Shown here: piece by piece, positions 1-62,375 of the stretch
Position numbering within the stretch: position 1 is the stretch's first letter
Layout: each line of letters opens with the position of its first letter
Origin: a bacterium
Lineage (GTDB): Bacteria > Patescibacteriota > Minisyncoccia > Phycocordibacterales > PALSA-1337
Reading direction: 5' to 3'
Length of the DNA: 62,375 nucleotides
Assembly: GCA_021782175.1 (NCBI GenBank)
Contig: JAJXVL010000001.1
Coordinates: 1 to 62,375, forward strand
The notes under the pieces: model-generated
What the model was told of the DNA's origin: nothing
Seen by the model: the letters and a program-made list of their open reading frames with translations, nothing else
Database searches by the model: none
Program-made: the position numbers and the translations under genes

Positions 1-79
1 AGGACGGGATTTTCGCGTTGGACGATTTCGATCATGGCAAAACTCTAACATGTTTTGCGCCAGCTGTCATGAATTCTAT

Positions 80-590
80 AGTACCAGTGACGCATTGTTC
101 TTTTGAGACAAAACGAATCTGCCAGACCTTCACCGATTGTTTCGTCTCGACCTTCGGCTTCGGCTCAAAAGAATAATGTGTCACTGGTACTTGAGTTTGT
201 GCCCAGACCCTTAGCCCCATCAATAGTAGTTTCTCGGAGAGTAGTTGTACCCTTAGTGGGAACTCTACTTAGGCCGATTATTCGGCTGAAGGAATACATT
301 TGAGACTACTGATCCCGCTGGGAAGTTCCCACTAAGGGTACAGCTACTCTCCTAGTAATACAGTCTCTCAAAAACTCTATTGATGGGGCTTTGGTATTGG
401 ATTCACTGATTAGTAGTCCTGAAAGTCCTAGAAGCATTGGAGAGGGACTTCAATGTTCGGTCGAAAGGACCCTGCGAGCGCGACTGGCGCGAGCATAGAG
501 GAGATTCCCAGCAGGGAATTTCCGTGTCCTGGAGACCGAATATTGAAGTCCCATGATGCTTCTGGGGCTAAAGTAAGGATTGTGCCTGAT
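80..590. repeat. Mosaic nested-palindrome intergenic repeat cluster, locus L1. It contains a 28-bp hairpin (80-107/164-191), P arms near 213-240/364-390 enclosing Q arms 237-263/325-351, a G spacer at 391-425, and a D multi-helix module at 427-567.
   Basis: The arms were read directly from the sequence. Region 213-567 is the reverse complement of 32339-32682 with few differences. Confidence 0.85.
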
Positions 591-591
591 A

Positions 592-2523
592 TTACAACAA
601 TGATTCCGGATTGACCTTGATCGAAACTTCCGGCGGCAGGGAACGTAGTTTTGCCAGGAGCTCCGAGTCCGGCCAATGTTTGATCGGCACCTTGATGAGC
701 CCATGGATCGTCGAAGCCCCGCTCGCCGTCGCCGTGAAAGCCGGGAAGACATCTACTTCATGCGGCGTGAACAGAGCCTGGAGCTCGCCCATCTTCCGAG
801 CGATCACATCTTTGCGGCCCTCGATACTCACCTTGATGAGAACCGAGAAGGGTGGGTAGGCGAAGCGTTTGCGGCTCTCGATCACGCGATTGAAATAGTC
901 GCTCAAATTGCCCTTGAGACCGTACTCGAAGACTTTTTCCTCGGCGCGACGCGTCTGGACCAAGAAAACGCGGTTGGCAGCCGTACGCAATCTGGTCAGG
1001 AGATACATCAAGCGTTCTTCCAGGCGGAAATCCGGCAGAGTCAGCAGAGAATCGAGCGAAGCCACAGCGGCGTATTCGATCGGTGCATCTAGGCGTGTCA
1101 GTGCTGTTTCTGTGCCGACCAGGACCGAGCCCGGCTTGGCTCGCCAGTGATCCATGATGATCGAAGCTTGTTTGGTTGTTGTGGCGGAGTCAGCATCCAG
1201 TCGGAAGACTTCCAGCCCCGGGAAACGTTCGCGCAATTCTTCACGGACACGTTCCGTACCGATGCCGAGCGGGGATAGTCTAGGACCACCACAAACAGCA
1301 CAGACGATATCGGCGCTTTCCCGCGTGCCGCAAGTGTGGCACATGAAGAAATTGCGGCCGGTCTCCTTGGAGACATGTAGTACCAGCGGAGTAGCGCACT
1401 GCTTGCAAGCCACGGCCGTCTGGCAATCATCGCAGACCGTGATCGGCGACAAGCCGCGGCGAGCTGTCAGGATGAAAAGATGACTGTTCTCGGCTTGGGT
1501 ACGGCGGATGATTTCTTCGAGGGCGGGTGACAGGACACGGAAGGGTGTCTTGGTAGTGTGTTCAGCGCGATTGTGTGGATCTGGTCGGCGACGCATGTCG
1601 ATGAGCTCATCCGCGGCCATGGAAATAGAGCGCCATTTGAAGGGTGTGCCGCTGGTGATCTCATGCTCCTCTAGTCTCCAGAGCGTCTCAATCCGTAGAA
1701 GTGAATCTGCCAAGTAGACATTTTGTCTGGCCAAGCGGCCGATCCGCTCCAGCGCGCGGCGTGCGTCCAGATAAGGAGACTTGCTAGCCATCCAGCCGCG
1801 ACCGTTCTCTCGCTCAATAATGCGGCAACTGATATCGGCGCGGGGCAAGAGAACGAAGAGACCGGCGGTCACAATCACCGCCGGATGATCACAGTCAGCG
1901 ATGGCCGCCCAGGTTTCCAAAAGTTTTTTCTTGGGCAGGCCGGTATGAATGAAGAAGATGTATTTCTCAATGCCTTTTTGCAGATTGTCGAAGAGTTGGC
2001 GGGCATCCTCCATGGTTGGCGCGTGGAAGACTATGGATTGCCGCTTGGCGAATTCTTGCCGGATCAGACCGCGCCAGGCTGAGAAACGATCAGTGTCATC
2101 CCCCTGGATCGCAATCGTTTCATCAGCCAACGAAGCATTCTCCGCGAAGAAGCCACCTTGCCGTGGTAGAGGCGGGGCGATACGACCGCTCTGTTCTAGA
2201 ATGATTTCGGGGACCAGACTCCGGATAACCGTGCCAATATTTGTCGCGTAGAAATCGGCTAGTTCGCTGCAAGCAGCCATGAAAGCGGCCGGGAAAAAAG
2301 CGTTGGCTTTGACCTTGCCCAATTTGCGGATCTGATAGGGTGCGTCGCGCAGTTCAGCCTTGAGATCGGCCGCCGGTCGGCTCTCGGTGACAATGGCCGG
2401 GATATTCTTCTTGCGCAAAGGCACGCTGACAATAGCCCCTACCGGAGCTTCGGCTGCCGTGAAATAGGACAAGGTTGAGGAAACCTTGGAACGCGTGAGG
2501 GGGATAACGGTGATGATATTCAC
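592..2523 (-). CDS. priA: Primosomal protein N' (PriA)-like, with degenerate helicase motifs
   Basis: 643 aa with a GTG start. It has the PriA-type Cys-rich zinc region (CDDCQTAVACKQC...CHTCG...CAVCG) and PriA-like overall length and order. No GxGKT Walker A and no DEEH motif are visible. Confidence 0.7.
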   Translation of the reverse strand: MNIITVIPLTRSKVSSTLSYFTAAEAPVGAIVSVPLRKKNIPAIVTESRPAADLKAELRDAPYQIRKLGKVKANAFFPAAFMAACSELADFYATNIGTVIRSLVPEIILEQSGRIAPPLPRQGGFFAENASLADETIAIQGDDTDRFSAWRGLIRQEFAKRQSIVFHAPTMEDARQLFDNLQKGIEKYIFFIHTGLPKKKLLETWAAIADCDHPAVIVTAGLFVLLPRADISCRIIERENGRGWMASKSPYLDARRALERIGRLARQNVYLADSLLRIETLWRLEEHEITSGTPFKWRSISMAADELIDMRRRPDPHNRAEHTTKTPFRVLSPALEEIIRRTQAENSHLFILTARRGLSPITVCDDCQTAVACKQCATPLVLHVSKETGRNFFMCHTCGTRESADIVCAVCGGPRLSPLGIGTERVREELRERFPGLEVFRLDADSATTTKQASIIMDHWRAKPGSVLVGTETALTRLDAPIEYAAVASLDSLLTLPDFRLEERLMYLLTRLRTAANRVFLVQTRRAEEKVFEYGLKGNLSDYFNRVIESRKRFAYPPFSVLIKVSIEGRKDVIARKMGELQALFTPHEVDVFPAFTATASGASTIHGLIKVPIKHWPDSELLAKLRSLPPEVSIKVNPESLL

Positions 2524-2542
2524 GGCTTAGTTATACAACATC

Positions 2543-4066
2543 CTATAGATCTCGGAAAGTTTCGATCTTGGCGCCGATTTTGTTGAGACGAGCCGCCAGA
2601 TCTTCATAGCCGCGGTTGATATTGTAGACATTGCGCAGGACAGACACGCCCGGCGCGGCCATCATGGCGAGCATGATGATGACTGAGGGGCGCAGAGCCG
2701 GCGGGCAGACCATTTCGGCGGCCTTGAGCTTGGCTGGTCCTTTGATATAGAAGCGGTGCGGATCGGCCAGGATGGACTCCGTGCCGAGCTTGTCCAATTC
2801 CTTGTAATAAATAGCTCTTTCTTCGAAGGTCCAATCATGGATGAAGGTTTCACCGGTGGCAAAGGCGCCGATCAGAGCAAAGAAGGGCAAGTTGTCCATA
2901 TTGATGCCCGGGAAGGGCAGGGCGTGGATTTTCTCATCCAAGGCTATGAGCTCAGACGGAGCTGTTTCAAGATCTACCAGATTGACGCGACCGTTCTGTC
3001 CCTTGTAGTGGCGCAAAATTTTGTATTTGAAGCCCATTTTGCTGAGCTTCAAAAGTTCTAATTCTAGGAAATCGATAGCACAACCCTCAATAGTGATAGC
3101 TGAGCCAGTGGCGATAGCGGCGGCGATGAGAGACATGGCTTCGATCGGATCTTCACCAACTGCGTAAGTGACATCAGTGTTGATTTCTTTGACTCCATGC
3201 ACAACCATAGTCGCCGTGCCGATACCATCTATCTGCACGCCAAGTTGCTCGAGATAAAAACAGACATCCTGTACCTGATAATTGGCGGAAGCAAATTTGA
3301 GGGTAGTTTTCCCGGGGATGAGCGCCGCCGCCATGAGCACGGTTTCCGTGACGGTATCGCCGGCTTCATAGAGTACAATTTCGCGATTGGCTTTGAGACC
3401 GGTATGTGAGACCTCATAATGGTTGGTCGTGGTTTCGATGGAAACACCCAGATCTTCTAGAGCATACAGATAGGGCTTCACGGTGCGCGAACCGAGTCGG
3501 CAACCACTCGGATGATTGACCTTGAACTTCCTCAGATGATGGATCAAGGGACCCATGAGCATGATTTCGCTCCGGGTCCGGGCTTGGGAGAAGTAGCGGG
3601 GATCGGAGAGATCGAACTTGGCCGGCGGGGTGATGAGCAGATCGTCGCCCCGCCACTCGCATTTGACGCCGATTGATTCCAAAACCTCGATGATCCGGTA
3701 GACTTCTTCGATTCGTGGCGCGTTCGCTATGGTAGTGCGGCCTTTGTTGAGTAGCGCGGCGATCATTACGCCCAGAGTGCCATTCTTGGACGAGCGCACG
3801 GCGATGCGACCTTTGAGCTTGTGACCACCCTCAATGCGGAAGTTGATGGTGCCGCCCTTGGAGAGACTGACAATCTCGTGATCGAGGGCGCTGCTGATCC
3901 GAGCTAGCGTCTTGGTCGAGAGATTTTGTTCGCCTTTCTCGATGCGGGCGATAACACTCTGGGTGGTGCCGACTTTGCGCGCGAGGGCAGCCTGAGTCAA
4001 GCCGCGATCTTCACGCAAGCGGGCAATGAGGGAACCGATATGGCTCAAAGAAGGATTTTTCTTCAT
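2543..4066 (-). CDS. murA: XRE-type helix-turn-helix domain fused to UDP-N-acetylglucosamine 1-carboxyvinyltransferase (MurA)
   Basis: 507 aa. The N-terminal ~65 aa (LTQAALARKVGTTQSVIARIEKGEQNLS) look like an XRE HTH. The rest aligns with MurA/EPSP-synthase-fold enzymes and includes an active-site-like PSGCRLGSRTV segment. Confidence 0.8.
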   Translation of the reverse strand: MKKNPSLSHIGSLIARLREDRGLTQAALARKVGTTQSVIARIEKGEQNLSTKTLARISSALDHEIVSLSKGGTINFRIEGGHKLKGRIAVRSSKNGTLGVMIAALLNKGRTTIANAPRIEEVYRIIEVLESIGVKCEWRGDDLLITPPAKFDLSDPRYFSQARTRSEIMLMGPLIHHLRKFKVNHPSGCRLGSRTVKPYLYALEDLGVSIETTTNHYEVSHTGLKANREIVLYEAGDTVTETVLMAAALIPGKTTLKFASANYQVQDVCFYLEQLGVQIDGIGTATMVVHGVKEINTDVTYAVGEDPIEAMSLIAAAIATGSAITIEGCAIDFLELELLKLSKMGFKYKILRHYKGQNGRVNLVDLETAPSELIALDEKIHALPFPGINMDNLPFFALIGAFATGETFIHDWTFEERAIYYKELDKLGTESILADPHRFYIKGPAKLKAAEMVCPPALRPSVIIMLAMMAAPGVSVLRNVYNINRGYEDLAARLNKIGAKIETFRDL

Positions 4067-4122
4067 AGGTCACAAAATAAGTCAAAGCTTGGATTAGGGT
4101 AATAAGGTAAGCTTTGCGGAGT

Positions 4123-4144
4123 ATTATAGCATATATGCTATAAT
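4123..4144. promoter_or_regulatory. Perfect 22-bp palindrome ATTATAGCATATATGCTATAAT containing TGcTATAAT extended -10 hexamers on both strands; candidate promoter/operator for the HTH-murA gene
   Basis: The palindrome was verified by hand. On the minus strand the TATAAT lies ~57 nt upstream of the murA ATG at 4066. Confidence 0.5.
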
Positions 4145-4197
4145 TTTTATACAAGATCTGTAAAAGGTAGAGTTTTGCATTCGTTAAAAAATACTTC

Positions 4198-5451
4198 CTA
4201 TAGAGCCTTTCTAAATATGACTATGTGTGCATCGTTTGGATCTATTTTTTGTATAGCCTCCCTAATTTCCTCGATCCTGATTGAATCAATAGAGTTCAAA
4301 TACTCTTCGTCGCTATACGCAATACCAGTATTGATCACTCTCTGTACAGTGTAGCTTCTATGCTTATCTGGATCTATTGGTCGTATATCGAACGATCCAC
4401 GAAGTCCTGCTTTTACTGTATTCAATCTATCTTCAGAGATGATCTCTGGATTTTGTATTAGATCTTTTATTGCAGATATGGTTGCGTTCATGTCTTCCGG
4501 GCGCGTCTCAGCATAAAACCCCCAATAGCCACCACCGGGAACCTCGTTTGCTATTATTTCTGCAGAATAGACCAACTTCCTTTCTTCGCGAAGTACTTTA
4601 TACAAAGGTGAATCCAAGCCGCCAAATCCAAAAATATGTTCCACCAAGCTCCTGCGAAATCTCTCTTTTAAAGACATTTTATCGGCTATAGGAAAAAGTA
4701 CTAATACAATGGACAACTCGTGTTCGGTCTTTATTGATGTTACTACACCGCGTTGCCACACGGGAAGCACACCGTAACTCGCGGCAGAGTGTCTCGGAGA
4801 CAAACCTCGTTTCTGGATGAGTGGTACCAGTGTATCCAATTCTGATAGTAGTTTCTTTTCGTCCAGGTTTCCGCTCACAAACAAGGCACACCGTGAACGA
4901 TCATAATTGTATTCCTGGGCCTTGCGTAGAATGCTCGGATTCATTGACGCTAATGATTTTTCATTACCGAGCACTGGATGGCCAAAAGGGTGCCCTTTCC
5001 AAATTATCCCAGGTAATTCATAAGTTACAAAACTCCTCAGTGAAGCTTTTTTTCTAGTGATTTCTTGGAGGATTATATCGCGTTCGGCATAGATGGCAGT
5101 ATCAGTCATCAATGGCTGTGCCATCAAATCTGTTATAGTGGATAGCGCTTCACGCCATATGCTCACTGGTACATGTGCATGATATGTTGTCGCATGTGTA
5201 GAAGTATACGCGCCCACACTTCCTCCGTGTCTAGATATATAGCCTTTTGTATCTGTGTATCCACCAGGATATTTGGATGTTCCACGGAATGGCACATGCT
5301 CAAACCAGTGATAGAGTCCCGGCGATCCTACACTCTCATCATCAGCACTACCCACGAACATAGTCCAGCTCATGCTGACTGAACGTACATCTGGAAGATG
5401 CTCAAAATATACTGTGATTCCAGACGATCCTTCGATTTTTTTGAATTTCAT
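4198..5451 (-). CDS. M16-family zinc metallopeptidase (pitrilysin/insulinase-like)
   Basis: It carries the inverted zinc motif HxxEH (HWFEH) near the N-terminus within a ~417-aa ORF. The start was trimmed to MKFKKIEG. The gene is visibly AT-rich relative to its neighbours. Confidence 0.75.
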   Translation of the reverse strand: MKFKKIEGSSGITVYFEHLPDVRSVSMSWTMFVGSADDESVGSPGLYHWFEHVPFRGTSKYPGGYTDTKGYISRHGGSVGAYTSTHATTYHAHVPVSIWREALSTITDLMAQPLMTDTAIYAERDIILQEITRKKASLRSFVTYELPGIIWKGHPFGHPVLGNEKSLASMNPSILRKAQEYNYDRSRCALFVSGNLDEKKLLSELDTLVPLIQKRGLSPRHSAASYGVLPVWQRGVVTSIKTEHELSIVLVLFPIADKMSLKERFRRSLVEHIFGFGGLDSPLYKVLREERKLVYSAEIIANEVPGGGYWGFYAETRPEDMNATISAIKDLIQNPEIISEDRLNTVKAGLRGSFDIRPIDPDKHRSYTVQRVINTGIAYSDEEYLNSIDSIRIEEIREAIQKIDPNDAHIVIFRKAL

Positions 5452-6020
5452 TTTATAAAAATAGGGCATCTGCAAAGACGCCCTGAACTGACATTGTTTG
5501 GTTAGCGCCCTTCCCCGGTGCTTCCGTCTCCGTTGCCGGAGGAATCGGAATCACCTTCGTAGGACGGACAACCCGTATCGTCGCTTTCGCTGCTTTCGCG
5601 AGACATGGCGAATTCGTGATTGAGGTTAGAATGTGCTCTGCTGTGTCCGTATTAGGCAAACGGATGCCGTCAACCATCCACAGTGTGTGGATGAAAATCA
5701 CCTTTCCGGACGATCTTCGGATACAACCGTTTCATCCCAGTAATCACCTGGAATGTCAGGCTCTTTTACTATACTACTCATATTTTTCCTTTGTTTTAGC
5801 AGACATGCATCATAATGTCTGCTACAGTGTGCGACCATCCATTATTAGATGGTAGCACCGGTTCCACAGATAGCATACATTTGTAATAAAAAATGTCAAT
5901 ATACAAGCTTATGTCATTACCGAGCCTGATTCGTTCGATATTTGACAGGTTGGGATTGGAAAGTTCCGACTAGGATGACTCGTTTGCGGTTCGGCCTCTT
6001 TGTGCTAAAGTCAGCCTGTT

Positions 6021-7034
6021 ATGAGTATTTTCTCGTCGAAACTAGGTATCGATCTAGGTACGGCCAATACGCTAGTTTTCATGCCGGGCAAGGACATTGT
6101 TCTCAATGAGCCCTCAGTGGTGGCTGTCTCCGAGGCTGACAAGCGGGTTTTGGCGGTCGGTAACGATGCCAAGGAGATGGTCGGACGCACGCCGGATTCG
6201 ATCGTGGCTTATCGGCCGATGAAGGATGGCGTCATCGCCGACTATCGCGTGACGGAGGCTATGCTGCGCTATTTCATCAACAAAGCTCTGGGTCGTTTCA
6301 ATATCTGGAAGCCGGATGTGATGATCTCGGTACCAGCCTCGGTCTCTTCGACTGAGCGCCGCGCCGTGATCGAGGCCGCCATCCGCGCCGGCGCCAAGAA
6401 TGCCTATGTAGTCAAAGAGCCGATCTTGGCGGCTATCGGTGCCGGTATTCCGATCCAAGAAGCTCGTGGTCACATGGTCATCGATATTGGCGGCGGTACG
6501 ACTGATGTGGCGGTCATTTCTCTCGGTGGCATCGTTTCCTCTACCTCAGTCAAATGTGCCGGCAACAAGCTCGACGCGGCCATTGCCGACTATGTCAAGA
6601 AAACTTTCAATCTAGCGATCGGTGATCATATGTCGGAAATCATCAAGATTCAGATCGGTTCAGCTATCCCGCTCGATACTGAGCTGTCGATGACTGTTAA
6701 AGGTCGCGATTTCATCTCGGGCTTGCCGCGTTCAACGGAAATCAAGACCAATGAGATTGTCAAAGCTCTGGCCGCGCCGCTCAGAGATATGGTCAAGGCT
6801 GTGAAGGATGTTCTCCAGGACACGCCTCCAGAATTGGCTGCGGATATCATCGATCAGGGCATCATTATGACCGGCGGCTCCTCGCTCCTGCGCAATTTGC
6901 CGGAATTGATCTTCCGTCGCACTGGCGTCAAAGCGCGCTTGGCTGATGAGCCGCTCCTATGCGTGGCCAAGGGTACCGGCATCGCTCTCGAACATTTGGA
7001 TACTTACAAGAAAGCCATCGTCGCCAAGCGCTAG
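6021..7034 (+). CDS. mreB: Rod-shape determining protein MreB (paralog 1)
   Basis: 337 aa with actin-fold motifs GIDLGTANT, DIGGGTTD and MTGGSSLL. Confidence 0.9.
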   Translation: MSIFSSKLGIDLGTANTLVFMPGKDIVLNEPSVVAVSEADKRVLAVGNDAKEMVGRTPDSIVAYRPMKDGVIADYRVTEAMLRYFINKALGRFNIWKPDVMISVPASVSSTERRAVIEAAIRAGAKNAYVVKEPILAAIGAGIPIQEARGHMVIDIGGGTTDVAVISLGGIVSSTSVKCAGNKLDAAIADYVKKTFNLAIGDHMSEIIKIQIGSAIPLDTELSMTVKGRDFISGLPRSTEIKTNEIVKALAAPLRDMVKAVKDVLQDTPPELAADIIDQGIIMTGGSSLLRNLPELIFRRTGVKARLADEPLLCVAKGTGIALEHLDTYKKAIVAKR

Positions 7035-7398
7035 TTTCCTGATCCGGCACAGAGTCTTGACAGATCAAAATAACAGAGTAGTATCTCTGACTATCGTTGA
7101 TCTTAGACAGCTTGGATTGTCCCCACCTAGGTTCGTCCCTGGCACACCCTCCCGTTCTAGAATGTCGGTATTCGACCACTGATGTTCGTCTGAACGCCCG
7201 CGGCAATACAGGCTCGAAAATAAAAATAGGGGATTTTGATCTCTGCTGACTTTGATTGAGGATCCGCGCAAGCGGCTGGGCCCTTGGTAGTAATACCCGG
7301 GGCCCTTTATCTTTGTCTAAATCTTATTTAAATGCGATCAAGATTTGAAGTAGCATTTCTCGCTAGCTCTTGAGAAAGCTTGCTTGTACAATGTGTGC

Positions 7399-8079
7399 AT
7401 GACTCTCGCTGATTTCCTCCAAGGTTCCAATCACCACGCTTATGGTCTCATCGGTGGGGGAGCTTTGCATGATGAACTATTGGCTTATCTGGAGCGCAAG
7501 ACCGGTTTCAAACTTCAAGGCAATCCGGATTTCATCGATCGTGTCTACGATAGTTTCACCATCGATGATGCTCGCGAGCTCAAGACCGCGGCTGGTCTCA
7601 AGGCTGTGTCGGCGACCAACAGAAAGATTTTTGTCTTGAAGATCACTGGTCTGACCAACGAAGCACAAAATGCCTTACTCAAAATCCTGGAAGAACCACC
7701 GGCGGGTACGCAATTCTTCCTGATCGTGCCGTCGCTGGCGCAACTCTTGCCAACCGTACGCTCGCGTTTGAGTCTGTTTGCTCCGGCTTTGCCAGAGAAA
7801 GGTGGCGGGGAAACTGCCAAACAGGCCGCGGCTTTCCTGAAGTTGTCCGTGGCGGCCCGACTCGAGGCAGTCAAGAAACTGATGGAAGAAATTGCCAAAG
7901 AGAAAAAGAGCAAGCAGGACGCCCTCGATTTCTTGGAGGCCTTGGAGTATGAAATCTACGAACGAGGTCCGAGCAAGCAAAAAGAAAAACTCGAGGCTGT
8001 AGAAATTGCTCGTAAGTACGCCCGAGACCGCTCACCATCTCTCAAGATGCTTCTCGAATATGTCGCTATGAGCCTCTGA
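7399..8079 (+). CDS. holB: DNA polymerase III delta'-like clamp-loader subunit (short form)
   Basis: It has the KILEEPP...FFLIV and SRL (sensor) motifs typical of the delta'/gamma family, but is only ~226 aa. Confidence 0.6.
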   Translation: MTLADFLQGSNHHAYGLIGGGALHDELLAYLERKTGFKLQGNPDFIDRVYDSFTIDDARELKTAAGLKAVSATNRKIFVLKITGLTNEAQNALLKILEEPPAGTQFFLIVPSLAQLLPTVRSRLSLFAPALPEKGGGETAKQAAAFLKLSVAARLEAVKKLMEEIAKEKKSKQDALDFLEALEYEIYERGPSKQKEKLEAVEIARKYARDRSPSLKMLLEYVAMSL

Positions 8080-8102
8080 GATTCATGCTATAATGCCCGC
8101 AT

Positions 8103-8654
8103 ATGGCATACGACTTCAATCATTTCAAGAAAAACATTACCAGCGCTGAGGATTGGCTCAAACAGGAATTGCAGCAGATCAGGACTGGCCAGGCTTCGCC
8201 GGCTCTGCTCGATGGGGTGCGCGTAGAGTCCTATGGGGCTCTCGTGCCACTCAAGGAAGTAGCCAGTGTGACTATCGAGGGGGCTCGCACTCTGCGTGTC
8301 TCGCCTTGGGACAAGAGTCAGATCAAGGATATCGATAAGGCTATTACGGTGGCCAATCTCGGTTTGGCCGTCGCCACTGATGATCAGGGTCTCCGCGTCA
8401 ATTTCCCGGAACTGACTTCTGATCGCCGCAAAGACTTCGTCAAGCTGGCCAAGGACAAGCTCGAGGACGCCAAACGCCATCTGCGCGGTCATCGCGACCA
8501 AGTCATCAAGGATCTCCAGGAAAAGGAGAAAGCCGGCGGTTATGGCAAAGACGAAATCTTCCGTCTCAAGGGTGAAGCCCAAAAAATGATTGACGAAGGC
8601 AACAAGCGTCTAGAAGATCTGTTCACCAAGAAAGAGCGAGAAATCCAAAGCTGA
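8103..8654 (+). CDS. frr: Ribosome recycling factor
   Basis: 183 aa, RRF-like throughout (LRTGQASPALLDGVRVESYG...). Its TGA stop overlaps the next gene's ATG. Confidence 0.92.
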   Translation: MAYDFNHFKKNITSAEDWLKQELQQIRTGQASPALLDGVRVESYGALVPLKEVASVTIEGARTLRVSPWDKSQIKDIDKAITVANLGLAVATDDQGLRVNFPELTSDRRKDFVKLAKDKLEDAKRHLRGHRDQVIKDLQEKEKAGGYGKDEIFRLKGEAQKMIDEGNKRLEDLFTKKEREIQS

Positions 8655-9856
8655 TGACCGTTGTTGTTTTCATCATTGTCCTGGCGGTTTTGATTTTTGT
8701 GCATGAGCTGGGGCATTTCCTGGTGGCCAAAGCGAGCGGCATTGCCGTAGAGAGTTTTGCTATCGGCTTTGGTCCCAAGATTTGGTCTTGGCGCCGCGGG
8801 GAAGTCGAATATCGTATCAACTGGCTGCCGCTCGGCGGCTATGTCAAAATCGCCGGCGAAATGCCGGAGGAAAATCTGAGAAGCCTCAGCGATGATAACA
8901 GCTCCGAAACTACCTCGATTGCGGAAACCGCGACGCCGGTACAGACTCATGACCCCAAAAGACTTTTTTGTAATCAACCGCGTTTGAAGCAGGCCCTCGT
9001 CCTGTCGGCGGGTATTTTCTTCAATTTCCTTTTCGCCTGGCTCATATATAGCTGTGTCTTTACGGCCGGCGTTACAGCCTCGACGGCTGGTTTCGAATCA
9101 TACGCGGATCATCTGAGTAACCCGCGAGTGATGGTCACTTATATTTTTCCGGATTCTGTGGCGGCCAAGGCCGGGCTCCAAGCCGGAGATATTGTCGAGG
9201 CAGTGAGCAATCAAGTCAGCACCGCCAATACGCCTGGCCAAGTCTCGATGACGACCACGGTGACCTTTGCGCCGACGGTGAATGCCATCCAGTCTCTGGT
9301 CAACAACTCCGCCGGTGGAACAATCAATCTGGAATACCGGCGCGGATCGATCGAGAGAACTGTCGCTCTCAAACCACAAGCTGGCCTGTTCACTCCGGGC
9401 AAATACGCTATCGGTGTCGGCATGGATAGCGTGGCTGATCTGCGTTTGCCACCACTCCTGGCTGTGGACGAAGGTTTCCGCTACACCGTGACTATTATCC
9501 GGGAAACTGTTATCGGTCTGTATTCCTTGGTGGCCAATATTTTTCACGGTACTCCAGACTGGAATGAAGTGGCCGGTCCGGTCGGTATTGCCGGCATTGT
9601 CGGCAATGCCGCGGCTCTGGGTTGGTCCTACCTAGCGATGATTACAGCTATCATTTCGATCAACCTAGGCGTAGTCAATCTGATACCATTTCCGGCCCTG
9701 GATGGTGGAAGACTTTTCATCCTCGGTTTGGAAAGTTTGGCTCGAAGGTCTCTGCCGGCCAAACTGACCAACTATATCAATATGATTGGCTTCTTCCTGC
9801 TCATGATCTTGATGATCTTCCTGACCTGGCGTGATATTGCCAAGTTGATAAAATAA
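8654..9856 (+). CDS. rseP: RIP site-2 metalloprotease RseP/M50 family
   Basis: It has an HELGHF zinc motif in the first TM helix, a central PDZ-like region, and a C-terminal LPFPALDGG motif. Confidence 0.88.
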   Translation: MTVVVFIIVLAVLIFVHELGHFLVAKASGIAVESFAIGFGPKIWSWRRGEVEYRINWLPLGGYVKIAGEMPEENLRSLSDDNSSETTSIAETATPVQTHDPKRLFCNQPRLKQALVLSAGIFFNFLFAWLIYSCVFTAGVTASTAGFESYADHLSNPRVMVTYIFPDSVAAKAGLQAGDIVEAVSNQVSTANTPGQVSMTTTVTFAPTVNAIQSLVNNSAGGTINLEYRRGSIERTVALKPQAGLFTPGKYAIGVGMDSVADLRLPPLLAVDEGFRYTVTIIRETVIGLYSLVANIFHGTPDWNEVAGPVGIAGIVGNAAALGWSYLAMITAIISINLGVVNLIPFPALDGGRLFILGLESLARRSLPAKLTNYINMIGFFLLMILMIFLTWRDIAKLIK

Positions 9857-9913
9857 ACTGACAAAACCCTTATTTTTCGTTAACATTCAAGCCAAGCTTA
9901 CCAAGCCAATAAT

Positions 9914-11149
9914 ATGCGCCAAACACAACTTTTTACTCGCACCCGCCGCGAAGCTCCCAAGGACGAAGTAGCCAAGAATGCCGAGCTGCTCATTCGAGCC
10001 GGTTTCATCTACAAGGAGATGGCTGGCGCCTATGCCTATCTGCCGCTCGGTTTGCGAGTCTTGAACAAGATCGTCGGTATTATCAGGGAAGAAATGAATG
10101 CCCTCGGGGGCCAGGAAGTCTTGTTGACCGCTCTGCAGAACCGCCAGGTCTGGGAGACAACGAATCGCTGGAGCGATGAAGTGGTCAACAACTGGTTCAA
10201 AACCAAGCTCAAGAATGGCGCCGAAGTCGGCTTGGCCTTCACTCACGAGGAGGCTTTGACCAATCTGATGCGCGACTATATCCGCTCCTTCCGCGATTTG
10301 CCGGCGGCGGTCTATCAATTCCAGACCAAATTCCGCAACGAAGAACGCGCCAAGAGTGGCATCATGCGCGGTCGCGAATTCCTGATGAAGGATCTCTATT
10401 CCTTCAATGTCGATGAAATCACTCATCAAGCTTTCTATGATCGGGCCAAGCAGGCTTATCTCCGTGTCTTTGACCGGGTGGGTTTGGGCGGTGAGACTTA
10501 TCTCACTTTCGCTAGTGGCGGTTCCTTCTCGAAATATTCGCATGAGTTTCAGACTGTTTCTGAGGCCGGCGAGGATCTCATCTATGTCCATGAAGCCAAG
10601 AGAATCGCTGTGAACAAAGAAGTCCTGAACGATGAAGTCCTGGCCAATCTCGGTCTCAAACGCGAAGAGTTGGTCGAGAAGAAGTCAGTGGAAGTCGGTA
10701 ATATCTTCACCCTGGGTACGCGTTTCTCTGAACCGCTCGGTCTCTCCTACAAGGACGCCGCTGGTGTCTCCAAGCCTGTTTTCATGGGTAGTTATGGTAT
10801 TGGTCCGGGTCGGGTGATGGGTACTATCGTCGAAACGCACACTGATGACAAGGGTATTGTTTGGCCAGAATCAGTGGCACCTTTTGCCGTACATCTCCTG
10901 GCTCTTTTCGATGAAGCCGGGGCCGTGAAGGCCGCCGCGGATACTCTGTATGAGAATCTGACCAAGCAGGGAATCGAAGTACTCTATGATGATCGAGATG
11001 TGGGTGCCGGAGAGAAATTTGGTGATGCCGATCTCATCGGTATTCCGAAGCGTTATGTGCTCTCGGCCAAGACATTGCAAAAAGGTGAAATCGAAATCAA
11101 AGATCGCGCTACAGGGGTAGTCACCATGAAGGCTCTGAGTGATTTGTGA
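9914..11149 (+). CDS. proS: Prolyl-tRNA synthetase (short form without a large editing insertion)
   Basis: It carries the class II motifs FRNEERAKSGIMRGREFLMKDLYSF. 411 aa. Confidence 0.88.
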   Translation: MRQTQLFTRTRREAPKDEVAKNAELLIRAGFIYKEMAGAYAYLPLGLRVLNKIVGIIREEMNALGGQEVLLTALQNRQVWETTNRWSDEVVNNWFKTKLKNGAEVGLAFTHEEALTNLMRDYIRSFRDLPAAVYQFQTKFRNEERAKSGIMRGREFLMKDLYSFNVDEITHQAFYDRAKQAYLRVFDRVGLGGETYLTFASGGSFSKYSHEFQTVSEAGEDLIYVHEAKRIAVNKEVLNDEVLANLGLKREELVEKKSVEVGNIFTLGTRFSEPLGLSYKDAAGVSKPVFMGSYGIGPGRVMGTIVETHTDDKGIVWPESVAPFAVHLLALFDEAGAVKAAADTLYENLTKQGIEVLYDDRDVGAGEKFGDADLIGIPKRYVLSAKTLQKGEIEIKDRATGVVTMKALSDL

Positions 11150-11212
11150 TTGGTTCTGTACTTACCTTTTTCCTCACACATATCTTTCCGTAAGATATAC
11201 CCTGAATACAGT

Positions 11213-11557
11213 CACTTCTCTGTAGAAGCTCTCAACCCAAGCCCCATCCCTAGTAGTTTTTGAGAACCCTGCGGAACTCGCTACGCTCCCGCTCCGCTCA
11301 GACAGTCCTCGGTCTCTCAAAAACTCTAGGAATGGGGCTTGGGGTAGTGACTAACCATATCCATTCCTCTACACCAAGCAACAGTCTCTCTCGTGTGTCT
11401 CATAGCCCAATGCTTCTAGGGCTAACTTGGTTTAATAATATTTCAAGTGAGTTCCCACTAGGTACAACCAGTTCCCCGAGAAACTACTATTGATGTGGCT
11501 AGGTCTGGGTACGCTTAAGTTAAGCGGAGTCCTCACTAAGATTACAGAGTACTCTCC
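11213..11557. repeat. Mosaic nested-palindrome repeat cluster, locus L2. It contains a P hairpin in reverse orientation at 11241-11338, a D right arm, a Q right arm + P right arm, and the tail.
   Basis: It shares modules with 24963-25087, 27911-28035 and 28050-28110, read directly from the sequence. Confidence 0.8.
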
Positions 11558-11636
11558 AAGATGTTGTAATATTACGATATAACTAATTATATCCTGTCAA
11601 TTACGCCTTATTTCCGCTTTGTGTTAATGTACGCCT

Positions 11637-12704
11637 ATGAAATTCAAGGATTATAAGGAAAGGTTTTTCGGTCGTTTCTCTAACGATATTGGTATTGATC
11701 TCGGTACCGCTAATACTCTGGTCTATGTCCGCGGCAAGGGCATTGTCGTCAACGAACCATCCGTCGTGGCTGTCAACGAGAAGACCGGTCAAGTCGTAGC
11801 TGTCGGCGCCGCCGCCAAAGAGATGCTCGGTCGCACTCCGGCGCATATCACGGCTGTCAGACCGTTGGTTGATGGTGTCATTTCTGACTTCGAAGTGACC
11901 GAGGAAATGCTCTCCTACCTCATGAAGCGCGCCGCGGAATTCCTGCCCAAGAAGCCGCTCGGTCCGCGTGTAGTCATCGGTGTACCTTCCGGCGTGACTA
12001 ATGTCGAAGTTCGTGCCGTGCGTGACGCCGCCAAGAATGCCGGTGCCAGGGAAGTCCACATCATCGAACAACCCATGGCCGGAGCCATCGGCATCCGCCT
12101 ACCAGTCCATGAGCCGGTTGGTTCTATGGTTATCGATATCGGCGGCGGCACCACTGATATCGCCGTCATTGCTCTCGGGGGCATTGTTCGATCCAAGAAC
12201 CTCAAGATTGCCGGTGATCGCCTGAACAATGACATCGTTTCCTATATCCGCAACGAATTCAAGATCCTGATCGGTGAGACGACGGCTGAACAAGTCAAAA
12301 TTACCGTCGGCGCGGTCGTGCCAGCTGAGCCTCTGGAGACTACTATTCGTGGCCGCGACCTTATCACTGGTTTGCCGCGAGAAGTTGTCATTACCGACTC
12401 CGATATTCGTGAAGCGATGAGTCAATCGATCGAGACCCTCGTCGAAGCCTCGAAAGAAGTTTTGGAAACTACGCCTCCAGAAATCCTCTCAGATGTCATG
12501 AAGCGCGGTATCTATCTGGTTGGTGGCGGGGCTCTTATCAAAGGTCTGGATGAACTCCTCTCTGATACGCTCAAATTACCGGTAGCTATTGCGGACGACC
12601 CGCTCACGGCGGTCGCTCGTGGTGCTGGCGCTATTCTAGAAGAGTTGGAGCTCTTCCGACCAGTTTTACTCGAAAGCGAAGATGACGTACTTAGCGCCTC
12701 GTAA
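11637..12704 (+). CDS. mreB: Rod-shape determining protein MreB (paralog 2, next to mreC)
   Basis: 355 aa with motifs GIDLGTANT, DIGGGTTD and LVGGGALI. Confidence 0.92.
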   Translation: MKFKDYKERFFGRFSNDIGIDLGTANTLVYVRGKGIVVNEPSVVAVNEKTGQVVAVGAAAKEMLGRTPAHITAVRPLVDGVISDFEVTEEMLSYLMKRAAEFLPKKPLGPRVVIGVPSGVTNVEVRAVRDAAKNAGAREVHIIEQPMAGAIGIRLPVHEPVGSMVIDIGGGTTDIAVIALGGIVRSKNLKIAGDRLNNDIVSYIRNEFKILIGETTAEQVKITVGAVVPAEPLETTIRGRDLITGLPREVVITDSDIREAMSQSIETLVEASKEVLETTPPEILSDVMKRGIYLVGGGALIKGLDELLSDTLKLPVAIADDPLTAVARGAGAILEELELFRPVLLESEDDVLSAS

Positions 12705-13473
12705 CAAAGCCGGCGCTTGGCGCCGTCGTGGCTGGCTTGCCGGCATTGTGGCGGTAGTTTTCTTTGTTTTGGTTTGGCAAGCGCCTTACTTCTGGTCAGG
12801 ATTATTCACTTCCATGGCCGCGCCTTTCTGGCGGGCCGGTTTGGCTTTCGAGAATGGTGATTTGCGTTCACCCACTTCGCTCCTAGCCGAGAATGAAATG
12901 CTCAAACTGAAACTAGCCAATCTAGAATTGACTTTGGCTAGTTCCACAACCGAATTGTTGATCCAACAGAATCAGGATTTGCTCACCTTGCTCGGTCGCG
13001 CTACCACTACACGCTCGATCTATACGGCCGCCGCGGTCCTCGTACGGCCGCCAGCCACACCCTATGATGAAATGATTATTGACTTGGGCCAGGATGATGG
13101 AGTCAGTACGAGCACCAATGTCTATGCCCCGGGACAAGTTCTGATCGGACAAGTTGCCGAGGTCTGGCGTCATACAGCGCGCGTTTCTTTGTTCTCCTCG
13201 CCCGGACGCTCCTTCAATGTTCTCGTGGGACCAGATCGGGTACCAGCCACGGCTGTCGGTGAAGGTGGCGGAGAGTATCGAGCTCAAGTTCCTCATGGCA
13301 CCACTCTAGTGCCGGGCGACATCGTGACTGAGCCGGCTCTACATGATCGCGCTTTTGGTACCGTGGTTTCGGTGAATACCAATTCGGCTAACCCTTTTGA
13401 TGATGTCTTGCTGGCGCCGCCAGTCAATATTGATCAGCTGCGCTTCGTCCTCTTGAATCTGCAGAAGAAATAG
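12682..13473 (+). CDS. mreC: Rod-shape determining protein MreC
   Basis: It has an N-terminal TM helix, a coiled-coil segment and a beta-rich C-terminal region, and it lies immediately after mreB. Confidence 0.7.
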   Translation: MTYLAPRNKAGAWRRRGWLAGIVAVVFFVLVWQAPYFWSGLFTSMAAPFWRAGLAFENGDLRSPTSLLAENEMLKLKLANLELTLASSTTELLIQQNQDLLTLLGRATTTRSIYTAAAVLVRPPATPYDEMIIDLGQDDGVSTSTNVYAPGQVLIGQVAEVWRHTARVSLFSSPGRSFNVLVGPDRVPATAVGEGGGEYRAQVPHGTTLVPGDIVTEPALHDRAFGTVVSVNTNSANPFDDVLLAPPVNIDQLRFVLLNLQKK

Positions 13474-13478
13474 AATCT

Positions 13479-13745
13479 ATGTCTCGAAATCATCTCCTCA
13501 TCCGTTTACTTTTTGATTGTGTCGTCTTGATCAGTGTTTTGTTTGGCTGGTGGCCGGTCGCACTCATCGTCGGTTTTGTCGGGGCCTGGTTCTTCCCGGC
13601 CTATCTGGAATTCTTGGCAGCCGGCTTCTTGTATGATGCCTTGTTCGGCTTGAATAGCAGTCAGTTTATGTTCGGCTTGGCCGGCACTCTTACTACCGCG
13701 GTTTTGCTCGCGATCTTGCGACCGCTCAAACTCTTGGTTCGTTGA
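13479..13745 (+). CDS. Small multi-TM membrane protein in the mreD position
   Basis: 88 aa and very hydrophobic. The call rests on synteny after mreBC only. Confidence 0.35.
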   Translation: MSRNHLLIRLLFDCVVLISVLFGWWPVALIVGFVGAWFFPAYLEFLAAGFLYDALFGLNSSQFMFGLAGTLTTAVLLAILRPLKLLVR

Positions 13746-14979
13746 GAGTTTTGGTTCCTTGGGCTTTGAGCTCGGTAGCTGACAGAGTAGGGTGGTCATA
13801 CCAAGCCGCCGCCAAGGCAATCATCAGAGCATTGTCACCAGTGATTTGGTGATCCGGTAGGAAAACAGGTATGCCAAGTTTGGCGGCAGTGATCACAAGT
13901 CTATTACGGATCCGAGTATTAGCCGAAACACCGCCGCCCAGGATGATTGTTCTGGCTCCAGTCACTTCTATAGCTCTGGATAGTTTGCTTGCCAATACTT
14001 CGGTGACAGCCAGTTCAAATTCCAAGGCCAAGGCTTTTTTGAAATCTTCAGACATCAAGCCTTTTGTGTCGAGGGGTGCTTCTCGCACAGCATAGAGTAC
14101 AGCTGTTTTCAGACCAGAAAAAGAGAAGTCACAATCTTCGCTATGGATCATAGGGCGTGGCAGTTTGACTGGACTCTCCAGGCCCAGATCTTCGGCCTGA
14201 CGAGCCCAGAGAGAAAGATGCGGTCCGCCTGGATATGGCAGACCAAGCAGGCGTGCCGCCTTGTCGAAAGCTTCACCGACGGCATCATCACGAGTTTGAC
14301 CAATGATCTGATACTGACCCGGACTGTTTACGGTGACTAGTTCCGTATGTCCGCCGCTTATGAGCAAGGCTATCGCTGGCCACTCTGGTACAGCCAGCTT
14401 CTGCCAAGTAGTGGCTCGGATCTTGTCTGACCACAAGGAACCGACGATATGACCTTCCATATGGTTGATCGGTACGACGGGGCACTGCCAGAGTTCTGAG
14501 AGCAGACGTGCGAAGTTGATTCCCACCCACAAGGCCGGTTCTAGACCGGGTCCCTCGGTGACGGCAATCAGCTCAATCGGCCAAATTTTTTCTTTCAGGA
14601 AATGAGCCGCGGCAAAAGTTTCGAACAATTCTGGATTTTGCGGCGACACCTCGGAGCGGTTCATGTCTATGGTGTCTTGGAAATTTTTGGCCAGATCAGC
14701 CAGTACTTGTTTCTCGATTGATTCCTTGTTTTCTGTTTCAGGCCAACCAGCCTCAGAGGCTTTGAGGAACAATTGATGCAAGAGTGGCACTAGATTGTGT
14801 CCGTGCTCGCGTTTGGCAAGCGATGGGTAGACCCCGCCATAGGCTGAGTGCAGATCAGCTTGGGAATGTACCAACGAAGCCAAGACACGGCATTCCGGCT
14901 GGCCTTGTTGGTCTAGACGCTTCTCAATCAGAGCCAAAGCGGTCTCGTCGCATGATGTTTCAATACCTAAAATAATCAT
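13726..14979 (-). CDS. tsaD: tRNA N6-adenosine threonylcarbamoyltransferase TsaD (Kae1 family) with an internal insertion
   Basis: It has GIETSCDET at the N-terminus and an HMEGH motif. It is 417 aa, against roughly 340 aa for typical TsaD. Confidence 0.88.
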   Translation of the reverse strand: MIILGIETSCDETALALIEKRLDQQGQPECRVLASLVHSQADLHSAYGGVYPSLAKREHGHNLVPLLHQLFLKASEAGWPETENKESIEKQVLADLAKNFQDTIDMNRSEVSPQNPELFETFAAAHFLKEKIWPIELIAVTEGPGLEPALWVGINFARLLSELWQCPVVPINHMEGHIVGSLWSDKIRATTWQKLAVPEWPAIALLISGGHTELVTVNSPGQYQIIGQTRDDAVGEAFDKAARLLGLPYPGGPHLSLWARQAEDLGLESPVKLPRPMIHSEDCDFSFSGLKTAVLYAVREAPLDTKGLMSEDFKKALALEFELAVTEVLASKLSRAIEVTGARTIILGGGVSANTRIRNRLVITAAKLGIPVFLPDHQITGDNALMIALAAAWYDHPTLSATELKAQGTKTLNEPRV

Positions 14980-15012
14980 AATGATGCTAGCTGTTCAGAG
15001 GTTTTTCTGCTC

Positions 15013-15041
15013 TTGACGATTTGTTGCATATATTATAATAT
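15013..15041 (+). promoter_or_regulatory. Sigma70-like promoter candidate (TTGACG, 15-17 nt spacer, TATAAT/TAATAT)
   Basis: The hexamers were read in the AT-rich spacer upstream of the 15130 ORF. Confidence 0.4.
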
Positions 15042-15129
15042 CTGAAAAACCTTTCGAGGGCAATGTTTTCTAGGAAATAATTACCATTTCATCCATAGGT
15101 TCATAGGGTAGTGTGTAATTTAAGAAAAT

Positions 15130-15588
15130 ATGTCAAATATCATGACCAAAAATCGTCTAATCACCGCGGCTGTCGGTATCGCCACATTCCTCACTGTTAC
15201 GGCTGCTTTGCCACTCACGGCCTTGGCCTGGTGCAGCAACTACGGTTACAACTGTGACCAAAACGCTCAACCGACTTCCTACAGGACTTATTATCCCAAT
15301 GGTTATTCCTATACTTTTTATCAGCCGGGGGTAGCTTCGGGCGGACAGTTTACGCCGACGCCTTATGTGCCGACACCACCAGTCTGGTCTCTGCCGCCGA
15401 GTTATACCTACAACAATAACAACGGCTATTATTACCAGCCGGGCAGCTACTATTATCAGCAGCCGACTTATCAGCCGCCTGTTTACAATCAGCAACCGGG
15501 AAACGGTTATTACTACCAGCAACCGACCTATCCTCAACCGAACTATACCGTACCGACGACAGGCTATATTCCTCGTTACGCCTACTAA
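15130..15588 (+). CDS. Secreted Tyr/Gln/Pro/Asn-rich low-complexity protein
   Basis: It has a signal-peptide-like N-terminus (AAVGIATFLTVTAALPLTALA) followed by GYYYQQPTY-type repeats. Confidence 0.6.
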   Translation: MSNIMTKNRLITAAVGIATFLTVTAALPLTALAWCSNYGYNCDQNAQPTSYRTYYPNGYSYTFYQPGVASGGQFTPTPYVPTPPVWSLPPSYTYNNNNGYYYQPGSYYYQQPTYQPPVYNQQPGNGYYYQQPTYPQPNYTVPTTGYIPRYAY

Positions 15589-15690
15589 AGTTTCCCTTAA
15601 GCTCAATAATGGTTTGATGAGCCGAGACTATTTGGTCCAGTTTCTTTTTGCACGTGTTTGTGCGTGAAAAAAGCTCTTTTTTCTGCTAGG

Positions 15691-17952
15691 ATGATGCCCA
15701 TGGCCGATAATCTCAAACCGGTGCCAGGCTTGCCTGACAAATTCCTCAAACCGTACGACTCTGTCGGTACGGAGGATCGTGTTTATGAAGCTTGGGAAAA
15801 GAGTGGTTTTTTCAACCCCGACAATCTGAAGTTGCCTTCAGATGCCAAACCTTTTTCGATGGTTTTGCCGCCACCAAATGTGACGGGACAATTGCATATG
15901 GGTTCAGCCATGATGCTGGCCATCGAAGACGTTCTGACCCGCTACAAGCGCCTGAGAGGTTATCGTGCTCTCTGGCTTCCGGGCACGGACCATGCGGCTA
16001 TCGCCACCCAAGTAGTAGTAGAGAAGAAAATCCAGAAAGAAGAGGGTAAATCAAGATATGATCTCGGTCGTGAAGAACTCCTGCGGCGCATCGGCACTCA
16101 TGTCTCCGAGACTCACGATGTCATCATCAAACAGATGCGCAAAATGGGCGCTTCTCTGGACTGGTCGCGTGAAGCTTTTACCCTCGATGAGCCGCGCAAT
16201 CTGGCGGTGCGTACCGCCTTCAAGCGCATGTATGATGATGGACTGATCTATCGGGGTTATCGCGTCGTCAACTGGGACCCCAAGGGCCAGACGACTATTT
16301 CGGATGACGAGATCGAATACGAGACCAGGAAAACCAAACTTTATACTTTCAAATACGCGGCTCATATTCCTATCTCTATTTCCACCACGCGCCCGGAAAC
16401 GAAACTCGGTGACACAGCTATCGCTGTTCATCCGGATGACCCGCGTTACCAGGCTCTGATCGGCCAGGAATTCGAAGCGACTTTTGCCGGTGAGCCTATC
16501 AAACTCAAAGTCATCGCTGATCAAGCGGTAGAAAAAGACTTTGGTACCGGCGCACTCGGAGTGACACCGGCACACTCAATGATCGATTGGGAAATGGCTG
16601 AGCGTCACCATTTGCCGCTCAAACCAGTCATCAATGAATACGGCAAGATGATTGTCGGTCAGGAAGGCGTGCGGGACAAGAAAACCACCGAAGCGCGCGA
16701 GGCAGTGGTGGCCTGGCTCAAAGAGAATGGTTTGTTGGAGAAAGAAGAGGAGATCGAGCACAATGTCAGCCTGGCGCAACGCACCGGCGGTCTGATCGAA
16801 CCCTTGCCCAAGTTGCAGTGGTTTGTGGCTGTCAACAAACCCTTCAAGCTCAAACATTCCTCTATTCCAGGCCTAGTGGCTGGTACAGAGACCACGCTCA
16901 AAGAGATGATGAAGCTGGCCGTCGCCAGTGGTGAGACCAGCATCATTCCCGATCGTTTCCAGAAAATTTACTTCAATTGGATCGAAAATCTGCGTGATTG
17001 GTGCGTGTCACGGCAAATCTGGTACGGTCATCGCGTGCCTGTCTGGTATCGTGGCCAAGAAGTTCATTGCGACCTTATAGCGCCGGATGGAGAAGGTTGG
17101 CGCCAGGATGAAGATACTCTGGATACTTGGTTCTCTTCTGGTCTATGGACTTTCTCGACTTTGGGTTGGCCTGATGAAGCGGCTTTTGAAAAGATGCGTC
17201 AATATCATCCGACGACGGTACTGGAGACTGGTTCAGACTTGATCTTCTTCTGGGTGGCCCGCATGATCCTCATGACCACTTATCTCCTCGGGGAAGTGCC
17301 TTTCCGCACGGTCTATATGCACGGTCTGGTGCGTGATAACAAGGGCCGCAAGATCAGCAAATCACTCGGTAACAATATCGATCCGCTCGATATGATTGCC
17401 AAATATGGTGCTGACGCCGTGCGCATGTCGCTCATAGTCGGAGTTGGCCCTGGCTCGGAAAGCAAGATCGATGAACAGAAAATCAAAGCTTATAAGCTTT
17501 TTGCCAACAAAATCTGGAATATCACTCGTTTCATTCTGACCAATACGGCTGATTTCAAAAAGGCTCAGTCACCAGTTATTGATTGGAGAAATATTGAGAA
17601 TCAGGAAGCTTATCCATCTCGAAAGATTCATTTGGCTTGGCTCCAAGAATTCGAGAGCACTCTACAGGACATTACCACAGACATGGAAAACTTCCGTTTC
17701 TACCTGGCGGCGGAGAAACTATACCACTATACTTGGCACACCTTGGCAGACAAGATTCTCGAAGAGTCCAAACCAATGTTTAGCTCGAATAATCCTCTCG
17801 AAAAGGCCGCCACCCAAGATTTGTTGTTGTCTATCCTGACTAGACTAACGATCGCATTACACCCCTTCATGCCGTTTATAACGGAAGAAATCTGGTCAGC
17901 TCTGCCAGGAAATGATCAAAGCCTGCTCATGGTCCAGCATTGGCCGGAATAG
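15691..17952 (+). CDS. valS: Valyl-tRNA synthetase (no long C-terminal coiled coil)
   Basis: It has a class I HMGS (HIGH-type) motif and a KISKS (KMSKS-type) motif. The start was chosen among ATGs at 15691/15694/15700. Confidence 0.9.
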   Translation: MMPMADNLKPVPGLPDKFLKPYDSVGTEDRVYEAWEKSGFFNPDNLKLPSDAKPFSMVLPPPNVTGQLHMGSAMMLAIEDVLTRYKRLRGYRALWLPGTDHAAIATQVVVEKKIQKEEGKSRYDLGREELLRRIGTHVSETHDVIIKQMRKMGASLDWSREAFTLDEPRNLAVRTAFKRMYDDGLIYRGYRVVNWDPKGQTTISDDEIEYETRKTKLYTFKYAAHIPISISTTRPETKLGDTAIAVHPDDPRYQALIGQEFEATFAGEPIKLKVIADQAVEKDFGTGALGVTPAHSMIDWEMAERHHLPLKPVINEYGKMIVGQEGVRDKKTTEAREAVVAWLKENGLLEKEEEIEHNVSLAQRTGGLIEPLPKLQWFVAVNKPFKLKHSSIPGLVAGTETTLKEMMKLAVASGETSIIPDRFQKIYFNWIENLRDWCVSRQIWYGHRVPVWYRGQEVHCDLIAPDGEGWRQDEDTLDTWFSSGLWTFSTLGWPDEAAFEKMRQYHPTTVLETGSDLIFFWVARMILMTTYLLGEVPFRTVYMHGLVRDNKGRKISKSLGNNIDPLDMIAKYGADAVRMSLIVGVGPGSESKIDEQKIKAYKLFANKIWNITRFILTNTADFKKAQSPVIDWRNIENQEAYPSRKIHLAWLQEFESTLQDITTDMENFRFYLAAEKLYHYTWHTLADKILEESKPMFSSNNPLEKAATQDLLLSILTRLTIALHPFMPFITEEIWSALPGNDQSLLMVQHWPE

Positions 17953-18055
17953 GAATGAAGCTTTATCCACAAGGGCTTGGCCGCCAGAGAGCGAACTGGA
18001 GTATAATAAACGGCAAGAACATTGTTTCTGGCTATTATCAACATTCCTCTCCAAT

Positions 18056-19252
18056 ATGTACAAAAAAACCATTCGGATCATTGCCTTGTGCACGCTATCC
18101 TTGTTACTAGGCGTGACTATTGTGCCAAGATTGACCTCGGCTCAAACCTCGGTTGGTACGATTTCTGGTTGGGCTTGGTCTGGCACTATCGGCTGGCTCT
18201 CGGCCAATTCTAGCGATGCCGGCGCCGGCGGCGGTCCTTACTCCCTCAGTGTTGATTCGAGTGGTAATATCACCGGCGATATGTGGTCTCCTAACATTGG
18301 CTGGGTGCAGTTCGGCGGTTTGTCCGGTTTTCCTTCGAGCGGTAGCAACGCGGCCGTCAATCTTTCCTCCGGTGCTGTCACCGGCTGGGCTCGCGCCTGT
18401 GCCGGTACGGCCAATGGTGATTGTTCGAGTATGACTAGTCGCTCCGATGGTTGGGATGGCTGGATTGAGCTCTCTGGCACCAATCACGCCACCGGCGATT
18501 CGACTGGTAGTTCCGGCGTGACTTATGTGCCCTCCACCAAACAATTTGTCGGCTATGCCTGGGGCGGCCCGGTCGTTGGATGGATCCAATTCAATTCGCC
18601 GACTCCGGTTGTCTTCAATCCGACCGCCGCGCCGACAGTCGCTTGCAGTCCTTCTACCACTACACATCTTTCTTCGGCTGGTACGGTAACTTTCACTGCT
18701 TCGGCTTCCGGTGGATCCGGCGTTTATGACTATAGCTGGGATGGTGGGGTGACTTGGGTTTCCGGCAATACCGACACGATCACTTATAGCGCGCCGGGCG
18801 GTTCCGGTCCTTCACTCTATGTTCGTGATCACACTACGACCTCTTTGCAATCAGCCGCGTCGCCGTCTTGTGGAGCTGTGACTGTTACAGCCCCGGCCTC
18901 GGGCGCTCTCCTGATCGGTCCGACGGCTGCTACCGCCACCAAGACTTCTTTGCCGGTTGGTCGCGGTCAGTCATTCGATATCAAGTGGAACAATACTTTG
19001 CCGAGTGGTTACACCTGCTCACCTTCGGTGACGCCACCGGCTGGTCAGTCCGCCCCTTCCAACTGGACGGCTTGGACCGGTCAGAGTAATTTCTCTGGCA
19101 CTGGTGATACCGGTTTGATGCCGACAAATAGCAGCACTCCACTCGGCAAATATATCTTCACGCTCTATTGTTCCGATGGTATTCCGGGGGACGCAACCAT
19201 ATCAAACTCTGTCAATATGAATGTCACGGCTTCTTCGGAAGGGGAGATCTAA
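18056..19252 (+). CDS. Secreted protein with four W-x-x-x-GW[ILV]xF-type repeats and an Ig/PKD-like Ser/Thr-rich C-terminal half
   Basis: It has a signal peptide (MYKKTIRIIALCTLSLLLG...AQT). Repeats include GWAWSGTIGWLS, MWSPNIGWVQF, DGWDGWIEL and YAWGGPVVGWIQF. Confidence 0.6.
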   Translation: MYKKTIRIIALCTLSLLLGVTIVPRLTSAQTSVGTISGWAWSGTIGWLSANSSDAGAGGGPYSLSVDSSGNITGDMWSPNIGWVQFGGLSGFPSSGSNAAVNLSSGAVTGWARACAGTANGDCSSMTSRSDGWDGWIELSGTNHATGDSTGSSGVTYVPSTKQFVGYAWGGPVVGWIQFNSPTPVVFNPTAAPTVACSPSTTTHLSSAGTVTFTASASGGSGVYDYSWDGGVTWVSGNTDTITYSAPGGSGPSLYVRDHTTTSLQSAASPSCGAVTVTAPASGALLIGPTAATATKTSLPVGRGQSFDIKWNNTLPSGYTCSPSVTPPAGQSAPSNWTAWTGQSNFSGTGDTGLMPTNSSTPLGKYIFTLYCSDGIPGDATISNSVNMNVTASSEGEI

Positions 19253-19284
19253 TCGGTTTGCCGAAAGCTCGCTCAAATACTACT

Positions 19285-20109
19285 GTGCCTTTTCGCCGCG
19301 TCGACATTCATGCTCACACGCAATTTGCCGCCTTTGAAGCTGATCGAAAGGCTGTTATTGAGCGAGCTCTCTCTTCGGGCACTGCTATCATCAACGCCAG
19401 CACCAAACTGAGTACTTCTCGGGCGGCTGTGGCTTTGACCCAGGAATATCACGAGGGAGTCTACGCTTTTGTAGGTCTGCATCCCATCCATACCACGGCT
19501 TCCTTCCACGACGAGCAGGAATTGGGTCCGGGCAGTCAGCCTTTCTCCTCAACTGGCGAAGTGTTTGATCCGGCGGCTTATCGGACCATGCTGGCGGAGC
19601 CCAAAGTGCTGGGTATCGGTGAATGCGGTCTGGATTATTTCCACTTGGCTGACGATACCAAGGCCAAACAATGCGCGGCTTTCTCGGCTCAAATCGCTCT
19701 GGCCAATGAGACGGGCAAACCACTGATGCTCCATATCCGTGAGGCTTATGATGATGCTCTCGATATCTTGGCAACGGAGTCCAAAGTCGCTGGCGATGTG
19801 CATTTCTTCGCTGGGACGATCGAACAGGCCAAACGCTTCCTCGATCTCGGTTTCACCATCTCCTTCACCGGAGTGGTTACTTTTGCGGCGCAGTATGTAC
19901 CGCTCGTCGAATACGTGCCGCTGTCCATGATTCAGGCTGAGACGGATTGTCCCTACGTGGCGCCCGTGCCACATCGAGGCAAGCGCAACGAACCTTCGTA
20001 TGTGGCTGAGATTGTTGCCCGGATTGCCACTATCAAGAAACTGTCTCTCGAAACCGTGGAGACGGCGCTCCTCGAAAATGCCCGCCGAGTTTGGCGTTTG
20101 CCGTGCTAG
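19285..20109 (+). CDS. tatD: TatD-family metal-dependent DNase/hydrolase
   Basis: It has VDIHAHTQF at the N-terminus plus GECGLDY, MLHIREA and ETDCPY motifs. The GTG start was chosen after the upstream stop at 19252. Confidence 0.82.
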   Translation: MPFRRVDIHAHTQFAAFEADRKAVIERALSSGTAIINASTKLSTSRAAVALTQEYHEGVYAFVGLHPIHTTASFHDEQELGPGSQPFSSTGEVFDPAAYRTMLAEPKVLGIGECGLDYFHLADDTKAKQCAAFSAQIALANETGKPLMLHIREAYDDALDILATESKVAGDVHFFAGTIEQAKRFLDLGFTISFTGVVTFAAQYVPLVEYVPLSMIQAETDCPYVAPVPHRGKRNEPSYVAEIVARIATIKKLSLETVETALLENARRVWRLPC

Positions 20110-20117
20110 AATAAGTC

Positions 20118-20912
20118 ATGATCTCTCGCTTGCCAAAAAGCAAAAAAGCAAATGACACTGCGTCGACCCAGGAATTAAGTCGTCTGAGAGATGAGTTGGA
20201 ATCTCTGGAAAAACGCCAGAGCGAATTTGTTTCTTTTGCGGCCCACCAACTCCGCGCGCCGCTCACAGCTCTCAGAGGTTATGCCTCCTTGCTCCTAGAA
20301 GGGGATTTGGGCGCTCTGCCACCGGCTGCCGCCAGTGCCGCTGAGAAAATCTACGAGTCGGCGGGTCGGCTCACGGAAATCGTGGATGGTTATCTGGACA
20401 TCAATCACTTGGACACCGGAGTCATGAAATATGATTTTGCACCTGTCGACCTGCGTTTGCTGGTCGAGGAAATCATCGCCGAGCTGCAACCGATCATTGA
20501 CCGGTCGCCGGTGATTTTCAGTTTCCGAATCATTGATCCGGCGGCGACTTACCAAGTCTTGGCTGACCGGTCTCGATTGCGCCAAGCCATCACCAATTTG
20601 CTGGACAACGCTTTCAAATATACTCCGGCTGGTTCGGTGGAGCTTATTCTCAATCTGGATGAGCCACGTTCGAGGGTTGTTCTCGAGATAGCTGATACGG
20701 GTATCGGTATCGAACCGGAAGTCATGCCCAAACTTTTCCAGAAATTTTCTCGGGCTGATAATGCCAAGTTTTTCCATCGTCAAGGTTCCGGTCTGGGGCT
20801 ATTCGTGGCCCGAGAAATCATCGCGGCGCATCAGGGTGAGCTCCAGGCGCAAAGTGCCGGAGCTGGCCGCGGCGCCAAGTTTTCTATCTCTCTGGAACCT
20901 TTTGGGCGTTAA
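20118..20912 (+). CDS. Cytoplasmic sensor histidine kinase core (HisKA + HATPase_c, no TM or sensor domain)
   Basis: It has the H-box FAAHQLRAPLTAL, an N-box LLDNAFKY, and G-boxes DTGIGI/GSGLGL. Confidence 0.82.
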   Translation: MISRLPKSKKANDTASTQELSRLRDELESLEKRQSEFVSFAAHQLRAPLTALRGYASLLLEGDLGALPPAAASAAEKIYESAGRLTEIVDGYLDINHLDTGVMKYDFAPVDLRLLVEEIIAELQPIIDRSPVIFSFRIIDPAATYQVLADRSRLRQAITNLLDNAFKYTPAGSVELILNLDEPRSRVVLEIADTGIGIEPEVMPKLFQKFSRADNAKFFHRQGSGLGLFVAREIIAAHQGELQAQSAGAGRGAKFSISLEPFGR

Positions 20913-20929
20913 TGTGATAGTATTTGGCC

Positions 20930-22765
20930 ATGTCTAATGCATCTACTACACAAACTAACCCAGCCGCCCAAACCAAGACCAAAGCCGAAACCAAACAGGA
21001 TTTTCGCCGTGGCCTCAGAGCTATTTGGCGCCATCTGAGCAGTTGGCGGCGTGAGATCAACTGGCTGATTGCTCTCGGTATCATCTCAGCTATTGCCAAT
21101 GGGTCTGTGCCGTATGTGACTGGCCGCTTCTTCGATGCTTTGATTCACTTGTCCCAACATCAAGTGCTGACGAACCCTTGGACTGGTTGGCCCTTGTGGG
21201 TTCTTTTCCTGGTTTTGTGGTTGTTGGTGCAAGTTGTAGCCAACAATGTCGATTGGATCAGAGATCGTATGCGCCGCCGTGTTGATTCTGGCGTGCAATT
21301 CAAAGTCCAAACCGACGGTTTTGTGCATATGCTTCGTTTACCTCTGACATATCACAAAAACACTCATACCAACGGTGATTTGCAGAAGATCAGTATGGCT
21401 TCGTGGCGTATCTCGGCCATTATCGGTCTCATGAGCAATATGGCCCCGCAGCTTCTGAGCGTGCTCATTGGTATCACTCTCGCCGCCAGCATCAACTTGT
21501 CTCTATCCGGTATTTTGGCGTTGGGTGTGATCGTCTATTTGGCTCTGCTTGTGAAGATTCTGATGCCGATTGCTGCTATCGACAGTCAGGCACATCGTTC
21601 CTGGAATGAGAGCTGGGATGATGCCGCGGCTTCGGTACAGCAAGTCGAATCCGTCAAACAGGCTGCCGCCGAAAAATACGAGACTGATAAGGTGCGCGAA
21701 TCATTGCTAGGGAAGACCTTGGGTCTGTGGATGAAGCTAGAGAAACATTGGAGCAACATCAGCTTCTTCCAGCAATTCGTGGTGATGTTGACTCAGCTGA
21801 CAATCTTCATTATCTCGGTGCGTCTCATTGCCACAGGTGCAATTACCGTCGGTGAGCTAGTGGCGCTCAATGGCTATGCGCTGATGTTCTTCGGGCCATT
21901 CGTGTCCATTGGCTACAATTGGCAGAATATCCAGAATGGCATCACCGCCGCGGCTGCCGTAGACAAGATTTTCCAGGAACCGGAAGAAGTTTATCAGCCA
22001 GTCGAGGCGGTGGCGCCGAGCTCTTTCCGCGGCCAAGTCATCTTCGATCATGTTTCTTTCCGTTACGCTCCCCATCAGCCGATCGTCTTGCATGATCTCA
22101 ATATTACCGTGGAGCCCGGCCAGGTCGTGGCTCTGGTAGGGGAGTCCGGGGTCGGCAAGAGCACTGCCATCTCCCTTATTTCCGGCTATCATTTCCCGTC
22201 AGAGGGAACCGTGCGAATTGATGGTTATGACACGCGCACGCTTGATTTGCACGAATTACGCCGGCATATTGCGGTCGTGCCGCAGGAAGTGGCTCTCTTC
22301 AACAATTCTATCAAGGCCAATATCCGTTACGGTTCCTTCGAGGCTAGCGATGAAGCGGTGGCCAGAGTCGCGCAGGAAGCGCATATTGATGAATTTGTCC
22401 AAGCGATGCCTGAGAAATATGACACTCTGGTTGGTGAGCGCGGCATCAAGCTCTCGGTGGGTCAGAAACAGCGCGTGGCTATCGCCAGAGCCATGTTGCG
22501 AGAACCGGCCATCCTGATTCTGGATGAGCCGACTAGCGCCCTGGACGCCCATACGGAGCAGATTGTGACTACGGCCATGGAGAAGCTCATGCACGGCCGG
22601 ACAACCTTCATCATCGCGCACCGTCTCTCGACTGTGCGCCAAGCGGACATGATCTTGGTTTTCGACAAAGGTCACATTGCCGAGAGCGGCAAGCATCAAG
22701 AATTGATCAACAAACCAGATGGTATTTACCGCCGTTTGTACGAATATCAAGTTGGTTTGCACTAA
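20930..22765 (+). CDS. ABC exporter, fused permease/ATPase (MsbA-like)
   Basis: It has a six-TM N-terminal half, Walker A GESGVGKST, the signature LSVGQKQR and Walker B ILILDEPTS. Confidence 0.9.
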   Translation: MSNASTTQTNPAAQTKTKAETKQDFRRGLRAIWRHLSSWRREINWLIALGIISAIANGSVPYVTGRFFDALIHLSQHQVLTNPWTGWPLWVLFLVLWLLVQVVANNVDWIRDRMRRRVDSGVQFKVQTDGFVHMLRLPLTYHKNTHTNGDLQKISMASWRISAIIGLMSNMAPQLLSVLIGITLAASINLSLSGILALGVIVYLALLVKILMPIAAIDSQAHRSWNESWDDAAASVQQVESVKQAAAEKYETDKVRESLLGKTLGLWMKLEKHWSNISFFQQFVVMLTQLTIFIISVRLIATGAITVGELVALNGYALMFFGPFVSIGYNWQNIQNGITAAAAVDKIFQEPEEVYQPVEAVAPSSFRGQVIFDHVSFRYAPHQPIVLHDLNITVEPGQVVALVGESGVGKSTAISLISGYHFPSEGTVRIDGYDTRTLDLHELRRHIAVVPQEVALFNNSIKANIRYGSFEASDEAVARVAQEAHIDEFVQAMPEKYDTLVGERGIKLSVGQKQRVAIARAMLREPAILILDEPTSALDAHTEQIVTTAMEKLMHGRTTFIIAHRLSTVRQADMILVFDKGHIAESGKHQELINKPDGIYRRLYEYQVGLH

Positions 22766-22809
22766 GTCCACGGACAGAGTGGTGCCCGAGAATTACAAGA
22801 CAAGAAAGG

Positions 22810-23292
22810 TTACTTTTGCGCAGCTTCTTCTCGGAGCAGACTTTCCACAGCGGCCCTCACATCAGCACCATCAGCCGTGCCGGCGAGCTCTTTCATCATG
22901 AGGCCAACGATCTTGCCGCTGGCCTTTGGGTCAAAATTGCCTTCGGCCTTCAGTTTCTCTATCCGTTGATGCACGATGAGTTTCACTTCGGCCGGGGTCA
23001 TCATTGCTGGCAGATAAGCTTCCAGAATGGATAGTTCCGAGCGCTCCTTGGCGGCTAGATCTGGTCGGCCACCCTTCTCGAACTGCTCGATCGAATCCTT
23101 GCGCTGTTTGACGCTGCGTTTCACTAGAGCCAGGACTTTGTCGTCCGAGAGGAATTCCTGATCGCCTGGTGTTTTGCTGGTGAGCATTTCATTCTGACAT
23201 AGGGCGTTCAGACCTCGCAGGGTGTCCAACCTGATGGTATCCTTGGCGCGTAGAGCCTCCTTGATCTCTTCTTTGATGGTTTGGTGAAGCAT
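22810..23292 (-). CDS. yqeY: GatB/YqeY domain protein
   Basis: 160 aa and YqeY-like throughout (MLHQTIKEEIKEALRAKD...ILEAYLP). Confidence 0.8.
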   Translation of the reverse strand: MLHQTIKEEIKEALRAKDTIRLDTLRGLNALCQNEMLTSKTPGDQEFLSDDKVLALVKRSVKQRKDSIEQFEKGGRPDLAAKERSELSILEAYLPAMMTPAEVKLIVHQRIEKLKAEGNFDPKASGKIVGLMMKELAGTADGADVRAAVESLLREEAAQK

Positions 23293-23326
23293 GTTATTTC
23301 CGATATACTTGATATACTATAAAAAT

Positions 23327-24418
23327 ATGGAATCAATCCTCGTTATTCTAGTCCTTTTGGTCCTGATTGCCAATGGCGTCTTTTTCTACCTGAGTCGGCG
23401 TCCAGCCCATGAGAACAAGCCGGAAGAATCACACGGTGACGGCCTGAAACTCATTTTGGAGCAAGTTAACGAGCTTTCTCGTACTGTTGATCGCAAGGTC
23501 AATGATCTAACGCGCTCCGTTGATACCAAGATGCACGAATCAGCCCGCTCTATGCAGGAGTCCATGCGTGCTCAACTCTCGGAATCTTCGCAGTTGATCA
23601 AGGAGGTGACTCAGGGCCTGACCAAACTCGACGAGACTAATCGCCAGGTGGTCTCCTTCGCGGACCAGCTCCAGAATCTACAGGATATTCTGAAGAATCC
23701 CAAGCACCGCGGTATTCTCGGTGAGTATTATCTGGAGGCTTTGCTCAAGAATGTTCTAGCTCCCGGACAATATCAGATGCAATACGCTTTCCAGAATGGG
23801 GAAATCGTAGACGCCGCGGTCTTCGTCAAAGACAAGATCATCCCGATTGACTCGAAGTTTTCTCTGGAAAATTACAACAAATTGGCCGAAGAGAAAAACC
23901 CGGCCGAGCGCGAGCGTCTGGAGAAGGCTTTCGTCGGTGATCTGAAAATACGCATTCAGGAAACCGCCAAGTATGTCCGGCCGGCCGAGGGGACTATGGA
24001 CTTCGCCTTCATGTTTATTCCACATGAGGCTATTTATTATGACCTCTTGGTCAACAAAATCGGCGTGGTGACTGAGGAAACGGACAATTTGATCCAACGG
24101 GCGGCCAGCAAGTACAAAGTCATTATCGTTTCGCCGACTTCCTTCTTGGCTTATCTGCAGACGGTTCTCCAAGGTCTCAAAGCGCTACAGATCGAGGAAA
24201 CCGCCAAGGATATCATCAAGCGAGTGGGGGAGCTGGGTACTCATCTCAACAAATATGCCGAATACCATGCCAAATTGGGCGTTTCTCTGGCGACTGTGGT
24301 CAATCACTACAATCATGCCGGCCGGGAATTCAAGAAGGTTGACAAGGATGTTTTGCGTATTACGGGCGAGGCTCCGGGGATTGAAACAGCCGTCCTAGAC
24401 AAGCCGGAAGAAGCCTAG
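23327..24418 (+). CDS. rmuC: DNA recombination protein RmuC
   Basis: It has an N-terminal TM helix, a long coiled coil and an RmuC C-terminal nuclease-like region (FMFIPHEAIYYD). Confidence 0.82.
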   Translation: MESILVILVLLVLIANGVFFYLSRRPAHENKPEESHGDGLKLILEQVNELSRTVDRKVNDLTRSVDTKMHESARSMQESMRAQLSESSQLIKEVTQGLTKLDETNRQVVSFADQLQNLQDILKNPKHRGILGEYYLEALLKNVLAPGQYQMQYAFQNGEIVDAAVFVKDKIIPIDSKFSLENYNKLAEEKNPAERERLEKAFVGDLKIRIQETAKYVRPAEGTMDFAFMFIPHEAIYYDLLVNKIGVVTEETDNLIQRAASKYKVIIVSPTSFLAYLQTVLQGLKALQIEETAKDIIKRVGELGTHLNKYAEYHAKLGVSLATVVNHYNHAGREFKKVDKDVLRITGEAPGIETAVLDKPEEA

Positions 24419-24460
24419 AGGATTGCAAAATCCAAGGAACCATGTATAATGGGACGCATT

Positions 24461-24781
24461 ATGGAATTTGCAGTTATCCAAACCGGCGGCAAGCAATACA
24501 CCGTTTCCAAGGGTGATGTAGTCACTATTGAGAAGCTTTCGGGCACGCACAAAGTCGGCGATACCATCGTTTTTGACAAGGTTTTGCTGGTGGATGACGG
24601 CAAAGACACTTCGATCGGCACGCCTTATTTGCCGAAGGCCAAGGTGACCGGTACTCTGACGGAGATTGGTCATGCCAAGACTGTTCTGGTGGTCAAGTAT
24701 CGCCAGAAGAACCGTTCCGGCTGGAAGCGCAATGGTCACCGCCAACCTTTCTTCAAGGTCAAGATTGAGGATCTCAAATAA
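24461..24781 (+). CDS. rplU: 50S ribosomal protein L21
   Basis: It begins MEFAVIQTGGKQYTVSKGD. An alternative ATG at 24449 is possible. Confidence 0.92.
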   Translation: MEFAVIQTGGKQYTVSKGDVVTIEKLSGTHKVGDTIVFDKVLLVDDGKDTSIGTPYLPKAKVTGTLTEIGHAKTVLVVKYRQKNRSGWKRNGHRQPFFKVKIEDLK

Positions 24782-24794
24782 TTGTTTTTAGAAT

Positions 24795-24826
24795 AAAAAA
24801 GCTTCGTCAAACGAGGCTTTTTTTGA
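24795..24826. terminator. Bidirectional rho-independent terminator (A-run, GCTTCGT/ACGAGGC stem, T-run)
   Basis: The sequence is AAAAAAGCTTCGTCAAACGAGGCTTTTTTT, directly after rplU. Confidence 0.75.
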
Positions 24827-24832
24827 ACAATA

Positions 24833-25125
24833 ATATCGGAGAACAGGTTGTCTGTCGGAGAGTAGCTGTACCCTTAGCGGGAACTCCACTTGAAATATCA
24901 TTAAACCGAGTTAGCTCTAGAAGCATTGGGACTTCAATGCTTCTAGGGCTTTCAGGACTGCCAATCAGTGAATCCAATACCAAGGCCCCGTCAATAGAGT
25001 TTTTGAGAGACCGAGGACTGTCTGAGCGGAGCGGGAGCGTAGCGAGTTTCGCAGGGCTCTCAAAAACTACTATTGATGGGGCTAAAGTCTGGGTGCGATT
25101 AAGTTAAGTAGCAGTACTCAAGTAA
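24833..25125. repeat. Mosaic nested-palindrome repeat cluster, locus L3. It contains left Q-type arms at 24833-24893, a short D hairpin at 24917-24947, and G + P hairpin + tail at 24963-25125.
   Basis: 24963-25087 matches 27911-28035 at 124 of 125 positions (hand comparison). Confidence 0.88.
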
Positions 25126-25143
25126 ATCTTATGGTAATTACGA

Positions 25144-25755
25144 CTAGTGTCGATTCTGTAGAGCATTCCTGATGGTTTCGTTGTCGGCGTATTCGAGTTC
25201 GGCCCCAGTTGAGAGACCGCGCCCGAGGACGGTGACCTTCATGTTTGGTATATTTTTCTGCAGAGCCGCATGTACTATTTCTGCCGTGTGCTCGCCGTCG
25301 GGGGTAGTATTCAAAGACAGGATAATTTCCTTGAGCTCGGTATTCTGACGCACCTGATCCAAGAGTTTTTGGAGCCTGATTTTCTTGTCGGGTTCCTGAT
25401 CGAGGATCGGTACCGTCCCACCCAAGATGAAATAGAGACCTTTGTAGGCGCCACTTTTCTCAATGGATTCAAAATCTACATCGCGAGCTACGATCATCAG
25501 TTTTTCATGATCGCGTGCGGCATCAGTGCAAATATTGCAGTCCGCGGCACCGGTAGTCGTTTTACCGGCCAAGAAGAAGCGATGACAGACGGGACATTCA
25601 GTACTGTTTTGTTTGACGGCCATCACCAAGTCAGCGAATTCCTTCACGGTGCTTTGCGAGCGGCTGAGGAGATAATAAACAAAGCGCCTGGCTTGGCGTG
25701 GTCCGATGCCCGGAAAATGAGCGAAGATTTCCTCCAGCCGACGCAGGTTGTCCAT
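25144..25755 (-). CDS. recR: Recombination protein RecR
   Basis: It has an HhH N-terminus (LPGIGPRQARR), a Cys4 zinc finger (CPVCHRFF...CNIC) and a Toprim region. Confidence 0.9.
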   Translation of the reverse strand: MDNLRRLEEIFAHFPGIGPRQARRFVYYLLSRSQSTVKEFADLVMAVKQNSTECPVCHRFFLAGKTTTGAADCNICTDAARDHEKLMIVARDVDFESIEKSGAYKGLYFILGGTVPILDQEPDKKIRLQKLLDQVRQNTELKEIILSLNTTPDGEHTAEIVHAALQKNIPNMKVTVLGRGLSTGAELEYADNETIRNALQNRH

Positions 25756-25776
25756 AGGGTAATCTTAGCGGCTAAA

Positions 25777-27159
25777 TCAAACCTTGTCGAATTCTCCGAA
25801 GTCGGCCTTGTCCACTGACAGGAAGGTGGTCTTCTTGGTATCGAAGTATAGTTTGACCGTACCGGTTGGGCCGTTACGATGCTTCTCAATCAGGATCTCG
25901 GCTTCTTCCTTGCGGCCGCCTTGGTCCTGGTCGGCTTCGCGGTGAATGAACATGACCACATCAGCGTCTTGTTCGATGGAGCCAGAATCACGCAAGTCTG
26001 AGAGGCGTGGTTTGCCGCCACGCTGTTCTACCGCACGAGAGAGCTGAGACAGCGCCAGGACGGGCACCTCGAGCTCACGAGCCATGTTCTTGAGCGAGCG
26101 GGAAATTTCGGTGACTTGCTGGACGAGGTTGTCATTGTAGCGGCCGGCATTGGTTGGCACCATGAGTTGCAAATAGTCTACGACGACCAAGCCCAAGCCT
26201 TTCTCGGCCTTGAGACGGCGTGCCACAGCGCGCATTTTGATGATGTTGTTGCCCGGCTGATCATCGATATATATAGGTGCCTCGGAGAGACGGCTGATAG
26301 CGTCGCCAATAGCCTTGAAGTCATTCTCGACCGAGAGATTGTGACCAGTACGCAATTTCCAAGCATCGACATGAGACTCGGCGGCCAACATACGATCTAC
26401 CAGCTGTTGAGAGCTCATTTCCAGGGAGAAGATGGCTACCGGCACCTTGTGGTTGACGGCGGCTTTGCGGGCAATATCGAGCGCTAGGGAAGTCTTACCC
26501 ATAGAGGGTCGAGCCGCTAGGATGATCAGATCTGATTTCTGGAAGCCGGCCAACTTGCCGTCAATTTCCTGGAAGCCGCTCGGCACGCCGCGGAGCTCGT
26601 TGCGGGTATTGTGCAAATGATCAATGCGTTCCCAAGCTTCATCCAGCGTATCCTTCAAAGCGACAAACTTGTGTGAGCCGGTTTTGTTGGTGACGGCGTA
26701 GAGTTCCTTCTCGGCTTTTTCCAAAAGGTCATGCAGATCAGCTTCTTCCTCATAGCCGAGCCCGCTGATGACTTCGGCGGCACGGATGAGTTCACGCATA
26801 ACATGCTTCTTCTCGACAATTTCCGCATAATAGCTGGCATTGGTGGAAGAAGGTACCGTGTTGATGAGCTCAGTCAAATAAGTCATGCCGCCGATGTCTT
26901 CTAGTTGGCCTTTTTCTTTGAGACGAGCTGAAACAGACAGGAGATCAATCGGGGTGTTCTTGTTATGCAATTCCGAAAGCACGCCCCAGATCTGCCGATG
27001 GCTGGTGGCGTAGAATGACTGTTCATGCACTACATCCATGACATCATGCATGGCTTCACCACGAATCATAACTGAGCCCAAAAGTGCTTTTTCGGCCTCG
27101 AGATTTTGAGGTGGAATCTTCAGATCGCGGGCTTTGAGATAGGGTGAAACGGGGGCCAT
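25777..27159 (-). CDS. dnaB: Replicative DNA helicase DnaB
   Basis: It has PPQNLEAEKALLGSVM at the N-terminus and Walker A ARPSMGKTS. The start was trimmed to MAPVSPYL. Confidence 0.92.
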   Translation of the reverse strand: MAPVSPYLKARDLKIPPQNLEAEKALLGSVMIRGEAMHDVMDVVHEQSFYATSHRQIWGVLSELHNKNTPIDLLSVSARLKEKGQLEDIGGMTYLTELINTVPSSTNASYYAEIVEKKHVMRELIRAAEVISGLGYEEEADLHDLLEKAEKELYAVTNKTGSHKFVALKDTLDEAWERIDHLHNTRNELRGVPSGFQEIDGKLAGFQKSDLIILAARPSMGKTSLALDIARKAAVNHKVPVAIFSLEMSSQQLVDRMLAAESHVDAWKLRTGHNLSVENDFKAIGDAISRLSEAPIYIDDQPGNNIIKMRAVARRLKAEKGLGLVVVDYLQLMVPTNAGRYNDNLVQQVTEISRSLKNMARELEVPVLALSQLSRAVEQRGGKPRLSDLRDSGSIEQDADVVMFIHREADQDQGGRKEEAEILIEKHRNGPTGTVKLYFDTKKTTFLSVDKADFGEFDKV

Positions 27160-27403
27160 ATTTTTGTTTTGATGTTTTGATTGTAACACAATGCTACTAG
27201 CACCCAAGACTTGAATCTGGAACTACATAGGGGAAAAACTGTGGATGATTAGAGACTGATTTTTTCATCAGCTTTTGAGGCAAAATGCACGGAAAATTGA
27301 GTCTTTTTTGAGAAATATTTGAATGTGATCTTGCTAAAGTGCCGCTATTATTTGTTAATCGCGATTTGTTTGAGTCCAAGACTTCGATCGAATCGCCGCC
27401 ACT

Positions 27404-27664
27404 ATGTCTCTAGAACAAAAGGATATTGAGTGCTTGGAACGAGTTATTTACAAAAATAGTGATGATATTGCCGTGTCCATCGGACGTAGCTTCGAGCGAT
27501 TGGAGGAGAGGATTGATGCTGTGGAATCACGCATTTATAGTCGACTCAATGATCTCGAGGAAAAAATCGAATCCGCCAGACAAGATTTGGCTGATGAGTT
27601 CGGTGAAGTCAAAGCTGAATTGCGTGAACTGACTAGGCTTGATAGGGAAGTCGAGGCGGATTAG
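27404..27664 (+). CDS. Small acidic coiled-coil hypothetical protein
   Basis: An 86-aa ORF with heptad-like charged repeats. I recognise no family. Confidence 0.4.
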   Translation: MSLEQKDIECLERVIYKNSDDIAVSIGRSFERLEERIDAVESRIYSRLNDLEEKIESARQDLADEFGEVKAELRELTRLDREVEAD

Positions 27665-28186
27665 TTACATTAGTAGTTTTTCCAGAGAAAATGTGTTTTT
27701 TGGAGGATAACCATTTCAATCTGATGAGCCCTCAGGTAGTTGGTCTCTAATAGCCCTAGAAGCATTGGGGTTCTGAGACACGCTGTCGGCACGGCCATCG
27801 TGTCGCAGCTCGTGCTCGCCGACGCGAGGAAATAGACATGATAATGTTCGATGTGCGTCGGCTCCGCAAGGTCTCATCACCCCAATGCTTCTATGTCTTT
27901 CATGAGTAATAATCAGTGAATCCAATACCAAGGCCCCATCAATAGAGTTTTTGAGAGACCGAGGACTGTCTGAGCGGAGCGGGAGCGTAGCGAGTTTCGC
28001 AGGGCTCTCAAAAACTACTATTGATGGGGCTAAAGGTTCCAGGATGTTCTAAGCGAAGTTCCCACTAAGGGTACAGCTACTCTCCGAGAAACTACTATTG
28101 ATGGGGCTAAAGGTTTCAGGATGTTCTAAGTAGAGTTCCCACCAGGGTACAACCTGTTCTCCGACAGACAACTTGTTATCCGATAT
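27665..28186. repeat. Mosaic nested-palindrome repeat cluster, locus L4. It contains the E leader, D arms at 27753-27770/27879-27895 with a ~110-nt loop, G + P hairpin at 27911-28035, and a tandem ~72-nt tail/Q-right/P-right unit x2 at 28014-28160. It ends with Q-type right arms at 28126-28186.
   Basis: All modules were read directly from the sequence and are shared with L1-L3, L5 and L6. Confidence 0.88.
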
Positions 28187-28189
28187 ATT

Positions 28190-29575
28190 TTATTTTTCCA
28201 CCACCTTGTAACCATCAACCTGATCCAGGATTTCAAAACCACGTGATTCTATCTCGGCGCGTAAGGCATCAGCTTTCGCCCAGTCTTTGGCTTGCCTAGC
28301 TTCTTCACGAGCTTCAGCCAGAGCCTGAATCTCCGGTGGTATAACAGTCGTTTCTGATATTTTGGGCACCGTGGACAATTTCAAACCGAAGACTCGGTCG
28401 AAGTCTAGAAGAGTCGCTTTTTTGGCGGCTTCTGATACACCGGAATCCTTGATCAAGGCCCAAGCCAGAGCCACAGCCTGAGGCATATCCAAGTCATCGT
28501 TGATTAAGGTCTGGAAACGCGTCAAATAGCTCGAATCAGCCTCGCCGCCATCAGGATAGGTACTGACTATGGTCATGAGGCGTATGAGGGCGTTCTGAGC
28601 CGCCTTGATGGCTTCCAGGTTGAAGTCGATAGGTGATCGATAGTGAGCCGTCAGGAGCCAGTAACGGTAGGCGAGAGGAGAGACAGCTTGGTCGATCAGT
28701 TGTTGTAGGGTCAGAAAGTTCCCGGAAGATTTGGACATCTTGTCATGATTCAGTGTGATGAAGGCACTATGCATCCAATAGTCAGCCAGCGGCCTGCCGC
28801 AAGCTGCTTCGGATTGGGCTATCTCATTGGTGTGATGTACCGGAATATGATCGATGCCCCCAGTATGAATATCGAAGGGTTGACCGAGGTATTTGACGGA
28901 CATAGCCGAACATTCGATGTGCCAGCCCGGGAAGCCTTTGCCCCAGGGACTATCCCAACCAAGTTTCGGATCAAATTTCCACAGCCAAAAGTCCGCCGGA
29001 CTTTTCTTCTCTGGATCCAGTGCTACTCGAGCACCGGCTTTCAATTCGTCTAGTTTGAGATTGGCCAGCTTGCCGTAAGCAGGGAATTTGGAAACATCGA
29101 AACAGATTCCGCGTGAAGTTTGATAAGTGAAGCCATTCTCCTCAATCAGTTTGATAAGAGCGATATCATCATCAATATGTCGGCTAGCCTTGGGTAGTTC
29201 CTGGGGCTTCTCGATATTCAATCTTTCCAGATCGGTCACAAATCTCTCGAAGTAGATATCAGCCACTTCCGCCATGGCCGCTAGGGTGAGTGGCTTGCCG
29301 AGTCTTTTCAGGGTCTTGGTCATCTTGTCTTCGCCGTCATCAGCATCACTGATCAAATGTCCGACATCGGTGATATTGATCACCTGGTGCACGGCATATT
29401 TGTTGTATTCGAAAACACGCCGCAAGATATCGGCAAAAACATACGCCCGGAGATTGCCGATATGCGCGTCATCGTAGACAGTCGGGCCGCAATGATACAT
29501 GCCCACTTGGCCGGGATGAATCGGCTCGAAGACTTCCTTGCGCCGGGTCAGAGTGTTCCAAATCTTGATATCCAT
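28190..29575 (-). CDS. cysS: Cysteinyl-tRNA synthetase
   Basis: It has a HIGN (HIGH-type) motif and KMSKS. The start was trimmed to MDIKIWNTL. Confidence 0.9.
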   Translation of the reverse strand: MDIKIWNTLTRRKEVFEPIHPGQVGMYHCGPTVYDDAHIGNLRAYVFADILRRVFEYNKYAVHQVINITDVGHLISDADDGEDKMTKTLKRLGKPLTLAAMAEVADIYFERFVTDLERLNIEKPQELPKASRHIDDDIALIKLIEENGFTYQTSRGICFDVSKFPAYGKLANLKLDELKAGARVALDPEKKSPADFWLWKFDPKLGWDSPWGKGFPGWHIECSAMSVKYLGQPFDIHTGGIDHIPVHHTNEIAQSEAACGRPLADYWMHSAFITLNHDKMSKSSGNFLTLQQLIDQAVSPLAYRYWLLTAHYRSPIDFNLEAIKAAQNALIRLMTIVSTYPDGGEADSSYLTRFQTLINDDLDMPQAVALAWALIKDSGVSEAAKKATLLDFDRVFGLKLSTVPKISETTVIPPEIQALAEAREEARQAKDWAKADALRAEIESRGFEILDQVDGYKVVEK

Positions 29576-29579
29576 AGGA

Positions 29580-30518
29580 TTAGAGCCAGCGGCGACGTTT
29601 GACGAATAACCAGATACCGATGGCAATAACGATCATTGATCCCAGAATAATCATCCAACCAGATCGTTCATCAATGATTGGCACATAAGCGGCTGGAATA
29701 GTGAACAGGGCCGCAATGAAAGTGGCCGGGTAGAAGATAAAAGTTACAACTGTCAGAGTTCTAATGATATCGTTTTGTTTGGTGTTGAGCAGTGAATCAT
29801 TGGTCTCACGCAGATCGACGACCAATTCATGAGCATTGGCGATCAGTTCGTGAATGCGACCAAATTCATCATGCAAATCTTAGACATAACTGCCAAAATC
29901 GCCACCGAAGAAATCCTTGGAGGCAAAGTCGATCATATCTTCCCAAATCTCTCGATGAACTCTGGCCGTCTGACGGAAGTCAATGAGCTCGCGTGACAGG
30001 CTGGAGAGGACCTCCACCATGCTGCGCTCGTCGCCTTTGAATATTCGAGTCTCAGCCGAAGAAAGAGCATCATGAATATTACGCAGATCTTCAACCATAC
30101 CGGCGTACAAGCGCATGACCATGTAGTAGAAGAGGTGCCCGGCATGTTCTAGTTTGTCTTTGGCTTCACGGTCCAAGATGACATTGGTTTCAAAAATTTT
30201 GGCGAAATACTCCAACTGTTCTATGGCTCCGGAACGGGAAGTGATCAAGAAATCTTTGCCGATCACAAAGTCTATTTCGCGGTCGACAATAATATAACGG
30301 CCGTTTTTCTGGATTCGTTCGGGCAGGGTCAGCACTACTAGGACATAGTCTTTGTAGAAGTCTATTTTGGCCACCGAAGGGGAACTCTTCAACTCTTCAC
30401 CAACCAAAGGGTGGAGATTGTAACGTTTGACTAAATAAGCGATTTCTTCGTCAGTGGGGGAGTCTAGGTCAACCCAGATCAAGCCCTTGGCGGTGTGAGT
30501 ATTGGTCATATGGATCAA
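29580..30518 (-). pseudogene. corA: CorA-like Mg2+/Co2+ transporter homolog interrupted by a single in-frame TAA (29880-29882), with the GMN signature not conserved
   Basis: The two ORFs (212 aa + 98 aa) are in the same frame and read ...FGSYV*DLHDEFGRIHEL... The C-terminal part has two TM helices, but FIAALFTIP replaces the expected YGMNF. Confidence 0.65.
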
Positions 30519-30600
30519 TTATACGGTGCGTCGCTTGGCGCCGCAACCGCTTTGTGCCATAATAGTCGGGCTTACTCTAATCAAAATTAGACATTATCTT

Positions 30601-31818
30601 ATGCCCGCCTCAAACAAAAAATTTCTCTATTTAGCGGTGATTCTACCGACAGCCGTCATCGCTTTTATCATTGGTCTCTACTTCGGTGGTAACCCAACGA
30701 TCTCTTCAGAAATCGGCAATGCTCAGGCAACGGATGGTCAGTTTGTTACCGGTGACCAGTTCGCGCCATTCTGGAAAGCTTGGAGTATTTTGGAGCAAAA
30801 GGATGTCAACGCGGCCTCAACGACCGTCTCTGATCGTATCTGGGGCGCTATTAGCGGTCTTACGGCTTCTTACGGTGATCCTTATACGGTCTTCTTCCCG
30901 CCCCAGCAGGCCAAAATGTTCGAGGAAAACATTGCCGGTAATTTCGGTGGTGTAGGTATGGAAATTGGCGTCAAAGATGGTCAGTTGGTAGTGGTGGCTC
31001 CGCTCAAGGATAGTCCGGCCGCCAAAGCTGGGGTCAAAGCCGGGGAAGCTATTGTAGCTATCAACGGTACTTCTACGGATCAGATGAGCTCAGATGAGGC
31101 TGTGAGCTTGATCCGTGGTCCCAAGGGTACGCCGGTCAAAATCTCTTTCCTCGATCCTGGTACCACCAAGCCGATTGAGCGTACGATTATTCGTGACACT
31201 ATCAATATTCCGACTTTGGATGCCACGGCCCGACCTGACGGCATCTTCGTCATCAAACTCTACAGCTTCACTGCTCAATCACCGGATCTTTTCCGTAACG
31301 CGCTGCGTCAGTTCGTCCTCTCTGGCGATCACAAGTTGATTCTTGATCTGCGTGGCAATCCGGGTGGCTATCTGGATGCCGCTTGGGATATGGCTTCCTG
31401 GTTCTTGCCGGCTGGTAAGGTAGTGGTGACCGAGGCTTTTGGTAACCACGCCGCTCCCCAGGTCTATCGCAGCAAAGGCTACAATGTCTTCAATAGCAAT
31501 CTGCAGATGTATGTACTCGTTGACAATGGCTCGGCTTCAGCCGCGGAAATTCTAGCTGGCGCTTTGCAGGAACAAGGTATTGCCAAGCTTATCGGCGTCA
31601 AAACCTTCGGTAAGGGTTCTGTCCAGGAATTGGTACCGATCACCGATAACACTTCACTCAAGGTTACTATTGCTCTATGGTTGACGCCGAACGGACACAA
31701 TCTCAACCATGACGGTTTGGATCCTGACTATGTCGTGCCGACGACCAATGCCGATGTCCAAGCTGGTCACGATCCGGTCATGGACAAGGCAGTGTCTCTA
31801 CTCAGCCAGCAGCCTTAG
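30601..31818 (+). CDS. ctp: Carboxy-terminal processing protease (S41 family) with PDZ domain
   Basis: It has an N-terminal TM helix, a PDZ domain, and the motifs GNPGGY and SASAAEI. Confidence 0.85.
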   Translation: MPASNKKFLYLAVILPTAVIAFIIGLYFGGNPTISSEIGNAQATDGQFVTGDQFAPFWKAWSILEQKDVNAASTTVSDRIWGAISGLTASYGDPYTVFFPPQQAKMFEENIAGNFGGVGMEIGVKDGQLVVVAPLKDSPAAKAGVKAGEAIVAINGTSTDQMSSDEAVSLIRGPKGTPVKISFLDPGTTKPIERTIIRDTINIPTLDATARPDGIFVIKLYSFTAQSPDLFRNALRQFVLSGDHKLILDLRGNPGGYLDAAWDMASWFLPAGKVVVTEAFGNHAAPQVYRSKGYNVFNSNLQMYVLVDNGSASAAEILAGALQEQGIAKLIGVKTFGKGSVQELVPITDNTSLKVTIALWLTPNGHNLNHDGLDPDYVVPTTNADVQAGHDPVMDKAVSLLSQQP

Positions 31819-31851
31819 TATGTTCAGTATTAGCAAATCAAAACAAACAAC

Positions 31852-32295
31852 ATGAAAGTCATTCTGCTCAAAGATCTCGCCAAGCTCGGTAAGAAGTTCG
31901 ATGTCAAGGAAGTATCCAGTGGTCATGCGCTCAACCTGCTTATTCCGCGCGGTGATGCTATCGCGGCTACACGCGACACTCTGAAGCGTTACGAATTGAT
32001 CAAAGCCAAGGAACAAGGTGACAAGCAAGTTATTGCCGATCTAATCGCCAAGAATATCAAGGATCTCGATGGTTTGAATCTGTCAGTCGCCAGCAAGGCC
32101 AATGACAAAGGTCATCTTTTCGCTGGTTTGCACCGCGAAGCTGTGGTGGCGGAAATCTTCAAACAAACCAAGCTCCAGATTGATCCAGAATTCATCAAGT
32201 TGGATCAGCCGCTCAAGACGGTAGGGGAGCACGAAATAGTGGTCCAAGCGGGGGAGCAAAAAGCTAAGTTTACTCTGGTAATCACCGCGGCTTAG
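31852..32295 (+). CDS. rplI: 50S ribosomal protein L9
   Basis: It begins MKVILLKDLAKLGKKFDVKEVSSGHALNLLIP. Confidence 0.9.
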   Translation: MKVILLKDLAKLGKKFDVKEVSSGHALNLLIPRGDAIAATRDTLKRYELIKAKEQGDKQVIADLIAKNIKDLDGLNLSVASKANDKGHLFAGLHREAVVAEIFKQTKLQIDPEFIKLDQPLKTVGEHEIVVQAGEQKAKFTLVITAA

Positions 32296-32299
32296 TCGC

Positions 32300-32715
32300 A
32301 ACTTCACTAGAGAAGCTCTCAGGTAGTCAGTCTCGAATAGCCCCAGAAGCATCAGGGGACTTCAATATTCGGTCTCCAGGACACGGAAATTCCCTGCTGG
32401 GAATTTCCTCTATGCCAGGCAACAGTCGCGCTCGCAGGGTCCTTTCGACAGAACATTGAAGTCCCCTGAGGATTTGAGGTATTTCAGCAGCGAATCAATA
32501 CCAAAGCCCCATCAATAGAGTTTTTGAGAGACCGTATTGTTAGGAGAGTAGCTGTACCCTTAGTGGGAACATTCCCAGCGGGATCAGTAGTCTAAAATGT
32601 ATTCCTTCAGCCTAATAATCGGCCTAAGTAGAGTTCCCACTAAGGGTACAGCTACTCTCCGAGAAACTACTATTGATGGGTCTAAGGTCTGGGCGCGATT
32701 AAGTTAAATGGAGTT
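32300..32715. repeat. Mosaic nested-palindrome repeat cluster, locus L5. It contains the D multi-helix module at 32339-32470, the P stem enclosing the Q hairpin at 32505-32682, and the tail.
   Basis: It is the reverse complement of 213-567 with scattered substitutions. Confidence 0.88.
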
Positions 32716-32726
32716 CCTATTTCCTG

Positions 32727-32775
32727 AATAAAAAACAGATCAACCTTTATGGGTCGACCTGTTTTTTTGTTTTTC
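32727..32775. terminator. Bidirectional rho-independent terminator candidate (11-bp imperfect stem flanked by A-run and T-run)
   Basis: The sequence is AAAAACAGATCAACC-TTTATG-GGTCGACCTGTTTTTTTGTTTTT, located downstream of rpmA on the minus strand. Confidence 0.6.
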
Positions 32776-32797
32776 TTGGTAGGGAAGCGTTGTTGAA

Positions 32798-33070
32798 CTA
32801 GATCACATGGACAACTTTCTTGCGAACGATGTCACTGTTGAAGCTAGTTTTGCGCTTCGATGAGAACTGGACTTTGCCATCCTTTTCAGCAAAAAGGGTA
32901 TAGTCCTTGCCTACGCCGACATTTTTGCCAGGCAGGAATGAAGTACCACGCTGGCGGAGGATAATTTGGCCGACGGTAATAGCTTGGCCGTGGTTTTTCT
33001 TCACGCCCAAATATTTCGGATTTGAGTCGCGACCGTTCTTTGATGCGCCTTCTGCTTTGCGGTGTGCCAT
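32798..33070 (-). CDS. rpmA: 50S ribosomal protein L27
   Basis: It begins [24 protein letters not shown]. Confidence 0.93.
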
Positions 33071-33189
33071 AGTGGAAACTAGCTTAACATAAGGCTATTT
33101 TTGGCGCAAGGGTAGAAAAATGGCTCAAAATAAGGGTTTTTTGGTGCTGAAATATGGCTCAACAAAGCCATTTATTTGGCATAGACCTC

Positions 33190-33218
33190 TTGACTTTGTA
33201 GACCATAAGTGCTAGACT
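33190..33218 (+). promoter_or_regulatory. Sigma70-like promoter candidate TTGACT-17 nt-TAGACT
   Basis: The hexamers and spacer were counted by hand. It lies ~60 nt upstream of the 33278 ATG. Confidence 0.45.
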
Positions 33219-33277
33219 ATGGGCACAAATGAGCTAAGTGAGCGTCATGCTTACAGGCTCGTTTTTTAATTAAACAT

Positions 33278-33745
33278 ATGATTGAAGTAGCTACTGGTGT
33301 GGCATTCCTGATGTCTTCGCTTTACGGCGTAGGTCAGGCCAATGCCGCTACAACCGCGAATATGCCGTCGACTGTTATTCAGGCAGCCTCACAGGCCCAA
33401 AATAGCGTCGCTACGACTAGTCCGGCCAATAACAAGGGTATTGAAGCTTATGTCAAAGAGTCTTATGCCGATGAGCCAATCCTGGTAGATATTGCTCGCT
33501 GTGAGTCGACCTTCCGACAATTCGGTCAAGATGGCAAAGTCATAAGGGGATTGGTCAATAACCAGGATGTTGGCGTGATGCAGATCAACGAACGATACCA
33601 TGCGGCCGAAGCGGCCAAGATGGGTATCGACATCTATACTGTCGAGGGTAATGTAGCCTTCGCTAGACATCTCTATGAGAAGTATGGAACAGACCCGTGG
33701 TCTTCGTCAGAGAAGTGCTGGGGTCAAGATTTGGCCGGCCGCTAG
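33278..33745 (+). CDS. Secreted transglycosylase-like (SLT/Rpf-type lysozyme fold) protein
   Basis: It has a signal peptide, an ARCEST motif with a candidate catalytic Glu, and DVGVMQINERYH. Confidence 0.65.
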   Translation: MIEVATGVAFLMSSLYGVGQANAATTANMPSTVIQAASQAQNSVATTSPANNKGIEAYVKESYADEPILVDIARCESTFRQFGQDGKVIRGLVNNQDVGVMQINERYHAAEAAKMGIDIYTVEGNVAFARHLYEKYGTDPWSSSEKCWGQDLAGR

Positions 33746-33799
33746 GATGTCGCACAATATATCTTTTGGGTAATATAGGCCCGGGACCAGTATAGTCCT

Positions 33800-34132
33800 C
33801 TACTGATATGTTGGTATTGGCGGTAGTTGTGGCGATGAAGTGGCGATGTTGGTGGTCTGCCCATTCTTCATGTTGGTGAGATTCTGAATGGCCGGATCCC
33901 AGATCAGGTTCACGAAGATGTTCCAGGCGTAAGTTGCCGGAACCTTGAGATAGTTATCCCAGATATAGACCGTATTACTAGCTACATAAGAGATATTATC
34001 CTGAGTGGTCGGTGCGTTGACTAGACTGCGTAGATTGATATTGAAATAGCTCAAAACTAATAAAGCGATGACAATGAGCACGATCATTTTGATCAGGCCT
34101 CTATCCCCCGCCGGTTTGGTTTTCATAGACAT
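33800..34132 (-). CDS. Small membrane-anchored hypothetical protein
   Basis: 110 aa with one N-terminal TM helix (MIVLIVIALLVLSYF). Confidence 0.45.
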   Translation of the reverse strand: MSMKTKPAGDRGLIKMIVLIVIALLVLSYFNINLRSLVNAPTTQDNISYVASNTVYIWDNYLKVPATYAWNIFVNLIWDPAIQNLTNMKNGQTTNIATSSPQLPPIPTYQ

Positions 34133-34141
34133 ATTTTAGCC

Positions 34142-35482
34142 TTAATATGGCATTTTCGGCAAATAAGAAAGTGGATTGAGATAAGCCGACAAAACAGCCA
34201 AAGGTACAGTGGCACCTTGACAATGTTTGGAAGTTGTGAACTTCTGAATAGAAACACCGCTCGTGGCATAGACGCCAAAGTGCAAGTGCGGACCGGTTGT
34301 ATAGCCCGTATTGCCGCTATAGCCGATAATTTGTCCGGTGACTACAGTCTGACCAATATCAACGACAGATAGCGACAGGTGGGCGTATAGAGTCGACAAA
34401 CCATCCGGATGCTTGATCATGATCCAGCGGCCGAAGGAATAACAACCAGGTACCAGGTCAGTATTAGCTTCGCCAACGACTTGTCCGGTCAAAGCGGCTC
34501 TTACAGGCGTACCAATGGAAGCTCGGAAGTCGACGCCGTCATGACCAAAACCGTTGTAGATTTGGGCATTGGCTGTGGCAAAAGGCGTGTTACCGAAATA
34601 TTGCGTGATAAAGACCTTGTCTACCGGCCAGTTCAATGGCGCTGAGCCTGAAGGTGGCAGGCTGGTACTGCTCACATTCAGCTGCAGTTGGCTGCCATAC
34701 TGCAACAATTCTTGCTCGAAGGCATCTTTGAGGGCTTTTTTGTTGGCCAGAATGGCCTGGTAAGCAGCCTCAGAGTCTTTGGTCTCTGCCAGAAGTTTGC
34801 TCTTGTCATTCTGGGTAGCCAGGACAACATTGCGCTGATCACGCAGTTGGTTTTGCAGGTCGATCAAATCAGCCCGGGCTTTTTGCACATTGGACTTGGT
34901 ATGTTCCAGGCTGGCCTTGGTTGAAGACAATTTCCCAATCCGGTCCTGGAGATTACCTTCGAGTAGAGCCAGGTCATTGACATTCTGCCAGACTTGGCTG
35001 ATTGATTGGCTGGACAAGATAAGTGCTGCCAAAGAATGGTTACCACTCTCAGCCATACTCATGAATGCTTCAGCTACGGAGCGTTGATTGTCCGCCAAGG
35101 TGCTTTGGGTGTCACCAATTTGGCTATTGAGGTTGTTGAGACGGGCTGAAGCGGCATCAACCTTGTCCTTGGTCAGAGCGATCGAGGCCTGCAGTTTGCG
35201 TTGGCTCAGATCTAGACTCTTGATAGTGTCGGATAGCGAGTCGGCTTGGCCGGATAAATCATCTAGCTGATTCTGATAAGCCGCGATTTCCTTTTCTAGA
35301 TTTTGAATATCTGCGGTACGTTGGTCGATCTTGCTTTGCAAACTACTGTCCGCGGCCGGGGAGGCTGTGGAGGCATTCGTTGTATCAGCTCTGGTGTATG
35401 CCGGCTGTGCCAGGAACGAAACAATCACGACCAAAAAGGCCCAAGTGAAAGCCTGTAGTATCCCTTGGAGGTTTTTAGCCAT
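34142..35482 (-). CDS. M23 family metallopeptidase with N-terminal coiled coil (EnvC-like)
   Basis: It has a signal/TM segment, a long Q/L-rich coiled coil, and the motifs HDGVDF and TGPHLHFGVY. Confidence 0.85.
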   Translation of the reverse strand: MAKNLQGILQAFTWAFLVVIVSFLAQPAYTRADTTNASTASPAADSSLQSKIDQRTADIQNLEKEIAAYQNQLDDLSGQADSLSDTIKSLDLSQRKLQASIALTKDKVDAASARLNNLNSQIGDTQSTLADNQRSVAEAFMSMAESGNHSLAALILSSQSISQVWQNVNDLALLEGNLQDRIGKLSSTKASLEHTKSNVQKARADLIDLQNQLRDQRNVVLATQNDKSKLLAETKDSEAAYQAILANKKALKDAFEQELLQYGSQLQLNVSSTSLPPSGSAPLNWPVDKVFITQYFGNTPFATANAQIYNGFGHDGVDFRASIGTPVRAALTGQVVGEANTDLVPGCYSFGRWIMIKHPDGLSTLYAHLSLSVVDIGQTVVTGQIIGYSGNTGYTTGPHLHFGVYATSGVSIQKFTTSKHCQGATVPLAVLSAYLNPLSYLPKMPY

Positions 35483-36836
35483 GCTTCAACGATTGAGACT
35501 CCTGAGTATTCAGGCGATGCAGGGCCGAGTCTAGTCTCTTCAGACTCTCTTCCCTGCCTAGAATAGCAGCTGAGACGAATGGATCTGGGGATTTGTCCTG
35601 ACCAGTGAGAGCAATACGTAAGGGCCAGAGAACATCGCCGCGACCTTGGGCTTCGGCGTAGGGCCAGAGGGTATCTTTGATCGTATTGGCGTCAAATTCG
35701 ATATCCGCCAAGATATGCAGGAGACGCTTGGCTTCGGTCAGATGTTTGATGGCTGTAGCTGTTGGTTCGGTGCTTTTTTTCCAAGGAAGCTTGGCTAGGT
35801 CATAAGCCGGTAAACTTCGCACAAAATGCAATTCCCCACTTTCTTCGAATAGTGCCGGGACTTCATCAAAAGCGGCAATCTTATCCTTGATGATTGGGAG
35901 CAAGCGTTTCAAAACCGGGCTTTTGACGGATAGCCATTCTGGCAAGAATGGTTGGACGGCCTCGCTGAAGTCGGCTTCGTTGAGTTGGAGCAAATATTGG
36001 CGGTTGAACCAGCGCAATTTGGCTTCGTCGAAGATGGCCCCGGCCTTCTGGACACGTTCCAATGAAAAATCTTTGATGATTTCCGCGAAAGACATAACTT
36101 CGCGATTATCTTCCGGGTGCCAACCTAGGAGAGCCAGATAATTCACTACGGCTGCTGGCAAGAAACCGCGGCGGCGATATTCGGTCACCGGGATGGCACC
36201 GTTGCGTTTGGATAGTTTGGAACGATCAGTAGCCAGAAGAAGCGGAATATGAGCATAGGATGGTACCGGAAAACCCAGGGCTTCGTAGAGCAAAATATGA
36301 CGAGGGGTATTGGAGATGTGATCTTCACCGCGAATAACATGAGTAATACCCGACTCAGCATCATCCACCACGACAGCCAGATGGAAGACCGGTTCATCCA
36401 AACTTTTGGCTATGACAAAGTCGCCCAATTCCGTGGTGTCGAATTCGATTCGACCGCGAATCAAGTCATTGAAGACCACAACCTTGTTGGGATTCTTGAA
36501 ACGAATAACTTCACTCCGTTCACCAGCCGCCGCTACTTTCTCAGCCGAAACAAAAGCTTGGCTATTGGCGATCAAACGCTCAATATGTTTGCGATAATTA
36601 GCAGTGTGGTCTGATTGTCTCGAGAAATCATCATAATCCAAGCCGAGCCATTTCAAGCTATCAACAATGTTCTCCTCGTATTCTTTTTTGGAGCGTTCAC
36701 GGTCAGTGTCTTCGATGCGCAGGACGAATCGGCCGCCCTGCTGACGGGCAAAAATATAGGAAAAAAGCGCTGTTCGGTAGGAACCAGCGTGGAAATAACC
36801 AGTCGGTGAAGGGGCAAAACGGGTGATAACTTTCAT
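35475..36836 (-). CDS. gltX: Glutamyl-tRNA synthetase
   Basis: It has RFAPSPTGYFHAGS (HIGH-type) and KLSKR (KMSKS-type) motifs. The start was trimmed to MKVITRFAP. Confidence 0.9.
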   Translation of the reverse strand: MKVITRFAPSPTGYFHAGSYRTALFSYIFARQQGGRFVLRIEDTDRERSKKEYEENIVDSLKWLGLDYDDFSRQSDHTANYRKHIERLIANSQAFVSAEKVAAAGERSEVIRFKNPNKVVVFNDLIRGRIEFDTTELGDFVIAKSLDEPVFHLAVVVDDAESGITHVIRGEDHISNTPRHILLYEALGFPVPSYAHIPLLLATDRSKLSKRNGAIPVTEYRRRGFLPAAVVNYLALLGWHPEDNREVMSFAEIIKDFSLERVQKAGAIFDEAKLRWFNRQYLLQLNEADFSEAVQPFLPEWLSVKSPVLKRLLPIIKDKIAAFDEVPALFEESGELHFVRSLPAYDLAKLPWKKSTEPTATAIKHLTEAKRLLHILADIEFDANTIKDTLWPYAEAQGRGDVLWPLRIALTGQDKSPDPFVSAAILGREESLKRLDSALHRLNTQESQSLKHG

Positions 36837-36871
36837 TGCCTTATTATAGCGTATCTTGGTACAATGTAGCC

Positions 36872-37144
36872 ATGTCAGTAGAATTCGAAAGTGATTTGGC
36901 GGGTCGTTCCTATCGACCAACATCAGTACCACCAAGTAAGCTGGAGACTATGGTGATCAAGATGGGCCTGGCCAAGGATCACAAATCAGCTCAAACGGTT
37001 TTTGCTGTTGTATCAGTGATTTGTCTCACGGCGGCAATTTATTTATTCTGGACTCAGAATAGTCCGGCTTCCCCCAGTGTTGGGCAGATATCAGCACCGG
37101 TAGTGGCACCTACAAACCAAGTCAAACCAGCCGTTAAGCCCTAA
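36872..37144 (+). CDS. Small single-TM hypothetical protein
   Basis: 90 aa with one TM helix (VFAVVSVICLTAAIYLFW). It is divergent from gltX. Confidence 0.4.
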   Translation: MSVEFESDLAGRSYRPTSVPPSKLETMVIKMGLAKDHKSAQTVFAVVSVICLTAAIYLFWTQNSPASPSVGQISAPVVAPTNQVKPAVKP

Positions 37145-37170
37145 GGATTCCAAAAAATTAGAAACAAAAA

Positions 37171-37193
37171 ACAGCCGTATGGCTGTTTTTTGT
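37171..37193. terminator. Bidirectional rho-independent terminator (ACAGCC-GTAT-GGCTGT with flanking A-run and T-run)
   Basis: The sequence was read directly. It lies between convergent ORFs. Confidence 0.75.
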
Positions 37194-37213
37194 TAACAGG
37201 AAGTGTTCGTTTT

Positions 37214-37720
37214 CTAGCCTTTGACACTAGCGCCAGCCGAAGCCGAAGCATGGAACATCTTCATGATAATATTGCCATTCTGATCCTTGAGCGGCAAATC
37301 AACAGAGACATCGAACTTCTTGTCGCCATTATCGCTATGCAACATGGCATAGTAGGCCTGACCGTCGATCATCGGCGAGGTCAAGATGACCTTGACCGGA
37401 TTGATGCCGGTACCGCTATAGGTCTCACCAATAATCGCGCCCGGCTGGCCCTTGTTGTCCTCATGGATGACTACCCAGCCTGGCTGGCTAAGTTGTACGG
37501 AAGAAACATAGACGACATTGCCCGGGTACTGATCGGCCATAATGATAGAGTTGACCGCACCGGCAGTAGCACCGGAGTCACCGGCCGCAGTCGTGTCCGA
37601 GGTAGTCGGCGCTTGCGAGGACTTCCCTCCCCAAGCCATGACACCGGCCACAACGAGCACAACGATCACGATCGCGGTGACTACCCACTGCCAAGTCTTG
37701 ATACCACTTTCTGGTTGCAT
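37214..37720 (-). CDS. Membrane-anchored extracytoplasmic hypothetical protein
   Basis: 168 aa with an N-terminal TM helix, a Thr/Ser/Ala linker and a beta-rich domain (PGWVVIHEDNKGQPG). Confidence 0.5.
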   Translation of the reverse strand: MQPESGIKTWQWVVTAIVIVVLVVAGVMAWGGKSSQAPTTSDTTAAGDSGATAGAVNSIIMADQYPGNVVYVSSVQLSQPGWVVIHEDNKGQPGAIIGETYSGTGINPVKVILTSPMIDGQAYYAMLHSDNGDKKFDVSVDLPLKDQNGNIIMKMFHASASAGASVKG

Positions 37721-37776
37721 TTTGTTAAGAATTTAAAAGGCTACTAATTACGACTTTGAGGATCATATTATAGCAC

Positions 37777-38913
37777 TTATTTTTCGTGTTCCAAGGCCAA
37801 GTCCAAGATGGCGTCGGCAATCAGTTGGGCGCTATCCAGCCTGGCAAAAGCCTTGGCTCGAGACCTCATGGTGTCGCTCAACACGGCCGAACTTTCGATA
37901 CGGTCAATTTCGGCTATCAAAATATGGGCGCGGAGGTTGTTTTCCTCGATAACCGAAGCAGCGCCAGTGGCGGCATAGGTCAAAGCATTGGTAGTTTGGT
38001 CATGAGAAATGCTCTGTGGTAGCGGAATGATGATTGACGGCAATCCCCAAGCGGCTATTTCGAAAATAGTCGAACCGGCGCGTGAGACGACGAGGTCAGC
38101 CGCGCCGGCGGCCATGCGCATAGTGAGATCATTCAAATAATCAAGAGGATGAAAACGGTTGGCGTGCGGGTGATCCTTGAGAATGATCTTGGCGGTTTCG
38201 TTGACTTCGGTGAAATTATCTCGACCAGTTTGCAGGATGATCTGGTAGCGATTCAGCAAATCCGGCAGGGCCTCTAGGAGAGTATCATTGATCTTGGCGG
38301 CGCCCTGTGAACCGCCGAGGAATAGGATGGTCGGCAATTCTGGCTCCAGTTGCAAGAATTCATGAGCGCCATTTTTGATCGGGGCGGCAATGGCTGGCCT
38401 GATGGGATTGCCGGTAAAGGCGATGCGTTCTCGGCTCTTGGGTCCAAAGGAATGAGCTGCTTCCGGATAAGACACCGCGATGCGTTTGGCGAATTTACCG
38501 GCCCAGGCGTTGACTTTGCCTGGATGTGAATCAGATTCATGGATAATCACCGGTATTCGCAGAACCTTGGCCGCAAACAAAGCCGGAAAACTAGCGTAGC
38601 CGCCTTTACCGAAGACCACATCCGGATAGATCGAATAAATAGTGATAATGGCTTTGAAACAGCCATATGCTGTCTTGAAGGCATCCATGAAATTACGCAC
38701 TGAGAAATAGCGGCGGATTTTGCCGGCAGGGACAGGAATAAATTTTACTTCGTTGTCGAAGAGTGCCCGAGCATTGTATGGCGTGGGCGACATGAAGTAG
38801 AGCTGTGGCGGAATAATCTTGCGCTCCTTGACTCTTTCGCGCAAAGACATAATCACGGCAATGATTGGATAGAAGTGTCCGCCAGTGCCGCCGCCGGTAA
38901 ATAAGATTTTCAT
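37777..38913 (-). CDS. murG: UDP-N-acetylglucosamine--N-acetylmuramyl-(pentapeptide) pyrophosphoryl-undecaprenol GlcNAc transferase MurG
   Basis: It has GGTGGHFYP at the N-terminus and GT28 architecture. Confidence 0.9.
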   Translation of the reverse strand: MKILFTGGGTGGHFYPIIAVIMSLRERVKERKIIPPQLYFMSPTPYNARALFDNEVKFIPVPAGKIRRYFSVRNFMDAFKTAYGCFKAIITIYSIYPDVVFGKGGYASFPALFAAKVLRIPVIIHESDSHPGKVNAWAGKFAKRIAVSYPEAAHSFGPKSRERIAFTGNPIRPAIAAPIKNGAHEFLQLEPELPTILFLGGSQGAAKINDTLLEALPDLLNRYQIILQTGRDNFTEVNETAKIILKDHPHANRFHPLDYLNDLTMRMAAGAADLVVSRAGSTIFEIAAWGLPSIIIPLPQSISHDQTTNALTYAATGAASVIEENNLRAHILIAEIDRIESSAVLSDTMRSRAKAFARLDSAQLIADAILDLALEHEK

Positions 38914-38960
38914 GGTGATAAAGTTAATTCTAGCTTGAAAAAGAGCTGGCGAAAAGTGGT

Positions 38961-40070
38961 TTATTCCTGAATATTACGGCCGTATTTGGAAATGTTGGCC
39001 ACAATACCGGCAGCCATGAGGGTGATAATGAGTGCGGTACCGCCATGGGAAACGAAGAGGAGTGGCACACCGGAGACTGGCATGAGGCCGATCATAGCCG
39101 CAATGTTCAGAAAGGATTCGGCGGTAATCAGAGTGGCAATACCGATAGCGACCATGCCGCCAAAAACATCAGGTGCTCTAGTGCCTACCCGCAAAGCACT
39201 CAGGGCAAAAGCACAATAGAAAGCTAGGAGTAGTGAACCGCCGACAAAGCCAAATTCTTCGGCGGCGACGGCGAAGATAGAGTCATCGGTCGGTTGTGGC
39301 AAATAGCCGAATTTCTGCACACTCTGGCCGAAGCCGCGCCCCAACCAACCACCAGAGCCGATCGCAATCTTTGATTGGTTGATCTGATAACCGGAACCTT
39401 GGGTATTGGCCGAAGGATTGAAGAAGACTTTGACTCTTTCTAGGGCGTAGGGGCGTAGAGCGATCACACCGCCGACTACCACGAGACCGATCAAAGCGGC
39501 CAACAATACATGCCGCCAAGAAATTCCAGCAATGCCCAACATCACGATGCCGGTGCCGCCGATGATGACCAGGGTGTCAGTATCAGACTGAACCAAGAGA
39601 AGCGTACCCAAAATAGCCATGATGATGATATATGGCAGGAGGCCATAGCGGAAGCTCTTGATATGATCCTTGGCAAAATAAATCCAAGCCGCCAGATAAA
39701 CAATAAAGGCGATTTTGAGAAACTCTGATGGCTGGAATGATAAGGCGCCAATATTGATCCAACGTGAAGCGCCGTTGTAGTGGAGAGTTAGAGCCGGAAT
39801 GAAAAGTAGCAAGTTGATGAAAAGCGCGCCCAGCATGATGAAAAGAGCCCATTTGCGCCAATGAGTATATTTGATGCGGGAAAATGCCCAGAAGAAACCG
39901 ATACCTACCAAGAGTGAGATGGCTTGCTTCATCGCCACGGTACCGAAGCTGGCGCCATTCTGGGCGATCAGACCCATCGAAGCTGACAAGAATATGACGA
40001 AGCCGGCTGCTGACAAGAGAACCGTAGAAACAAGGAAGAAACGATCAATCGGTTTGGTAGGCGAAGACAT
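38961..40070 (-). CDS. ftsW: SEDS-family peptidoglycan polymerase (FtsW/RodA)
   Basis: It is a ~10-TM protein with conserved QPSEFLK and DDSIFA-like motifs, adjacent to murG. Confidence 0.85.
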   Translation of the reverse strand: MSSPTKPIDRFFLVSTVLLSAAGFVIFLSASMGLIAQNGASFGTVAMKQAISLLVGIGFFWAFSRIKYTHWRKWALFIMLGALFINLLLFIPALTLHYNGASRWINIGALSFQPSEFLKIAFIVYLAAWIYFAKDHIKSFRYGLLPYIIIMAILGTLLLVQSDTDTLVIIGGTGIVMLGIAGISWRHVLLAALIGLVVVGGVIALRPYALERVKVFFNPSANTQGSGYQINQSKIAIGSGGWLGRGFGQSVQKFGYLPQPTDDSIFAVAAEEFGFVGGSLLLAFYCAFALSALRVGTRAPDVFGGMVAIGIATLITAESFLNIAAMIGLMPVSGVPLLFVSHGGTALIITLMAAGIVANISKYGRNIQE

Positions 40071-40071
40071 A

Positions 40072-40641
40072 TTATGGAGTTTGGGGTGGCTCCTCTTTTG
40101 CGGCCGGTGTGTCTTGCTTGAAGGTTTCTATGGCTTGGCGGACAGCCTCGTATTCCGGCAATTCGGTAATCTTCGACACTCCTAGGTGAGCCAGAAGAGC
40201 CAGAGTCGGCTTGTAGAGGTAACTGCGAGCATCAGCAGGGTTCTCTACCCTCTCGATCAGACCGCGAATGAGCAAAGCTCGCAAGATGAATTGTGAATTG
40301 ACGCCGCGAATATAGTCGATATCGGCGCGAGCAATCGGTCCTTGGTAGAGAATGATCGTCAATGTTTCGACACCAGCCTTGCCGATATCTCTGGTCAATT
40401 CTTCCTTGGCCAGAGTGGCTATGAAGTCAGATAAGGGTTTGGCGGTACCGAGCATAACTTCATCGTCAGTCTGGACGATAGTCAGACCGCGTCCTTGCAG
40501 AGCGTTTTCTAAGGCTGTTAAGCCTTGTTTGACACTGTCTGGATCGGTACCAAGCCAGGTAGCCAGTTTTTTGAGTGAGACTGGTTCAGCTTTCCAGAAA
40601 AGGATGGCTTCGATTTTGGCGGCGAGATCCATGTTTGGCAT
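40072..40641 (-). CDS. scpB: Segregation and condensation protein B
   Basis: It has a winged-helix tandem and ScpB-like IEAILFWKAEPVS and IRGVNSQFILRALLIRGLI segments. Confidence 0.85.
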   Translation of the reverse strand: MPNMDLAAKIEAILFWKAEPVSLKKLATWLGTDPDSVKQGLTALENALQGRGLTIVQTDDEVMLGTAKPLSDFIATLAKEELTRDIGKAGVETLTIILYQGPIARADIDYIRGVNSQFILRALLIRGLIERVENPADARSYLYKPTLALLAHLGVSKITELPEYEAVRQAIETFKQDTPAAKEEPPQTP

Positions 40642-40727
40642 TATAACAGAGTCCGGCTATCACCGTCAGGCGTTGACAACTACCGTGAAAGGTCTAGTAT
40701 CAGAGGTCGGAAAGGAGGAAACAAAAA

Positions 40728-40940
40728 ATGAAAAAGCTCAGGTTTTTCCTGCGACTGATGTCGGTCAAGGAAATCGACATCTGGGTTAAGGAGATTGACA
40801 CGGAGATTCATAGGCTGGAGAAATCGTCGGTGACCATACTGTCTTGTATGGACAAGCTGGTGCCACTTTATGTCTGGCACGACAAGCTTGTTGACAGGCG
40901 CAAGGAGCTGGTCAAGAAAGCTTCAGTTGCCGCCCGCTAA
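40728..40940 (+). CDS. Small basic hypothetical protein on the opposite strand between scpA and scpB
   Basis: It has a strong SD (AAGGAGG at 40712-40718, 9 nt before the ATG), a 70-aa ORF, and its own downstream hairpin + T-run. Confidence 0.5.
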   Translation: MKKLRFFLRLMSVKEIDIWVKEIDTEIHRLEKSSVTILSCMDKLVPLYVWHDKLVDRRKELVKKASVAAR

Positions 40941-40974
40941 TGGATTTCTTCAGACCCCGGACACAATTTTGCAA

Positions 40975-41006
40975 ACCGCCAAGGCAGCTTGGTGGTTTTT
41001 TATTTT
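40975..41006 (+). terminator. Rho-independent terminator (ACCGCCAAG-GCAG-CTTGGTGGT followed by TTTTTTATTTT)
   Basis: The sequence was read directly, downstream of the 40728 ORF. Confidence 0.7.
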
Positions 41007-41727
41007 AATATGTTGGCACGCCAACCTGTTTCGTTTCCATATCAATCTCCCCGAAATTGCTCTCTTGGCTGACTTGCAAAATACCCTGTTTGACCAGCTC
41101 AAGCATAGCCAAGAAACTGACGATGATGTGTACTTTTTCGCCTCGATGTTCAGCCGTGAACTGGCCGAAGCTCATGCGCAGTTCGCCGGTAATACGTTTG
41201 GTCAGGTTGCCGATCATTTCTTCCAGGCTCATGACTTTCTTGACGGTGACTTGCGGCAGTTTTTCCTTCTTGGGCAAACGATTGATCAGATCTTTCAGAG
41301 TGGAGAGAGCGCGTTCCAGAGTGAAGGCCGGGTCTGGCGCGAAGATCGGTTCGACAAAACAACTCTGACCTTGCGGAAAAATCACTTCCTGGCCAAAGAG
41401 TGCCTGGATGCTATGACTAGCTTCTTTGATCTTCTGATATATCTTCAAACGGGTCTCCAGGTCGTGAATGTCACCTTGTTCTTCGACCGTCAGGTTCAGA
41501 CTCGGTAGGAGTGATTTGGATTTGATAAGCAGAAGTGTGGAAGCGATCAAGATGAAATGGGCTGACTCCCCCATCGGTAAGTTTTCAAATTGTTTGCCGT
41601 GCGTGATGAAGTCGTCAGTAACCTTGGCGAGAGCGATATCGTTGATGAAAAGTTTGCGACTCTCGATCAATTCGAGCAAGAGATCCAGAGGACCATTGAA
41701 AGTTTCAGTTTTGACCGTGAAAGACAT
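41005..41727 (-). CDS. scpA: Segregation and condensation protein A
   Basis: 240 aa with the ScpA-like N-terminus FNGPLDLLLELIESRKL. Confidence 0.85.
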   Translation of the reverse strand: MSFTVKTETFNGPLDLLLELIESRKLFINDIALAKVTDDFITHGKQFENLPMGESAHFILIASTLLLIKSKSLLPSLNLTVEEQGDIHDLETRLKIYQKIKEASHSIQALFGQEVIFPQGQSCFVEPIFAPDPAFTLERALSTLKDLINRLPKKEKLPQVTVKKVMSLEEMIGNLTKRITGELRMSFGQFTAEHRGEKVHIIVSFLAMLELVKQGILQVSQESNFGEIDMETKQVGVPTY

Positions 41728-41728
41728 T

Positions 41729-42874
41729 TTAGAGAACGCCGATTTTCTTCTTCACTTCCTCCAATTTGGCTGAGGCTACAGTGTTGGCCTTGGTGGCTCC
41801 TTCGGCTAGGATCTGGCGTACTTTGGCTTCGTCTTGGGCTAGTTCGGCCCGGCGCTCACGCAAGGGCTTGATGAAGGCATCAATATCATCTATCAAGGCC
41901 TCTTTCAAGGCCTTGTATTTGCCCTTATTTGCCTCGTAGAGGGGCTTGAGCTCTGATTCGGGTCGGAATAACCGATGGATGGCGTAGACGTTCGTAGGCA
42001 CCTCTCCGCTCGAGTCGGTGACGATAGACATCACGGCTTTTTCGATCTCGGAACGCGTGGCAAAGAGTGGAATAGTGTTGTTGTAGCTCTTGGACATCTT
42101 CTGGCCGTCGGTACCAGGCACGATGCCGGTCGAGCCCAGAATGAGCGGCTCAGGCAACTTGAAGGTCTCACCAAAAGCGTTATTGAATTTCTGGGCAATA
42201 TCGCGGGCGTATTCCACATGCTGTTTCTGGTCCTGTCCGACCGGAACAACTTTAGTATCATAGAGTAATATATCTGCTGCCATTAAGACAGGATAATTAA
42301 ATGTCCCGACATTTATTGATTCAAGAACTTTTAGGGTTAGATTAAAAGAACTTTCAGCAGTATATTCTGGACTATTTATTTTTTCGTTAAACTCTTTCAG
42401 AGCTTTTTGTGCTAGTGGTGTTCTAGAAATTGCAGGCTTTTCACTATCTGGTAAATCCTTATTACTAATACCAGAATACCCCAATAAACCATATTTATTT
42501 TTTATATACTCTTCAATACCTTTGTCTCTACTTGCCTTAAAGGCGTGTGCTCTCATTAAGTACGGAACAGCTACAAGAGTGTCAAAAATCCAAGCCAACT
42601 CTGTATGTGCTGATACATCTGATTGTTTGAATATAGTTGCCTTCTTTGGATCCAAGCCGATCGCCAAATAATCTATGGCAAGATCAAGGGAGTGACGACG
42701 CATTTCCTCAGCGTTCTGTATTAGGTTCAGGGCATGGTAGTCGGCCAAGAAGAAATAACATTCGTAGTCGCCGGTGTTGAGCAGATCCACGAATTGCTTC
42801 ATGGCTCCGAAATAGTTGCCAATATGTGGTCGGCCGGTTGGTTTGACGCCAGAGAGGAGGATTTTCTTATTCAT
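41729..42874 (-). CDS. trpS: Tryptophanyl-tRNA synthetase with a ~55-aa internal insertion
   Basis: It has GRPHIGNYFG (HIGH-type), YPVLMAADILLY and KMSKS motifs. It is 381 aa, against roughly 330 aa for typical bacterial TrpRS. Confidence 0.88.
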   Translation of the reverse strand: MNKKILLSGVKPTGRPHIGNYFGAMKQFVDLLNTGDYECYFFLADYHALNLIQNAEEMRRHSLDLAIDYLAIGLDPKKATIFKQSDVSAHTELAWIFDTLVAVPYLMRAHAFKASRDKGIEEYIKNKYGLLGYSGISNKDLPDSEKPAISRTPLAQKALKEFNEKINSPEYTAESSFNLTLKVLESINVGTFNYPVLMAADILLYDTKVVPVGQDQKQHVEYARDIAQKFNNAFGETFKLPEPLILGSTGIVPGTDGQKMSKSYNNTIPLFATRSEIEKAVMSIVTDSSGEVPTNVYAIHRLFRPESELKPLYEANKGKYKALKEALIDDIDAFIKPLRERRAELAQDEAKVRQILAEGATKANTVASAKLEEVKKKIGVL

Positions 42875-42892
42875 GGCTAAATTGTAGCAAAT

Positions 42893-43804
42893 TTAAATAC
42901 CTTCTGCTTTGAGAGCCTCGACGAGCTTCTTGGCTTCCTTGGAGAGTTTCTTGGGCATGATGAGCTTGATGACAACTAGCAAATCGCCGCGTTTCTCGTG
43001 GGTACCGGTCAAGCCGCGACTCTCGTATGGCACACCCTTGCCGCGGACACGCAAAATGTCGCCTTGATTCGAACTCTCAGGGATCTTGAGCTCAATCGGT
43101 CCATCCAGTGTTTCCAGAGTCATAGTGCCGCCAGAGAGAGCGGTGCCTAGCTTGATGGCAAGCTCGGTGACCAAGTTGAAGCCTTCCTTGCGGATAGTCG
43201 GATGTTCCTGCACCCATAGCCTGACAATCAGATCACCACGACCACCCTGACCTTCCTCGCCTTTTTCCTTGAGGCGCAAACCTTGGCCACTCTCCACCCC
43301 CGGCGGAATCTTCACCGAGAGATGCTCCTTGTTGATGGCCAGATCTTTCTCGGTGCCAAAAATAGATTCCTTGAAGGTGAGCTCCAGGTCAACGGTGATG
43401 TTGCGACCGCGGCGTGGTCGTCGACCGCCGCCGAAGAATTCTCCGAAGAGATCGCCCAGATCGAACTCGACGCCGCCCTGGTTGAAGTTGAAGCCGCCGC
43501 CCTGCTGGAATTGCGAGAAGTCGAAGCCGCCAAAACCGGCGCCTTGATTGAAGCCATTGAAGCCGCCCTGGCCGCCCGGATTGAATCCCGGTCCAGCCTG
43601 GCCGAACATATCGTATTGTTTGCGCTTGTTATCGTCGGACAAGACCGAATAAGCCTCACTGGCTTCCTTGAATTTCTGAGCCGAGGTCGGGTCGTTTTTG
43701 GTTTTGTCGGGGTGATGTTCGTGCGCTAGTTTCCGGAAGGCTTTCTTGATCTCTTCCTTGGAAGCGCCCTTATCGACACCGAGAGTTTTGTAGTAGTCTT
43801 TCAT
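42893..43804 (-). CDS. dnaJ: J-domain co-chaperone (DnaJ/CbpA type) lacking the Cys-rich zinc-finger region
   Basis: It has a J domain with HPD and a G/F-rich linker. There are no Cys residues anywhere in the 303 aa. Confidence 0.85.
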   Translation of the reverse strand: MKDYYKTLGVDKGASKEEIKKAFRKLAHEHHPDKTKNDPTSAQKFKEASEAYSVLSDDNKRKQYDMFGQAGPGFNPGGQGGFNGFNQGAGFGGFDFSQFQQGGGFNFNQGGVEFDLGDLFGEFFGGGRRPRRGRNITVDLELTFKESIFGTEKDLAINKEHLSVKIPPGVESGQGLRLKEKGEEGQGGRGDLIVRLWVQEHPTIRKEGFNLVTELAIKLGTALSGGTMTLETLDGPIELKIPESSNQGDILRVRGKGVPYESRGLTGTHEKRGDLLVVIKLIMPKKLSKEAKKLVEALKAEGI

Positions 43805-43867
43805 GTTTTTGATGCTCCATGATAAGCCTCGGTACGGTCACCGAGGCCTACATAGAGCAGTTCGCTC

Positions 43868-45775
43868 TTAATTCTTCTCTTTGAACTCAGCATCCTTCAC
43901 GTTGTCAGCACCACCTTCTGGTGGTTTCTGATCATTCGCTTGGGCGCTGTTCGGAGCTCCGCCCGGCTGCTGCTGATTCATGAACTGGCCGATTTTCTGA
44001 ATCTCCGTAGAGAGAGCTTCGGTAGCCGTCTTGAGAGCAGTCTGATCTATCGGATTGGCATCCTTGGCGGTCTTGAGAGCGGCAATCTTGTCTTCGATAC
44101 CCTTCTTTAAGTCAGCAGGCACTTTGTCGCCGGCATCCTTGAGGGCTTTTTCGCTGGTATAGACGAGCTGTTCGGCAATATTCTTGGCCTCGATATCGGC
44201 GTGCTTGGCCTTGTCTTCGGCTTCATGCTGGGCCGCCTCGGCCTTCATGCGCTCGACTTCGTCCTTGGAGAGACCGCTCGAAGCCGTGATCTTGATCGAG
44301 TTGGCCTTGCCGGTAGCTTTGTCTTTGGCGGTCACATTCAAGATACCGTTGGCGTCCACATCGAAGGTCACTTCGATCTGCGGCATGCCGCGGGGAGACG
44401 GCGGAATACCATCCAAGATGAAGCGTCCGAGGGACTTGTTGTCAGCTGACAGGGCGCGCTCACCCTGAGTGATATGAATCTCCACGGAAGTCTGATTGTC
44501 AGCTGCAGTCGAAAAGATCTGACTGCGCTGAGTCGGTACGGTAGTGTTCTTCTCGATGAGCTTCGTGGCGACGCCGCCCATAGTCTCAATGCTGAGCGAG
44601 AGCGGGATCACATCGAGGAGGAGAACATCTTTGACTTCCCCGCCCAAGATACCACCCTGGATGGCGGCACCGACAGCCACGACTTCATCCGGATTGACGC
44701 CCATGTGCGGCTCTTTGCCGAAGAATGCTTTCACGGCATTTTGGAGAGCCGGCATGCGGGTTTGGCCGCCGACCATGACGACTTCGTTGATTTCACCGAC
44801 CTTGAAGGGTGAAGCTTCGATAGCGCGCTTGGTGATAGCCATGGCACGATCGATGAATTCACGGGTGAGTTCTTCGAGTTTGGCGCGAGTCAGGGTCACG
44901 AGCAAATGCTTCGGCCCGTCACTGCCGGAAGTGATGAACGGAATATTGATCTCCGTTTGCACGGCCGTCGAGAGTTCAATCTTGGCTTTTTCGGCAGCTT
45001 CATCCAGACGCTGGAGAGCTAGCGGGTCTTTGCGCAGGTCGATGGCGTTCTCTTTCAGGAACGATTCAGCCAGCCATTTGACGATCCCCGCATCGATATC
45101 GCGGCCACCGAGATGAGAGTCACCGTCAGTGGATTTTACTTCGACGACATCATCACCAACTTCGAGCACGGAGATGTCGAAAGTACCGCCACCAAAGTCG
45201 AAGACGGCGATCTTTTCGTTCTTCTTCTTGTTGAAGCCATAAGCGAGCGCGGCCGCGGTGGGTTCGTTGATAATGCGCTTCACATCGAGACCGGCAATTT
45301 TGCCGGCGTCCTTGGTGGCTTGGCGCTGAGAGTCGTTGAAGTAAGCCGGGACGGTGATGACTGCTTCAGTGATCTTCTCGCCGAGACGCGTCTCAGCATC
45401 AGTCTTGAGCTTGGTCAGGATCATGGCCGAGATTTCCTCCGGGCGGTACCATTTGCCGTCCATATTTACCTCGATGCCGCCATTTTCGGCCTTGCGCACT
45501 TCGAAAGGTACGTTCTTGATATCAGATTGCACACCGGGCTCGTCGAAGTTGTGGCCCATGAAGCGCTTGATCTGATAGATAGTATTTTTGGGATTGGTGA
45601 CGGCCTGGCGCTTGGCGAGGAGACCGACGAGACGTTCGCCCGTTTTGGACTGAGCAACGATCGAGGGTGTGGTACGAGCACCTTCGGCATTCTCGAGCAC
45701 GCGAGGTGTGCCAGCTTCCATGACAGCTACGGCTGAGAAGGTTGTACCGAGGTCGATTCCGATGATTTTGGACAT
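43868..45775 (-). CDS. dnaK: Molecular chaperone DnaK (Hsp70)
   Basis: It has GIDLGTTFS and DFGGGTFD motifs. 635 aa. Confidence 0.95.
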
Positions 45776-45869
45776 AATTTTGTGGGTTTAGTGAACTTTT
45801 TAAATCTTATGCACGAACAAAAACCCAAAATCAGCACCTTGATAACGGAGCCTGATTTTCGGGTGTTAA

Positions 45870-46214
45870 TTAAAAATTAGCCGGAGCGCGAGTCGGTTGG
45901 GTGGAGAGGAGAATATCGAGATCGAAATATGGCGAGACACAAGGAGCCACTGGTGCCCTGTAGGGAGTCTCAATCTCAGCTTGAACAGTCCAAGCTGGCA
46001 GACAAAGCACTACGCCAGACTCATGAGCTACCGCACCCGTGAGGGCTAAGGTCTGTTTGGGGAGTGGTTGGAGCGATACCAGGCGAGCTTTGACTTCCCC
46101 GCCGACGATCGCTACCAAGAAAACCGCCCGGAACTGTTGTCCGAAGCTGTCTGTGACTAGCTTCTCGACGAATTTTGAGCGGCACTCGATAATCATCTTT
46201 AGATTATAACTCAA
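45870..46214 (-). CDS. Hypothetical protein between grpE and dnaK
   Basis: A 114-aa ORF (possibly starting at MIIECRS, 46196). I recognise no family. Confidence 0.35.
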   Translation of the reverse strand: MSYNLKMIIECRSKFVEKLVTDSFGQQFRAVFLVAIVGGEVKARLVSLQPLPKQTLALTGAVAHESGVVLCLPAWTVQAEIETPYRAPVAPCVSPYFDLDILLSTQPTRAPANF

Positions 46215-46284
46215 TTATATGGATTATTCAATATCAGACAAAAGGCTCTACTCAGGAATACTTTTGCTTTTTAAGCCTGTTATT

Positions 46285-46845
46285 TTACTTCTTGAACTCG
46301 CCGACTTTGACTTTGGGCGGACGCAAATCTTTGCCGTTGAGTTTGTAGCCTTTTTGTACTACGGCCACAATCTTGTGGTTTTCTGATTCTTTGGCGACCG
46401 GAACATATTCGGCGGCTTCGTCGCGGTTATGGTCAAAAGTCTCACCGAGAGGATTTACTTCGATGAGGCCGGCATCAGCGAGAGACTTCTTGAGTTGGGC
46501 TTGAATGTATTCCACACCGACGCGCCAGTTTTTGTCGACTTTTTCCCAAGCTTCTTTGTTGCTCATAGCCAGATCAAAGCTTTCCAAAACCGGGATCAAG
46601 CTCTCGACGAGGCGTTCATTGGCAAACTTCACAAACTCGGCTCGATCAGCCTCATCGCGTTTGCGGGCATTGATGAGATCGGCTTTGGCTCTCTGCCAGC
46701 CGGTCAAGTACTCTAGTTTGTCAGCTTCACACTGTTTGAGTTTCTCGCGTAGCTTCTTCAGAGCCTCAGCGGTGTTTTCTTCGGCAATGACGCTATCATC
46801 GATTGAATCATGATCAATATCGTCTTCAGTATATTTGTGAGTCAT
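46285..46845 (-). CDS. grpE: Nucleotide exchange factor GrpE
   Basis: It has a coiled-coil N-terminus and a GrpE-like C-terminus (FDHNRDEAAEYVP...KGYKLNGKDLRPPKV). Confidence 0.88.
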   Translation of the reverse strand: MTHKYTEDDIDHDSIDDSVIAEENTAEALKKLREKLKQCEADKLEYLTGWQRAKADLINARKRDEADRAEFVKFANERLVESLIPVLESFDLAMSNKEAWEKVDKNWRVGVEYIQAQLKKSLADAGLIEVNPLGETFDHNRDEAAEYVPVAKESENHKIVAVVQKGYKLNGKDLRPPKVKVGEFKK

Positions 46846-46894
46846 ATGGCTAGAGTATAGCGGAGCGAATAAAACACGCAAGTCCTTGAAGGAA

Positions 46895-47098
46895 AAGTCA
46901 TTAGTTTTTCCAGATCCTTAGTCCCGTTAGTATTAGTTTCTTAGAAAATAAGTTGTTTTTCGGAGAACAGGTTGTACCCTTGTGGGAACTCTACTTAGGC
47001 CGATTATTCGGCTGAAGGAATACATTTTAGACTACTGATCCCGCTCTAGAATGTTCCCACAAGGGTACAACCTGTTCTCCTCACAACTGCTCGGTCTC
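46895..47098. repeat. Mosaic nested-palindrome repeat cluster, locus L6. It contains the E leader and a Q-variant hairpin at 46961-47080 with the same ~60-nt loop as L1/L5.
   Basis: The arms GGAGAACAGGTTGTACCCTTGTGGGAAC / GTTCCCACAAGGGTACAACCTGTTCTCC are perfectly complementary. They differ from the L1 arms at paired positions. Confidence 0.85.
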
Positions 47099-47132
47099 TC
47101 AAAAACAAAAGTCTCCTCGAAAGGAGACTTTT
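47099..47132 (-). terminator. Rho-independent terminator downstream of rpsI (9-bp stem AAGTCTCCT/AGGAGACTT, then TTTTGTTTTT on the minus strand)
   Basis: The sequence was read directly. Confidence 0.75.
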
Positions 47133-47160
47133 GGAATTTGATGAAAATGAAGCGACTTCC

Positions 47161-47562
47161 CTAGCGCTTGCTCCACTGCGGAGACTTGCGGGCTTTCTTC
47201 AAACCGAACTTGCGGCGTTCTTTGGCACGAGCATCGCGCTTCAGGAGACCGGCTTTCTTCAAGCCGCCGCGGAGATTGAGATCATAGACGAGCAGGGCGC
47301 GAGCTACACCGTGGCGGAGAGCTTCGGCCTGGGCCGCGATACCACCACCGACGATCTTGGCGGAAACCATGAACTTCTCAGCCGGCTTGGCGCCAGTGAT
47401 CGCTTCCATGGCGATGGCCTGGAGTTCTTTGACCGGAAAATATTTTTCCAAAGCCTGACCGTTGACTTCGTAGCTATGTTGCTTGGCAATGAAGAGACGG
47501 ACGCGGGCAATAGCCGTTTTGCGGCGGCCGACAGCTTCGTAGTATTTGTTGGTGGCAGTCAT
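47161..47562 (-). CDS. rpsI: 30S ribosomal protein S9
   Basis: It has the C-terminal ...KKARKSPQWSKR segment and GGG..AQAEALRHG. Confidence 0.93.
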   Translation of the reverse strand: MTATNKYYEAVGRRKTAIARVRLFIAKQHSYEVNGQALEKYFPVKELQAIAMEAITGAKPAEKFMVSAKIVGGGIAAQAEALRHGVARALLVYDLNLRGGLKKAGLLKRDARAKERRKFGLKKARKSPQWSKR

Positions 47563-47572
47563 GAGAGTTCGC

Positions 47573-47917
47573 TTATTCTTTTACGCTAAGATTCTTAATG
47601 CGTTCATCGCGCAGCTTGTTGTCTGGCATCATGCGATAGATCGCGCGGCGGAAGACTTCCTTCATGCCTTTGCGCTCGATCAAATGACCTAGTTTTTCCT
47701 GGTTCAGACCACCGCGCCAGCCGGTATAAGTGACATAAATATCACCCTCTTTCTTGCGAGCGGTGACGTCGACCTTGGCGGCATTGATGATTTCTACCTG
47801 ATCAGCTGTCACTTTGTTCTTGGCAAAAGTCGGTGACTTTTTGCCGAGAAGTACCGCTGCAGCTTGGCTGGCGATGCGACCGATCTTCTTGCCTTGTGCG
47901 TCAATAGTGTATTTCAT
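47573..47917 (-). CDS. rplM: 50S ribosomal protein L13
   Basis: L13-like throughout. The start was trimmed to MKYTIDAQGKKIGR. Confidence 0.9.
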   Translation of the reverse strand: MKYTIDAQGKKIGRIASQAAAVLLGKKSPTFAKNKVTADQVEIINAAKVDVTARKKEGDIYVTYTGWRGGLNQEKLGHLIERKGMKEVFRRAIYRMMPDNKLRDERIKNLSVKE

Positions 47918-47921
47918 GGTA

Positions 47922-48272
47922 TTAAACAAATTCAATCAGAGCCATAGCGCTACCGTCCAACTCACGGTTCGGCAACTTGATAATCCTGGTATAACCGCCG
48001 GCCCGAGTAGCGTATTTCGGAGCAATCTCGGCAATCAGCTTCTGGGTTTCCGCTACACCCATGACACGGCTTTGGATCAAGCGGCGTGAAGCCACTGTAT
48101 CACTCTTGGCCTTGGTCACCAACTTCTCGACATAAGGACGAAGTTCCTTGGCCTTGGCGGCCGTCGTCTCGATCTGACCGTGGCGGATGAGGTTGCGAGC
48201 CAGCGAGCGCATCAGAGCGTGACGCTGGTTCTTCTCGCGGCCGAATTTTCTGACATTAGAGTGGTGACGCAT
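47922..48272 (-). CDS. rplQ: 50S ribosomal protein L17
   Basis: It begins MRHHSNVRKFGREKNQRHALMRSLA. Confidence 0.93.
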   Translation of the reverse strand: MRHHSNVRKFGREKNQRHALMRSLARNLIRHGQIETTAAKAKELRPYVEKLVTKAKSDTVASRRLIQSRVMGVAETQKLIAEIAPKYATRAGGYTRIIKLPNRELDGSAMALIEFV

Positions 48273-48308
48273 GGTAGTTGATCGTGCGGATAAAAATAAC
48301 TGGACTGA

Positions 48309-49292
48309 TTATTGTTTCAAATTGATGCCGTATTGCGAGAGCAGTTTCTTGATCTCTTGCATACCCTTGGCGCCCAAGCCGTCGATATCCATGATATCGG
48401 ACTCTTTCTTGCGAGCGAGGCCGCCGAGAGTGCGAATGTTGGCATTGGTCAGGGCTTTGACTGTGCGCGAAGAAAGCTCCAGAGCATCAACACGGGTCTT
48501 CAGGAGCTCCGTGTCCATATCGGCGCCGCCGACCTTGTCTTCGTTAGAAGATGAGGGGGTTTCCACGGCCTTGGCGATTTCCTCGGCAATCGGCTCCTCG
48601 ACTTCAACGAATCCTACGATAGCCTTGAGCTGGGCAATCATGAGACCGATAGACTTCTCCATAGCTTCACGCGGTGTGATGGTGCCATCAGTTTCGATCG
48701 AGAGACGCAAGCGGTTGAAATCCGTACGCTCACCGACGCGCATGTTCTCTACTTCGTAGTTGGCTTTGCGAATCGGGGTAAAAGCGGCGTCGAGGGTGAT
48801 CACACCAATCTCTACACGCTCCTTCTGGAGGACTTCCTTGGAAACATAGCCGAGGCCCTTTTCGACGGTCATCTCAATGTCGAGATCAGCGGCTTTGTCC
48901 GTCAAACTGGCAATATGCAAGTCAGGATTGAGAACTTCAGCCTGACCAGGTACCTCGATATCCTTGGCTGAGAGCTCTTTGACACCCTTACCTTTCAAGG
49001 TCAAGGTGACCGGCTCATCGCTATCCAAGCGAATGCGGAGTTTCTTCAAATTGAGCAAAATAGTGATGACATCTTCTTTGACGCCGTTTACGGTTGAGAA
49101 TTCATGTTCCACGCCAGCAATCTTGACCTTGGTGACAGCGGCACCAATGAGCGATGACAAGATGATACGGCGCAAAGAATTGCCTAGAGTGTGGCCATAA
49201 CCAGGATAAAGGCTGTCTATCTCATAGACGCCAGAAACGCCGTCTTCGTTGATGACCTTGGGCTTGGAAGGAAGGATGATGTCGTACTTCAT
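48309..49292 (-). CDS. rpoA: DNA-directed RNA polymerase subunit alpha
   Basis: It has N-terminal and C-terminal domain architecture and a C-terminal HhH region (LELSSRTVKALTNANIRTLGGL). Confidence 0.93.
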   Translation of the reverse strand: MKYDIILPSKPKVINEDGVSGVYEIDSLYPGYGHTLGNSLRRIILSSLIGAAVTKVKIAGVEHEFSTVNGVKEDVITILLNLKKLRIRLDSDEPVTLTLKGKGVKELSAKDIEVPGQAEVLNPDLHIASLTDKAADLDIEMTVEKGLGYVSKEVLQKERVEIGVITLDAAFTPIRKANYEVENMRVGERTDFNRLRLSIETDGTITPREAMEKSIGLMIAQLKAIVGFVEVEEPIAEEIAKAVETPSSSNEDKVGGADMDTELLKTRVDALELSSRTVKALTNANIRTLGGLARKKESDIMDIDGLGAKGMQEIKKLLSQYGINLKQ

Positions 49293-49346
49293 GTGATTAA
49301 GATTATGAAATGAAAGGATAATTGTAACCTAAAAATTGAAAAAAGG

Positions 49347-49952
49347 CTAGCGAGTGTAGAATTCCAGTACGGCGCGCACATCGAAGAGCAAGTCCGTCAT
49401 ATCAGCGGTCGGCTCACCAGCCACCGTGATTTCTTTCTTGTCGGCATCGACCGTAAGCCAGACTGGTGATTTGGTTTCCTTGAGTTGCTCGTCCAACTTG
49501 GCGAATAGAGCCTTGCGCTGACTACCCTCACGGATGCTCAAACGGTCGCCAACTTTGACTTCGTACGAAGGTACGGTGATCTTACGGCCGTTGACCGTGA
49601 TGTGTCCATGCGAAACCATCTGTCGAGCGGCGGAACGTGTCGGAGCAAAACCGGCCCGGACAACTACGTTGTCGACGCGGCTTTCCAGAACATTGAGCAA
49701 GTTCTTGGCATTATCACCGGTGTTTTGCAGAGCCATTTTGACGTACTTGGTAAATTGACCACTCGAAACACCGTAGCTATAGCGAGCCTTCTGCTTCTCC
49801 AACATTTGTCGGCCGTACTCACTCTTGTTCTGGCGGCGGCCACCCTTCTTCTGCTTGCGTCCAGCACGCAAAGCAAACTTTTGCGTCTGCGTTTTGCGGA
49901 AAACGGGGATACCGAGATAGCGAGCTTTTTTGTAGCGTGGGCCGATTTGCAT
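49347..49952 (-). CDS. rpsD: 30S ribosomal protein S4
   Basis: It begins MQIGPRYKKARYLG and has an S4 RNA-binding domain. Confidence 0.93.
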   Translation of the reverse strand: MQIGPRYKKARYLGIPVFRKTQTQKFALRAGRKQKKGGRRQNKSEYGRQMLEKQKARYSYGVSSGQFTKYVKMALQNTGDNAKNLLNVLESRVDNVVVRAGFAPTRSAARQMVSHGHITVNGRKITVPSYEVKVGDRLSIREGSQRKALFAKLDEQLKETKSPVWLTVDADKKEITVAGEPTADMTDLLFDVRAVLEFYTR

Positions 49953-49967
49953 GGTGATTATTTGGAA

Positions 49968-50396
49968 TTAAACGCGGCGAGGCTTCTTGGGCTTGGGACC
50001 ATTAAAAGGCACCGGCGTCTGGTCTTTGATGGAAGTGATGCCGAAACCCTTGCTAATAAAGCCGCGAATAGCTGATTCACGACCGGAACCGACACCTTTG
50101 ACGATCACATCGATTTCTTTGAGGCCCAAGTTGACGGCCTTGGCAGCCAAGTTCTCACCGACCTTGGCAGCGGCAAAAGGTGTACCCTTCTTGGCTCCTT
50201 TGAAGCCGGCACCGCCGGCCGTACCCCACATAAGAGCGTTGCCAGACTTGTCCGTCAGGAGAAGTTTGGTGTTGTTGTAGGTCGACTGCACGTAGAGAAT
50301 ACCCGCTTCGACGCGCTTCTTGCTCGAAGTAGTAACGGCCGACTTACCTTCGGCGCCTCCTTCAGTATTATTGGTGACGATGCGTTTCTTACCCAT
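49968..50396 (-). CDS. rpsK: 30S ribosomal protein S11
   Basis: It has GILYVQSTYNNT...GFKGAKKGTPFAA. Confidence 0.93.
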   Translation of the reverse strand: MGKKRIVTNNTEGGAEGKSAVTTSSKKRVEAGILYVQSTYNNTKLLLTDKSGNALMWGTAGGAGFKGAKKGTPFAAAKVGENLAAKAVNLGLKEIDVIVKGVGSGRESAIRGFISKGFGITSIKDQTPVPFNGPKPKKPRRV

Positions 50397-50407
50397 ATTA
50401 TTGATGA

Positions 50408-50788
50408 TTATGTCTTTTCTTCCTTACGACGACCGGATCCCATGGTCTTGCGGACGTTGCCGCGCACCGTACGAGAGTTGGTCTTGGTCCTCTGGCCACG
50501 AGCCGGCAAATGACGGCTGTGTCTAGAACCACGATAAGTTTTGATATCTTTGAGGCGCTTGATATTGGAAGCAACTTCACGTTTGAGGTCACCTTCAATC
50601 TTGAAACCTTCAATCAGTTTGCGAATAGCGTTCTCTTGTTCCACGCTCAAATCCTTGGGCTTCAAGTCAGCTGATACTTTGGTCTCGTTGAGTACGCGCA
50701 TGGCGCGGGAGCGTCCAATGCCATAGACCGCCGTCAGGGCTATGTCCATTCTTTTGTTTTCCGGTAATGTAATGCCTAGAATACGCAT
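50408..50788 (-). CDS. rpsM: 30S ribosomal protein S13
   Basis: It begins MRILGITLPENKRMDIALTAVYGIG. Confidence 0.93.
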   Translation of the reverse strand: MRILGITLPENKRMDIALTAVYGIGRSRAMRVLNETKVSADLKPKDLSVEQENAIRKLIEGFKIEGDLKREVASNIKRLKDIKTYRGSRHSRHLPARGQRTKTNSRTVRGNVRKTMGSGRRKEEKT

Positions 50789-50796
50789 ATTGAAAT

Positions 50797-50913
50797 TTAG
50801 CCTTGACGCTGTTTATGCCGCGGATTGGCTTTGCAAATGACATAAATATATCCCCGTCGACGGACGACGGAACATTTCGGACAAATGCGTTTGACTGCGG
50901 CTTTGACTTTCAT
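50797..50913 (-). CDS. rpmJ: 50S ribosomal protein L36
   Basis: The 38-aa product is [38 protein letters not shown]. Confidence 0.93.
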
Positions 50914-50917
50914 TTTT

Positions 50918-51139
50918 TTATAAACGTCTGATGATACGTGCTCGTCCGCCGTATGGATCCTGAATGAGCTCCACTCGATCACCGACCAAGACGCGAATGC
51001 GATTCATTCTCATCTTGCCGGCCAAATAGGCCAAGACAACGGTGTCGGTACCTTCAATCATCACGCGAAATAACGTGTCCGGCAAGGCCTCCGTGACTGT
51101 GCCGGTTACGCTGATTTTCGGTTGAGGAGCGGTATCCAT
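50918..51139 (-). CDS. infA: Translation initiation factor IF-1
   Basis: It has an S1-like fold sequence ([12 protein letters not shown]...[16 protein letters not shown]). Confidence 0.92.
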
Positions 51140-51203
51140 TGCGTATGAACGCGTCCGTGAATACTAGCAGATAGGGCTATACAGAGTCAATAGCCAGAGC
51201 GGT

Positions 51204-52619
51204 TTATTGACCCTTAATCACAATATTAATGCGATTTTCGTCACTGGGAACAGTCGAAGCCCATGATGGGAATAGCTCGCCGGTGCTGTGACTGATATCG
51301 ATAACCGGGCTGTAAGCTTTCAAGACATCAATGGTTTTGTTGAGCGGCACACCAGCCAATTTGTGCCTCAACTCGGCCGTAGGAATAGTTCCAACGAGGC
51401 TCATATCTCCGCTCCAACGGGCAATCAGAGCGCTCTTCTTGGTCGGTGAAAAATCTTTTGGATTGGTAATAGTGAAATCCAACTGCTCCAAACCAGGCGT
51501 GCTGTAGGCAAAACTGCCAAAAGTATCGACGGCCGCTTGACCGGCCAGTTTTGCTACCAATTCTGCTCGCTTGAAAGTAATGCCATACAAGGTGCCAGAA
51601 ACAGATAGGACGGCACTGCTCGCAGAATCACTACTGCTTACTGTCGGAGTAAAATCAGTGATGTATCCCTTGGCGAACATAATCTGATCGGCCGGTACGT
51701 GACTTTGAGCCGCTGCCGCCAGCTGAGGCAACATACTGGCCTCCAAAGCCGCAGTTGATGTGGCCAGATTGGCCGGATCGATTATTTTTTTGTGGCCGAC
51801 AAAGCCGCCAGTGCCATTGGAAGCCGCTTCCACCGTGAAGGTGTCATAACGCGGCGTGCCCTTGTAAGCGACGATCTTGAATCCACCGACATTGTCTTTG
51901 GCGAAGTTGTAAATTTCCCCTGGTTGATCAGCTACAACACCAACATTGGTATGGCCAGGAATGAGTACACCCTGACTAGACATGGTGTAGCCAGGAATAG
52001 TGATTGAGCTGGTTAGCCGATAGATCAGGCCGCTATTCCCCGCGGCCAGACGAGTGCCAGCGATCAATCTTTGAGGATGTGGAGAATAAGCGTTACCGAT
52101 TGTCACGGTAGCTGTGGTTTTGGTCGAGACATAGGCACCATCACTGGCAGCAATGGTGGTCGAGGCTGTCAGTTGACTCTCGACAATACCATAAGAAATA
52201 TAACCAGAAGCTCCGGTGCCGGAAGCCACTAGGGTGTTGGAAACTTTGACCGGTATGCTGACGGGGGTAATGGTGAAAGTAGCTCGGGCCAAACTCTGTG
52301 AAGCGAAATAACCGGCAATGGCTATCAGAATCACTGCCCCGACGATACCGCCACTCCAGAGCTGCTTTTTGGAAAAACGTCGATCGGGACGCTTGGTTTT
52401 TTGGTCGAGAATCGGCGGCCTCATTCTGAGCTTCTTGATCTCGATAGTGTGTTCGCCTTTGTGCTCGTTGCGTTCGGTATTTTTGAAATGAGATGAGGAT
52501 GTGGTTTCTTCATACTCACGCTGAGTGGTCGTTCTCTCGACCCGAGATTTGCCCACGGATGGTGGATCCTTGATACTGCGGCGATCGTTTATGATGATGT
52601 CTTCTAAACGGCGTGGCAT
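51204..52619 (-). CDS. Single-pass membrane protein with a basic cytoplasmic N-terminus and a large Thr/Ser/Ala-rich extracytoplasmic domain (hypothetical)
   Basis: The start was trimmed to MPRRLEDII because the longer ORF overlaps the end of alaS. A TM helix lies at GGIVGAVILIAIAGYF. Confidence 0.55.
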   Translation of the reverse strand: MPRRLEDIIINDRRSIKDPPSVGKSRVERTTTQREYEETTSSSHFKNTERNEHKGEHTIEIKKLRMRPPILDQKTKRPDRRFSKKQLWSGGIVGAVILIAIAGYFASQSLARATFTITPVSIPVKVSNTLVASGTGASGYISYGIVESQLTASTTIAASDGAYVSTKTTATVTIGNAYSPHPQRLIAGTRLAAGNSGLIYRLTSSITIPGYTMSSQGVLIPGHTNVGVVADQPGEIYNFAKDNVGGFKIVAYKGTPRYDTFTVEAASNGTGGFVGHKKIIDPANLATSTAALEASMLPQLAAAAQSHVPADQIMFAKGYITDFTPTVSSSDSASSAVLSVSGTLYGITFKRAELVAKLAGQAAVDTFGSFAYSTPGLEQLDFTITNPKDFSPTKKSALIARWSGDMSLVGTIPTAELRHKLAGVPLNKTIDVLKAYSPVIDISHSTGELFPSWASTVPSDENRINIVIKGQ

Positions 52620-52696
52620 ATTTATGCAAATCATAACACACTGTGACCACAATCGATAATCACACTTAGTCTCGATTTGTATTTCCTGGATTATTT

Positions 52697-54562
52697 CTAG
52701 GCCAGGATAGCCTTGATGCGGCGAATGCCTTGAGCGACTGCTTCCTCCTTCTGGATTTTGAAGTGCCAACTTCCTTCTGGGCCGGCCAATTCACTGGTGT
52801 TGCTGACATGAGGGCCGCCACAAAACTCCTTGGAGTACGCGGAAGCCAGATCCTGGCCGATGAAATAGATCGAAACTTCCTCGCCGTATTTGTCACCGAA
52901 GAAGTGCCTAGCGCCAGTCTGCTCTGCTTCGGACTTGGGCATGATCACTTGCTGGACCGGCAAAGCCTCGGCGATTTTGCGGTTGACGATTTCTTCCACG
53001 CGTTTTTTCTCTTCGTCGGTCATCTTGGCTCCGTGGGCAAAATCAAAGCGCAAGCGCTCGGCTGTAATATTCGAACCTTTTTGGCTGACATGGTCTCCTA
53101 GGACATCGTGGAGGGCTTGGTGAAGAAGATGAGTGGCGGTGTGATAGCGCACTACCATCGGATCATTAGTATCAGCCAAACCGCCTTTGAACTTTTGTTC
53201 GGCGCCCGCTCGAGACAGCTCTTGATGTTTCTTGAATTCGGCCTCGAAATCAGCTTTGTCGACGGTCAAACTTTTGGCTGAGGCCAAGGCCACGGTCAAA
53301 TCAATTGGTAGACCATAGGACGAAAAAAGTTGGAAGGCTTGGACACCAGAAATGTCTTGTCCAGATTTGGCGATCTTTTCAAACTCTTTAATTCCATGTA
53401 CCAGACTGGCACTGAATTTATCAGCCTCTTCCCTGATAACATTGCTAATTTCTATAATTTTGGTATGCAGGATCGAGTAAGTTTCATTGTAGACTTCGGC
53501 ATAAGCCGCGACCAGATCAGCGATTGCCCCGGCCGACAATTGGTGTCCGGTGGTATTGAAGACGGCTTTGCGAATCAAACGGCGGAGGATATAACCCCGA
53601 CCCGTGTTGCTCGGCGTGACTCCATCGGCTATCAAGAAAACCGCCGCACGGATATGGTCAGCGATAATTCGTTGTTTCGACAGAGAATCAGCCAGACGAT
53701 TGGTGATAGCCATAGCCGGCTTGAAAAGATCGGTGTCATAAATATTATCGACACCTTGGATAGTCATAGTCAGACGCTCTAGGCCGGCGCCGGTATCTAC
53801 TGAAGGTTTGGGCAGTTTGCCGATGATCCGGCCATCCTTCTTCTCGTATTGCATGAAGACATCGTTCCAGACCTCGACGACTTCCCGGCTCTCATCAGCC
53901 GCCAAGTATTGATCCTTGGTGATTGGTTGGCCGCCGAACTTGCCGGTCAGATCATAAAACATTTCGGTATCCGGACCGCAGGGGCCATTGTCACCGGCTT
54001 CCCACCAATTATTTTTGGCCGGCATATAGAAAATGCGCCCTGCTTGGCCGGAGGTTGTATCACCGCCGCAGTCGATATTGTGGCCGCGAAAAACTTCTTG
54101 CCAGATAGCCACGGCTTCGTCATCGCGTGGCGCATTAGCATCGCCTTCGAAGACCGTCACATAGAGCCGTTTGGGGTCTAGTCCCAGTCCTTGTTCTGGT
54201 GAAGTCAGGAATTCGTAACTCCAATTGATGGCCTCTTTCTTGAAATAATCGCCGAGAGACCAGTTGCCAAGCATTTCGAAGAAAGTAGCGTGAGTCTTGT
54301 CACCAATGTCGTCGATATCGACAGTGCGCAGACATTTCTGAGCATCAACCAATCGAGTGCCCAGAGGATGCGGTTCACCCAGGAGATAAGGCACCAGAGG
54401 CTGCATGCCGGCAGTGTTGAAAAGAGTGGCATTGGTTACACCTTTTTCATCCGGGGTGACCAAAGAAGCGGATGGGATGACAGCGTGTCCACGCGCCGCG
54501 AAGAAAGCCAGGAAGCGGCTGCGGATTGTATTGGCGCTAATCAGGGATTTCTTTGGGTTCAT
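52697..54562 (-). CDS. alaS: Alanyl-tRNA synthetase, short form ending after the editing domain (no C-Ala domain)
   Basis: It has the class II catalytic core and editing-site motifs HTATHLLHQAL and CGGPHV. It is ~621 aa, against ~870 aa for typical bacterial AlaRS. Confidence 0.9.
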   Translation of the reverse strand: MNPKKSLISANTIRSRFLAFFAARGHAVIPSASLVTPDEKGVTNATLFNTAGMQPLVPYLLGEPHPLGTRLVDAQKCLRTVDIDDIGDKTHATFFEMLGNWSLGDYFKKEAINWSYEFLTSPEQGLGLDPKRLYVTVFEGDANAPRDDEAVAIWQEVFRGHNIDCGGDTTSGQAGRIFYMPAKNNWWEAGDNGPCGPDTEMFYDLTGKFGGQPITKDQYLAADESREVVEVWNDVFMQYEKKDGRIIGKLPKPSVDTGAGLERLTMTIQGVDNIYDTDLFKPAMAITNRLADSLSKQRIIADHIRAAVFLIADGVTPSNTGRGYILRRLIRKAVFNTTGHQLSAGAIADLVAAYAEVYNETYSILHTKIIEISNVIREEADKFSASLVHGIKEFEKIAKSGQDISGVQAFQLFSSYGLPIDLTVALASAKSLTVDKADFEAEFKKHQELSRAGAEQKFKGGLADTNDPMVVRYHTATHLLHQALHDVLGDHVSQKGSNITAERLRFDFAHGAKMTDEEKKRVEEIVNRKIAEALPVQQVIMPKSEAEQTGARHFFGDKYGEEVSIYFIGQDLASAYSKEFCGGPHVSNTSELAGPEGSWHFKIQKEEAVAQGIRRIKAILA

Positions 54563-54637
54563 GGCTCGAAATATAGCAGATTTTGCCAAAAAAAACGACG
54601 ACCGTGAATTGGTCGTCGTGAATAGTGAGCCCCGCCA

Positions 54638-55096
54638 TCAACGTTTGTTGGTGGCGATCTTGAAACCCTGGGCCAGCATGATCTGACAGGCACCGTTGTG
54701 ACACTCTCGGACCATGGCCAACATCAGGTGTTTGATGCCGACTTTCTCAGCCTGGCCGCGACGAGCGAATTCCTTGGCCAGAGCCAGCACCCGCTCTAGA
54801 TGCAGGTCGTGTTGACCGACGCGATGCTTTTCCGTGGAGACCAATTTGGGCAGGTCACTCTGGAGCTGGCGTTTGATCCGGTTCAGGAACTGTTCCTGAT
54901 CCTTGGGATCCAGATGGATCGGTTCGTCGGCGCCTGTGCCGTGACCCATCACGGCAATGCCGTACAAGAGGTATTCGCACCGGAAAACATCAAAGTTTTC
55001 GGCGGCAGTTTGAGCACCAACGCGGATAGCCTCAGTCGCTTTTTCCGAAAACGGCAAAACCCTCATCGTCTTACGGATTTTCTTGAAAATTGTCAT
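54638..55096 (-). CDS. Clp N-terminal (Clp_N repeat) domain-only protein
   Basis: It has two Clp_N-like repeats (CEYLLYGIAVMG... and IKHLMLAMVRE...) within 152 aa and no AAA+ module. Confidence 0.6.
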   Translation of the reverse strand: MTIFKKIRKTMRVLPFSEKATEAIRVGAQTAAENFDVFRCEYLLYGIAVMGHGTGADEPIHLDPKDQEQFLNRIKRQLQSDLPKLVSTEKHRVGQHDLHLERVLALAKEFARRGQAEKVGIKHLMLAMVRECHNGACQIMLAQGFKIATNKR

Positions 55097-55195
55097 TTTT
55101 CAAGTAAAAGCCTTTGTGGTCCTTGGAGTATTTTCCGAGGTTTCAACGACAAAGAACTATTACTTATGAAAAACTGACATAATATATGTATATTG

Positions 55196-55792
55196 TCAAA
55201 CGAACTTTTTCAAAACCTGGAAATCTTGTTTGAGCGTATCGCGCATGCCTCCGTTGTAGAGGGCGGCAGCGGGATGATAGAGCGTTACGATGGTAATCTC
55301 CCCATAGCTCGTCTGAGCCGCAAAAGTTCGGCCGTGAATGCGGCTGATTGGCTCCAGTTCGAGGTCCAAGCCAAATTTCTTCATGATGTAATTCATAGAA
55401 TGCCTTCCGAGAGTAGCGATGACTCGTGGCTGGATGATATTGATTTGCCTATCGAGAAAAGGTGCGTAGAGTTCGATTTCTTCTGGCGTGGGGTCGCGAT
55501 TCTCTGGCGGTCGATCTTTGACGATGTTGGTGATATAGACTTGCGCGCGTTCGAGGCCGATCGAATTGATCAGTTCGTCCAGGAATTTGCCCGCGGCACC
55601 GCAGAACGGTCTCGCAGTCTTGGCTTCATTCAGACCCGGCGCTTCGCCGACGAACATGATTTGGGCTTCGTGATTCCCTTCTCCGACAACTGGGAAGAAA
55701 TGATTTTCTGTGCGGTAAGTGTAGAGTGGCGATTCTTTGAAAACCAACAATTCATCGCGAATCTTCCTGAGAGCTTCGTCTCGAGTATTCAT
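55196..55792 (-). CDS. udg: Uracil-DNA glycosylase, family 4
   Basis: It has MFVGEAPGLNEAKTARPFCGAAG and a C-terminal HPAAALY motif. The start was trimmed to MNTRDEAL, downstream of a terminator hairpin. Confidence 0.85.
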   Translation of the reverse strand: MNTRDEALRKIRDELLVFKESPLYTYRTENHFFPVVGEGNHEAQIMFVGEAPGLNEAKTARPFCGAAGKFLDELINSIGLERAQVYITNIVKDRPPENRDPTPEEIELYAPFLDRQINIIQPRVIATLGRHSMNYIMKKFGLDLELEPISRIHGRTFAAQTSYGEITIVTLYHPAAALYNGGMRDTLKQDFQVLKKFV

Positions 55793-55805
55793 GACATAAT
55801 TGTAC

Positions 55806-55837
55806 AACAAAAAATGACTGGTTTTGGAACCAGTCAT
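55806..55837 (-). terminator. Rho-independent terminator (perfect 10-bp stem ATGACTGGTT/AACCAGTCAT, then TTTTTTGTTG on the minus strand)
   Basis: The sequence was read directly, downstream of the 55853 ORF on the minus strand. Confidence 0.75.
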
Positions 55838-55852
55838 GTTGAGAAAATTATC

Positions 55853-56368
55853 TCAGGAAGCCTGTTCGATCAGCTTGAGAGCGGCGGACCAATCTTCCGG
55901 CAGGTAAAAATGCTTGATACCCAAGGATCTGGTGATCTCGTGTTCCCACTTCGCTCCAAACGATGAACGCCAGTCTGGAATGAAGTGCATGGCTTCTACC
56001 AAGCCAGAAGTGAAAATAGGCTCATAGAAATCATACAGAATGGGCATGCAATATCCCTTTTTGTCGGAGTTTTGGAGGCGCCATTCATTGTGGAGGCGAA
56101 CCAGTTGTTCCTCAAAAGGAATTTGACTGAAGACATTATAGCCATTTTGGGCCAAGGCCTCGATGGTGGCTTGGAAAACAGCCAGATTGCCCTTGAGAGT
56201 ACCAGTGCCACCGGTGGTGATCGGACCAGAAACCATATGCACCTTACCACGCGGATTGTGTTTGATCACATCTAGGGCTACCTGACAAAGATCTCCAAAG
56301 CTGCGTACCTTAGCCAATTTCGCCCTGTCTTTTTTTGTCCAGAACTTGAAGTGAATTTGGTTGTGCAT
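55853..56368 (-). CDS. DUF4406 / nucleoside 2-deoxyribosyltransferase-like small protein (tentative)
   Basis: 171 aa with an early VSGPITTGG loop resembling the SGPM/SGPI motif of that fold. The assignment is by memory only. Confidence 0.4.
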   Translation of the reverse strand: MHNQIHFKFWTKKDRAKLAKVRSFGDLCQVALDVIKHNPRGKVHMVSGPITTGGTGTLKGNLAVFQATIEALAQNGYNVFSQIPFEEQLVRLHNEWRLQNSDKKGYCMPILYDFYEPIFTSGLVEAMHFIPDWRSSFGAKWEHEITRSLGIKHFYLPEDWSAALKLIEQAS

Positions 56369-56421
56369 ACTGCGGACAATTTAGCACCAATAGCTTTTTA
56401 GGCAAGCACCCGCAATAGAGC

Positions 56422-57273
56422 CTACTTCGCCTGCTCGACAATCAACTGAGCTTCTGTGAGCACCGCTTCGGCTGCCGCGGCTTTGACGCCAATCTCCCCC
56501 AGAATTTGCGGAGTACCAATGAGATCAACGCAAGCCAAGACATCACGACCGATCAAGTCTTTCTTCTGATCATGAGACAAACTAGTCAGACAAGTGATCG
56601 GGTGCAAGCCGTTCTGCTCAATCACCTGGTGCAAGCCACCTTGCGCTGGGTAATTCCAACCAATCATTTTCAGACCGACGCACTCGGCGTATTTCACAGC
56701 CGCTTCCGTGAACTTGGTGTTTGTTGCCAACCAACGGCCGTTCTTCGAGAGTTGACGCTTCTCACCACCAAAGTCAAAAGTTTGTTCGGCCAAGTCGTCG
56801 AAGCGCGCTTTGACATAGAGGGCTACTTTCAAATCAGACTTCAAGCCCAATTCATTGTGGAATTTGGCTTCGGCCATGGCCAGCTCCGCACCTTTCCAAG
56901 CCACCACGTCTACTTCATGCTCCACGCAGGTGCCTTTCAGAACCTGATCAGTGACAGTTTCATAGCCCCACAAGCGGAAAATTCGGGCCATGAACTTCTC
57001 AAAAGGAAACCCATCCGGACCAAGTTCAAACAAAGCTCTCCTGATCGAATACTTTACCGCGGTTGGATGGTGGTTCTGGCGCAAGAGTGCAAAAGCGCGG
57101 CTGTAAATATCTGTTGTGGGCATGCCATCCCACATCTCCCCGTTGATTTCTTTGACGATCTGATTGATAACCGGCTCGTTGGCTCCGACTTTTTTCAGCG
57201 AGGTGACAAGCTTATGCTCATCAAAAAGTTCTTTTTGGCCGTTTGATTTGGTGACAGAAAAAGTAGGGTTCAT
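56422..57273 (-). CDS. ATP-cone domain fused to a PD-(D/E)xK (Mrr-like) restriction-endonuclease-fold domain
   Basis: The N-terminus VTKSNGQKELFDEHKLVTSLKKVG... is ATP-cone-like. It is followed by GFPFEKF...EVDVVAW...AMAEAKF, which gives a D...ExK pattern. Confidence 0.65.
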   Translation of the reverse strand: MNPTFSVTKSNGQKELFDEHKLVTSLKKVGANEPVINQIVKEINGEMWDGMPTTDIYSRAFALLRQNHHPTAVKYSIRRALFELGPDGFPFEKFMARIFRLWGYETVTDQVLKGTCVEHEVDVVAWKGAELAMAEAKFHNELGLKSDLKVALYVKARFDDLAEQTFDFGGEKRQLSKNGRWLATNTKFTEAAVKYAECVGLKMIGWNYPAQGGLHQVIEQNGLHPITCLTSLSHDQKKDLIGRDVLACVDLIGTPQILGEIGVKAAAAEAVLTEAQLIVEQAK

Positions 57274-57282
57274 TGGTGATTA

Positions 57283-58401
57283 TTATACGATAATTCCGCC
57301 ACCGAGGCACTCTTCACCTCGATACAAGACCAGGGATTGTCCGGGGGTGATAGTGTTCTGAGCTTTGGCGAAAGTTATCGTAGCGGTATCAGCAGTGGCA
57401 GTTGTGACTGTTCCCTGAAACAGAGCTTCGCGATAGCGGCCGCGCATTTCCACGATTTGTGACAGGGGCGCGTGGCCGGAGAGCCAGTTGGTACGCCGAA
57501 GAGTTGCCTGGGTGGTAGCGTTATCCGTCAAATCATTTGTTTTACGATTGGCTACGGTGATAGTGTTCAGCTTCATATTTTTGCCAACAACGAAATAAGG
57601 CTCATCGTGAGGGGTTTTCCTGGTGATTTCAAAGCCGTGTCTTTCGCCGATCGTGAAAAAAGCCGCTCCGGGATGCATGCCGATATTTTGTCCAGAAACA
57701 TCCAAGACTTGGCCCGGTTTGGTTTCGATGTAGTGGCCCAAGAACTCCTTGAGATCAACATGGCCGATGAAACAGAGACCCTGACTGTCCTTCTTGGTGG
57801 CATTGGGTAGTTTGAATTTCTCTGCCAGGCGGCGTACTTCTGGCTTGGTCAGATGGCCGACTGGGAACATGATATGGGCCAAGTCTGCTTGGTTGAGTGT
57901 CCAGAGGAAATAAGATTGGTCTTTGTTACTGTCAGCACCTTTGCTGAGATGATAGGTGGTTTGACCGGCTTTTGTTTGGTCGCTCGTTACCTGAGCATAA
58001 TGGCCAGTGGCCACAAAATCAGCTCCTTGTTCTGCAGCATAACGCCAAAAAGCGCCGAACTTCACTTCGCGATTGCACATCACATCAGGATTGGGGGTTC
58101 GTCCGGCAGCGTATTCAGAGAGCATGTAGTCTATGACACCGGTTTTGTATTCCTGAGAAAGATCCAGGGTTTCGAAAGGAATCCGGAGATGAGCCGCTAC
58201 TCTCATGGCTGATAAACGTTCCTCCTTCCAAGAACATTCGAGCCAATCCGGCTGCCAAACCTTGATGAAGATGCCGGTGACATCATAGCCAGCCTGCTTG
58301 AGTAGGGCGGCGGAAACAGCGCTGTCTACCCCACCCGACAGGCCGACAAAAATTTTCCTTTTAGGAATTTTGTTAATTTTTATATCAGATTTTTTTCCCA
58401 T
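57283..58401 (-). CDS. mnmA: tRNA-specific 2-thiouridylase MnmA
   Basis: It has the PP-loop GLSGGVDSAV and MnmA-like sequence throughout. Confidence 0.92.
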   Translation of the reverse strand: MGKKSDIKINKIPKRKIFVGLSGGVDSAVSAALLKQAGYDVTGIFIKVWQPDWLECSWKEERLSAMRVAAHLRIPFETLDLSQEYKTGVIDYMLSEYAAGRTPNPDVMCNREVKFGAFWRYAAEQGADFVATGHYAQVTSDQTKAGQTTYHLSKGADSNKDQSYFLWTLNQADLAHIMFPVGHLTKPEVRRLAEKFKLPNATKKDSQGLCFIGHVDLKEFLGHYIETKPGQVLDVSGQNIGMHPGAAFFTIGERHGFEITRKTPHDEPYFVVGKNMKLNTITVANRKTNDLTDNATTQATLRRTNWLSGHAPLSQIVEMRGRYREALFQGTVTTATADTATITFAKAQNTITPGQSLVLYRGEECLGGGIIV

Positions 58402-58402
58402 A

Positions 58403-59305
58403 TTATTTTTCTGAAAACAACCCCTCTGATTGCCATTTCAAAATTAAATTGCGAACAAAATTGAGAGAATGCAACGCTTCTATTTTATCTAGCACTATGT
58501 TTTCAGATAATAGATCTACACGTTGTCTATGTTTAATAAATTCTATCCTGTATTCATCAAGAAATTGAGATGTGCTTAAAGCTTGTCCGAGTTGAAGAAA
58601 TGATTTTGAAACATCCGCAGCAAGTTTTTTATAGGTTTCCTCGTTATAATTGTTAGAATAGTCGTCTCTGATTATTTTACTAAAATTACTCTCGCCGCCA
58701 CCTCCCCAATAACCAGTAAGTTTTCCTGCTAATTCTACAATGCGGTGCCCATCAAATACTGCTGTTTGTAAGGCTTCGTCAGATCTTCCTACACAGTCGT
58801 TATACCGCGTCTCATTAAATGCTGATTCGGCTTCCTTAACCTTCACTCTTATATCATTTATATCTATAAGATCTGCTAGAGATAAAGTGTCGTAACACGT
58901 TTCAAATTCCTTTGAAAAAACTTCTTTTAGGAAATCTTCAGTGTACCCTTGATATTTAATAAGAGTTTCAAATGAAGGCACATCACCGCGGTGATGAACA
59001 TTATTCCTCTCTTCGTGTAAATTTCCAATTTTTGAACTTGTCGGTAATTTTTCCAAGTTTTTTAATAAATCGTAGTATTCCCAATGTTTCTTTGGGTTAT
59101 TATTTTTATCTTTTGGTAATGATATTTTTTTATAATCTACAAATATTTTCATTACCATTTCCACTGAATTATCAAAACAGTGTATCGCTAATAGTCTATC
59201 GATAGTAGAGCTTGTATTTTTTGCAAAATCAGACCCACGCATGAACATAGCCTTAACAATAACAAGAGAATGTATGACCCTTATTTTTTCCTGCTCTGTA
59301 CTCAT
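58403..59305 (-). CDS. AT-rich hypothetical protein with a possible HEPN-like R-x4-H motif (ERNNVHHRG)
   Basis: 300 aa, helical and Lys/Asn/Glu-rich. It lies 1 nt from the mnmA start, and its ATG overlaps the mltG stop (ATGA). Confidence 0.45.
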   Translation of the reverse strand: MSTEQEKIRVIHSLVIVKAMFMRGSDFAKNTSSTIDRLLAIHCFDNSVEMVMKIFVDYKKISLPKDKNNNPKKHWEYYDLLKNLEKLPTSSKIGNLHEERNNVHHRGDVPSFETLIKYQGYTEDFLKEVFSKEFETCYDTLSLADLIDINDIRVKVKEAESAFNETRYNDCVGRSDEALQTAVFDGHRIVELAGKLTGYWGGGGESNFSKIIRDDYSNNYNEETYKKLAADVSKSFLQLGQALSTSQFLDEYRIEFIKHRQRVDLLSENIVLDKIEALHSLNFVRNLILKWQSEGLFSEK

Positions 59306-60258
59306 AAGTTGAGATACTTGGCCTTGTTGGCATTATGTCCTTCCAGTGTCGTAGCGTAGTGCATGACACCGTCTTTGCCAGAAAGGTAGAACCAGTATGG
59401 CGTATTGGTCGGCTGGACAGTGTCTAGGATAGCGTCCAAGCCAGGATTATCAATCGGCGTGGGTGGCAAGCCTGTATGCAGATAGAGGTTGTATGGTGAA
59501 GCGGTCTTGAGATCATCCAAGGTCAATTGATCCAGTGGTTTGTTCAGGAAGTAAGCAAAAGGCGGATCAACCTGCAGAGCCATGCCGCTTGTGAGACGGT
59601 GCCAGAGAATGCCCGCCACAATCCTGCGGTCAGTACTCGAAGTAGCCTCTTTCTCAACGATGGAAGCCATCTTGATCACTTGGGAAAGTGGCTGGTCGAA
59701 GTGTCCGATCACATCGTTGATTGTTGCTAGTTTGTTTTGGAAAATAGTCTGCATGTCAGTAACCACCTTGTTGGGTGTGACGTTGGTTGGCCAGAAATAA
59801 GTATCCGGGAAGAGGTACCCCTCATCTTTCTTGGCTATCGTGATGAAAGTATCACTATCAAATCCGGGTATGCTTTTCTTGATTAGTTTGGCGATATCAA
59901 CAGAACTACTTCCTTCGGGAATAGTTACCTTGACCAAAGGAAACCCTTCTAGGCCATGTGTGGTTCGATAGGCAATGCGCAAAACCGACTGTGGACTATC
60001 GAAAAGATACTGTCCTGATTTGACCCCTCGGGTACCGCCATCGATAAGTACTGCGTATATTTTGTACATCCAGGTTGATTTGATCAAACCTTTTGATTCG
60101 AGTAAGTCGGCCGTCTGGCTCAGAGTAGTACCGGGAGCAATGTTTACAACAGTCTGGCCTGGAAAATTGAGCGGCGAAATAGAGGCCCCAACCACACCAA
60201 AAATAGCGGCCACAACCGCCAAACCAGCGAGGATGGTGATGAACAGTCGTTTATCCAT
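59302..60258 (-). CDS. mltG: Endolytic murein transglycosylase MltG (YceG-like)
   Basis: It has an N-terminal TM helix, a YceG-like core (ASIVEKEA...GILWHRL) and a PYNLYLHTGLPPTPI motif. Confidence 0.88.
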   Translation of the reverse strand: MDKRLFITILAGLAVVAAIFGVVGASISPLNFPGQTVVNIAPGTTLSQTADLLESKGLIKSTWMYKIYAVLIDGGTRGVKSGQYLFDSPQSVLRIAYRTTHGLEGFPLVKVTIPEGSSSVDIAKLIKKSIPGFDSDTFITIAKKDEGYLFPDTYFWPTNVTPNKVVTDMQTIFQNKLATINDVIGHFDQPLSQVIKMASIVEKEATSSTDRRIVAGILWHRLTSGMALQVDPPFAYFLNKPLDQLTLDDLKTASPYNLYLHTGLPPTPIDNPGLDAILDTVQPTNTPYWFYLSGKDGVMHYATTLEGHNANKAKYLNL

Positions 60259-60259
60259 A

Positions 60260-61537
60260 TTAGATTGGCAGATTGCTCGGCGCTTCGGCCTTCTTGGACG
60301 GGACGCGTTCCAAGCCAGGCGTAGCCGCGACTGTACCCGGGAAGTGGTAAATAGTCGCCAATTCCTCAGTATTCAGAACGACTACTTTGGAATTCTGGAA
60401 TGGCGGATAAAAAGCGGAACGCCGACGGTAGGCCTTGAGAGCAGCCTTGGAAATATAGTTACGGCGCATATTGCGGTAGTCCTGCCAGGGATAATCAGAA
60501 ACTTTGGAGGTCCATTTGCCGCTCGGTTTGAAGCCATTCAAGTGTTCCGTGTTGAACTGTTTCAGGCAGGAAATAATACCGCCGATACCAAAAGGTGTAT
60601 CGAAAGATTCTTTCTTGGCGATATACATGGTTCGGATACAAACATCAAAAGGCATTTTGGTCACACTGCGCTCCAGAGCTTTGACTACCTCTTGTTCTCC
60701 ATGAGAGATCGTGGGTAGTTTGGCAAAGCCGGTATCCGGATTGACTTCCCCGGCTACCTTGGTTTTCTTGTCACGAATGAGGATTTTGTTTACCTCTTCC
60801 TGGGCCAAATCTTTCCAGCGGTCAGTTTTGCCCCAGAGGGTGCCTTTCTTGTGCTGCTCTTTCTTGTGAGCACGCACGATGAATTGGAACCAAGCTTGTT
60901 CATTGGGTCTCAGACTGCCCAACCATTCGATGGTATGAGTGAGCGGATCAATCTTGAATTCTTCCTTGGGGTCCTTGTCCAGACCGTAATCAATATAGGT
61001 CTTGATGGGATAAGGGTCAGGCTTGGTGCATTCGAACTCCGCGGCCCAAACTTTCCAGATCTTGGGGTCGAATTGGACTTCCTTGGCATAGTCGGTACGT
61101 TCGGTGATTTCGATGCCGGGATATTGAGCATATAGTGCCGACATCAAGTTCTGTTTGCGTCGATCCTCAGTCCAGATCATGAATTTCACTTGACCTTCGA
61201 TGGAGATGATTTCCAGGGAATACCACGGTCTGGTATCACCTTTCCAGTATTGGCCGTACCAATTGCCATCAGCGGTGTTGTGGATAGCCTGCAAGACAGT
61301 TTCCATGGCCAACGGCGATTTCCAGGTGTCCTTGGGCAAACGCAACTCCAGCAAAGTATATTTCAACTTCAAAAAATTCTTGAGTCTCACATAACGCACC
61401 CAAATATCCCAAAAGAGCCTGGCCATGATGACGGCTAGGGCAATTGGCGACAAGAGGATAGTGTAATGCAAAACCGTCGGCCACAAATCCGTATGGAAAA
61501 GATTGCCAAGCAGACTCGCAATATCGGCGTAGGTCAT
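60260..61537 (-). CDS. Membrane-anchored conserved hypothetical protein (Trp/Lys-rich, C-terminal LNTEELATIYHFP motif)
   Basis: A 425-aa ORF with one or two N-terminal TM helices. I cannot name a family with confidence. Confidence 0.5.
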   Translation of the reverse strand: MTYADIASLLGNLFHTDLWPTVLHYTILLSPIALAVIMARLFWDIWVRYVRLKNFLKLKYTLLELRLPKDTWKSPLAMETVLQAIHNTADGNWYGQYWKGDTRPWYSLEIISIEGQVKFMIWTEDRRKQNLMSALYAQYPGIEITERTDYAKEVQFDPKIWKVWAAEFECTKPDPYPIKTYIDYGLDKDPKEEFKIDPLTHTIEWLGSLRPNEQAWFQFIVRAHKKEQHKKGTLWGKTDRWKDLAQEEVNKILIRDKKTKVAGEVNPDTGFAKLPTISHGEQEVVKALERSVTKMPFDVCIRTMYIAKKESFDTPFGIGGIISCLKQFNTEHLNGFKPSGKWTSKVSDYPWQDYRNMRRNYISKAALKAYRRRSAFYPPFQNSKVVVLNTEELATIYHFPGTVAATPGLERVPSKKAEAPSNLPI

Positions 61538-61561
61538 GACGCCATTATTATAGCAGATTAT

Positions 61562-62375
61562 TTAGGCGGCTACCGCGTACTTGCCATCGTTCTGGCGCTT
61601 GAAATATTTGGGATTCTGCAGATTGACGGCTACGGTGTTCTCTTTGACATAACGCTCTTTCATAACCTTGGCGATTACTTCTTCTTTGGTCAGCGGGCCG
61701 TTCTTCTCGATGACGCTCTTGATGACATCGCGGACAATGCCTGGCGCATAACCCCACTCAGCCAGAGCGTAGAGGCCACGGCCAACCAGGACGAAGCGTT
61801 TGTCCTTGATGAGCTCATTGTGAGTTGTGGCAATGTGGGCCTTCTTGTTGAACATCTTTTCGATCTGCTTAGCAACGTCGCGGAAGTGGATCGGTGAGCC
61901 GTGTTTGCGGATGACCAGGAAGGCGTAATCACGGACACCTTTGGTGTGAATATTGGCCGAGTCAGTCGCTCCCCAATCGCCGAGGGAGTTCTTGCCGACC
62001 TTCTTGGAAATGGCGAGCCAGCGTTTGACGATCTCCTGATTCTTGTAACGCTCCGAAACTGATTCGAGGTGTTGGAGGAGACGGTTGACCATCTCTGATT
62101 CTGGAAGGAGGTCTTCGGATGAGAGACCGGCGTAGAGCTTCTTCAGTGCATCCTCGACTTGTTTGGAGAGGGCTTCGTTGACATGCCAGCGATGACGGAA
62201 GTCGTCGTCTTCCTTGATCTTCCTGAAAGGTTCGCCAACTACCAGGAGGAAGTGGATATTGTTCTGCAAAATTTTGTCATGGGAGATGTGGCCGAGGAAA
62301 TCATCTTCGACAACTACGCCGCCGAGCGAGTGGAGCAGAGTTTCAATCTCAGCGAAAACAGCTTTTTCCTGAGCG
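61562..62375 (-). CDS. HARE-HTH domain protein (5' end outside the window)
   Basis: The reading frame stays open to the window edge. The C-terminal half HFRDVAKQIEKMF...NELIKDKRFVLVGRGLYALAEWGY matches the HARE-HTH / RpoE-delta N-terminal pattern. Confidence 0.55.
   Translation of the reverse strand, partial: AQEKAVFAEIETLLHSLGGVVVEDDFLGHISHDKILQNNIHFLLVVGEPFRKIKEDDDFRHRWHVNEALSKQVEDALKKLYAGLSSEDLLPESEMVNRLLQHLESVSERYKNQEIVKRWLAISKKVGKNSLGDWGATDSANIHTKGVRDYAFLVIRKHGSPIHFRDVAKQIEKMFNKKAHIATTHNELIKDKRFVLVGRGLYALAEWGYAPGIVRDVIKSVIEKNGPLTKEEVIAKVMKERYVKENTVAVNLQNPKYFKRQNDGKYAVAA

What the first reader, a model, noticed from the sequence alone, without database searches (positions are those of the whole stretch)
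213..390. The same outer stem carries different cargo: hairpin-in-hairpin architecture with a covarying inner stem
In L1 (213-390) and its reverse-complement twin L5 (32505-32682), the P arms do not enclose the 47-nt loop seen in L2-L4. They enclose a complete second hairpin, Q, with a 27-bp stem (237-263/325-351) and a ~60-nt loop that contains a small GCCGA-TTAT-TCGGC hairpin.

Locus L6 (46961-47080) has the same Q loop without P arms. Its stem is GGAGAACAGGTTGTACCCTTGTGGGAAC / GTTCCCACAAGGGTACAACCTGTTCTCC. Several positions differ from L1 (GTAGCT vs ACAGGT, TTAGTGGG vs TTGTGGG), and each change is mirrored on the partner arm so pairing stays perfect.

This looks like either repeated insertion of palindromes into each other's loops or modular RNA domains being swapped.
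Basis: seen in the sequence. Interest (0 to 1): 0.6.

Follow-up and report, generated by a model that had tools for sequence, protein, structure and literature searches.

The report
Nested palindromic DNA repeats in Taylorbacteria
The hairpin-inside-a-hairpin is real, but it is two kinds of gene-less selfish DNA repeat stacked on each other in a tiny-genome (CPR) bacterium, and the "covarying" stem is best explained by one arm being copied from the other as DNA, not by selection on an RNA.

Summary
Observation confirmed, with two corrections. The Q stem is 28 bp (236-263/325-352, one T·G). L6 is not free of P arms; it keeps decayed ones.

The window is a contig of a Candidatus Taylorbacteria (Patescibacteria) MAG. 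Q belongs to a genus-restricted family of ~115-nt foldback elements, found in 8 of 93 species and ~45 distinct copies. A ~60-nt apical core with three conserved sequence blocks sits on a 26-41-bp stem. The two arms of a copy are ~95% complementary, yet arms of different copies are almost as unlike as shuffled sequence.

The evidence points to DNA-level palindrome maintenance:
- no G·U excess in the stems
- mirrored indels
- random orientation relative to genes
- in-frame copies inside polA (two species, opposite orientations) and dnaE
- no Rfam match
- one copy whose 5' arm is the conserved 3' end of uvrC, so its 3' arm is an inverted copy of host coding DNA

P is an independent family: 35 arms in this genome and one element in one other species. 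At an orthologous locus in that species the same P arms hold the standard 43-nt loop instead of Q. Modular cargo exchange is therefore supported; swapped RNA domains are not. No mobilising enzyme was found. This is a new variant of REP/MITE/RPE-type repeats.

The parts
213..235 (+). P left arm (PA type, AGCCCCATCAATAGTAGTTTCTC)
   Evidence: It is one of 35 P arms in the genome.
236..263 (+). Q left arm, stem type Q1 (GGAGAGTAGTTGTACCCTTAGTGGGAAC)
   Evidence: (D8, I18). It pairs with 325-352 over 28 bp, with one T245·G343 mismatch.
264..324 (+). Q apical core, 61 nt. Conserved blocks are AAC|TCTAC, GGCTGAAG and TCCCGCTGGGAA. The small hairpin GCCGA-TTAT-TCGGC lies at 273-286.
   Evidence: Covariance model R1 scores 137.7 bits on this strand and 61 on the other. 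The conserved blocks are seen across 28 diverse copies.
325..352 (+). Q right arm (GTTCCCACTAAGGGTACAGCTACTCTCC)
353..390 (+). An unpaired spacer (TAGTAATACA) followed by the P right arm (PB type, GTCTCTCAAAAACTCTATTGATGGGGCT)
   Evidence: The PA/PB asymmetry (TAGTAG against TAGAG) is the same as in standard P copies.
391..570 (+). Adjoining mosaic that travels with the compound: a linker, the R module (CCTAGAAGCATTGG) and the S module (444-552)
   Evidence: I5, I7, I14; S has 16 copies in the genome; alignment of compound copies.
32505..32682 (-). L5, the reverse-complement twin of L1. Q arms are 32543-32570 and 32633-32660 (28/28 bp), the core is 32571-32632, and P arms lie outside.
   Evidence: I1, I6, I24; 141.7 bits on the - strand. 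The orthologous rplI-rpmA spacer in G445 is about 14 bp, against 503 bp here.
46917..46961 (+). Decayed left P arm and spacer upstream of L6
   Evidence: (I13).
46962..47080 (+). L6, the Q element with stem type Q2. It has a perfect 28-bp stem (46962-46989 / 47053-47080) and a core at 46990-47052. It lies between the rpsI terminator and grpE.
   Evidence: (134.2 bits). It is absent from the same spacer in every relative inspected.
47081..47106 (+). Remnant of the inner right P arm (CTCGGTCTCTCAAAAAC), cut off by the rpsI terminator at 47110-47135
   Evidence: PB hit 47106-47092, 100%.
24857..24884 (+). Solo Q1-type arm with no partner arm, within a mosaic cluster
28049..28162 (-). Two tandem 77-nt 'half compounds' (P arm + Q arm + the first 9 nt of the core). 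The solo Q1 arm is 28058-28085 and the solo Q2 arm is 28135-28162.
   Evidence: (D2, D6, D20).
27928..28031 (+). Standard P element: the same arms with the 43-nt loop. The other copies in the window are 24980-25083 and 11240-11343.
   Evidence: I2, I3; Ploop47 has 12 copies, 10 of them 100% identical.

Best explanation
L1 and L5 are compound copies of two independent, gene-less palindromic DNA repeat families in a Candidatus Taylorbacteria (Patescibacteria/CPR) genome.

Q is a local member of a genus-restricted family of ~115-nt foldback elements. Each has an asymmetric ~60-nt apical core with three conserved sequence blocks: AAC|TCCAC at the 5' junction, GCYTRAAG in the middle, and TCCCGCTGGGAATG|TT at the 3' junction. 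The core sits on a 26-41-bp stem whose sequence is specific to each copy.

The stem does not stay complementary because a folded RNA is selected. It stays complementary because one arm is copied from the other at the DNA level. This is intramolecular template switching at a palindrome, here called 'mirror copying'. The same process lets the palindrome grow outward into host flanking DNA. That is why cores can be near-identical while arms are unrelated, and why indels are mirrored.

P is a second, younger family essentially confined to this lineage. The P(Q1) compound arose when a Q hairpin took the place of the 43-nt P loop. That could have happened by insertion into the hairpin tip or by ectopic gene conversion between P copies; the data do not separate the two. 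The compound then spread further as a unit, inside larger mosaics with the R and S modules.

Shown:
- the anatomy of the elements
- the copy census
- the distribution across genomes
- DNA-like mismatch statistics in the stems
- in-frame copies inside genes
- one arm derived from host sequence
- an orthologous site carrying different cargo
- empty sites in relatives

Inferred:
- the template-switch mechanism
- homogenisation of cores by repair centred on the hairpin tip
- the existence of an unknown factor that reads the conserved core
For: Census in this genome (546 kb, 63 contigs):
- 9 Q cores on 3 stem types
- about 8 solo Q arms
- 35 P arms
- 12 standard P loops

Distribution of the family:
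- Model R1 hits 8 of 93 genomes of the genus, with up to 11 or more copies per genome.
- An order-wide pattern scan gives 4 hits outside the genus against 3 in the reversed-pattern control.
- In a scan of 185,579 species genomes, all hits in more than one copy per genome are Taylorbacteria/Minisyncoccia MAGs. Seven singletons lie in unrelated phyla, about what chance predicts.
- On a PolA tree the carriers are interspersed with non-carriers: 4 changes are needed, no better than shuffled labels.

Stems:
- 42 copies give 1384 stem positions with 72 mismatches.
- 5'-arm identity between copies is 0.52-0.67 (shuffled arms give 0.48). Core identity is 0.66-0.85.
- Seven G443 copies have cores 98.4% identical on stems roughly 50% different.
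- Mismatch types are 10 G:T/T:G, 19 A:C/C:A and 29 transversion-type.

The core has no conserved internal helix apart from the invariant TCCC/GGGA.

Orientation relative to neighbouring ORFs is random: 9 convergent, 8 divergent, 17 tandem (10 antisense, 7 sense).

In-frame copies without stop codons:
- the PolA linker in G443 (antisense) and G460 (sense)
- DnaE in G443

Mirror copy:
- In G460 the 5' arm equals the last 9 codons of uvrC (RRSKRVLS*).
- This tail is conserved in non-carrier orthologues: G007 has HRKRRSKGMRGN* and G004 has HRKRLRKRVLNFGG*.
- 29 relatives align to residues 430-435 of 436.
- The 3' arm is its inverted copy.

Cargo exchange and empty sites:
- G445:C37 and G000:C20 share the order gene - tRNA-Ile - pilin-like gene - R - linker - P arms - start of a solo arm.
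- There the P loop is the 43-nt standard in G445 and Q1 in G000.
- The rplI-rpmA spacer is about 14 bp in G445 against 503 bp here.
- The rpsI-grpE spacer holds no Q in any relative inspected.

No Rfam match.
Against: - No mobilising enzyme was identified.
- No insertion polymorphism between close strains was available. The nearest relatives are only about 66-80% identical in flanking genes.
- No target-site duplications were seen.
- The three core blocks are conserved across species. That implies selection for something, which could be an RNA or a host function rather than mobility.
- Mirror copying from host DNA is demonstrated for only one copy (uvrC in G460), not for the copies in this window.
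- In G443 the inner ~20 bp of the stems are homologous between copies (..AACATCAYYC..GAAGAAC). So only the outer part of a stem can be host-derived, and part of the stem divergence must have another cause.
- The 19:10 excess of A:C over G:T mismatches would, if real, fit wobble pairing in a transcript of the opposite strand. It is not significant.
Confidence: 0.7

Rival explanations
1. Q (and P) are structured non-coding RNAs. The conserved core would be a functional RNA module, such as a protein-binding handle, a ribozyme or a 3'-end stabiliser. The long closing stem would covary under selection for pairing, and P/Q nesting would reflect modular RNA architecture.
For: - The core has three blocks conserved across 8 species, while the stem sequence is free but always paired.
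- The model scores the core-sense strand well above the antisense strand.
- Many copies lie 3-18 nt after stop codons, so they are probably transcribed into mRNA 3' ends.
- L1 has one T·G pair that would be a U·G wobble.
Against: - There is no G·U excess on the core-sense strand: 10 against 19.
- Indels are mirrored between arms.
- Orientation relative to genes and type of intergenic spacer are both random.
- Copies lie in frame inside polA in opposite orientations, and inside dnaE.
- One arm is host uvrC coding DNA.
- There is no covarying helix inside the core.
- No Rfam family matches.
- Perfect duplexes of 28-41 bp are RNase III substrates rather than typical bacterial RNA helices (general knowledge).
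- Carriage is patchy: 8 of 93 species.
Confidence: 0.1
2. Ordinary non-autonomous transposons. Either MITEs whose terminal inverted repeats are bound by a DDE transposase encoded elsewhere, or REP/REPIN elements moved by a RAYT (Y1 HUH) enzyme. Nesting would come from insertion of one element into another.
For: - They are multi-copy, intergenic, palindromic and 100-180 bp long.
- Their distribution is patchy.
- In this genome all three Q stem types begin with GGAGA and end with TCTCC, which could be a short terminal repeat.
- This genome does encode a Y1 transposase.
Against: - Arms are not conserved between copies or species.
- There are no flanking direct repeats.
- The Y1 gene of this genome (C53:7475-7905) is an IS200-type TnpA with its own unrelated flanking hairpins, which occur nowhere else in the genome.
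- G460 is 96% complete in 3 contigs and has 11 or more copies, yet it has no PF01797 match. Non-carriers G010 and G017 have strong ones.
- Other transposase families were not searched.
Confidence: 0.1
3. Domesticated host elements. The hairpins would be kept because they act as bidirectional terminators, mRNA 3' stabilisers or binding sites for a nucleoid or replication protein. The conserved core would be a protein-binding site, and the repeats would spread only by duplication and recombination.
For: - Several copies fill the whole spacer between convergent genes: 3/5, -1/8, 8/18 and 17/8 nt from the two stop codons.
- The invariant TCCCGCTGGGA is itself a near-palindrome, as protein-binding sites often are.
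- The P element and its mosaic are 93-100% identical between G000 and G445, although a neighbouring gene is only 66% identical in protein.
Against: - 85 of 93 species of the genus do without them.
- As many copies lie between divergent genes as between convergent ones.
- Copies inside polA and dnaE cannot be terminators.
- L6 sits downstream of a separate, ordinary rpsI terminator.
Confidence: 0.1

Closest known systems
Rickettsia palindromic elements (RPE)
   Same: - Both are ~100-150-bp hairpin-forming repeats in a reduced genome.
- Both lack a gene of their own.
- Both are found between genes and also in frame inside essential protein genes, where they add a peptide segment. For RPE this is summarised in PMC10969869; here the genes are polA and dnaE.
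   Different: - The phylum is different, and no sequence relation to RPE is known or was tested.
- Here the apical core is the conserved part and the arms are copy-specific.
- One arm is demonstrably copied from host DNA.
- RPE families are defined by overall sequence similarity, including a conserved encoded peptide. Here the two polA copies are read in different frames and orientations.
REP / BIME / REPIN elements with RAYT (TnpA-REP) enzymes of Enterobacteria and Pseudomonas
   Same: - Both are palindromic extragenic repeats.
- Both occur in mosaic clusters built from a few module types.
- Both occur as doublets and as compound units that spread together.
   Different: - REPs are ~20-35-nt imperfect palindromes with a conserved sequence (a GTAG head), read by a RAYT encoded in the same genome (general knowledge).
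- Here the stems are 26-41 bp and not conserved in sequence.
- There is no RAYT association.
Bacterial MITEs such as Correia/NEMIS (Neisseria) and ERIC, and the pneumococcal BOX/RUP/SPRITE repeats
   Same: - They are small, gene-less, hairpin-forming and multi-copy.
- Pneumococcal repeats are found bunched together and inserted into one another, and Correia elements can invert (PMC10969869). These parallel the P(Q) nesting here and the opposite core orientations in the two polA copies.
   Different: - MITEs keep conserved terminal inverted repeats and make target-site duplications.
- Here the ends vary, the centre is conserved, and no duplications were seen.
Quasipalindrome template-switch mutagenesis (Ripley model; thyA and T4 rII hotspots). 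This is a mechanism, not an element family.
   Same: It explains three things seen here:
- simultaneous mirrored changes in both arms, including indels
- conversion of imperfect palindromes into perfect ones
- outward growth of a palindrome by copying the flank of one arm
   Different: - It is known as a source of point-mutation hotspots in short quasipalindromes.
- Its role here, as the routine maintenance and growth mechanism of a whole repeat family, is my inference.

Membership tests
MITE (miniature inverted-repeat transposable element) | Terminal inverted repeats conserved among the copies of a family | tested here: not met
   5'-arm identity between copies is 0.52-0.67, against 0.48 for shuffled arms, while cores are 0.66-0.85 identical. 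See also the arm lists.
MITE (miniature inverted-repeat transposable element) | Target-site duplication flanking each copy | tested here: not met
   No direct repeats are visible at the outer ends of the stems in G443 or at the borders of the P(Q) compounds. This was checked by eye only.
MITE (miniature inverted-repeat transposable element) | A parent insertion sequence with matching ends and a transposase | tested here: inconclusive
   Only PF01797 was searched. Other transposase families were not tested. No ORF lies inside any copy.
REP/REPIN with RAYT | A RAYT (Y1 HUH) gene in genomes that carry the repeats | tested here: not met
   G460 (96% complete, 11 or more copies) and G033 have no PF01797 match. 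The G000 gene is an IS200-type TnpA with its own unrelated hairpins. Non-carriers have strong matches.
REP/REPIN with RAYT | A short (~20-35 nt) imperfect palindrome of conserved sequence | tested here: not met
   Stems are 26-41 bp, of free sequence, and carry a ~60-nt conserved loop.
Rickettsia palindromic elements (RPE)-like behaviour | Palindromic repeat copies inserted in frame into protein-coding genes without disrupting them | tested here: met
   PolA of G443 and G460 gives intact 834-aa ORFs with complete Pfam domains, with the element at residues ~319-358. DnaE of G443 also carries a copy.
Rickettsia palindromic elements (RPE)-like behaviour | Sequence membership in one of the described RPE families | not tested
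   No RPE sequences were compared. The host phylum differs, so only the behaviour is claimed, not membership.
BIME-type mosaic repeat clusters | Clusters built from a small set of modules in varying combinations | tested here: met
   P arms, the P loop, Q arms, the Q core, R, S and linkers recur in different combinations at six spacers of the window and on more than 15 contigs.
Described structured RNA family (Rfam) | A match to an Rfam covariance model | tested here: not met
   The whole window gives no match at gathering score. Region 150-620 at E<=10 gives only chance miRNA/snoRNA hits. Six loci of relatives give only tRNAs elsewhere.
Structured RNA in general | Strand-specific signatures: a G·U excess on the sense strand and an orientation bias relative to transcription | tested here: not met
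   10 G:T/T:G against 19 A:C/C:A. Orientation classes are 9/8/10/7.
Structured RNA in general | A discrete transcript | not testable with these tools

The most novel reading that the evidence does not exclude
The elements may be a distinct class of mobile 'foldback' DNA specific to CPR bacteria. In this reading the only heritable, recognised part is the ~60-nt apical core plus about 7 bp of inner stem. An unknown factor, or the DNA structure itself, causes breakage at the stem-core junctions (AAC|TCC and AATG|TTC). Repair by fold-back priming then both copies the core into new hairpin tips and rebuilds the arms from whatever host DNA lies next to it. Mobility would then not depend on terminal repeat sequences at all. 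This is the reverse of the logic of all described bacterial MITE and REP systems.
Probability: 0.25. Interest if true: 0.8.

Novelty: new variant of a known kind. Interest (0 to 1): 0.55.

Why it matters
CPR/Patescibacteria genomes are usually described as small, streamlined and poor in repeats. Here the intergenic spacers of a ~0.6-Mb genome are filled with stacked palindromic modules.

One family shows an inverted logic: a conserved centre and free ends. It also inserts in frame into polA and dnaE, and at least one arm was made by mirror-copying host coding DNA.

If this is general, three things follow:
- It gives a concrete, testable example of palindromes that grow and repair themselves by template switching.
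- It warns against reading 'compensatory' changes in long perfect hairpins as RNA covariation.
- It explains why such MAGs assemble into many short contigs that end in repeats.

I found no description of such elements in CPR genomes in the searched literature.

Tried and rejected
1. Known RNA families. Rfam at gathering and permissive thresholds found nothing, on the window and on relatives' copies.
2. A conserved fold inside the core ('T-shape'). RNAalifold on 28 diverse copies finds only the closing stem and the invariant TCCC/GGGA hairpin. The GCCGA/TCGGC hairpin is specific to this genome.
3. The core inserts into a pre-existing family of empty hairpins. A scan of G443 for ACATCAY...RTGATGT palindromes found only full elements plus chance-level hits.
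4. RAYT/IS200 association. Rejected.
5. The stems as guide-like sequences matching other places. Not pursued beyond noting that Q1/Q2 arms recur only as solo arms inside the same mosaics.
6. A coding reading. An SD-like GGAGAA plus ATG opens a 95-aa frame from the Q3 stem on C17. It is not conserved in other copies, and the cores differ by indels, so I judged it spurious.
7. Precise empty site for the polA copy. The linker is too divergent between G443 and its nearest relative G023, so this is inconclusive.
8. Metagenome and viral scans. The core type of this genome has no hit in JGI metagenomes. The family pattern adds only the same peatland genome plus two further contigs. There are none in viral contigs.
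10. An earlier scan note speaks of a nearly invariant 55-nt core in 'about 50 related genomes'. For the Q core I find 8 of 93 genus genomes and only about 25 invariant positions. That note may refer to another module.
Full report
**What is at the coordinates**

- In L1, P arms (about 213-235 and 363-390) enclose a second hairpin, Q.
- The Q stem is 236-263 / 325-352. That is 28 bp with one T245·G343 mismatch.
- The Q loop is 61 nt (264-324) and contains GCCGA-TTAT-TCGGC (273-286).
- The 178-nt segment folds far better than shuffles on either strand (z = -12.4 and -11.5).
- L5 (32505-32682) is its reverse-complement twin, 95.5% identical over 200 nt.
- L6 (46962-47080) carries the same core on a perfect 28-bp stem. 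That stem differs from L1's by three substitutions and two indels, all mirrored on the other arm.

One correction. L6 is not free of P arms.
- Its similarity to L1 runs into both inner P arms.
- 47092-47106 is identical to the inner right P arm.
- 46917-46940 is a diverged left arm.
- The flanks still form a 57-nt, 79% complementary outer palindrome (I13).
- The right P arm is cut off by the rpsI terminator.

**Census in the genome**

The window is the whole of contig C46 of a 546-kb, 63-contig MAG. That partial genome holds:
- 9 Q cores on three stem types. Q1 is GGAGAGTAGCTGTACCCTTAGTGGGAAC (6 copies). Q2 is GGAGAACAGGTTGTACCCTTGTGGGAAC (1 full copy). Q3 is GGAGAAACACAGAACATGACTTGTGGAAAC (2 copies, on C17 and C38).
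- about 8 solo Q arms without a partner
- 35 P arms
- 12 standard P elements whose 43-nt loop is 100% identical in 10 copies
- 16 copies of a further module, S

The P(Q1) compound occurs four times in full (L1, L5, C25, C20:18.8k) and twice in truncated form. The copies are 93-97% alike. On one side they are embedded in the same linker-R-S mosaic. The compound therefore also spreads as a unit.

**The wider Q family**

A covariance model of the nine copies (R1) was searched against all 93 species genomes of the same genus. It found matches in eight.

| Genome | Copies found |
|---|---|
| this genome (G000) | 9 |
| G460 | 11 |
| G443 | 11 |
| G462 | 3 |
| G024 | 2 (more by pattern scan) |
| G469 | 2 |
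| G437 | 1 |
| G033 | 1 |

- A pattern for the conserved blocks, run over 401 genomes of the order, gave four hits outside the genus against three in a reversed-pattern control.
- The same kind of pattern over 185,579 species genomes returned 29 loci in Candidatus Taylorbacteria / Minisyncoccia (Parcubacteria) MAGs. It also returned seven singletons in unrelated phyla, about the chance expectation.
- JGI metagenomes added only the same peatland genome and two further contigs. Viral contigs added none.
- On a PolA tree the carriers are interspersed with non-carriers: 4 changes are needed and at least 3 are forced, no better than shuffled labels.

**Anatomy of the family**

Every copy is a 113-124-nt hairpin. 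Alignment of 28 diverse copies shows three conserved blocks:
- AAC|TCC(A/G)(C/T) at the 5' stem-core junction
- G(C/G)CTRAAG in the middle
- (C)TCCCGCTGGGAATG|TT at the 3' junction

There is no conserved helix inside the core except the invariant TCCC/GGGA.

Over 42 copies, 1384 stem positions carry 72 mismatches, which is about 95% complementarity. The 5' arms of different copies are only 0.52-0.67 identical, against 0.48 for shuffled arms. Cores are 0.66-0.85 identical.

The extreme case is G443. Seven copies have cores 98.4% identical on stems that differ at roughly half their positions.

So the 'covariation' is real and massive. The question is what causes it.

**RNA or DNA?**

All the tests I could run point to DNA.
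- Stem mismatches show no wobble bias on the core-sense strand: 10 G:T/T:G against 19 A:C/C:A and 29 transversion-type.
- Differences between stem types include mirrored indels (Q1 against Q2).
- Orientation relative to neighbouring ORFs is random. The spacer types occur in the 1:1:2 ratio expected for blind insertion: 9 convergent, 8 divergent, 17 tandem, of which 10 are antisense and 7 sense (the ORF calls are crude).
- Three copies lie inside long ORFs without stop codons. Two are in the disordered linker of DNA polymerase I between the 5'-exonuclease and polymerase domains, in G443 (antisense) and G460 (sense), read in different frames. One decayed copy is in DnaE of G443.
- No Rfam family matches, in the window or in relatives' copies.

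**Where the arms come from**

In G460 one element (locus L044, 1494-1619) starts inside the 3' end of uvrC (Pfam UvrC_RNaseH_dom and GIY-YIG).
- Its 5' arm, GAGGAGAAGCAAGAGGGTGTTGTCTTGAAGAAC, encodes the last nine codons, RRSKRVLS*.
- That tail is ancestral. Orthologues in 29 relatives that lack the element align to residues 430-435 of 436.
- They read HRKRRSKGMRGN* in G007, HRKRLRKRVLNFGG* in G004 and HRQRRGKGFV* in G002.
- The 3' arm (GTTCTTCAAGACAACACCCTCCTAGCTCTCCTC) is therefore an inverted copy of host coding DNA.

This is direct evidence that the palindrome is built, or extended, by copying one flank onto the other side. It explains near-identical cores on unrelated outer arms, mirrored indels and perfect pairing. 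It is one case only. In G443 the inner ~20 bp of the stems are still homologous between copies, so only the outer stem can be host-derived there. Notes from other windows of this scan report the same behaviour in other CPR genomes. I treat them as leads and tested the idea independently here.

A second observation bears on the cores. Two G443 copies 5.9 kb apart share outer stem and flank but carry different cores and inner stems (L040 against L043). I found no 'empty' hairpins of that stem family. Replacement of the hairpin tip by recombination with another copy is the simplest reading. It is inferred, not shown.

**Is the nesting modular?**

Yes, at the DNA level.
- P and Q have independent distributions. 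None of the other seven Q carriers has P. The only other genome of the genus with P is G445, with one element, and it has no Q.
- The G445 P element lies at a locus orthologous to G000:C20:18.5-19.0 kb. The order is the same: a gene (66% protein identity), tRNA-Ile(tat), a pilin-like gene, the R module, the linker, the P arms, and the start of a solo Q2 arm.
- Between identical P arms, G445 has the standard 43-nt loop and G000 has the Q1 hairpin.
- Q replaces the loop rather than interrupting it. The event may therefore have been gene conversion from another P(Q1) copy rather than a fresh insertion.

Empty sites also exist.
- The rplI-rpmA spacer is about 14 bp in G445 against 503 bp with the L5 mosaic here.
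- The rpsI-grpE spacer that holds L6 is 5-60 bp, or holds an unrelated small ORF, in every relative inspected.

**What moves them?**

Unknown.
- The one Y1 (HUH) transposase of this genome (C53:7475-7905) is an IS200-type TnpA. It is flanked by its own small hairpins, which occur nowhere else in the genome.
- G460, with 11 or more elements and 96% completeness, has no such gene.
- Non-carriers have strong ones.
- Other enzyme families were not tested.

**Proposed working**

Steps marked as shown or inferred.
1. The heritable unit is the core plus a short inner stem. This is inferred from the conservation gradient.
2. Long palindromes are kept perfect, and grow outward, by intramolecular template switching during replication or repair. 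This is shown in effect for uvrC. The mechanism itself is taken from established quasipalindrome mutagenesis.
3. Hairpin tips are break-prone and are repaired from other copies. That homogenises cores within a genome and lets one hairpin acquire another's tip, including P acquiring Q. The exchange is shown at one orthologous site. The mechanism is inferred.
4. Recombination between the two arms flips the core. This is consistent with the opposite orientations in polA and the random orientation overall, but it is inferred.
5. Compounds and mosaics then spread by duplication and ectopic recombination. This is shown by the census.

**Comparison with known systems**

- In behaviour the family is closest to Rickettsia palindromic elements, because of the in-frame copies in essential genes (PMC10969869).
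- It also resembles REP/BIME mosaics, and nested MITE-like repeats such as pneumococcal BOX/RUP/SPRITE (PMC10969869).
- It fails the defining tests for a classical MITE, because it has no conserved terminal repeats and no target duplications.
- It fails the tests for REPIN/RAYT.
- The conserved-centre, free-ends logic and the host-derived arms make it a new variant of a known kind. I do not class it as categorically new, because no new enzyme or mechanism has been demonstrated.
- The searched literature holds no description of such elements in CPR genomes.

Noticed in passing
G000 contig C53:7430-7950 (locus L149): A single IS200-type Y1 transposase gene of about 143 aa (HUH motif HVHIM, YQLEYHIVWGTKYR). 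It is flanked on both sides by small hairpins preceded by GGAAACCCC. These hairpins occur nowhere else in the assembly.
   Followed up: partly
L184 (G445:C37) 1349-1557 against window 24913-25087 and 27883-28068: The R-linker-P mosaic is 93-100% identical between G445 and this genome, while a neighbouring orthologous gene is only 66% identical in protein. The repeats are far better conserved than the genes around them. That suggests horizontal spread or strong constraint.
   Followed up: partly
window 28005-28158: A 77-nt unit is tandemly duplicated. The unit is P arm + Q arm + the first 9 nt of the Q core + AACATCCTGRAACCTTTAG. In these solo 'half compounds' the sequence switches right after CTTAG. 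The same pentamer precedes P left arms (CCTTAG|CCCCATC), so it may be a recombination or junction site.
   Followed up: no
window 444-552 and 32356-32465: The S module is a ~109-nt multi-helix repeat (GGGACTTCAATGTTCGGTCGAAAGGACCC...). It has 16 copies in the partial genome and usually lies next to P.
   Followed up: no
PolA genes across the genus: In many species the PolA alignment breaks at two fixed places, around residues 135-139 and 316-370, with the ORF staying open. These look like recurrent sites of variable in-frame inserts. The linker at 316-370 differs in length by up to about 50 residues between species.
   Followed up: partly
L087 (G443, JAPLZI010000056.1) 5362-5508: A Q-family core with a decayed 3' arm lies in frame inside dnaE (DNA polymerase III alpha), between the finger and HhH domains.
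   Followed up: partly
window 80-191: Another long inverted repeat (arms 80-112 / 159-191, 88% complementary) lies just upstream of L1. It is unrelated in sequence to P and Q.
   Followed up: no
L005 (G024:C4) 1345-1624: Two Q-family elements with unrelated stems lie back to back in opposite orientation, 30 nt apart.
   Followed up: no
G000 contig ends (C16, C50, C61, C47, C53, C40): Many contigs of this MAG begin or end inside P or Q modules. The repeats probably cause the fragmentation of the assembly, and the copy numbers given are lower bounds.
   Followed up: no

What the first reader, a model, noticed from the sequence alone, without database searches (positions are those of the whole stretch)
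24963..25087. The P hairpin is near-identical in two copies and shows compensatory base-pair changes in a third
24963-25087 and 27911-28035 are direct repeats identical at 124 of 125 positions. The core is a ~25-bp stem enclosing a 47-nt GC-rich loop (ACCGAGGACTGTCTGAGCGGAGCGGGAGCGTAGCGAGTTTCGCAGGG).

The single difference (A to G at CCCCGTCAAT) turns an A-T pair into a G-T pair. That is a tolerated G-U wobble only on the plus-strand RNA.

The reverse-oriented copy at 11241-11338 has left arm CCCCATCCCTAG and right arm CTAGGAATGGGG. Two adjacent A-T pairs are replaced by C-G pairs on both arms. One extra mismatch would be a U-G wobble on the same element-sense strand. Paired changes that preserve the helix argue that the structure itself is maintained.
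Basis: seen in the sequence. Interest (0 to 1): 0.65.

Follow-up and report, generated by a model that had tools for sequence, protein, structure and literature searches.

The report
Dispersed palindromic repeat module, Patescibacteria
The "P hairpin" is real, but it is best read as one module of a lineage-specific family of mosaic, nested palindromic DNA repeats littering the intergenic spacers of a small Patescibacteria genome, not as a demonstrated structured RNA; it is an ordinary kind of thing in an unusual host.

Summary
24963-25087 and 27911-28035 match at 124 of 125 positions. Both carry a 25-bp stem with one bulged A and a 47-nt GC-rich loop. The reversed copy at 11241-11338 has two adjacent A-T to C-G swaps.

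I found six loci with this hairpin, all in one species-level lineage. Three are identical over 100 nt. Of 25 pairs, 20 never vary, and both compensated pairs sit side by side in one copy, so R-scape-type testing is impossible.

The wobble rule fails. A sixth copy has its G-T on the other strand, giving a 3:1 tally. Sister modules give 6:3. At the three loci lying between co-directional genes, the element-sense strand is antisense to those genes.

The hairpin always sits inside 190-460-nt clusters of other hairpin modules that recombine as a mosaic. A syntenic relative lacks all of them (73-nt spacer against about 500 nt). Assemblies differ at cluster edges.

No Rfam match, promoter, terminator or transposase accompanies it in the window. 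It resembles REPIN, BIME and MITE repeats. The mobilising enzyme is unknown.

The parts
24985..25082 (+). P hairpin copy a. Left arm 24985-25009, loop 25010-25056, right arm 25057-25082, bulged A at 25069. G at 24990 gives a G-T pair.
27933..28030 (+). P hairpin copy b, the canonical sequence. The same 100 nt occur at the adk/secY locus (L035) and in L011.
11241..11338 (-). P hairpin copy c, an old diverged copy. Two adjacent compensated pairs and two G-T pairs. The stem extends 5 more pairs into the flanks. Inner stem plus loop match the canonical copy at 71/73, but the flanks are only partly alignable.
32499..32689 (+). PG composite. The P outer stem and left inner arm enclose a 28-bp G hairpin instead of the GC-rich loop.
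207..396 (-). Second PG composite, about 97% identical to the inverted copy at 32499-32689.
   Evidence: (I1, I6)
24825..25125 (+). Cluster C. Order: G left half, short Q hairpin, spacer T, P copy a, tail. It lies between the rplU terminator and the 3' end of recR.
27735..28190 (+). Cluster D. Order: Q stem with a 110-nt GC-rich loop, spacer T, P copy b, then two 77-nt tandem units (28005-28158) carrying G right arms. It lies between orf86 and the 3' end of cysS.
   Evidence: (D6)
11225..11570 (-). Cluster B. P copy c plus degenerate Q and G modules and an orphan P right arm (11473-11501). It lies between a class II aaRS gene and mreB, both on the + strand.
   Evidence: (D4, I15)
201..600 (-). 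Cluster A. PG composite plus a full Q/S hairpin. It is an inverted copy of cluster E.
32330..32740 (+). Cluster E. Q/S hairpin plus PG composite, between rplI (L9) and rpmA (L27). The syntenic relative has a 73-nt spacer here.
46925..47110 (.). Cluster F. A G' hairpin (a subfamily whose changes are matched on both arms) plus a fragment of the P left arm (47086-47106). It lies between grpE and rpsI.
   Evidence: (I13, D15)

Best explanation
The P hairpin is the best-conserved module of a lineage-specific family of non-coding, dispersed palindromic DNA repeats. These repeats have colonised the intergenic spacers of one Patescibacteria species.

The modules (P, G/G', Q, S, plus spacers) occur as mosaics and nest inside one another's loops. 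Copies are spread or homogenised at the DNA level, either by copy-and-paste through an unidentified trans-acting enzyme or by ectopic gene conversion between clusters.

Arm complementarity is kept for two possible reasons. A single-strand DNA hairpin may be what is recognised or formed during that process. Alternatively, or in addition, quasi-palindromes are corrected by intra-hairpin template switching.

**Shown:** the dispersal, near-identity, mosaicism, absence from a syntenic relative, both orientations, and structural differences at cluster edges.

**Inferred:** the mobilising mechanism. The conserved single unpaired base and the strictly conserved GC-rich loop (GAGCG GAGCG GGAGCG TAGCG) are candidate protein-recognition features.

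When transcribed, the element will also fold as a very stable RNA hairpin, but that is a by-product on present evidence.
For: **Copies and their similarity**
- Six loci carry the GC-loop hairpin in unrelated contexts: rplU/recR, orf86/cysS, aaRS/mreB, adk/secY inside the spc operon, L011, and the 3' end of an HTH gene in L067. Three are identical over 100 nt.
- Six clusters cover about 2.1 kb, or 3.4% of the window. All are intergenic.

**Mosaicism**
- The P stem holds either the GC-rich loop or a G hairpin.
- The Q stem holds a 7-nt loop, an S hairpin or a 110-nt GC-rich loop.
- P and G right arms share the same 3' end.

**Lineage-specific presence**
- The syntenic relative L048 (RecR 67% identical, same gene order) has no such sequence and compact spacers, 73 nt against about 500 nt between L9 and L27.
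- The genome scan gave one true hit. The metagenome scan gave none apart from the doubtful L016, and three viral scans gave none.

**Structural differences at clusters**
- The 77-nt unit is single in other assemblies.
- L068 carries a hybrid of copies a and b and lacks recR-dnaB-orf86. In the same sample, L002/L075 carries that cassette next to other genes.
- L060 has a different flank after cluster E.
- An IS1-family transposase fragment abuts the exact edge of cluster C in L070.
- Many contigs from several assemblies end inside the repeats.

**Other modules behave the same way**
- G and G' differ by several substitutions and an indel that are matched on both arms.

**No RNA or regulatory signature**
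- No Rfam family, promoter or terminator signature.
- Both strands fold about equally well as DNA.

**Precedent**
- REPIN hairpins show frequent compensatory changes (PMC3116915).
Against: - No transposase or RAYT lies in the window. I scanned 30 ORFs in 1-11 kb, 33-47.6 kb and 51-60 kb, and locus tables cover about 11.6-35.8 kb and 44-50.6 kb. The ORFs at 35475-36935, 60260-61537 and 61562-62269 were not scanned.
- The IS200-type TnpA in L002 has its own small, unrelated end hairpins. The IS1-like end in L070 does not match any module.
- No target-site duplication or precise empty site was found within the species.
- The most conserved part is the centre (inner stem plus loop, 71/73 even in the old copy c) rather than the termini. 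This is the reverse of a typical MITE or REPIN. It would also fit a functional loop.
- The rearranged contigs come from short-read assemblies and could be path errors through the repeat.
Confidence: 0.7

Rival explanations
1. One reading: the hairpin is a structured RNA, either a cis-acting element or a small RNA. Its helix is kept by selection on the element-sense transcript, and G-U wobbles are tolerated only on that strand.
For: - All 25 pairs are kept in five distinct copies, with two compensated pairs and three G-U pairs on the same strand.
- As RNA, the element-sense strand folds better than the antisense strand: -54.4 against -42.3 kcal/mol for copy a.
- The loop and inner stem are almost unchanged (71/73) in a copy whose flanks have diverged strongly.
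Against: - The covariation is one event cluster in one copy; 27 of 500 shuffles reach it.
- L067 has its G-T on the other strand. Sister modules in the same clusters give 6:3 by my hand tally.
- At all three loci lying between co-directional genes, element sense is antisense to those genes. Copy c would therefore carry two C-A mismatches in the mRNA.
- No promoter-like site lies in or next to the hairpin, and there is no Rfam match.
- The element is absent from the same spacers in a syntenic relative.
Confidence: 0.12
2. A host-domesticated 3'-end element. The hairpin acts in mRNA of either orientation as a barrier to 3' exonucleases, an RNase III site or a terminator substitute, as reported for REP and Correia elements (from my own knowledge, not checked in a paper here).
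For: - Every copy is intergenic.
- Several lie just after a gene's stop codon: recR by 61 nt, secY, and the HTH gene in L067.
- recR has no other terminator-like hairpin.
- Stability is very high on both strands.
Against: - There is no U tract.
- rplU and rpmA keep their own ordinary terminators beside the clusters.
- The relative manages the same operons without the element.
- Placement inside the spc operon between secY and adk would hinder co-transcription rather than help it.
Confidence: 0.1
3. A binding-site array for a DNA-binding protein, for example a nucleoid, partition or replication factor. The protein would read the pentamer-rich loop (GAGCG x3 plus TAGCG) presented on a cruciform or as duplex DNA.
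For: - The loop sequence is the most conserved part. Across all six copies it shows only two single-base differences, one in copy c and one in L067.
- Short direct pentamer repeats are visible in the loop sequence itself.
Against: - A 47-nt loop makes cruciform extrusion unfavourable (inference).
- PG composites keep the stem but replace the loop.
- There is no candidate protein and no conservation outside one lineage.
Confidence: 0.06

Closest known systems
REPINs (REP doublets forming hairpins) mobilised by RAYT transposases
   Same: Both are about 100-nt extragenic hairpins in many near-identical copies and in both orientations. Both are sometimes found in ordered or tandem clusters that include flanking sequence. 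Compensatory changes across the hairpin are common in both, and the hairpin is thought to form in ssDNA or mRNA (PMC3116915).
   Different: The P arms are not themselves REP-type imperfect palindromes. Here the conserved part is the centre, whereas REPINs conserve the ends. No RAYT was seen in the window or the loci. The known copy number is six loci rather than tens to hundreds.
BIMEs of E. coli and BOX elements of Streptococcus pneumoniae (mosaic intergenic repeats); comparison from my own knowledge
   Same: A small set of modules is combined in variable order and number in intergenic regions, giving large predicted secondary structures.
   Different: There is no sequence relation. Here the modules nest inside one another's loops, with alternative cargo in a constant stem. 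The host is a streamlined Patescibacteria genome.
MITEs such as the Neisseria Correia element; comparison from my own knowledge
   Same: Both are about 100-150 bp, bounded by about 25-nt inverted arms, non-coding, intergenic, and form hairpins when co-transcribed.
   Different: No target-site duplication could be defined. No autonomous IS with matching ends was found: the IS1-like and IS200-like elements seen in related assemblies do not match.
Integron attC sites and IS200/IS605 end hairpins (ssDNA hairpins read by a recombinase through an extrahelical base); comparison from my own knowledge
   Same: An imperfect hairpin with one conserved unpaired base that marks one strand. A gene cassette (recR-dnaB-orf86) is flanked by direct copies.
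   Different: There are no R/L core sites and no integrase or TnpA beside the element. The stems are far longer. The cassette holds essential housekeeping genes.

Membership tests
REPIN / REP-RAYT system | Two inverted REP sequences, each an imperfect palindrome of its own, separated by a spacer | tested here: not met
   The arms GCCCCATCAATAGAGTTTTTGAGAGACCG and its partner are not internally palindromic. The folds show one continuous stem.
REPIN / REP-RAYT system | A single-copy RAYT (Y1 HUH) gene flanked by the same repeats | not testable with these tools
   None in the 62-kb window (tblastn; Pfam). The whole genome is not available. The Y1 transposase in L002 is an ordinary IS200-type TnpA with its own unrelated hairpins.
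REPIN / REP-RAYT system | Extragenic, over-represented, hairpin-forming, with compensatory changes | tested here: met
MITE | Terminal inverted repeats bounding a short non-coding element | tested here: met
   25-nt arms. ORFs across the element are spurious.
MITE | Target-site duplication flanking the element | tested here: inconclusive
   The copies always sit in the same composite context (spacer T on the left, tail on the right), so no independent insertion junctions could be compared.
MITE | An autonomous IS with matching ends in the same or a related genome | tested here: not met
   The IS200-type element (L002) and the IS1-type end (L070) share no similarity with any module. Only a small part of the genome could be examined.
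MITE | Filled and empty sites among relatives | tested here: inconclusive
   All clusters are absent from the syntenic relative L048. That genome is too distant to show a precise empty site. Strains of the species itself all carry the copies.
Curated structured RNA family (Rfam) | A match to a covariance model at or near the gathering score | tested here: not met
   0 matches at gathering score in the window. Over cluster C there were only chance-level matches with E above 0.2.
Structured RNA in general | Statistically supported covariation across independent lineages | tested here: inconclusive
   2 of 25 pairs, adjacent and both in one sequence; 27 of 500 shuffles reach the observed value. 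Too few diverged copies exist in public data.
Structured RNA in general | Consistent orientation relative to transcription | tested here: not met
   Element sense is antisense to the flanking genes at three loci and ambiguous (convergent genes) at the others.
Intrinsic terminator | A GC-rich stem followed by a U tract | tested here: not met
   No terminator-like site in or at the hairpins.

The most novel reading that the evidence does not exclude
The P, G, Q and S hairpin clusters are a previously undescribed mobile or recombinogenic element system of candidate-phyla-radiation bacteria. An unknown enzyme would recognise a single-strand DNA hairpin through the bulged base and the strictly conserved GAGCG-repeat loop. 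The element can carry alternative cargo inside constant stems. It also moves blocks of essential genes, such as the recR-dnaB cassette, between clusters.
Probability: 0.2. Interest if true: 0.55.

Novelty: new member of a known kind. Interest (0 to 1): 0.3.

Why it matters
Patescibacteria genomes are small and tightly packed, so a repeat family taking up about 3% of a 62-kb stretch and enlarging spacers from tens to hundreds of bases is unusual for the group.

It has practical consequences. The repeats break short-read assemblies. They generate spurious gene calls: a 56-aa ORF, and a 170-aa product reading from an HTH gene into the repeat. They also appear to be sites of rearrangement.

For the specific claim, the lesson is methodological. 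Compensated pairs in a dispersed palindrome do not distinguish an RNA structure from a DNA-level hairpin repeat.

Tried and rejected
- **Genome scan with the loop core.** Three hits, two of them chance matches in GC-rich genomes.
- **Metagenome scan with the inner-stem pattern.** 23 hits. All are unrelated hairpins or chance matches except the doubtful L016.
- **Three viral scans.** Chance matches only.
- **Concatenated pseudo-protein.** I joined six-frame translations of all clusters to harvest spurious ORFs. The search returned nothing, not even P0001, which it contained at 95% identity.
- **First rplU look-up.** It failed because I used the wrong start codon.
- **IS200-type TnpA of L002 as mobiliser.** Rejected, because its end hairpins (CCCCAGAC/GTCTGGGG and CCCCGCAG/CTGCGGGG) are unrelated to P.
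- **IS1-like end of L070 as a source of the arms.** Rejected, because it has no similarity to any module.
- **TIGR arrays, raised by the literature search.** Rejected, because these repeats are not tandem guide arrays.
- **Terminator or promoter function.** No consensus sites.
- **Automated G-U counting on whole-cluster folds.** Too noisy, because it picks up spurious helices. I counted only the canonical stems by eye.
- **Strain comparison.** Nearly all assemblies are 99.9-100% identical to the window, so they gave no substitution polymorphism inside the hairpin.

Full report
**1.

The two direct copies, 24963-25087 and 27911-28035, match at 124 of 125 positions. The only difference is G at 24990 against A.

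Each copy contains the following:
- a stem of 13 outer pairs (GCCCCATCAATAG / CTATTGATGGGGC);
- 12 inner pairs (AGTTTTTGAGAG / CTCTCAAAAACT);
- one unpaired A on the 3' arm between the two stem segments;
- a 47-nt loop with 66% GC.

The reversed copy at 11241-11338 carries four changes in its stem: two adjacent A-T to C-G replacements, a C-G to U-G change, and a G-C to G-U change at the top of the inner stem. There is also one change in the loop.

The repeat is far beyond chance. The loop core occurs 3 times against 0 expected. Fold z-scores are -6 to -8. The G at 24990 is present in four independent assemblies.

**2. The hairpin is not a stand-alone feature**

A repeat search shows six intergenic clusters in the window: 201-600, 11225-11570, 24825-25125, 27735-28190, 32330-32740 and 46925-47110. 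Together they make about 2.1 kb, or 3.4% of the window.

The clusters are built from a small set of palindromic modules:
- P;
- a 28-bp G hairpin (GGAGAGTAGCTGTACCCTTAGTGGGAAC) and its G' variant;
- a Q stem (CCCTAGAAGCATTGGG);
- an S hairpin (GGGGACTTCAATATTCGG);
- constant spacers.

The modules form mosaics and nest inside one another:
- At 32499-32689 and 207-396 the P outer stem and left inner arm enclose a G hairpin instead of the GC-rich loop.
- The Q stem carries a 7-nt loop, an S hairpin or a 110-nt GC-rich insert.
- P and G right arms share the same 3' end (AAACTACTATTGATGGGGCTAA).
- At 28005-28158 a 77-nt unit is tandemly duplicated.

G and G' differ by several substitutions and an indel that are matched on both arms. 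Matched change on both arms is therefore a property of the whole system, not of P alone.

**3. Host and distribution**

The genes are housekeeping genes of a Patescibacteria genome: rplU, recR, dnaB, cysS, mreB, ribosomal protein genes, dnaK, and others. The closest RecR in 5.8 billion proteins is only 70% identical.

Outside this species-level lineage, the searches gave the following:
- The genome scan found one true extra copy, in a Patescibacteria MAG (L011), identical over the 100-nt hairpin.
- The metagenome scan found nothing convincing.
- Three viral scans found nothing.

Using spurious ORFs that run across the repeat as handles, I found two more loci. One lies between adk and secY inside the spc operon. 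The other abuts the 3' end of an HTH gene (L067).

That makes six loci. The hairpin is identical in three of them.

A covariance model built from the five distinct copies finds no further copy in the window apart from the two PG composites.

**4. The clusters are lineage-specific additions**

A relative with the same gene order (L27, L9, corA, cysS, orf87, dnaB, recR, rplU, rmuC, yqeY) has no similar sequence and no long inverted repeats. Its spacers are compact. L9/L27 is 73 nt there against about 500 nt here, and rplU ends with the same kind of simple terminator.

**5. The covariation test is weak**

On the five distinct copies, the 25 pairs break down as follows:
- 20 never vary;
- 3 vary on one side only, and all three are G-U in element sense;
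- 2 are compensated.

Both compensated pairs are adjacent and both lie in copy c. In the shuffle control, 27 of 500 shuffles reach the observed value.

Copy c also differs from the others by a three-base change in its right flank (AAA to TGG). That change makes the flank complementary to the left flank and lengthens the stem by five pairs. Clustered multi-base changes that create complementarity are what hairpin-templated copying (quasi-palindrome correction) produces. This is my inference from established knowledge of that process. Independent point substitutions under selection are not needed to explain them.

REPINs, which are mobile DNA hairpins, are reported to show frequent compensatory changes (PMC3116915). 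Covariation alone therefore does not point to RNA.

**6. The strand argument does not survive more data**

- In L067 the P stem has a G-T on the opposite strand, which is an A-C mismatch in element sense. The bulged base there is T rather than A. The tally within P is 3:1.
- In the canonical stems of the sister modules I counted transition-type mismatches by eye from the folds. The S stem in L035 has three G-T in element sense. The G, Q and S stems of cluster A (partly shared with cluster E and L006) have three on the other strand. The overall tally is 6:3.
- At the three loci lying between co-directional genes (aaRS/mreB, adk/secY, L011), element sense is antisense to those genes. The other loci lie between convergent genes.
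- No promoter-like or terminator-like site lies in the hairpin.
- There is no Rfam match.
- Both strands fold well as DNA.

**7. A feature that does need explaining**

In copy c the flanks are only partly alignable to the canonical copy, and the outer stem has 5 changes in 24 bases. Yet the inner stem plus loop match at 71 of 73. Either the core is constrained, for example as a recognition site, or it was recently overwritten by gene conversion from another copy.

A 97%-identical strain (L006) has a PG composite where the window has the GC-rich loop, at the same recR locus. This fits exchange between copies, although that contig is short.

**8. Clusters coincide with structural differences between assemblies**

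- The 77-nt unit is single in three other assemblies.
- In sample ERZ27236847, a 57-kb contig joins rplU to cysS through a hybrid cluster. The hybrid has the copy-a G on the left and the cluster D tail on the right. The 2948-bp recR-dnaB-orf86 segment that lies between the two direct copies is missing from it. A second contig from the same sample carries that segment next to unrelated genes.
- One MAG has a different right flank after cluster E.
- Another MAG has an IS1-family transposase fragment starting exactly at the left edge of cluster C.
- Many contigs end inside the repeats.

These are short-read assemblies. The rearrangements are consistent with recombination at the repeats but are not proven.

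**9. Verdict**

The hairpin is a real, conserved module of a dispersed, mosaic palindromic repeat family. It is closest in kind to REPINs, BIMEs, BOX elements and MITEs, but I could not establish membership of any of them:
- the arms are not REP palindromes;
- no RAYT or matching IS was found;
- no target-site duplication could be defined.

The family appears undescribed in Rfam and in the searchable literature. That makes it a new member of a known kind.

The claim that a structure is maintained is right at the level of the helix. The claim that it is an RNA structure is unsupported.

Noticed in passing
window 24935-25087 and 27883-28035; L068 2833-3294; L002 7669-8076: recR-dnaB-orf86 (2948 bp) lies between two direct copies of the Q-T-P block. 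One 57-kb contig (L068) has a precise hybrid of copies a and b and lacks the segment. In the same sample, L002/L075 carries the segment beside unrelated glycosyltransferase genes. This is either a real translocation of an essential-gene cassette or an assembly path error.
   Followed up: partly
window 28005-28158: A 77-nt tandem duplication whose two units are 79% identical (P/G right arm plus tail plus G right arm). Assemblies L001, L002 and L003 have only one unit.
   Followed up: partly
L070 2890-3200: In MAG GCA_021833985.1 the sequence right after the rplU terminator is not cluster C. It is the 3' part of an IS1-family transposase gene (Pfam DDE_Tnp_IS1, 25.6 bits). The junction is exactly at the cluster edge (..AATAATATC|).
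   Followed up: partly
L002 1560-2110: A complete IS200-type element in a 99.7%-identical strain but absent from the window. It has a 143-aa Y1 transposase flanked by small hairpins (CCCCAGAC..GTCTGGGG and CCCCGCAG..CTGCGGGG). It is unrelated in sequence to the P, G, Q and S modules.
   Followed up: yes
L016 10545-10664: A single hairpin after rplA in a Hainich groundwater contig. It shares the inner stem (forced by my search pattern). It also shares features that the pattern did not force: the GAC after the left arm, an ATCA.TAG/TAT.GAT outer stem, CCAAA and GGTT flanks, and a GC-rich loop containing GCGGAGCG. It scores 25.9 bits with model R1. It may be a distant relative of P in another Patescibacteria.
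   Followed up: partly
window 24937-25107 (+); L067 702-1214: Gene callers have annotated ORFs that are only translations of the repeat. One is a 56-aa 'protein' (P0001 cluster). Another is a 170-aa product (P0122) in which an HTH gene reads through into P and S modules.
   Followed up: yes
window 24830-24858 (-) and 28161-28189 (+): Outward-facing promoter-like sites (CCGACA, 17 nt, TATTAT or TATATT) lie at the outer ends of clusters C and D. Both are in the G'-type terminal module, and both point into the 3' ends of rplU and cysS respectively.
   Followed up: no
window 80-191: A separate 33-nt inverted repeat, 88% complementary, with 46 nt between the arms. It lies next to cluster A and is unrelated to the other modules.
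   Followed up: no
window 2543-4066 (-): An EPSP-synthase/MurA-type enzyme with an N-terminal Cro/C1-type HTH domain (Pfam HTH_3, 5e-14). This is an unusual fusion.
   Followed up: no
window 4001-6000 and 58001-60000: Two stretches of low G+C (43% and 41.5% against about 50% elsewhere). The second overlaps a 300-aa ORF (58403-59305) with no Pfam match. The 521-aa ORF at 51204-52769 also has no match.
   Followed up: no
window 6021-7034 and 11637-12704: Two MreB paralogues lie 4.6 kb apart. The second is followed by mreC.
   Followed up: no
L060 2236-4814: In MAG GCA_021833565.1 the sequence after cluster E continues into a response-regulator gene instead of rpmA (L27). This is another structural difference located at a cluster edge.
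   Followed up: no

What the first reader, a model, noticed from the sequence alone, without database searches (positions are those of the whole stretch)
27665..28186. A modular family of nested palindromic elements fills six intergenic spacers
Six loci are assembled from the same small set of modules, in varying order and orientation: 80-590, 11213-11557, 24833-25125, 27665-28186, 32300-32715 and 46895-47098.

The modules are:
- P arms: GCCCCATCAATAG..TTTTTGAGAG / CTCTCAAAAACT..CTATTGATGGGGC
- Q arms: GAGAGTAGCTGTACCCTTAGTGGGAAC / GTTCCCACTAAGGGTACAGCTACTCTC
- D arms: CCTAGAAGCATTGG / CCAATGCTTCTAGG
- spacer G: AATCAGTGAATCCAATACCAA
- a tail: GGGGCTAAGGTCTGGG.GCGATTAAGTTAA
- leader E: TAGTTTTTCCAGA

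Together the loci sum to about 2.3 kb. They occupy nearly every long spacer in an otherwise tightly packed window, mostly at gene 3' ends or between convergent genes. The window has no transposase or integrase, and the spacing is not CRISPR-like. The small ORFs inside the copies are not conserved between copies.

The elements could be REP/BIME- or MITE-like, or a family of structured RNAs. I do not recognise the sequence as any named family.
Basis: seen in the sequence. Interest (0 to 1): 0.75.

Follow-up and report, generated by a model that had tools for sequence, protein, structure and literature searches.

The report
Mosaic palindromic DNA repeats in CPR
The intergenic gaps of this tiny-genome (Patescibacteria) bacterium hold mosaics of hairpin-forming DNA repeats like the REP/BIME and ERIC repeats of E. 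coli, and one module belongs to an undescribed element with a nearly invariant 55-nt T-shaped core found in about 50 related genomes.

Summary
All seven modules recur at the six stated loci in both orientations, with chance expectation near zero, and independent assemblies of the same species reproduce them. At least four more loci lie outside the window.

The organism is a Patescibacteria (Paceibacteria-type) MAG. The elements are non-coding. They match no Rfam family, plasmid or phage record, and they are not TIGR or CRISPR arrays.

- **Design:** every module is a long, near-perfect stem enclosing two or three mini-hairpins.
- **Arrangement:** modules are nested and concatenated like BIMEs, and all abut gene 3' ends.
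- **H element:** H is a three-way junction with a ~55-nt core that is almost invariant in ~50 Patescibacteria MAGs. Its arms differ in every copy but stay complementary.

Covariation in H is very strong and almost purely Watson-Crick. Orthologous copies show mirrored arm changes and a flipped core. There are no target-site duplications and no linked protein gene. P and Q are restricted to this lineage and a sister lineage.

Best reading: these are REP/BIME/ERIC-like palindromic repeats acting at the DNA level, read as folded single-stranded DNA by an unidentified factor. A structured-RNA role is less likely. This is a new family of a known kind.

The parts
80..191 (.). Separate inverted repeat in locus A. 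Arms are 80-112 and 159-191 (33 nt, 88% complementary). It is not shared with the other loci.
   Evidence: I21
199..239 (-). Locus A: tail remnant plus a P arm (the reverse complement of a P right arm starts at 214).
237..351 (-). Locus A: Q hairpin. Arms are 237-263 and 325-351, with a ~61-nt loop holding two mini-hairpins.
   Evidence: (I18)
365..411 (-). Locus A: P arm (365-389) and G spacer (391-411).
427..567 (-). Locus A: complete H-family element. The outermost 'D' arms are 427-440 and 553-567, and the long stem is 444-470 with 526-552. It has the internal loop TCTCCA/TTTCGA. The three-way-junction core is 461-536 (69 bits).
11240..11343 (-). Locus B: 104-nt P element. It has 25-26-nt arms with a conserved 1-nt bulge and a 46-nt GAGCG-rich interior.
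   Evidence: (I2, I3)
11364..11420 (-). Locus B: decayed H remnant. 11364-11393 is 83% identical to E 32405-32434, and a single D arm lies at 11407-11420.
11450..11557 (+). Locus B: Q-arm variant, P right-arm variant (11473-11501), tail, and a second degenerate Q-like arm.
   Evidence: (D5)
24833..24884 (-). Locus C: Q2-like fragment plus a Q arm (24858-24884). It is inverted with respect to 28112-28186 (75 nt, 76% complementary).
   Evidence: (I10)
24913..24950 (.). Locus C: D arms closed on a 4-nt loop. This is an H-family element whose interior has been deleted between ATTG repeats. The allele in the 97% strain L015 carries a full H element.
24963..25107 (+). Locus C: G spacer (24963-24983), P element (24980-25083) and tail (25078-25107).
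   Evidence: (D1)
27674..27750 (+). Locus D: 'leader E' (27674-27686) and a module shared with locus E (27727-27770 is 84% identical to 32314-32357).
27751..27898 (+). Locus D: divergent H-family element. D arms are 27755-27768 and 27882-27895. The frame is GAGAC-AC-[GC-rich hairpin 1]-T-CGTGCTCGC...[expanded hairpin 2]...CTCCGCAAG-GTCTC, with the 3' loop motif TCACCCC.
   Evidence: fold, z -7.3; sequence read against the consensus
27911..28031 (+). Locus D: G spacer and P element (27928-28031).
28005..28186 (+). Locus D: two tandem 77-nt units, each [P right arm - linker - Q arm]. They are 28005-28081 and 28082-28158, 79% identical. The Q arms start at 28058 and 28135.
   Evidence: D7
32314..32478 (+). 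Locus E: shared upstream module, degenerate D arms, and an H element. The H stem is 32357-32383 with 32438-32465. The core is 32372-32448 (46.9 bits) and its hairpin 2 is decayed.
32488..32707 (+). Locus E: G-like spacer, then a P left arm (32506-32530) enclosing a Q hairpin (32543-32660, 28-nt perfect arms), then a P right arm (32657-32682) and the tail (32678-32707).
   Evidence: (I24)
46902..47107 (+). Locus F: leader E (46902-46914), a Q2-type hairpin and a P-arm fragment (47094-47107). The Q2 arms are 46963-46989 and 47053-47080, and both arms carry the same variant sequence. The fragment abuts the S9 terminator at 47106-47133.
   Evidence: (I13)

Best explanation
The six loci are BIME-like mosaics of non-coding palindromic DNA repeat units in a Patescibacteria genome. 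Three kinds of unit (P, Q and H) share one design: a 25-35-bp near-perfect stem, carrying a conserved bulge or internal loop, that encloses two or three mini-hairpins.

**What is shown**
- The units are nested in one another's interiors and concatenated.
- They sit in spacers that abut gene 3' ends, or lie inside operons.
- Whole ~340-370-nt composites have been copied to new sites.
- Interiors are swapped or deleted between strains.
- H belongs to a family found in many Patescibacteria MAGs. Its ~55-nt three-way-junction core is nearly invariant, while its arms evolve freely but in concert.
- The asymmetric H core can flip between the arms.

**What is inferred**
- The active form is a folded single strand of DNA, the strand reading CTTGCGAGCGCGACTGGCGCGAGC.... 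It is exposed during replication and recognised through the invariant GC-rich hairpin 2 and the conserved bulge and loops.
- The factor that reads it acts in trans and is not yet identified. An HUH/Y1-type or recombinase-type enzyme is a candidate.
- Arms are kept complementary by intra-palindrome templated correction or by selection for the hairpin.
- Spread and reshuffling occur by that factor and/or by recombination and template switching between copies.
- Effects on transcripts, where long stems lie between a stop codon and its terminator, would be by-products, as for REP, ERIC and Correia elements.
For: **Multi-copy and real**
- Independent assemblies reproduce the loci.
- At least four further loci exist outside the window: L214 7338-7674, L214 9804-10185, and the paralogous junction copies in L003 and L011.

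**Non-coding and unmatched**
- No Rfam family, no tRNA, no plasmid or phage match.

**Common hairpin design**
- DNA folding gives z-scores from -6 to -11.6 for all modules.

**H structure**
- 92.9% of cells are paired, against 76% in shuffles and 34-53% in slid controls.
- 22 of 29 pairs change on both sides, and one-sided (G-U type) changes are close to 0.
- Hairpin 2 also covaries in divergent members.

**H distribution and context**
- About 85 copies with the exact 21-mer were found in about 50 Patescibacteria MAGs, with up to 8 per MAG.
- Arms are unique to each copy, with a median of 19 bp and up to 39 bp of ungapped pairing.
- 45 of 50 copies with both neighbours known abut a gene 3' end. 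Both orientations occur.

**Evidence for a DNA-level, strand-specific form**
- Orthologous copies upstream of dnaB in L128 and L147 have homologous arms with mirrored substitutions, but a flipped core.
- Arm mismatches are A:C 44 against G:T 13 (p = 5e-5), and the excess follows core orientation, not gene direction.

**Recent dynamics**
- In the 97% strain L015, the same P frame holds a Q hairpin instead of the 46-nt interior, and H is full length where the window has a collapsed stub.
- Contigs break or switch partner inside elements.
- The sister lineage REEB178 carries a copy 93-95% identical to the window's, beside a gene that is only 85% identical.
Against: - No mobilising enzyme has been identified. 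No Y1/RAYT gene lies in the window or in 2.1 Mb of other CPR loci.
- The one IS200 TnpA of this species has end hairpins unlike P, Q or H.
- There are no target-site duplications and no demonstrated empty site, so transposition itself is not shown.
- Copying of composites and swapped interiors could arise by recombination or gene conversion alone.
- The near-invariance of the H core across genomes of 28-58% GC is more than a purely selfish repeat needs. It hints at a host or RNA function that I could not test.
- The elements lie inside transcription units (between stop and terminator, or between secY and adk), so they are probably transcribed.
Confidence: 0.62

Rival explanations
1. The elements, H above all, are functional structured RNAs. 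They would be cis-acting 3'-UTR or intercistronic elements, or small RNAs, whose long stems and conserved loops are bound by a conserved CPR RNA-binding protein or an RNase. Their role would be to control mRNA stability, processing or termination.
For: - Covariation supports a three-way junction very strongly.
- The core, including its unpaired loop nucleotides, is nearly invariant across many genomes.
- Elements lie inside transcription units. Locus E sits between the L9 stop and the terminator at 32727-32770. A same-species copy lies between adk and secY. 45 of 50 copies abut a gene 3' end.
Against: - Both orientations occur relative to co-directional genes, 21 against 12.
- Orthologous copies are flipped relative to dnaB.
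- G-U intermediates are essentially absent from covarying pairs, which is unusual for an RNA family.
- The wobble-tolerant strand is fixed by the core, not by the sense strand. Where the top strand is sense, A:C outnumbers G:T by 18 to 4.
- Perfect 25-39-bp duplexes would be RNase III substrates.
- T-runs after the arms are barely enriched: 13% on the top strand and 21% on the bottom strand, against a 10% background.
- No Rfam family matches.
Confidence: 0.2
2. They are classical MITEs or PATEs. On this reading they are deletion derivatives of an autonomous insertion sequence, for example the IS200/IS605 element present in this species, and its transposase moves them by cut-and-paste or peel-and-paste.
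For: - The arms look like terminal inverted repeats, and the copies are dispersed.
- An intact IS200-type TnpA exists in the same species.
- Conserved bulges and mismatches in the stems resemble the features that Y1 transposases read. This rests on established knowledge of IS608 and REP/RAYT and was not tested here.
- The H deletion in locus C is bounded by ATTG repeats, as a precise excision would be.
Against: - There are no target-site duplications.
- H arms differ in every copy, even within one genome. Transposition of a defined unit would not produce that.
- The IS200 end hairpins are unrelated to any module.
- No TnpA lies near any of about 80 H copies.
- The ATTG-bounded deletion is explained equally well by slippage across a hairpin.
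Confidence: 0.12
3. The pattern is an assembly artefact or a purely local duplication within this contig.
For: Contigs end or change partner inside the repeats, and one join (L001) could be chimeric.
Against: - The same loci are recovered at about 100% identity from at least 8 independent assemblies or samples.
- Copies occur on other contigs (L214) and in a sister lineage (L218).
- The H core occurs in about 50 other MAGs.
Confidence: 0.01

Closest known systems
REP / BIME (REPIN) elements of Enterobacteria and Pseudomonas, with their RAYT (TnpA-REP) enzymes
   Same: - Extragenic and multi-copy, and found in both orientations.
- Imperfect palindromes with conserved asymmetric features.
- Assembled with linker motifs into mosaics, including tandem [arm-linker-arm] units (28005-28158).
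- Located after stop codons and inside operons.
- Act as hot spots for rearrangement.
   Different: - The units are much larger, 100-140 nt with branched interiors, against 20-40-nt simple hairpins.
- No RAYT gene was found.
- H has a core conserved across many genomes but copy-specific arms. REPs are species-specific and uniform within a genome.
ERIC / IRU elements (~127-bp imperfect palindromes of Enterobacteriaceae and Vibrio)
   Same: - Long imperfect palindromes in transcribed intergenic regions.
- Low to moderate copy number.
- Sequence conserved across genera, with internal insertions that create size variants.
- Function still unclear.
   Different: - I did not align the elements against the ERIC consensus, so lack of sequence similarity is not shown. 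Judged from memory of that consensus there is none.
- ERIC is conserved along its whole length. H conserves only the central three-way junction, while the arms are free.
- H shows a flipped core.
Correia elements (NEMIS), neisserial intergenic mosaic elements, and pneumococcal BOX elements
   Same: - Modular intergenic repeats that form long hairpins when co-transcribed.
- Mosaic order of sub-modules: boxA-B-C, or RS and dRS3 units.
- Strain-to-strain presence and absence.
   Different: - Correia elements have fixed 26-bp terminal repeats and a TA target duplication. No target duplication is seen here.
- No module was compared by sequence with Correia or BOX elements, so lack of similarity is not shown.
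T-shaped terminal hairpins of parvoviruses (AAV ITR). This is a structural analogy only.
   Same: - A long stem closed by two small hairpins, forming a three-way junction.
- GCTC/GAGC-rich recognition stem.
- The asymmetric tip exists in two orientations (flip and flop).
   Different: - The elements are chromosomal, internal and dispersed. They are not genome termini.
- No Rep or HUH gene is linked.
- The resemblance comes from memory of the AAV ITR and was not tested.

Membership tests
REP/REPIN-RAYT system | Short extragenic imperfect palindromes, present in many copies and clustered in inverted or tandem arrays (BIME/REPIN) | tested here: met
   At least 10 loci in about 90 kb. All are intergenic, and inverted and tandem arrangements both occur. 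The units are 3-5 times longer than a typical REP and are branched.
REP/REPIN-RAYT system | A RAYT (Y1 HUH transposase) gene in the genome, itself flanked by the REP sequences | tested here: inconclusive
   No Y1 gene lies in the window or in 2.1 Mb of other CPR loci. One same-species contig carries an IS200-type TnpA (NF033573, 106 bits), but its flanking hairpins differ from P, Q and H. The whole genome was not available to scan.
REP/REPIN-RAYT system | Conserved 5' tetranucleotide (GTAG-type) next to the palindrome, serving as the cleavage site | tested here: inconclusive
   Q arms contain GAGAGTAGCTGTACCC, which includes GTAG. H has a conserved internal loop (T)TCTC / TTCAAC. Whether either is a cleavage site cannot be told from sequence.
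MITE | Terminal inverted repeats of constant sequence among copies | tested here: not met
   This feature is met for P and Q within this species. It is not met for H, whose arms differ in every copy, even within one genome.
MITE | Target-site duplication flanking each copy | tested here: not met
   The direct repeats at the arm ends of 71 H copies are 0-3 nt long, as expected by chance. None is seen at the composite boundaries.
MITE | A related autonomous element with the same ends | tested here: not met
   None was found in the window, the same-species contigs or the other CPR loci. The sampling is incomplete.
Rfam structured RNA families | Match to a curated covariance model at its gathering score | tested here: not met
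   The window gave 0 hits at gathering threshold. Locus A and a canonical H copy gave only chance miRNA or snoRNA hits with E above 0.2.
TIGR arrays (TIGR-Tas) | Tandem ~36-nt units of two alternating 8-12-nt repeats with 9-nt spacers, next to a Nop-domain Tas gene | tested here: not met
   The definition is taken from PMC12045711. No such tandem units and no Tas gene are present; the flanking genes are housekeeping genes.
CRISPR array | Regularly spaced identical direct repeats separated by unique spacers | tested here: not met
   The repeats are inverted or nested, irregularly spaced, and dispersed over 47 kb.
H element (family defined here) | Three-way junction with a bulged AT-rich hairpin 1, an invariant GC-rich hairpin 2 (GCTCGCGCCAGTCGCGCTCGC) and a long closing stem | tested here: met
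   The covariance model R1 was built only from other genomes. It scores window 461-536(-) at 69 bits (E = 1.5e-17) and 32372-32448(+) at 46.9 bits (E = 4e-11). Locus D 27751-27898 fits the frame by inspection only.

The most novel reading that the evidence does not exclude
The H element is a previously unrecognised cis-acting nucleic-acid element spread across the Patescibacteria MAGs sampled. It is a T-shaped three-way-junction hairpin whose ~55-nt core is held nearly invariant in genomes of 28-58% GC, because a conserved and still unidentified CPR protein reads it as folded single-stranded DNA in a strand-specific way. Its arms co-evolve by palindrome self-correction and its core flips. It would then be a host-integrated or domesticated recognition site, for example for replication restart or priming, recombination or an HUH enzyme, rather than junk. 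Its recurrence next to dnaB, recR and priA-like genes may be meaningful.
Probability: 0.25. Interest if true: 0.8.

Novelty: new variant of a known kind. Interest (0 to 1): 0.62.

Why it matters
**Genome biology.** CPR/Patescibacteria genomes are about 1 Mb, tightly packed, and generally regarded as poor in repeats and mobile DNA. Here palindromic mosaics fill almost all non-promoter spacers. They occur about once per 9 kb, which extrapolates to a few percent of the genome.

**Practical consequences.**
- The mosaics coincide with contig breaks and partner switches, so they limit MAG contiguity.
- They may drive rearrangements, such as the recR-dnaB cassette.
- They generate spurious gene calls that have entered public protein databases.

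**The H element.** H gives a clear, testable object.
- It is an undescribed element found in about 50 Patescibacteria MAGs, with an almost invariant branched core.
- Its arms are hypervariable but self-complementary.
- Its core shows flip-flop.

Identifying the factor that reads H could reveal a CPR-specific activity that processes DNA or RNA. H also offers a natural system for studying how long palindromes are maintained and evolve in concert in reduced genomes.

Tried and rejected
- **Rfam.** Gathering threshold on the window, and permissive thresholds on locus A and on a canonical H copy, gave nothing.
- **tRNA or tmRNA in the window.** None found.
- **Exact Q-arm scans.** 0 hits in the GTDB representative genomes and 0 in the JGI metagenomes. 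The Q-loop 29-mer also gave 0.
- **H core in IMG/VR.** One chance hit, lacking hairpin 1.
- **Plasmid and phage collections.** No match.
- **TIGR array idea.** Rejected against the published definition.
- **'H is inserted into intrinsic terminator loops, or is itself a terminator'.** Rejected. T-runs are barely enriched. L018 copies lie in divergent promoter spacers. In the window, canonical terminators lie beside the elements, not around them.
- **Target-site duplications.** None.
- **Linked protein gene.** 256 neighbouring ORFs fall into 218 clusters and no transposase recurs.
- **Strict orthology of the window's H copies with those of the nearest relative L018.** Rejected. They are in adjacent spacers, not the same ones.
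- **First stem-extension script.** It used a wrong anchor distance and was redone.
- **One Pfam call.** It failed on a frame error. The reading frame was fixed.
- **Literature.** Six searches found no description of these elements.
- **Not available.** ISfinder and Dfam could not be searched.
Full report
**1.

Reading the six loci, the repeat finder and a sensitive self-BLAST all show the same modules, in both orientations, at 80-590, 11213-11557, 24833-25125, 27665-28186, 32300-32715 and 46895-47098.

Counting each named module with a few mismatches gives 2-6 copies each. Between 0.0 and 0.57 are expected in composition-matched random sequence.

The largest relationships are these.
- Locus A 201-570 is the reverse complement of locus E 32338-32694 (89% over 372 nt).
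- C 24935-25087 and D 27883-28035 are 95%-identical direct repeats.
- A 104-nt 'P element' is present three times.
- The 'Q hairpin' has 28-nt perfect arms in A, E and F.

A crude gene map gives about 92% coding. The four longest spacers plus the window's 5' edge carry elements. Every element-free spacer of 200 nt or more is a divergent spacer.

All loci abut at least one gene 3' end.
- Three lie between convergent genes: L21/RecR, 86-aa ORF/CysS, and L9/L27.
- The others lie between co-directional genes.

**2. Organism, and proof that this is not an artefact**

The flanking genes are housekeeping genes: priA-like, hisS-like, recR, dnaB, cysS, L9, L27, grpE and S9. DnaB's nearest relatives are Patescibacteria (Paceibacteria/Parcubacteria-type) MAGs, and the closest species representative is only 82% identical in protein.

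Looking up contigs that encode exactly the same L9 and RecR proteins returned 17 contigs. They come from three NCBI MAGs, several ENA assemblies and Logan runs, and match the window at about 100% identity. Independent assemblies span loci C, D and E.

Many contigs end inside the elements or switch partner there.
- L001 joins 25087 directly to 28036, which places L21 next to CysS without recR-dnaB.
- L011 joins the recR-dnaB segment to unrelated genes.
- L003 leaves the window in the tail of locus E.

At the L003 and L011 junctions the element sequence is only 88-92% identical to the window's copy. The assembler therefore ran into paralogous copies elsewhere in the genome.

**3. More copies outside the window**

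Gene callers annotate a 56-aa ORF across the D arm, G spacer and P element of locus C. Searching that peptide returned a 95%-identical 'protein'. Its contigs reveal two more loci on another contig of the same MAG.
- L214 7338-7674 is an A/E-type composite with an intact H core, lying against the ndk stop codon.
- L214 9804-10185 lies between adk and secY in the spc operon.

That makes at least 10 loci in about 90 kb. The ~340-370-nt composite itself is a copied unit: A, E, L214 and L015 are 86-93% identical to one another.

The ORF is broken by a stop in the locus D copy, so it is spurious.

**4. What the modules are**

With DNA folding parameters, every module forms a long near-perfect stem that encloses two or three mini-hairpins. 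The z-scores run from -6 to -11.6, and none of 200 shuffles folds as well.
- The P stem carries a conserved 1-nt bulge. The left arm reads AATAGAGTTTTT and the right arm AAAAACTACTATT.
- Units are nested: P arms enclose either a 46-nt GAGCG-rich interior or a whole Q hairpin.
- Units are also concatenated, including two tandem [P arm - linker - Q arm] units at 28005-28158 (D7).
- Where the Q arm varies (the Q2 type in locus F), both arms carry the same variant.

**5. The unexpected part: module H**

The only cross-species BLAST hit of the six loci was a weak 67-nt match in the nearest relative. That sequence is itself a long hairpin with a conserved interior and an entirely different stem.

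- About 85 copies lie in about 50 Patescibacteria MAGs, with up to 8 per MAG.
- About 30 hits lie inside genes of high-GC genomes, lack the rest of the element, and are chance matches.

The consensus is [arm]-AC-GGA(T)ATTTTTC-TGCT-GAAAAATTCC-T-CGTGCTCGCGCCAGTCGCGCTCGCAAG-[arm'].

On 69 distinct copies, the three-way-junction structure gives the following.
- 92.9% of cells are paired, against 76% in shuffles and 34-53% in slid controls.
- 22 of 29 pairs change on both sides.
- Virtually none change on one side only, so there are no G-U intermediates.

More divergent members found with a covariance model also covary inside hairpin 2.

The arms have a median of 19 bp and up to 39 bp of ungapped pairing, and they differ in every copy, even within one genome. 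A conserved asymmetric internal loop, 5' (T)TCTC opposite 3' TTCAAC/TTCGAC/TCACC, interrupts the stem.

The model was built only from other genomes. It finds exactly two copies in the window: 461-536(-) at 69 bits and 32372-32448(+) at 46.9 bits, the latter with a decayed hairpin 2.

The fold of 27751-27898 shows that locus D holds a third, divergent member with an expanded hairpin 2. Locus C holds the outer 'D' arms closed on a 4-nt loop.

**6. P and Q are lineage-restricted**

None of P, Q, G or the tail occurs in 2.1 Mb of other Patescibacteria sequence.
- Exact scans for the Q arm and the Q loop found nothing in the GTDB representatives or the JGI metagenomes.
- The P interior has one hit, in MAG REEB178.
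- That copy is 93-95% identical to the window's copies, although the adjacent gene is only 85% identical.

**7. Is it DNA or RNA?**

Several lines point to DNA.
- (a) Covariation is strictly Watson-Crick.
- (b) Relative to co-directional flanking genes, both orientations occur, 21 against 12.
- (c) L128 and L147 carry orthologous copies about 90-125 nt upstream of dnaB. Their arms are clearly homologous and their differences are mirrored on both arms, yet the asymmetric core is inverted. This is flip-flop, and a sense-strand RNA function should not tolerate it.
- (d) Arm mismatches are A:C 44 against G:T 13 in the CACGG...GCAAG orientation (p = 5e-5). The excess follows the core's orientation in every gene context: +H+ 12:3, -H+ 6:1, +H- 6:2 and -H- 6:5. 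The wobble-tolerant strand is therefore a property of the element, as it is for strand-specific single-stranded DNA substrates.
- (e) T-runs after the arms are barely enriched, so H is not a terminator.

Against this, the elements lie inside transcription units, and the loop nucleotides are invariant. An RNA role is not excluded, and I give it 0.2.

**8. Is it mobile?**

Classical MITE criteria fail.
- There are no target-site duplications.
- No autonomous partner was found.
- No protein family recurs beside H: 256 neighbouring ORFs fall into 218 clusters.
- No Y1 transposase lies near H in 2.1 Mb of sequence or in the window.

A same-species contig has an intact IS200-type TnpA, but its end hairpins are unrelated to the modules.

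Evidence of recent change does exist.
- The 97% strain L015 has a Q hairpin where the window has the 46-nt P interior.
- L015 also has a full H where locus C has a stub, and that deletion is bounded by ATTG repeats.
- Composites have been copied to new sites.
- The copies in the nearest relative L018 lie in spacers adjacent to those used in the window, not in the same ones.

Recombination, gene conversion and template switching between palindromes could account for all of this. An enzyme-driven route is an inference.

**9. Comparison with what is known**

The closest known kinds are listed below.

| Known element | Shared with the elements here |
|---|---|
| REP/BIME | Mosaic clusters; extragenic; asymmetric marks in the stems |
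| ERIC | Long palindrome conserved across genera; size variants created by internal insertions |
| Correia, BOX and neisserial mosaic elements | Modular order; hairpins formed in transcripts |

The T-shaped architecture, the GCTC-rich stem and the flip-flop recall parvoviral terminal hairpins. That is an analogy from memory, not a tested relationship.

TIGR arrays, which occur in CPR, are excluded by their published definition.

No Rfam family, plasmid, phage or paper matches.

**10. Verdict**

The finding is real.

The mosaics are a new family of a known kind. The H element is the part that deserves follow-up. It combines a core that is invariant across many Patescibacteria genomes, arms that are free but co-evolve, a core that flips, and a strand-specific mismatch bias. 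No factor that reads it is known.

Noticed in passing
L011 1646-2077 (same-species contig ena:ERZ27236847:k141_1644283): An intact 143-aa IS200-type transposase (NF033573, 106 bits). It is flanked by its own hairpins, CCCCAGAC-GCAA-GTCTGGGG and CCCCGCAG-GCTA-CTGCGGGG, which are unrelated to modules P, Q and H.
   Followed up: partly
window 25088-28035 (recR-dnaB-86-aa ORF): This 3-kb cassette is bounded by 153-nt direct repeats (95% identical) and by inverted Q arms. It is absent from contig L001, where L21 is joined to CysS. In L011 it is joined to other genes. L001 and L011 come from the same sample, whereas L010, L002 and L013 support the window's arrangement. Whether this is a real rearrangement or a mis-assembly is not resolved.
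   Followed up: partly
window 80-191: A separate inverted repeat with 33-nt arms (88% complementary). It is not shared with any other locus.
   Followed up: no
window 24937-25107; P0001: A 56-aa ORF spanning the D arm, G spacer and P element is called as a gene in public assemblies. It has a 95%-identical 'homologue' from the adk-secY copy. The frame is broken in the locus D copy, so these database proteins are spurious.
   Followed up: yes
L018/L098, L128 and L147 (upstream of dnaB); L133 and L023 (downstream of dnaB); window loci A, C and D: H-family elements recur next to replication and repair genes: dnaB, recR and a priA-like gene. In the 21-mer sample, 4 of 78 copies have DnaB as an adjacent ORF cluster. 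Shared ancestry explains at least the L128/L147 pair. A functional link was not tested.
   Followed up: partly
L148, L160, L129, L204, L157 and L118: Some H copies in other genomes carry extra hairpins inserted into hairpin 1, between the two hairpins, or after hairpin 2. Nesting is therefore a general habit of this family. The apical CTGCTG loop of hairpin 1 is kept even in the extended versions.
   Followed up: no
L214 1813-2179, about 820-1283, and 14004-14398: A tmRNA gene lies next to smpB (Rfam, 105 bits). A 460-nt GC-rich spacer has no Rfam match. An S14 gene between S8 and L5 appears uncalled (read by eye).
   Followed up: no
L218 2992-3235 (MAG REEB178): A sister-lineage copy of the collapsed-D/G/P composite is 93-95% identical to the window's copies. 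The neighbouring pilin-like gene is only 85% identical. The element is therefore either conserved or recently exchanged.
   Followed up: partly
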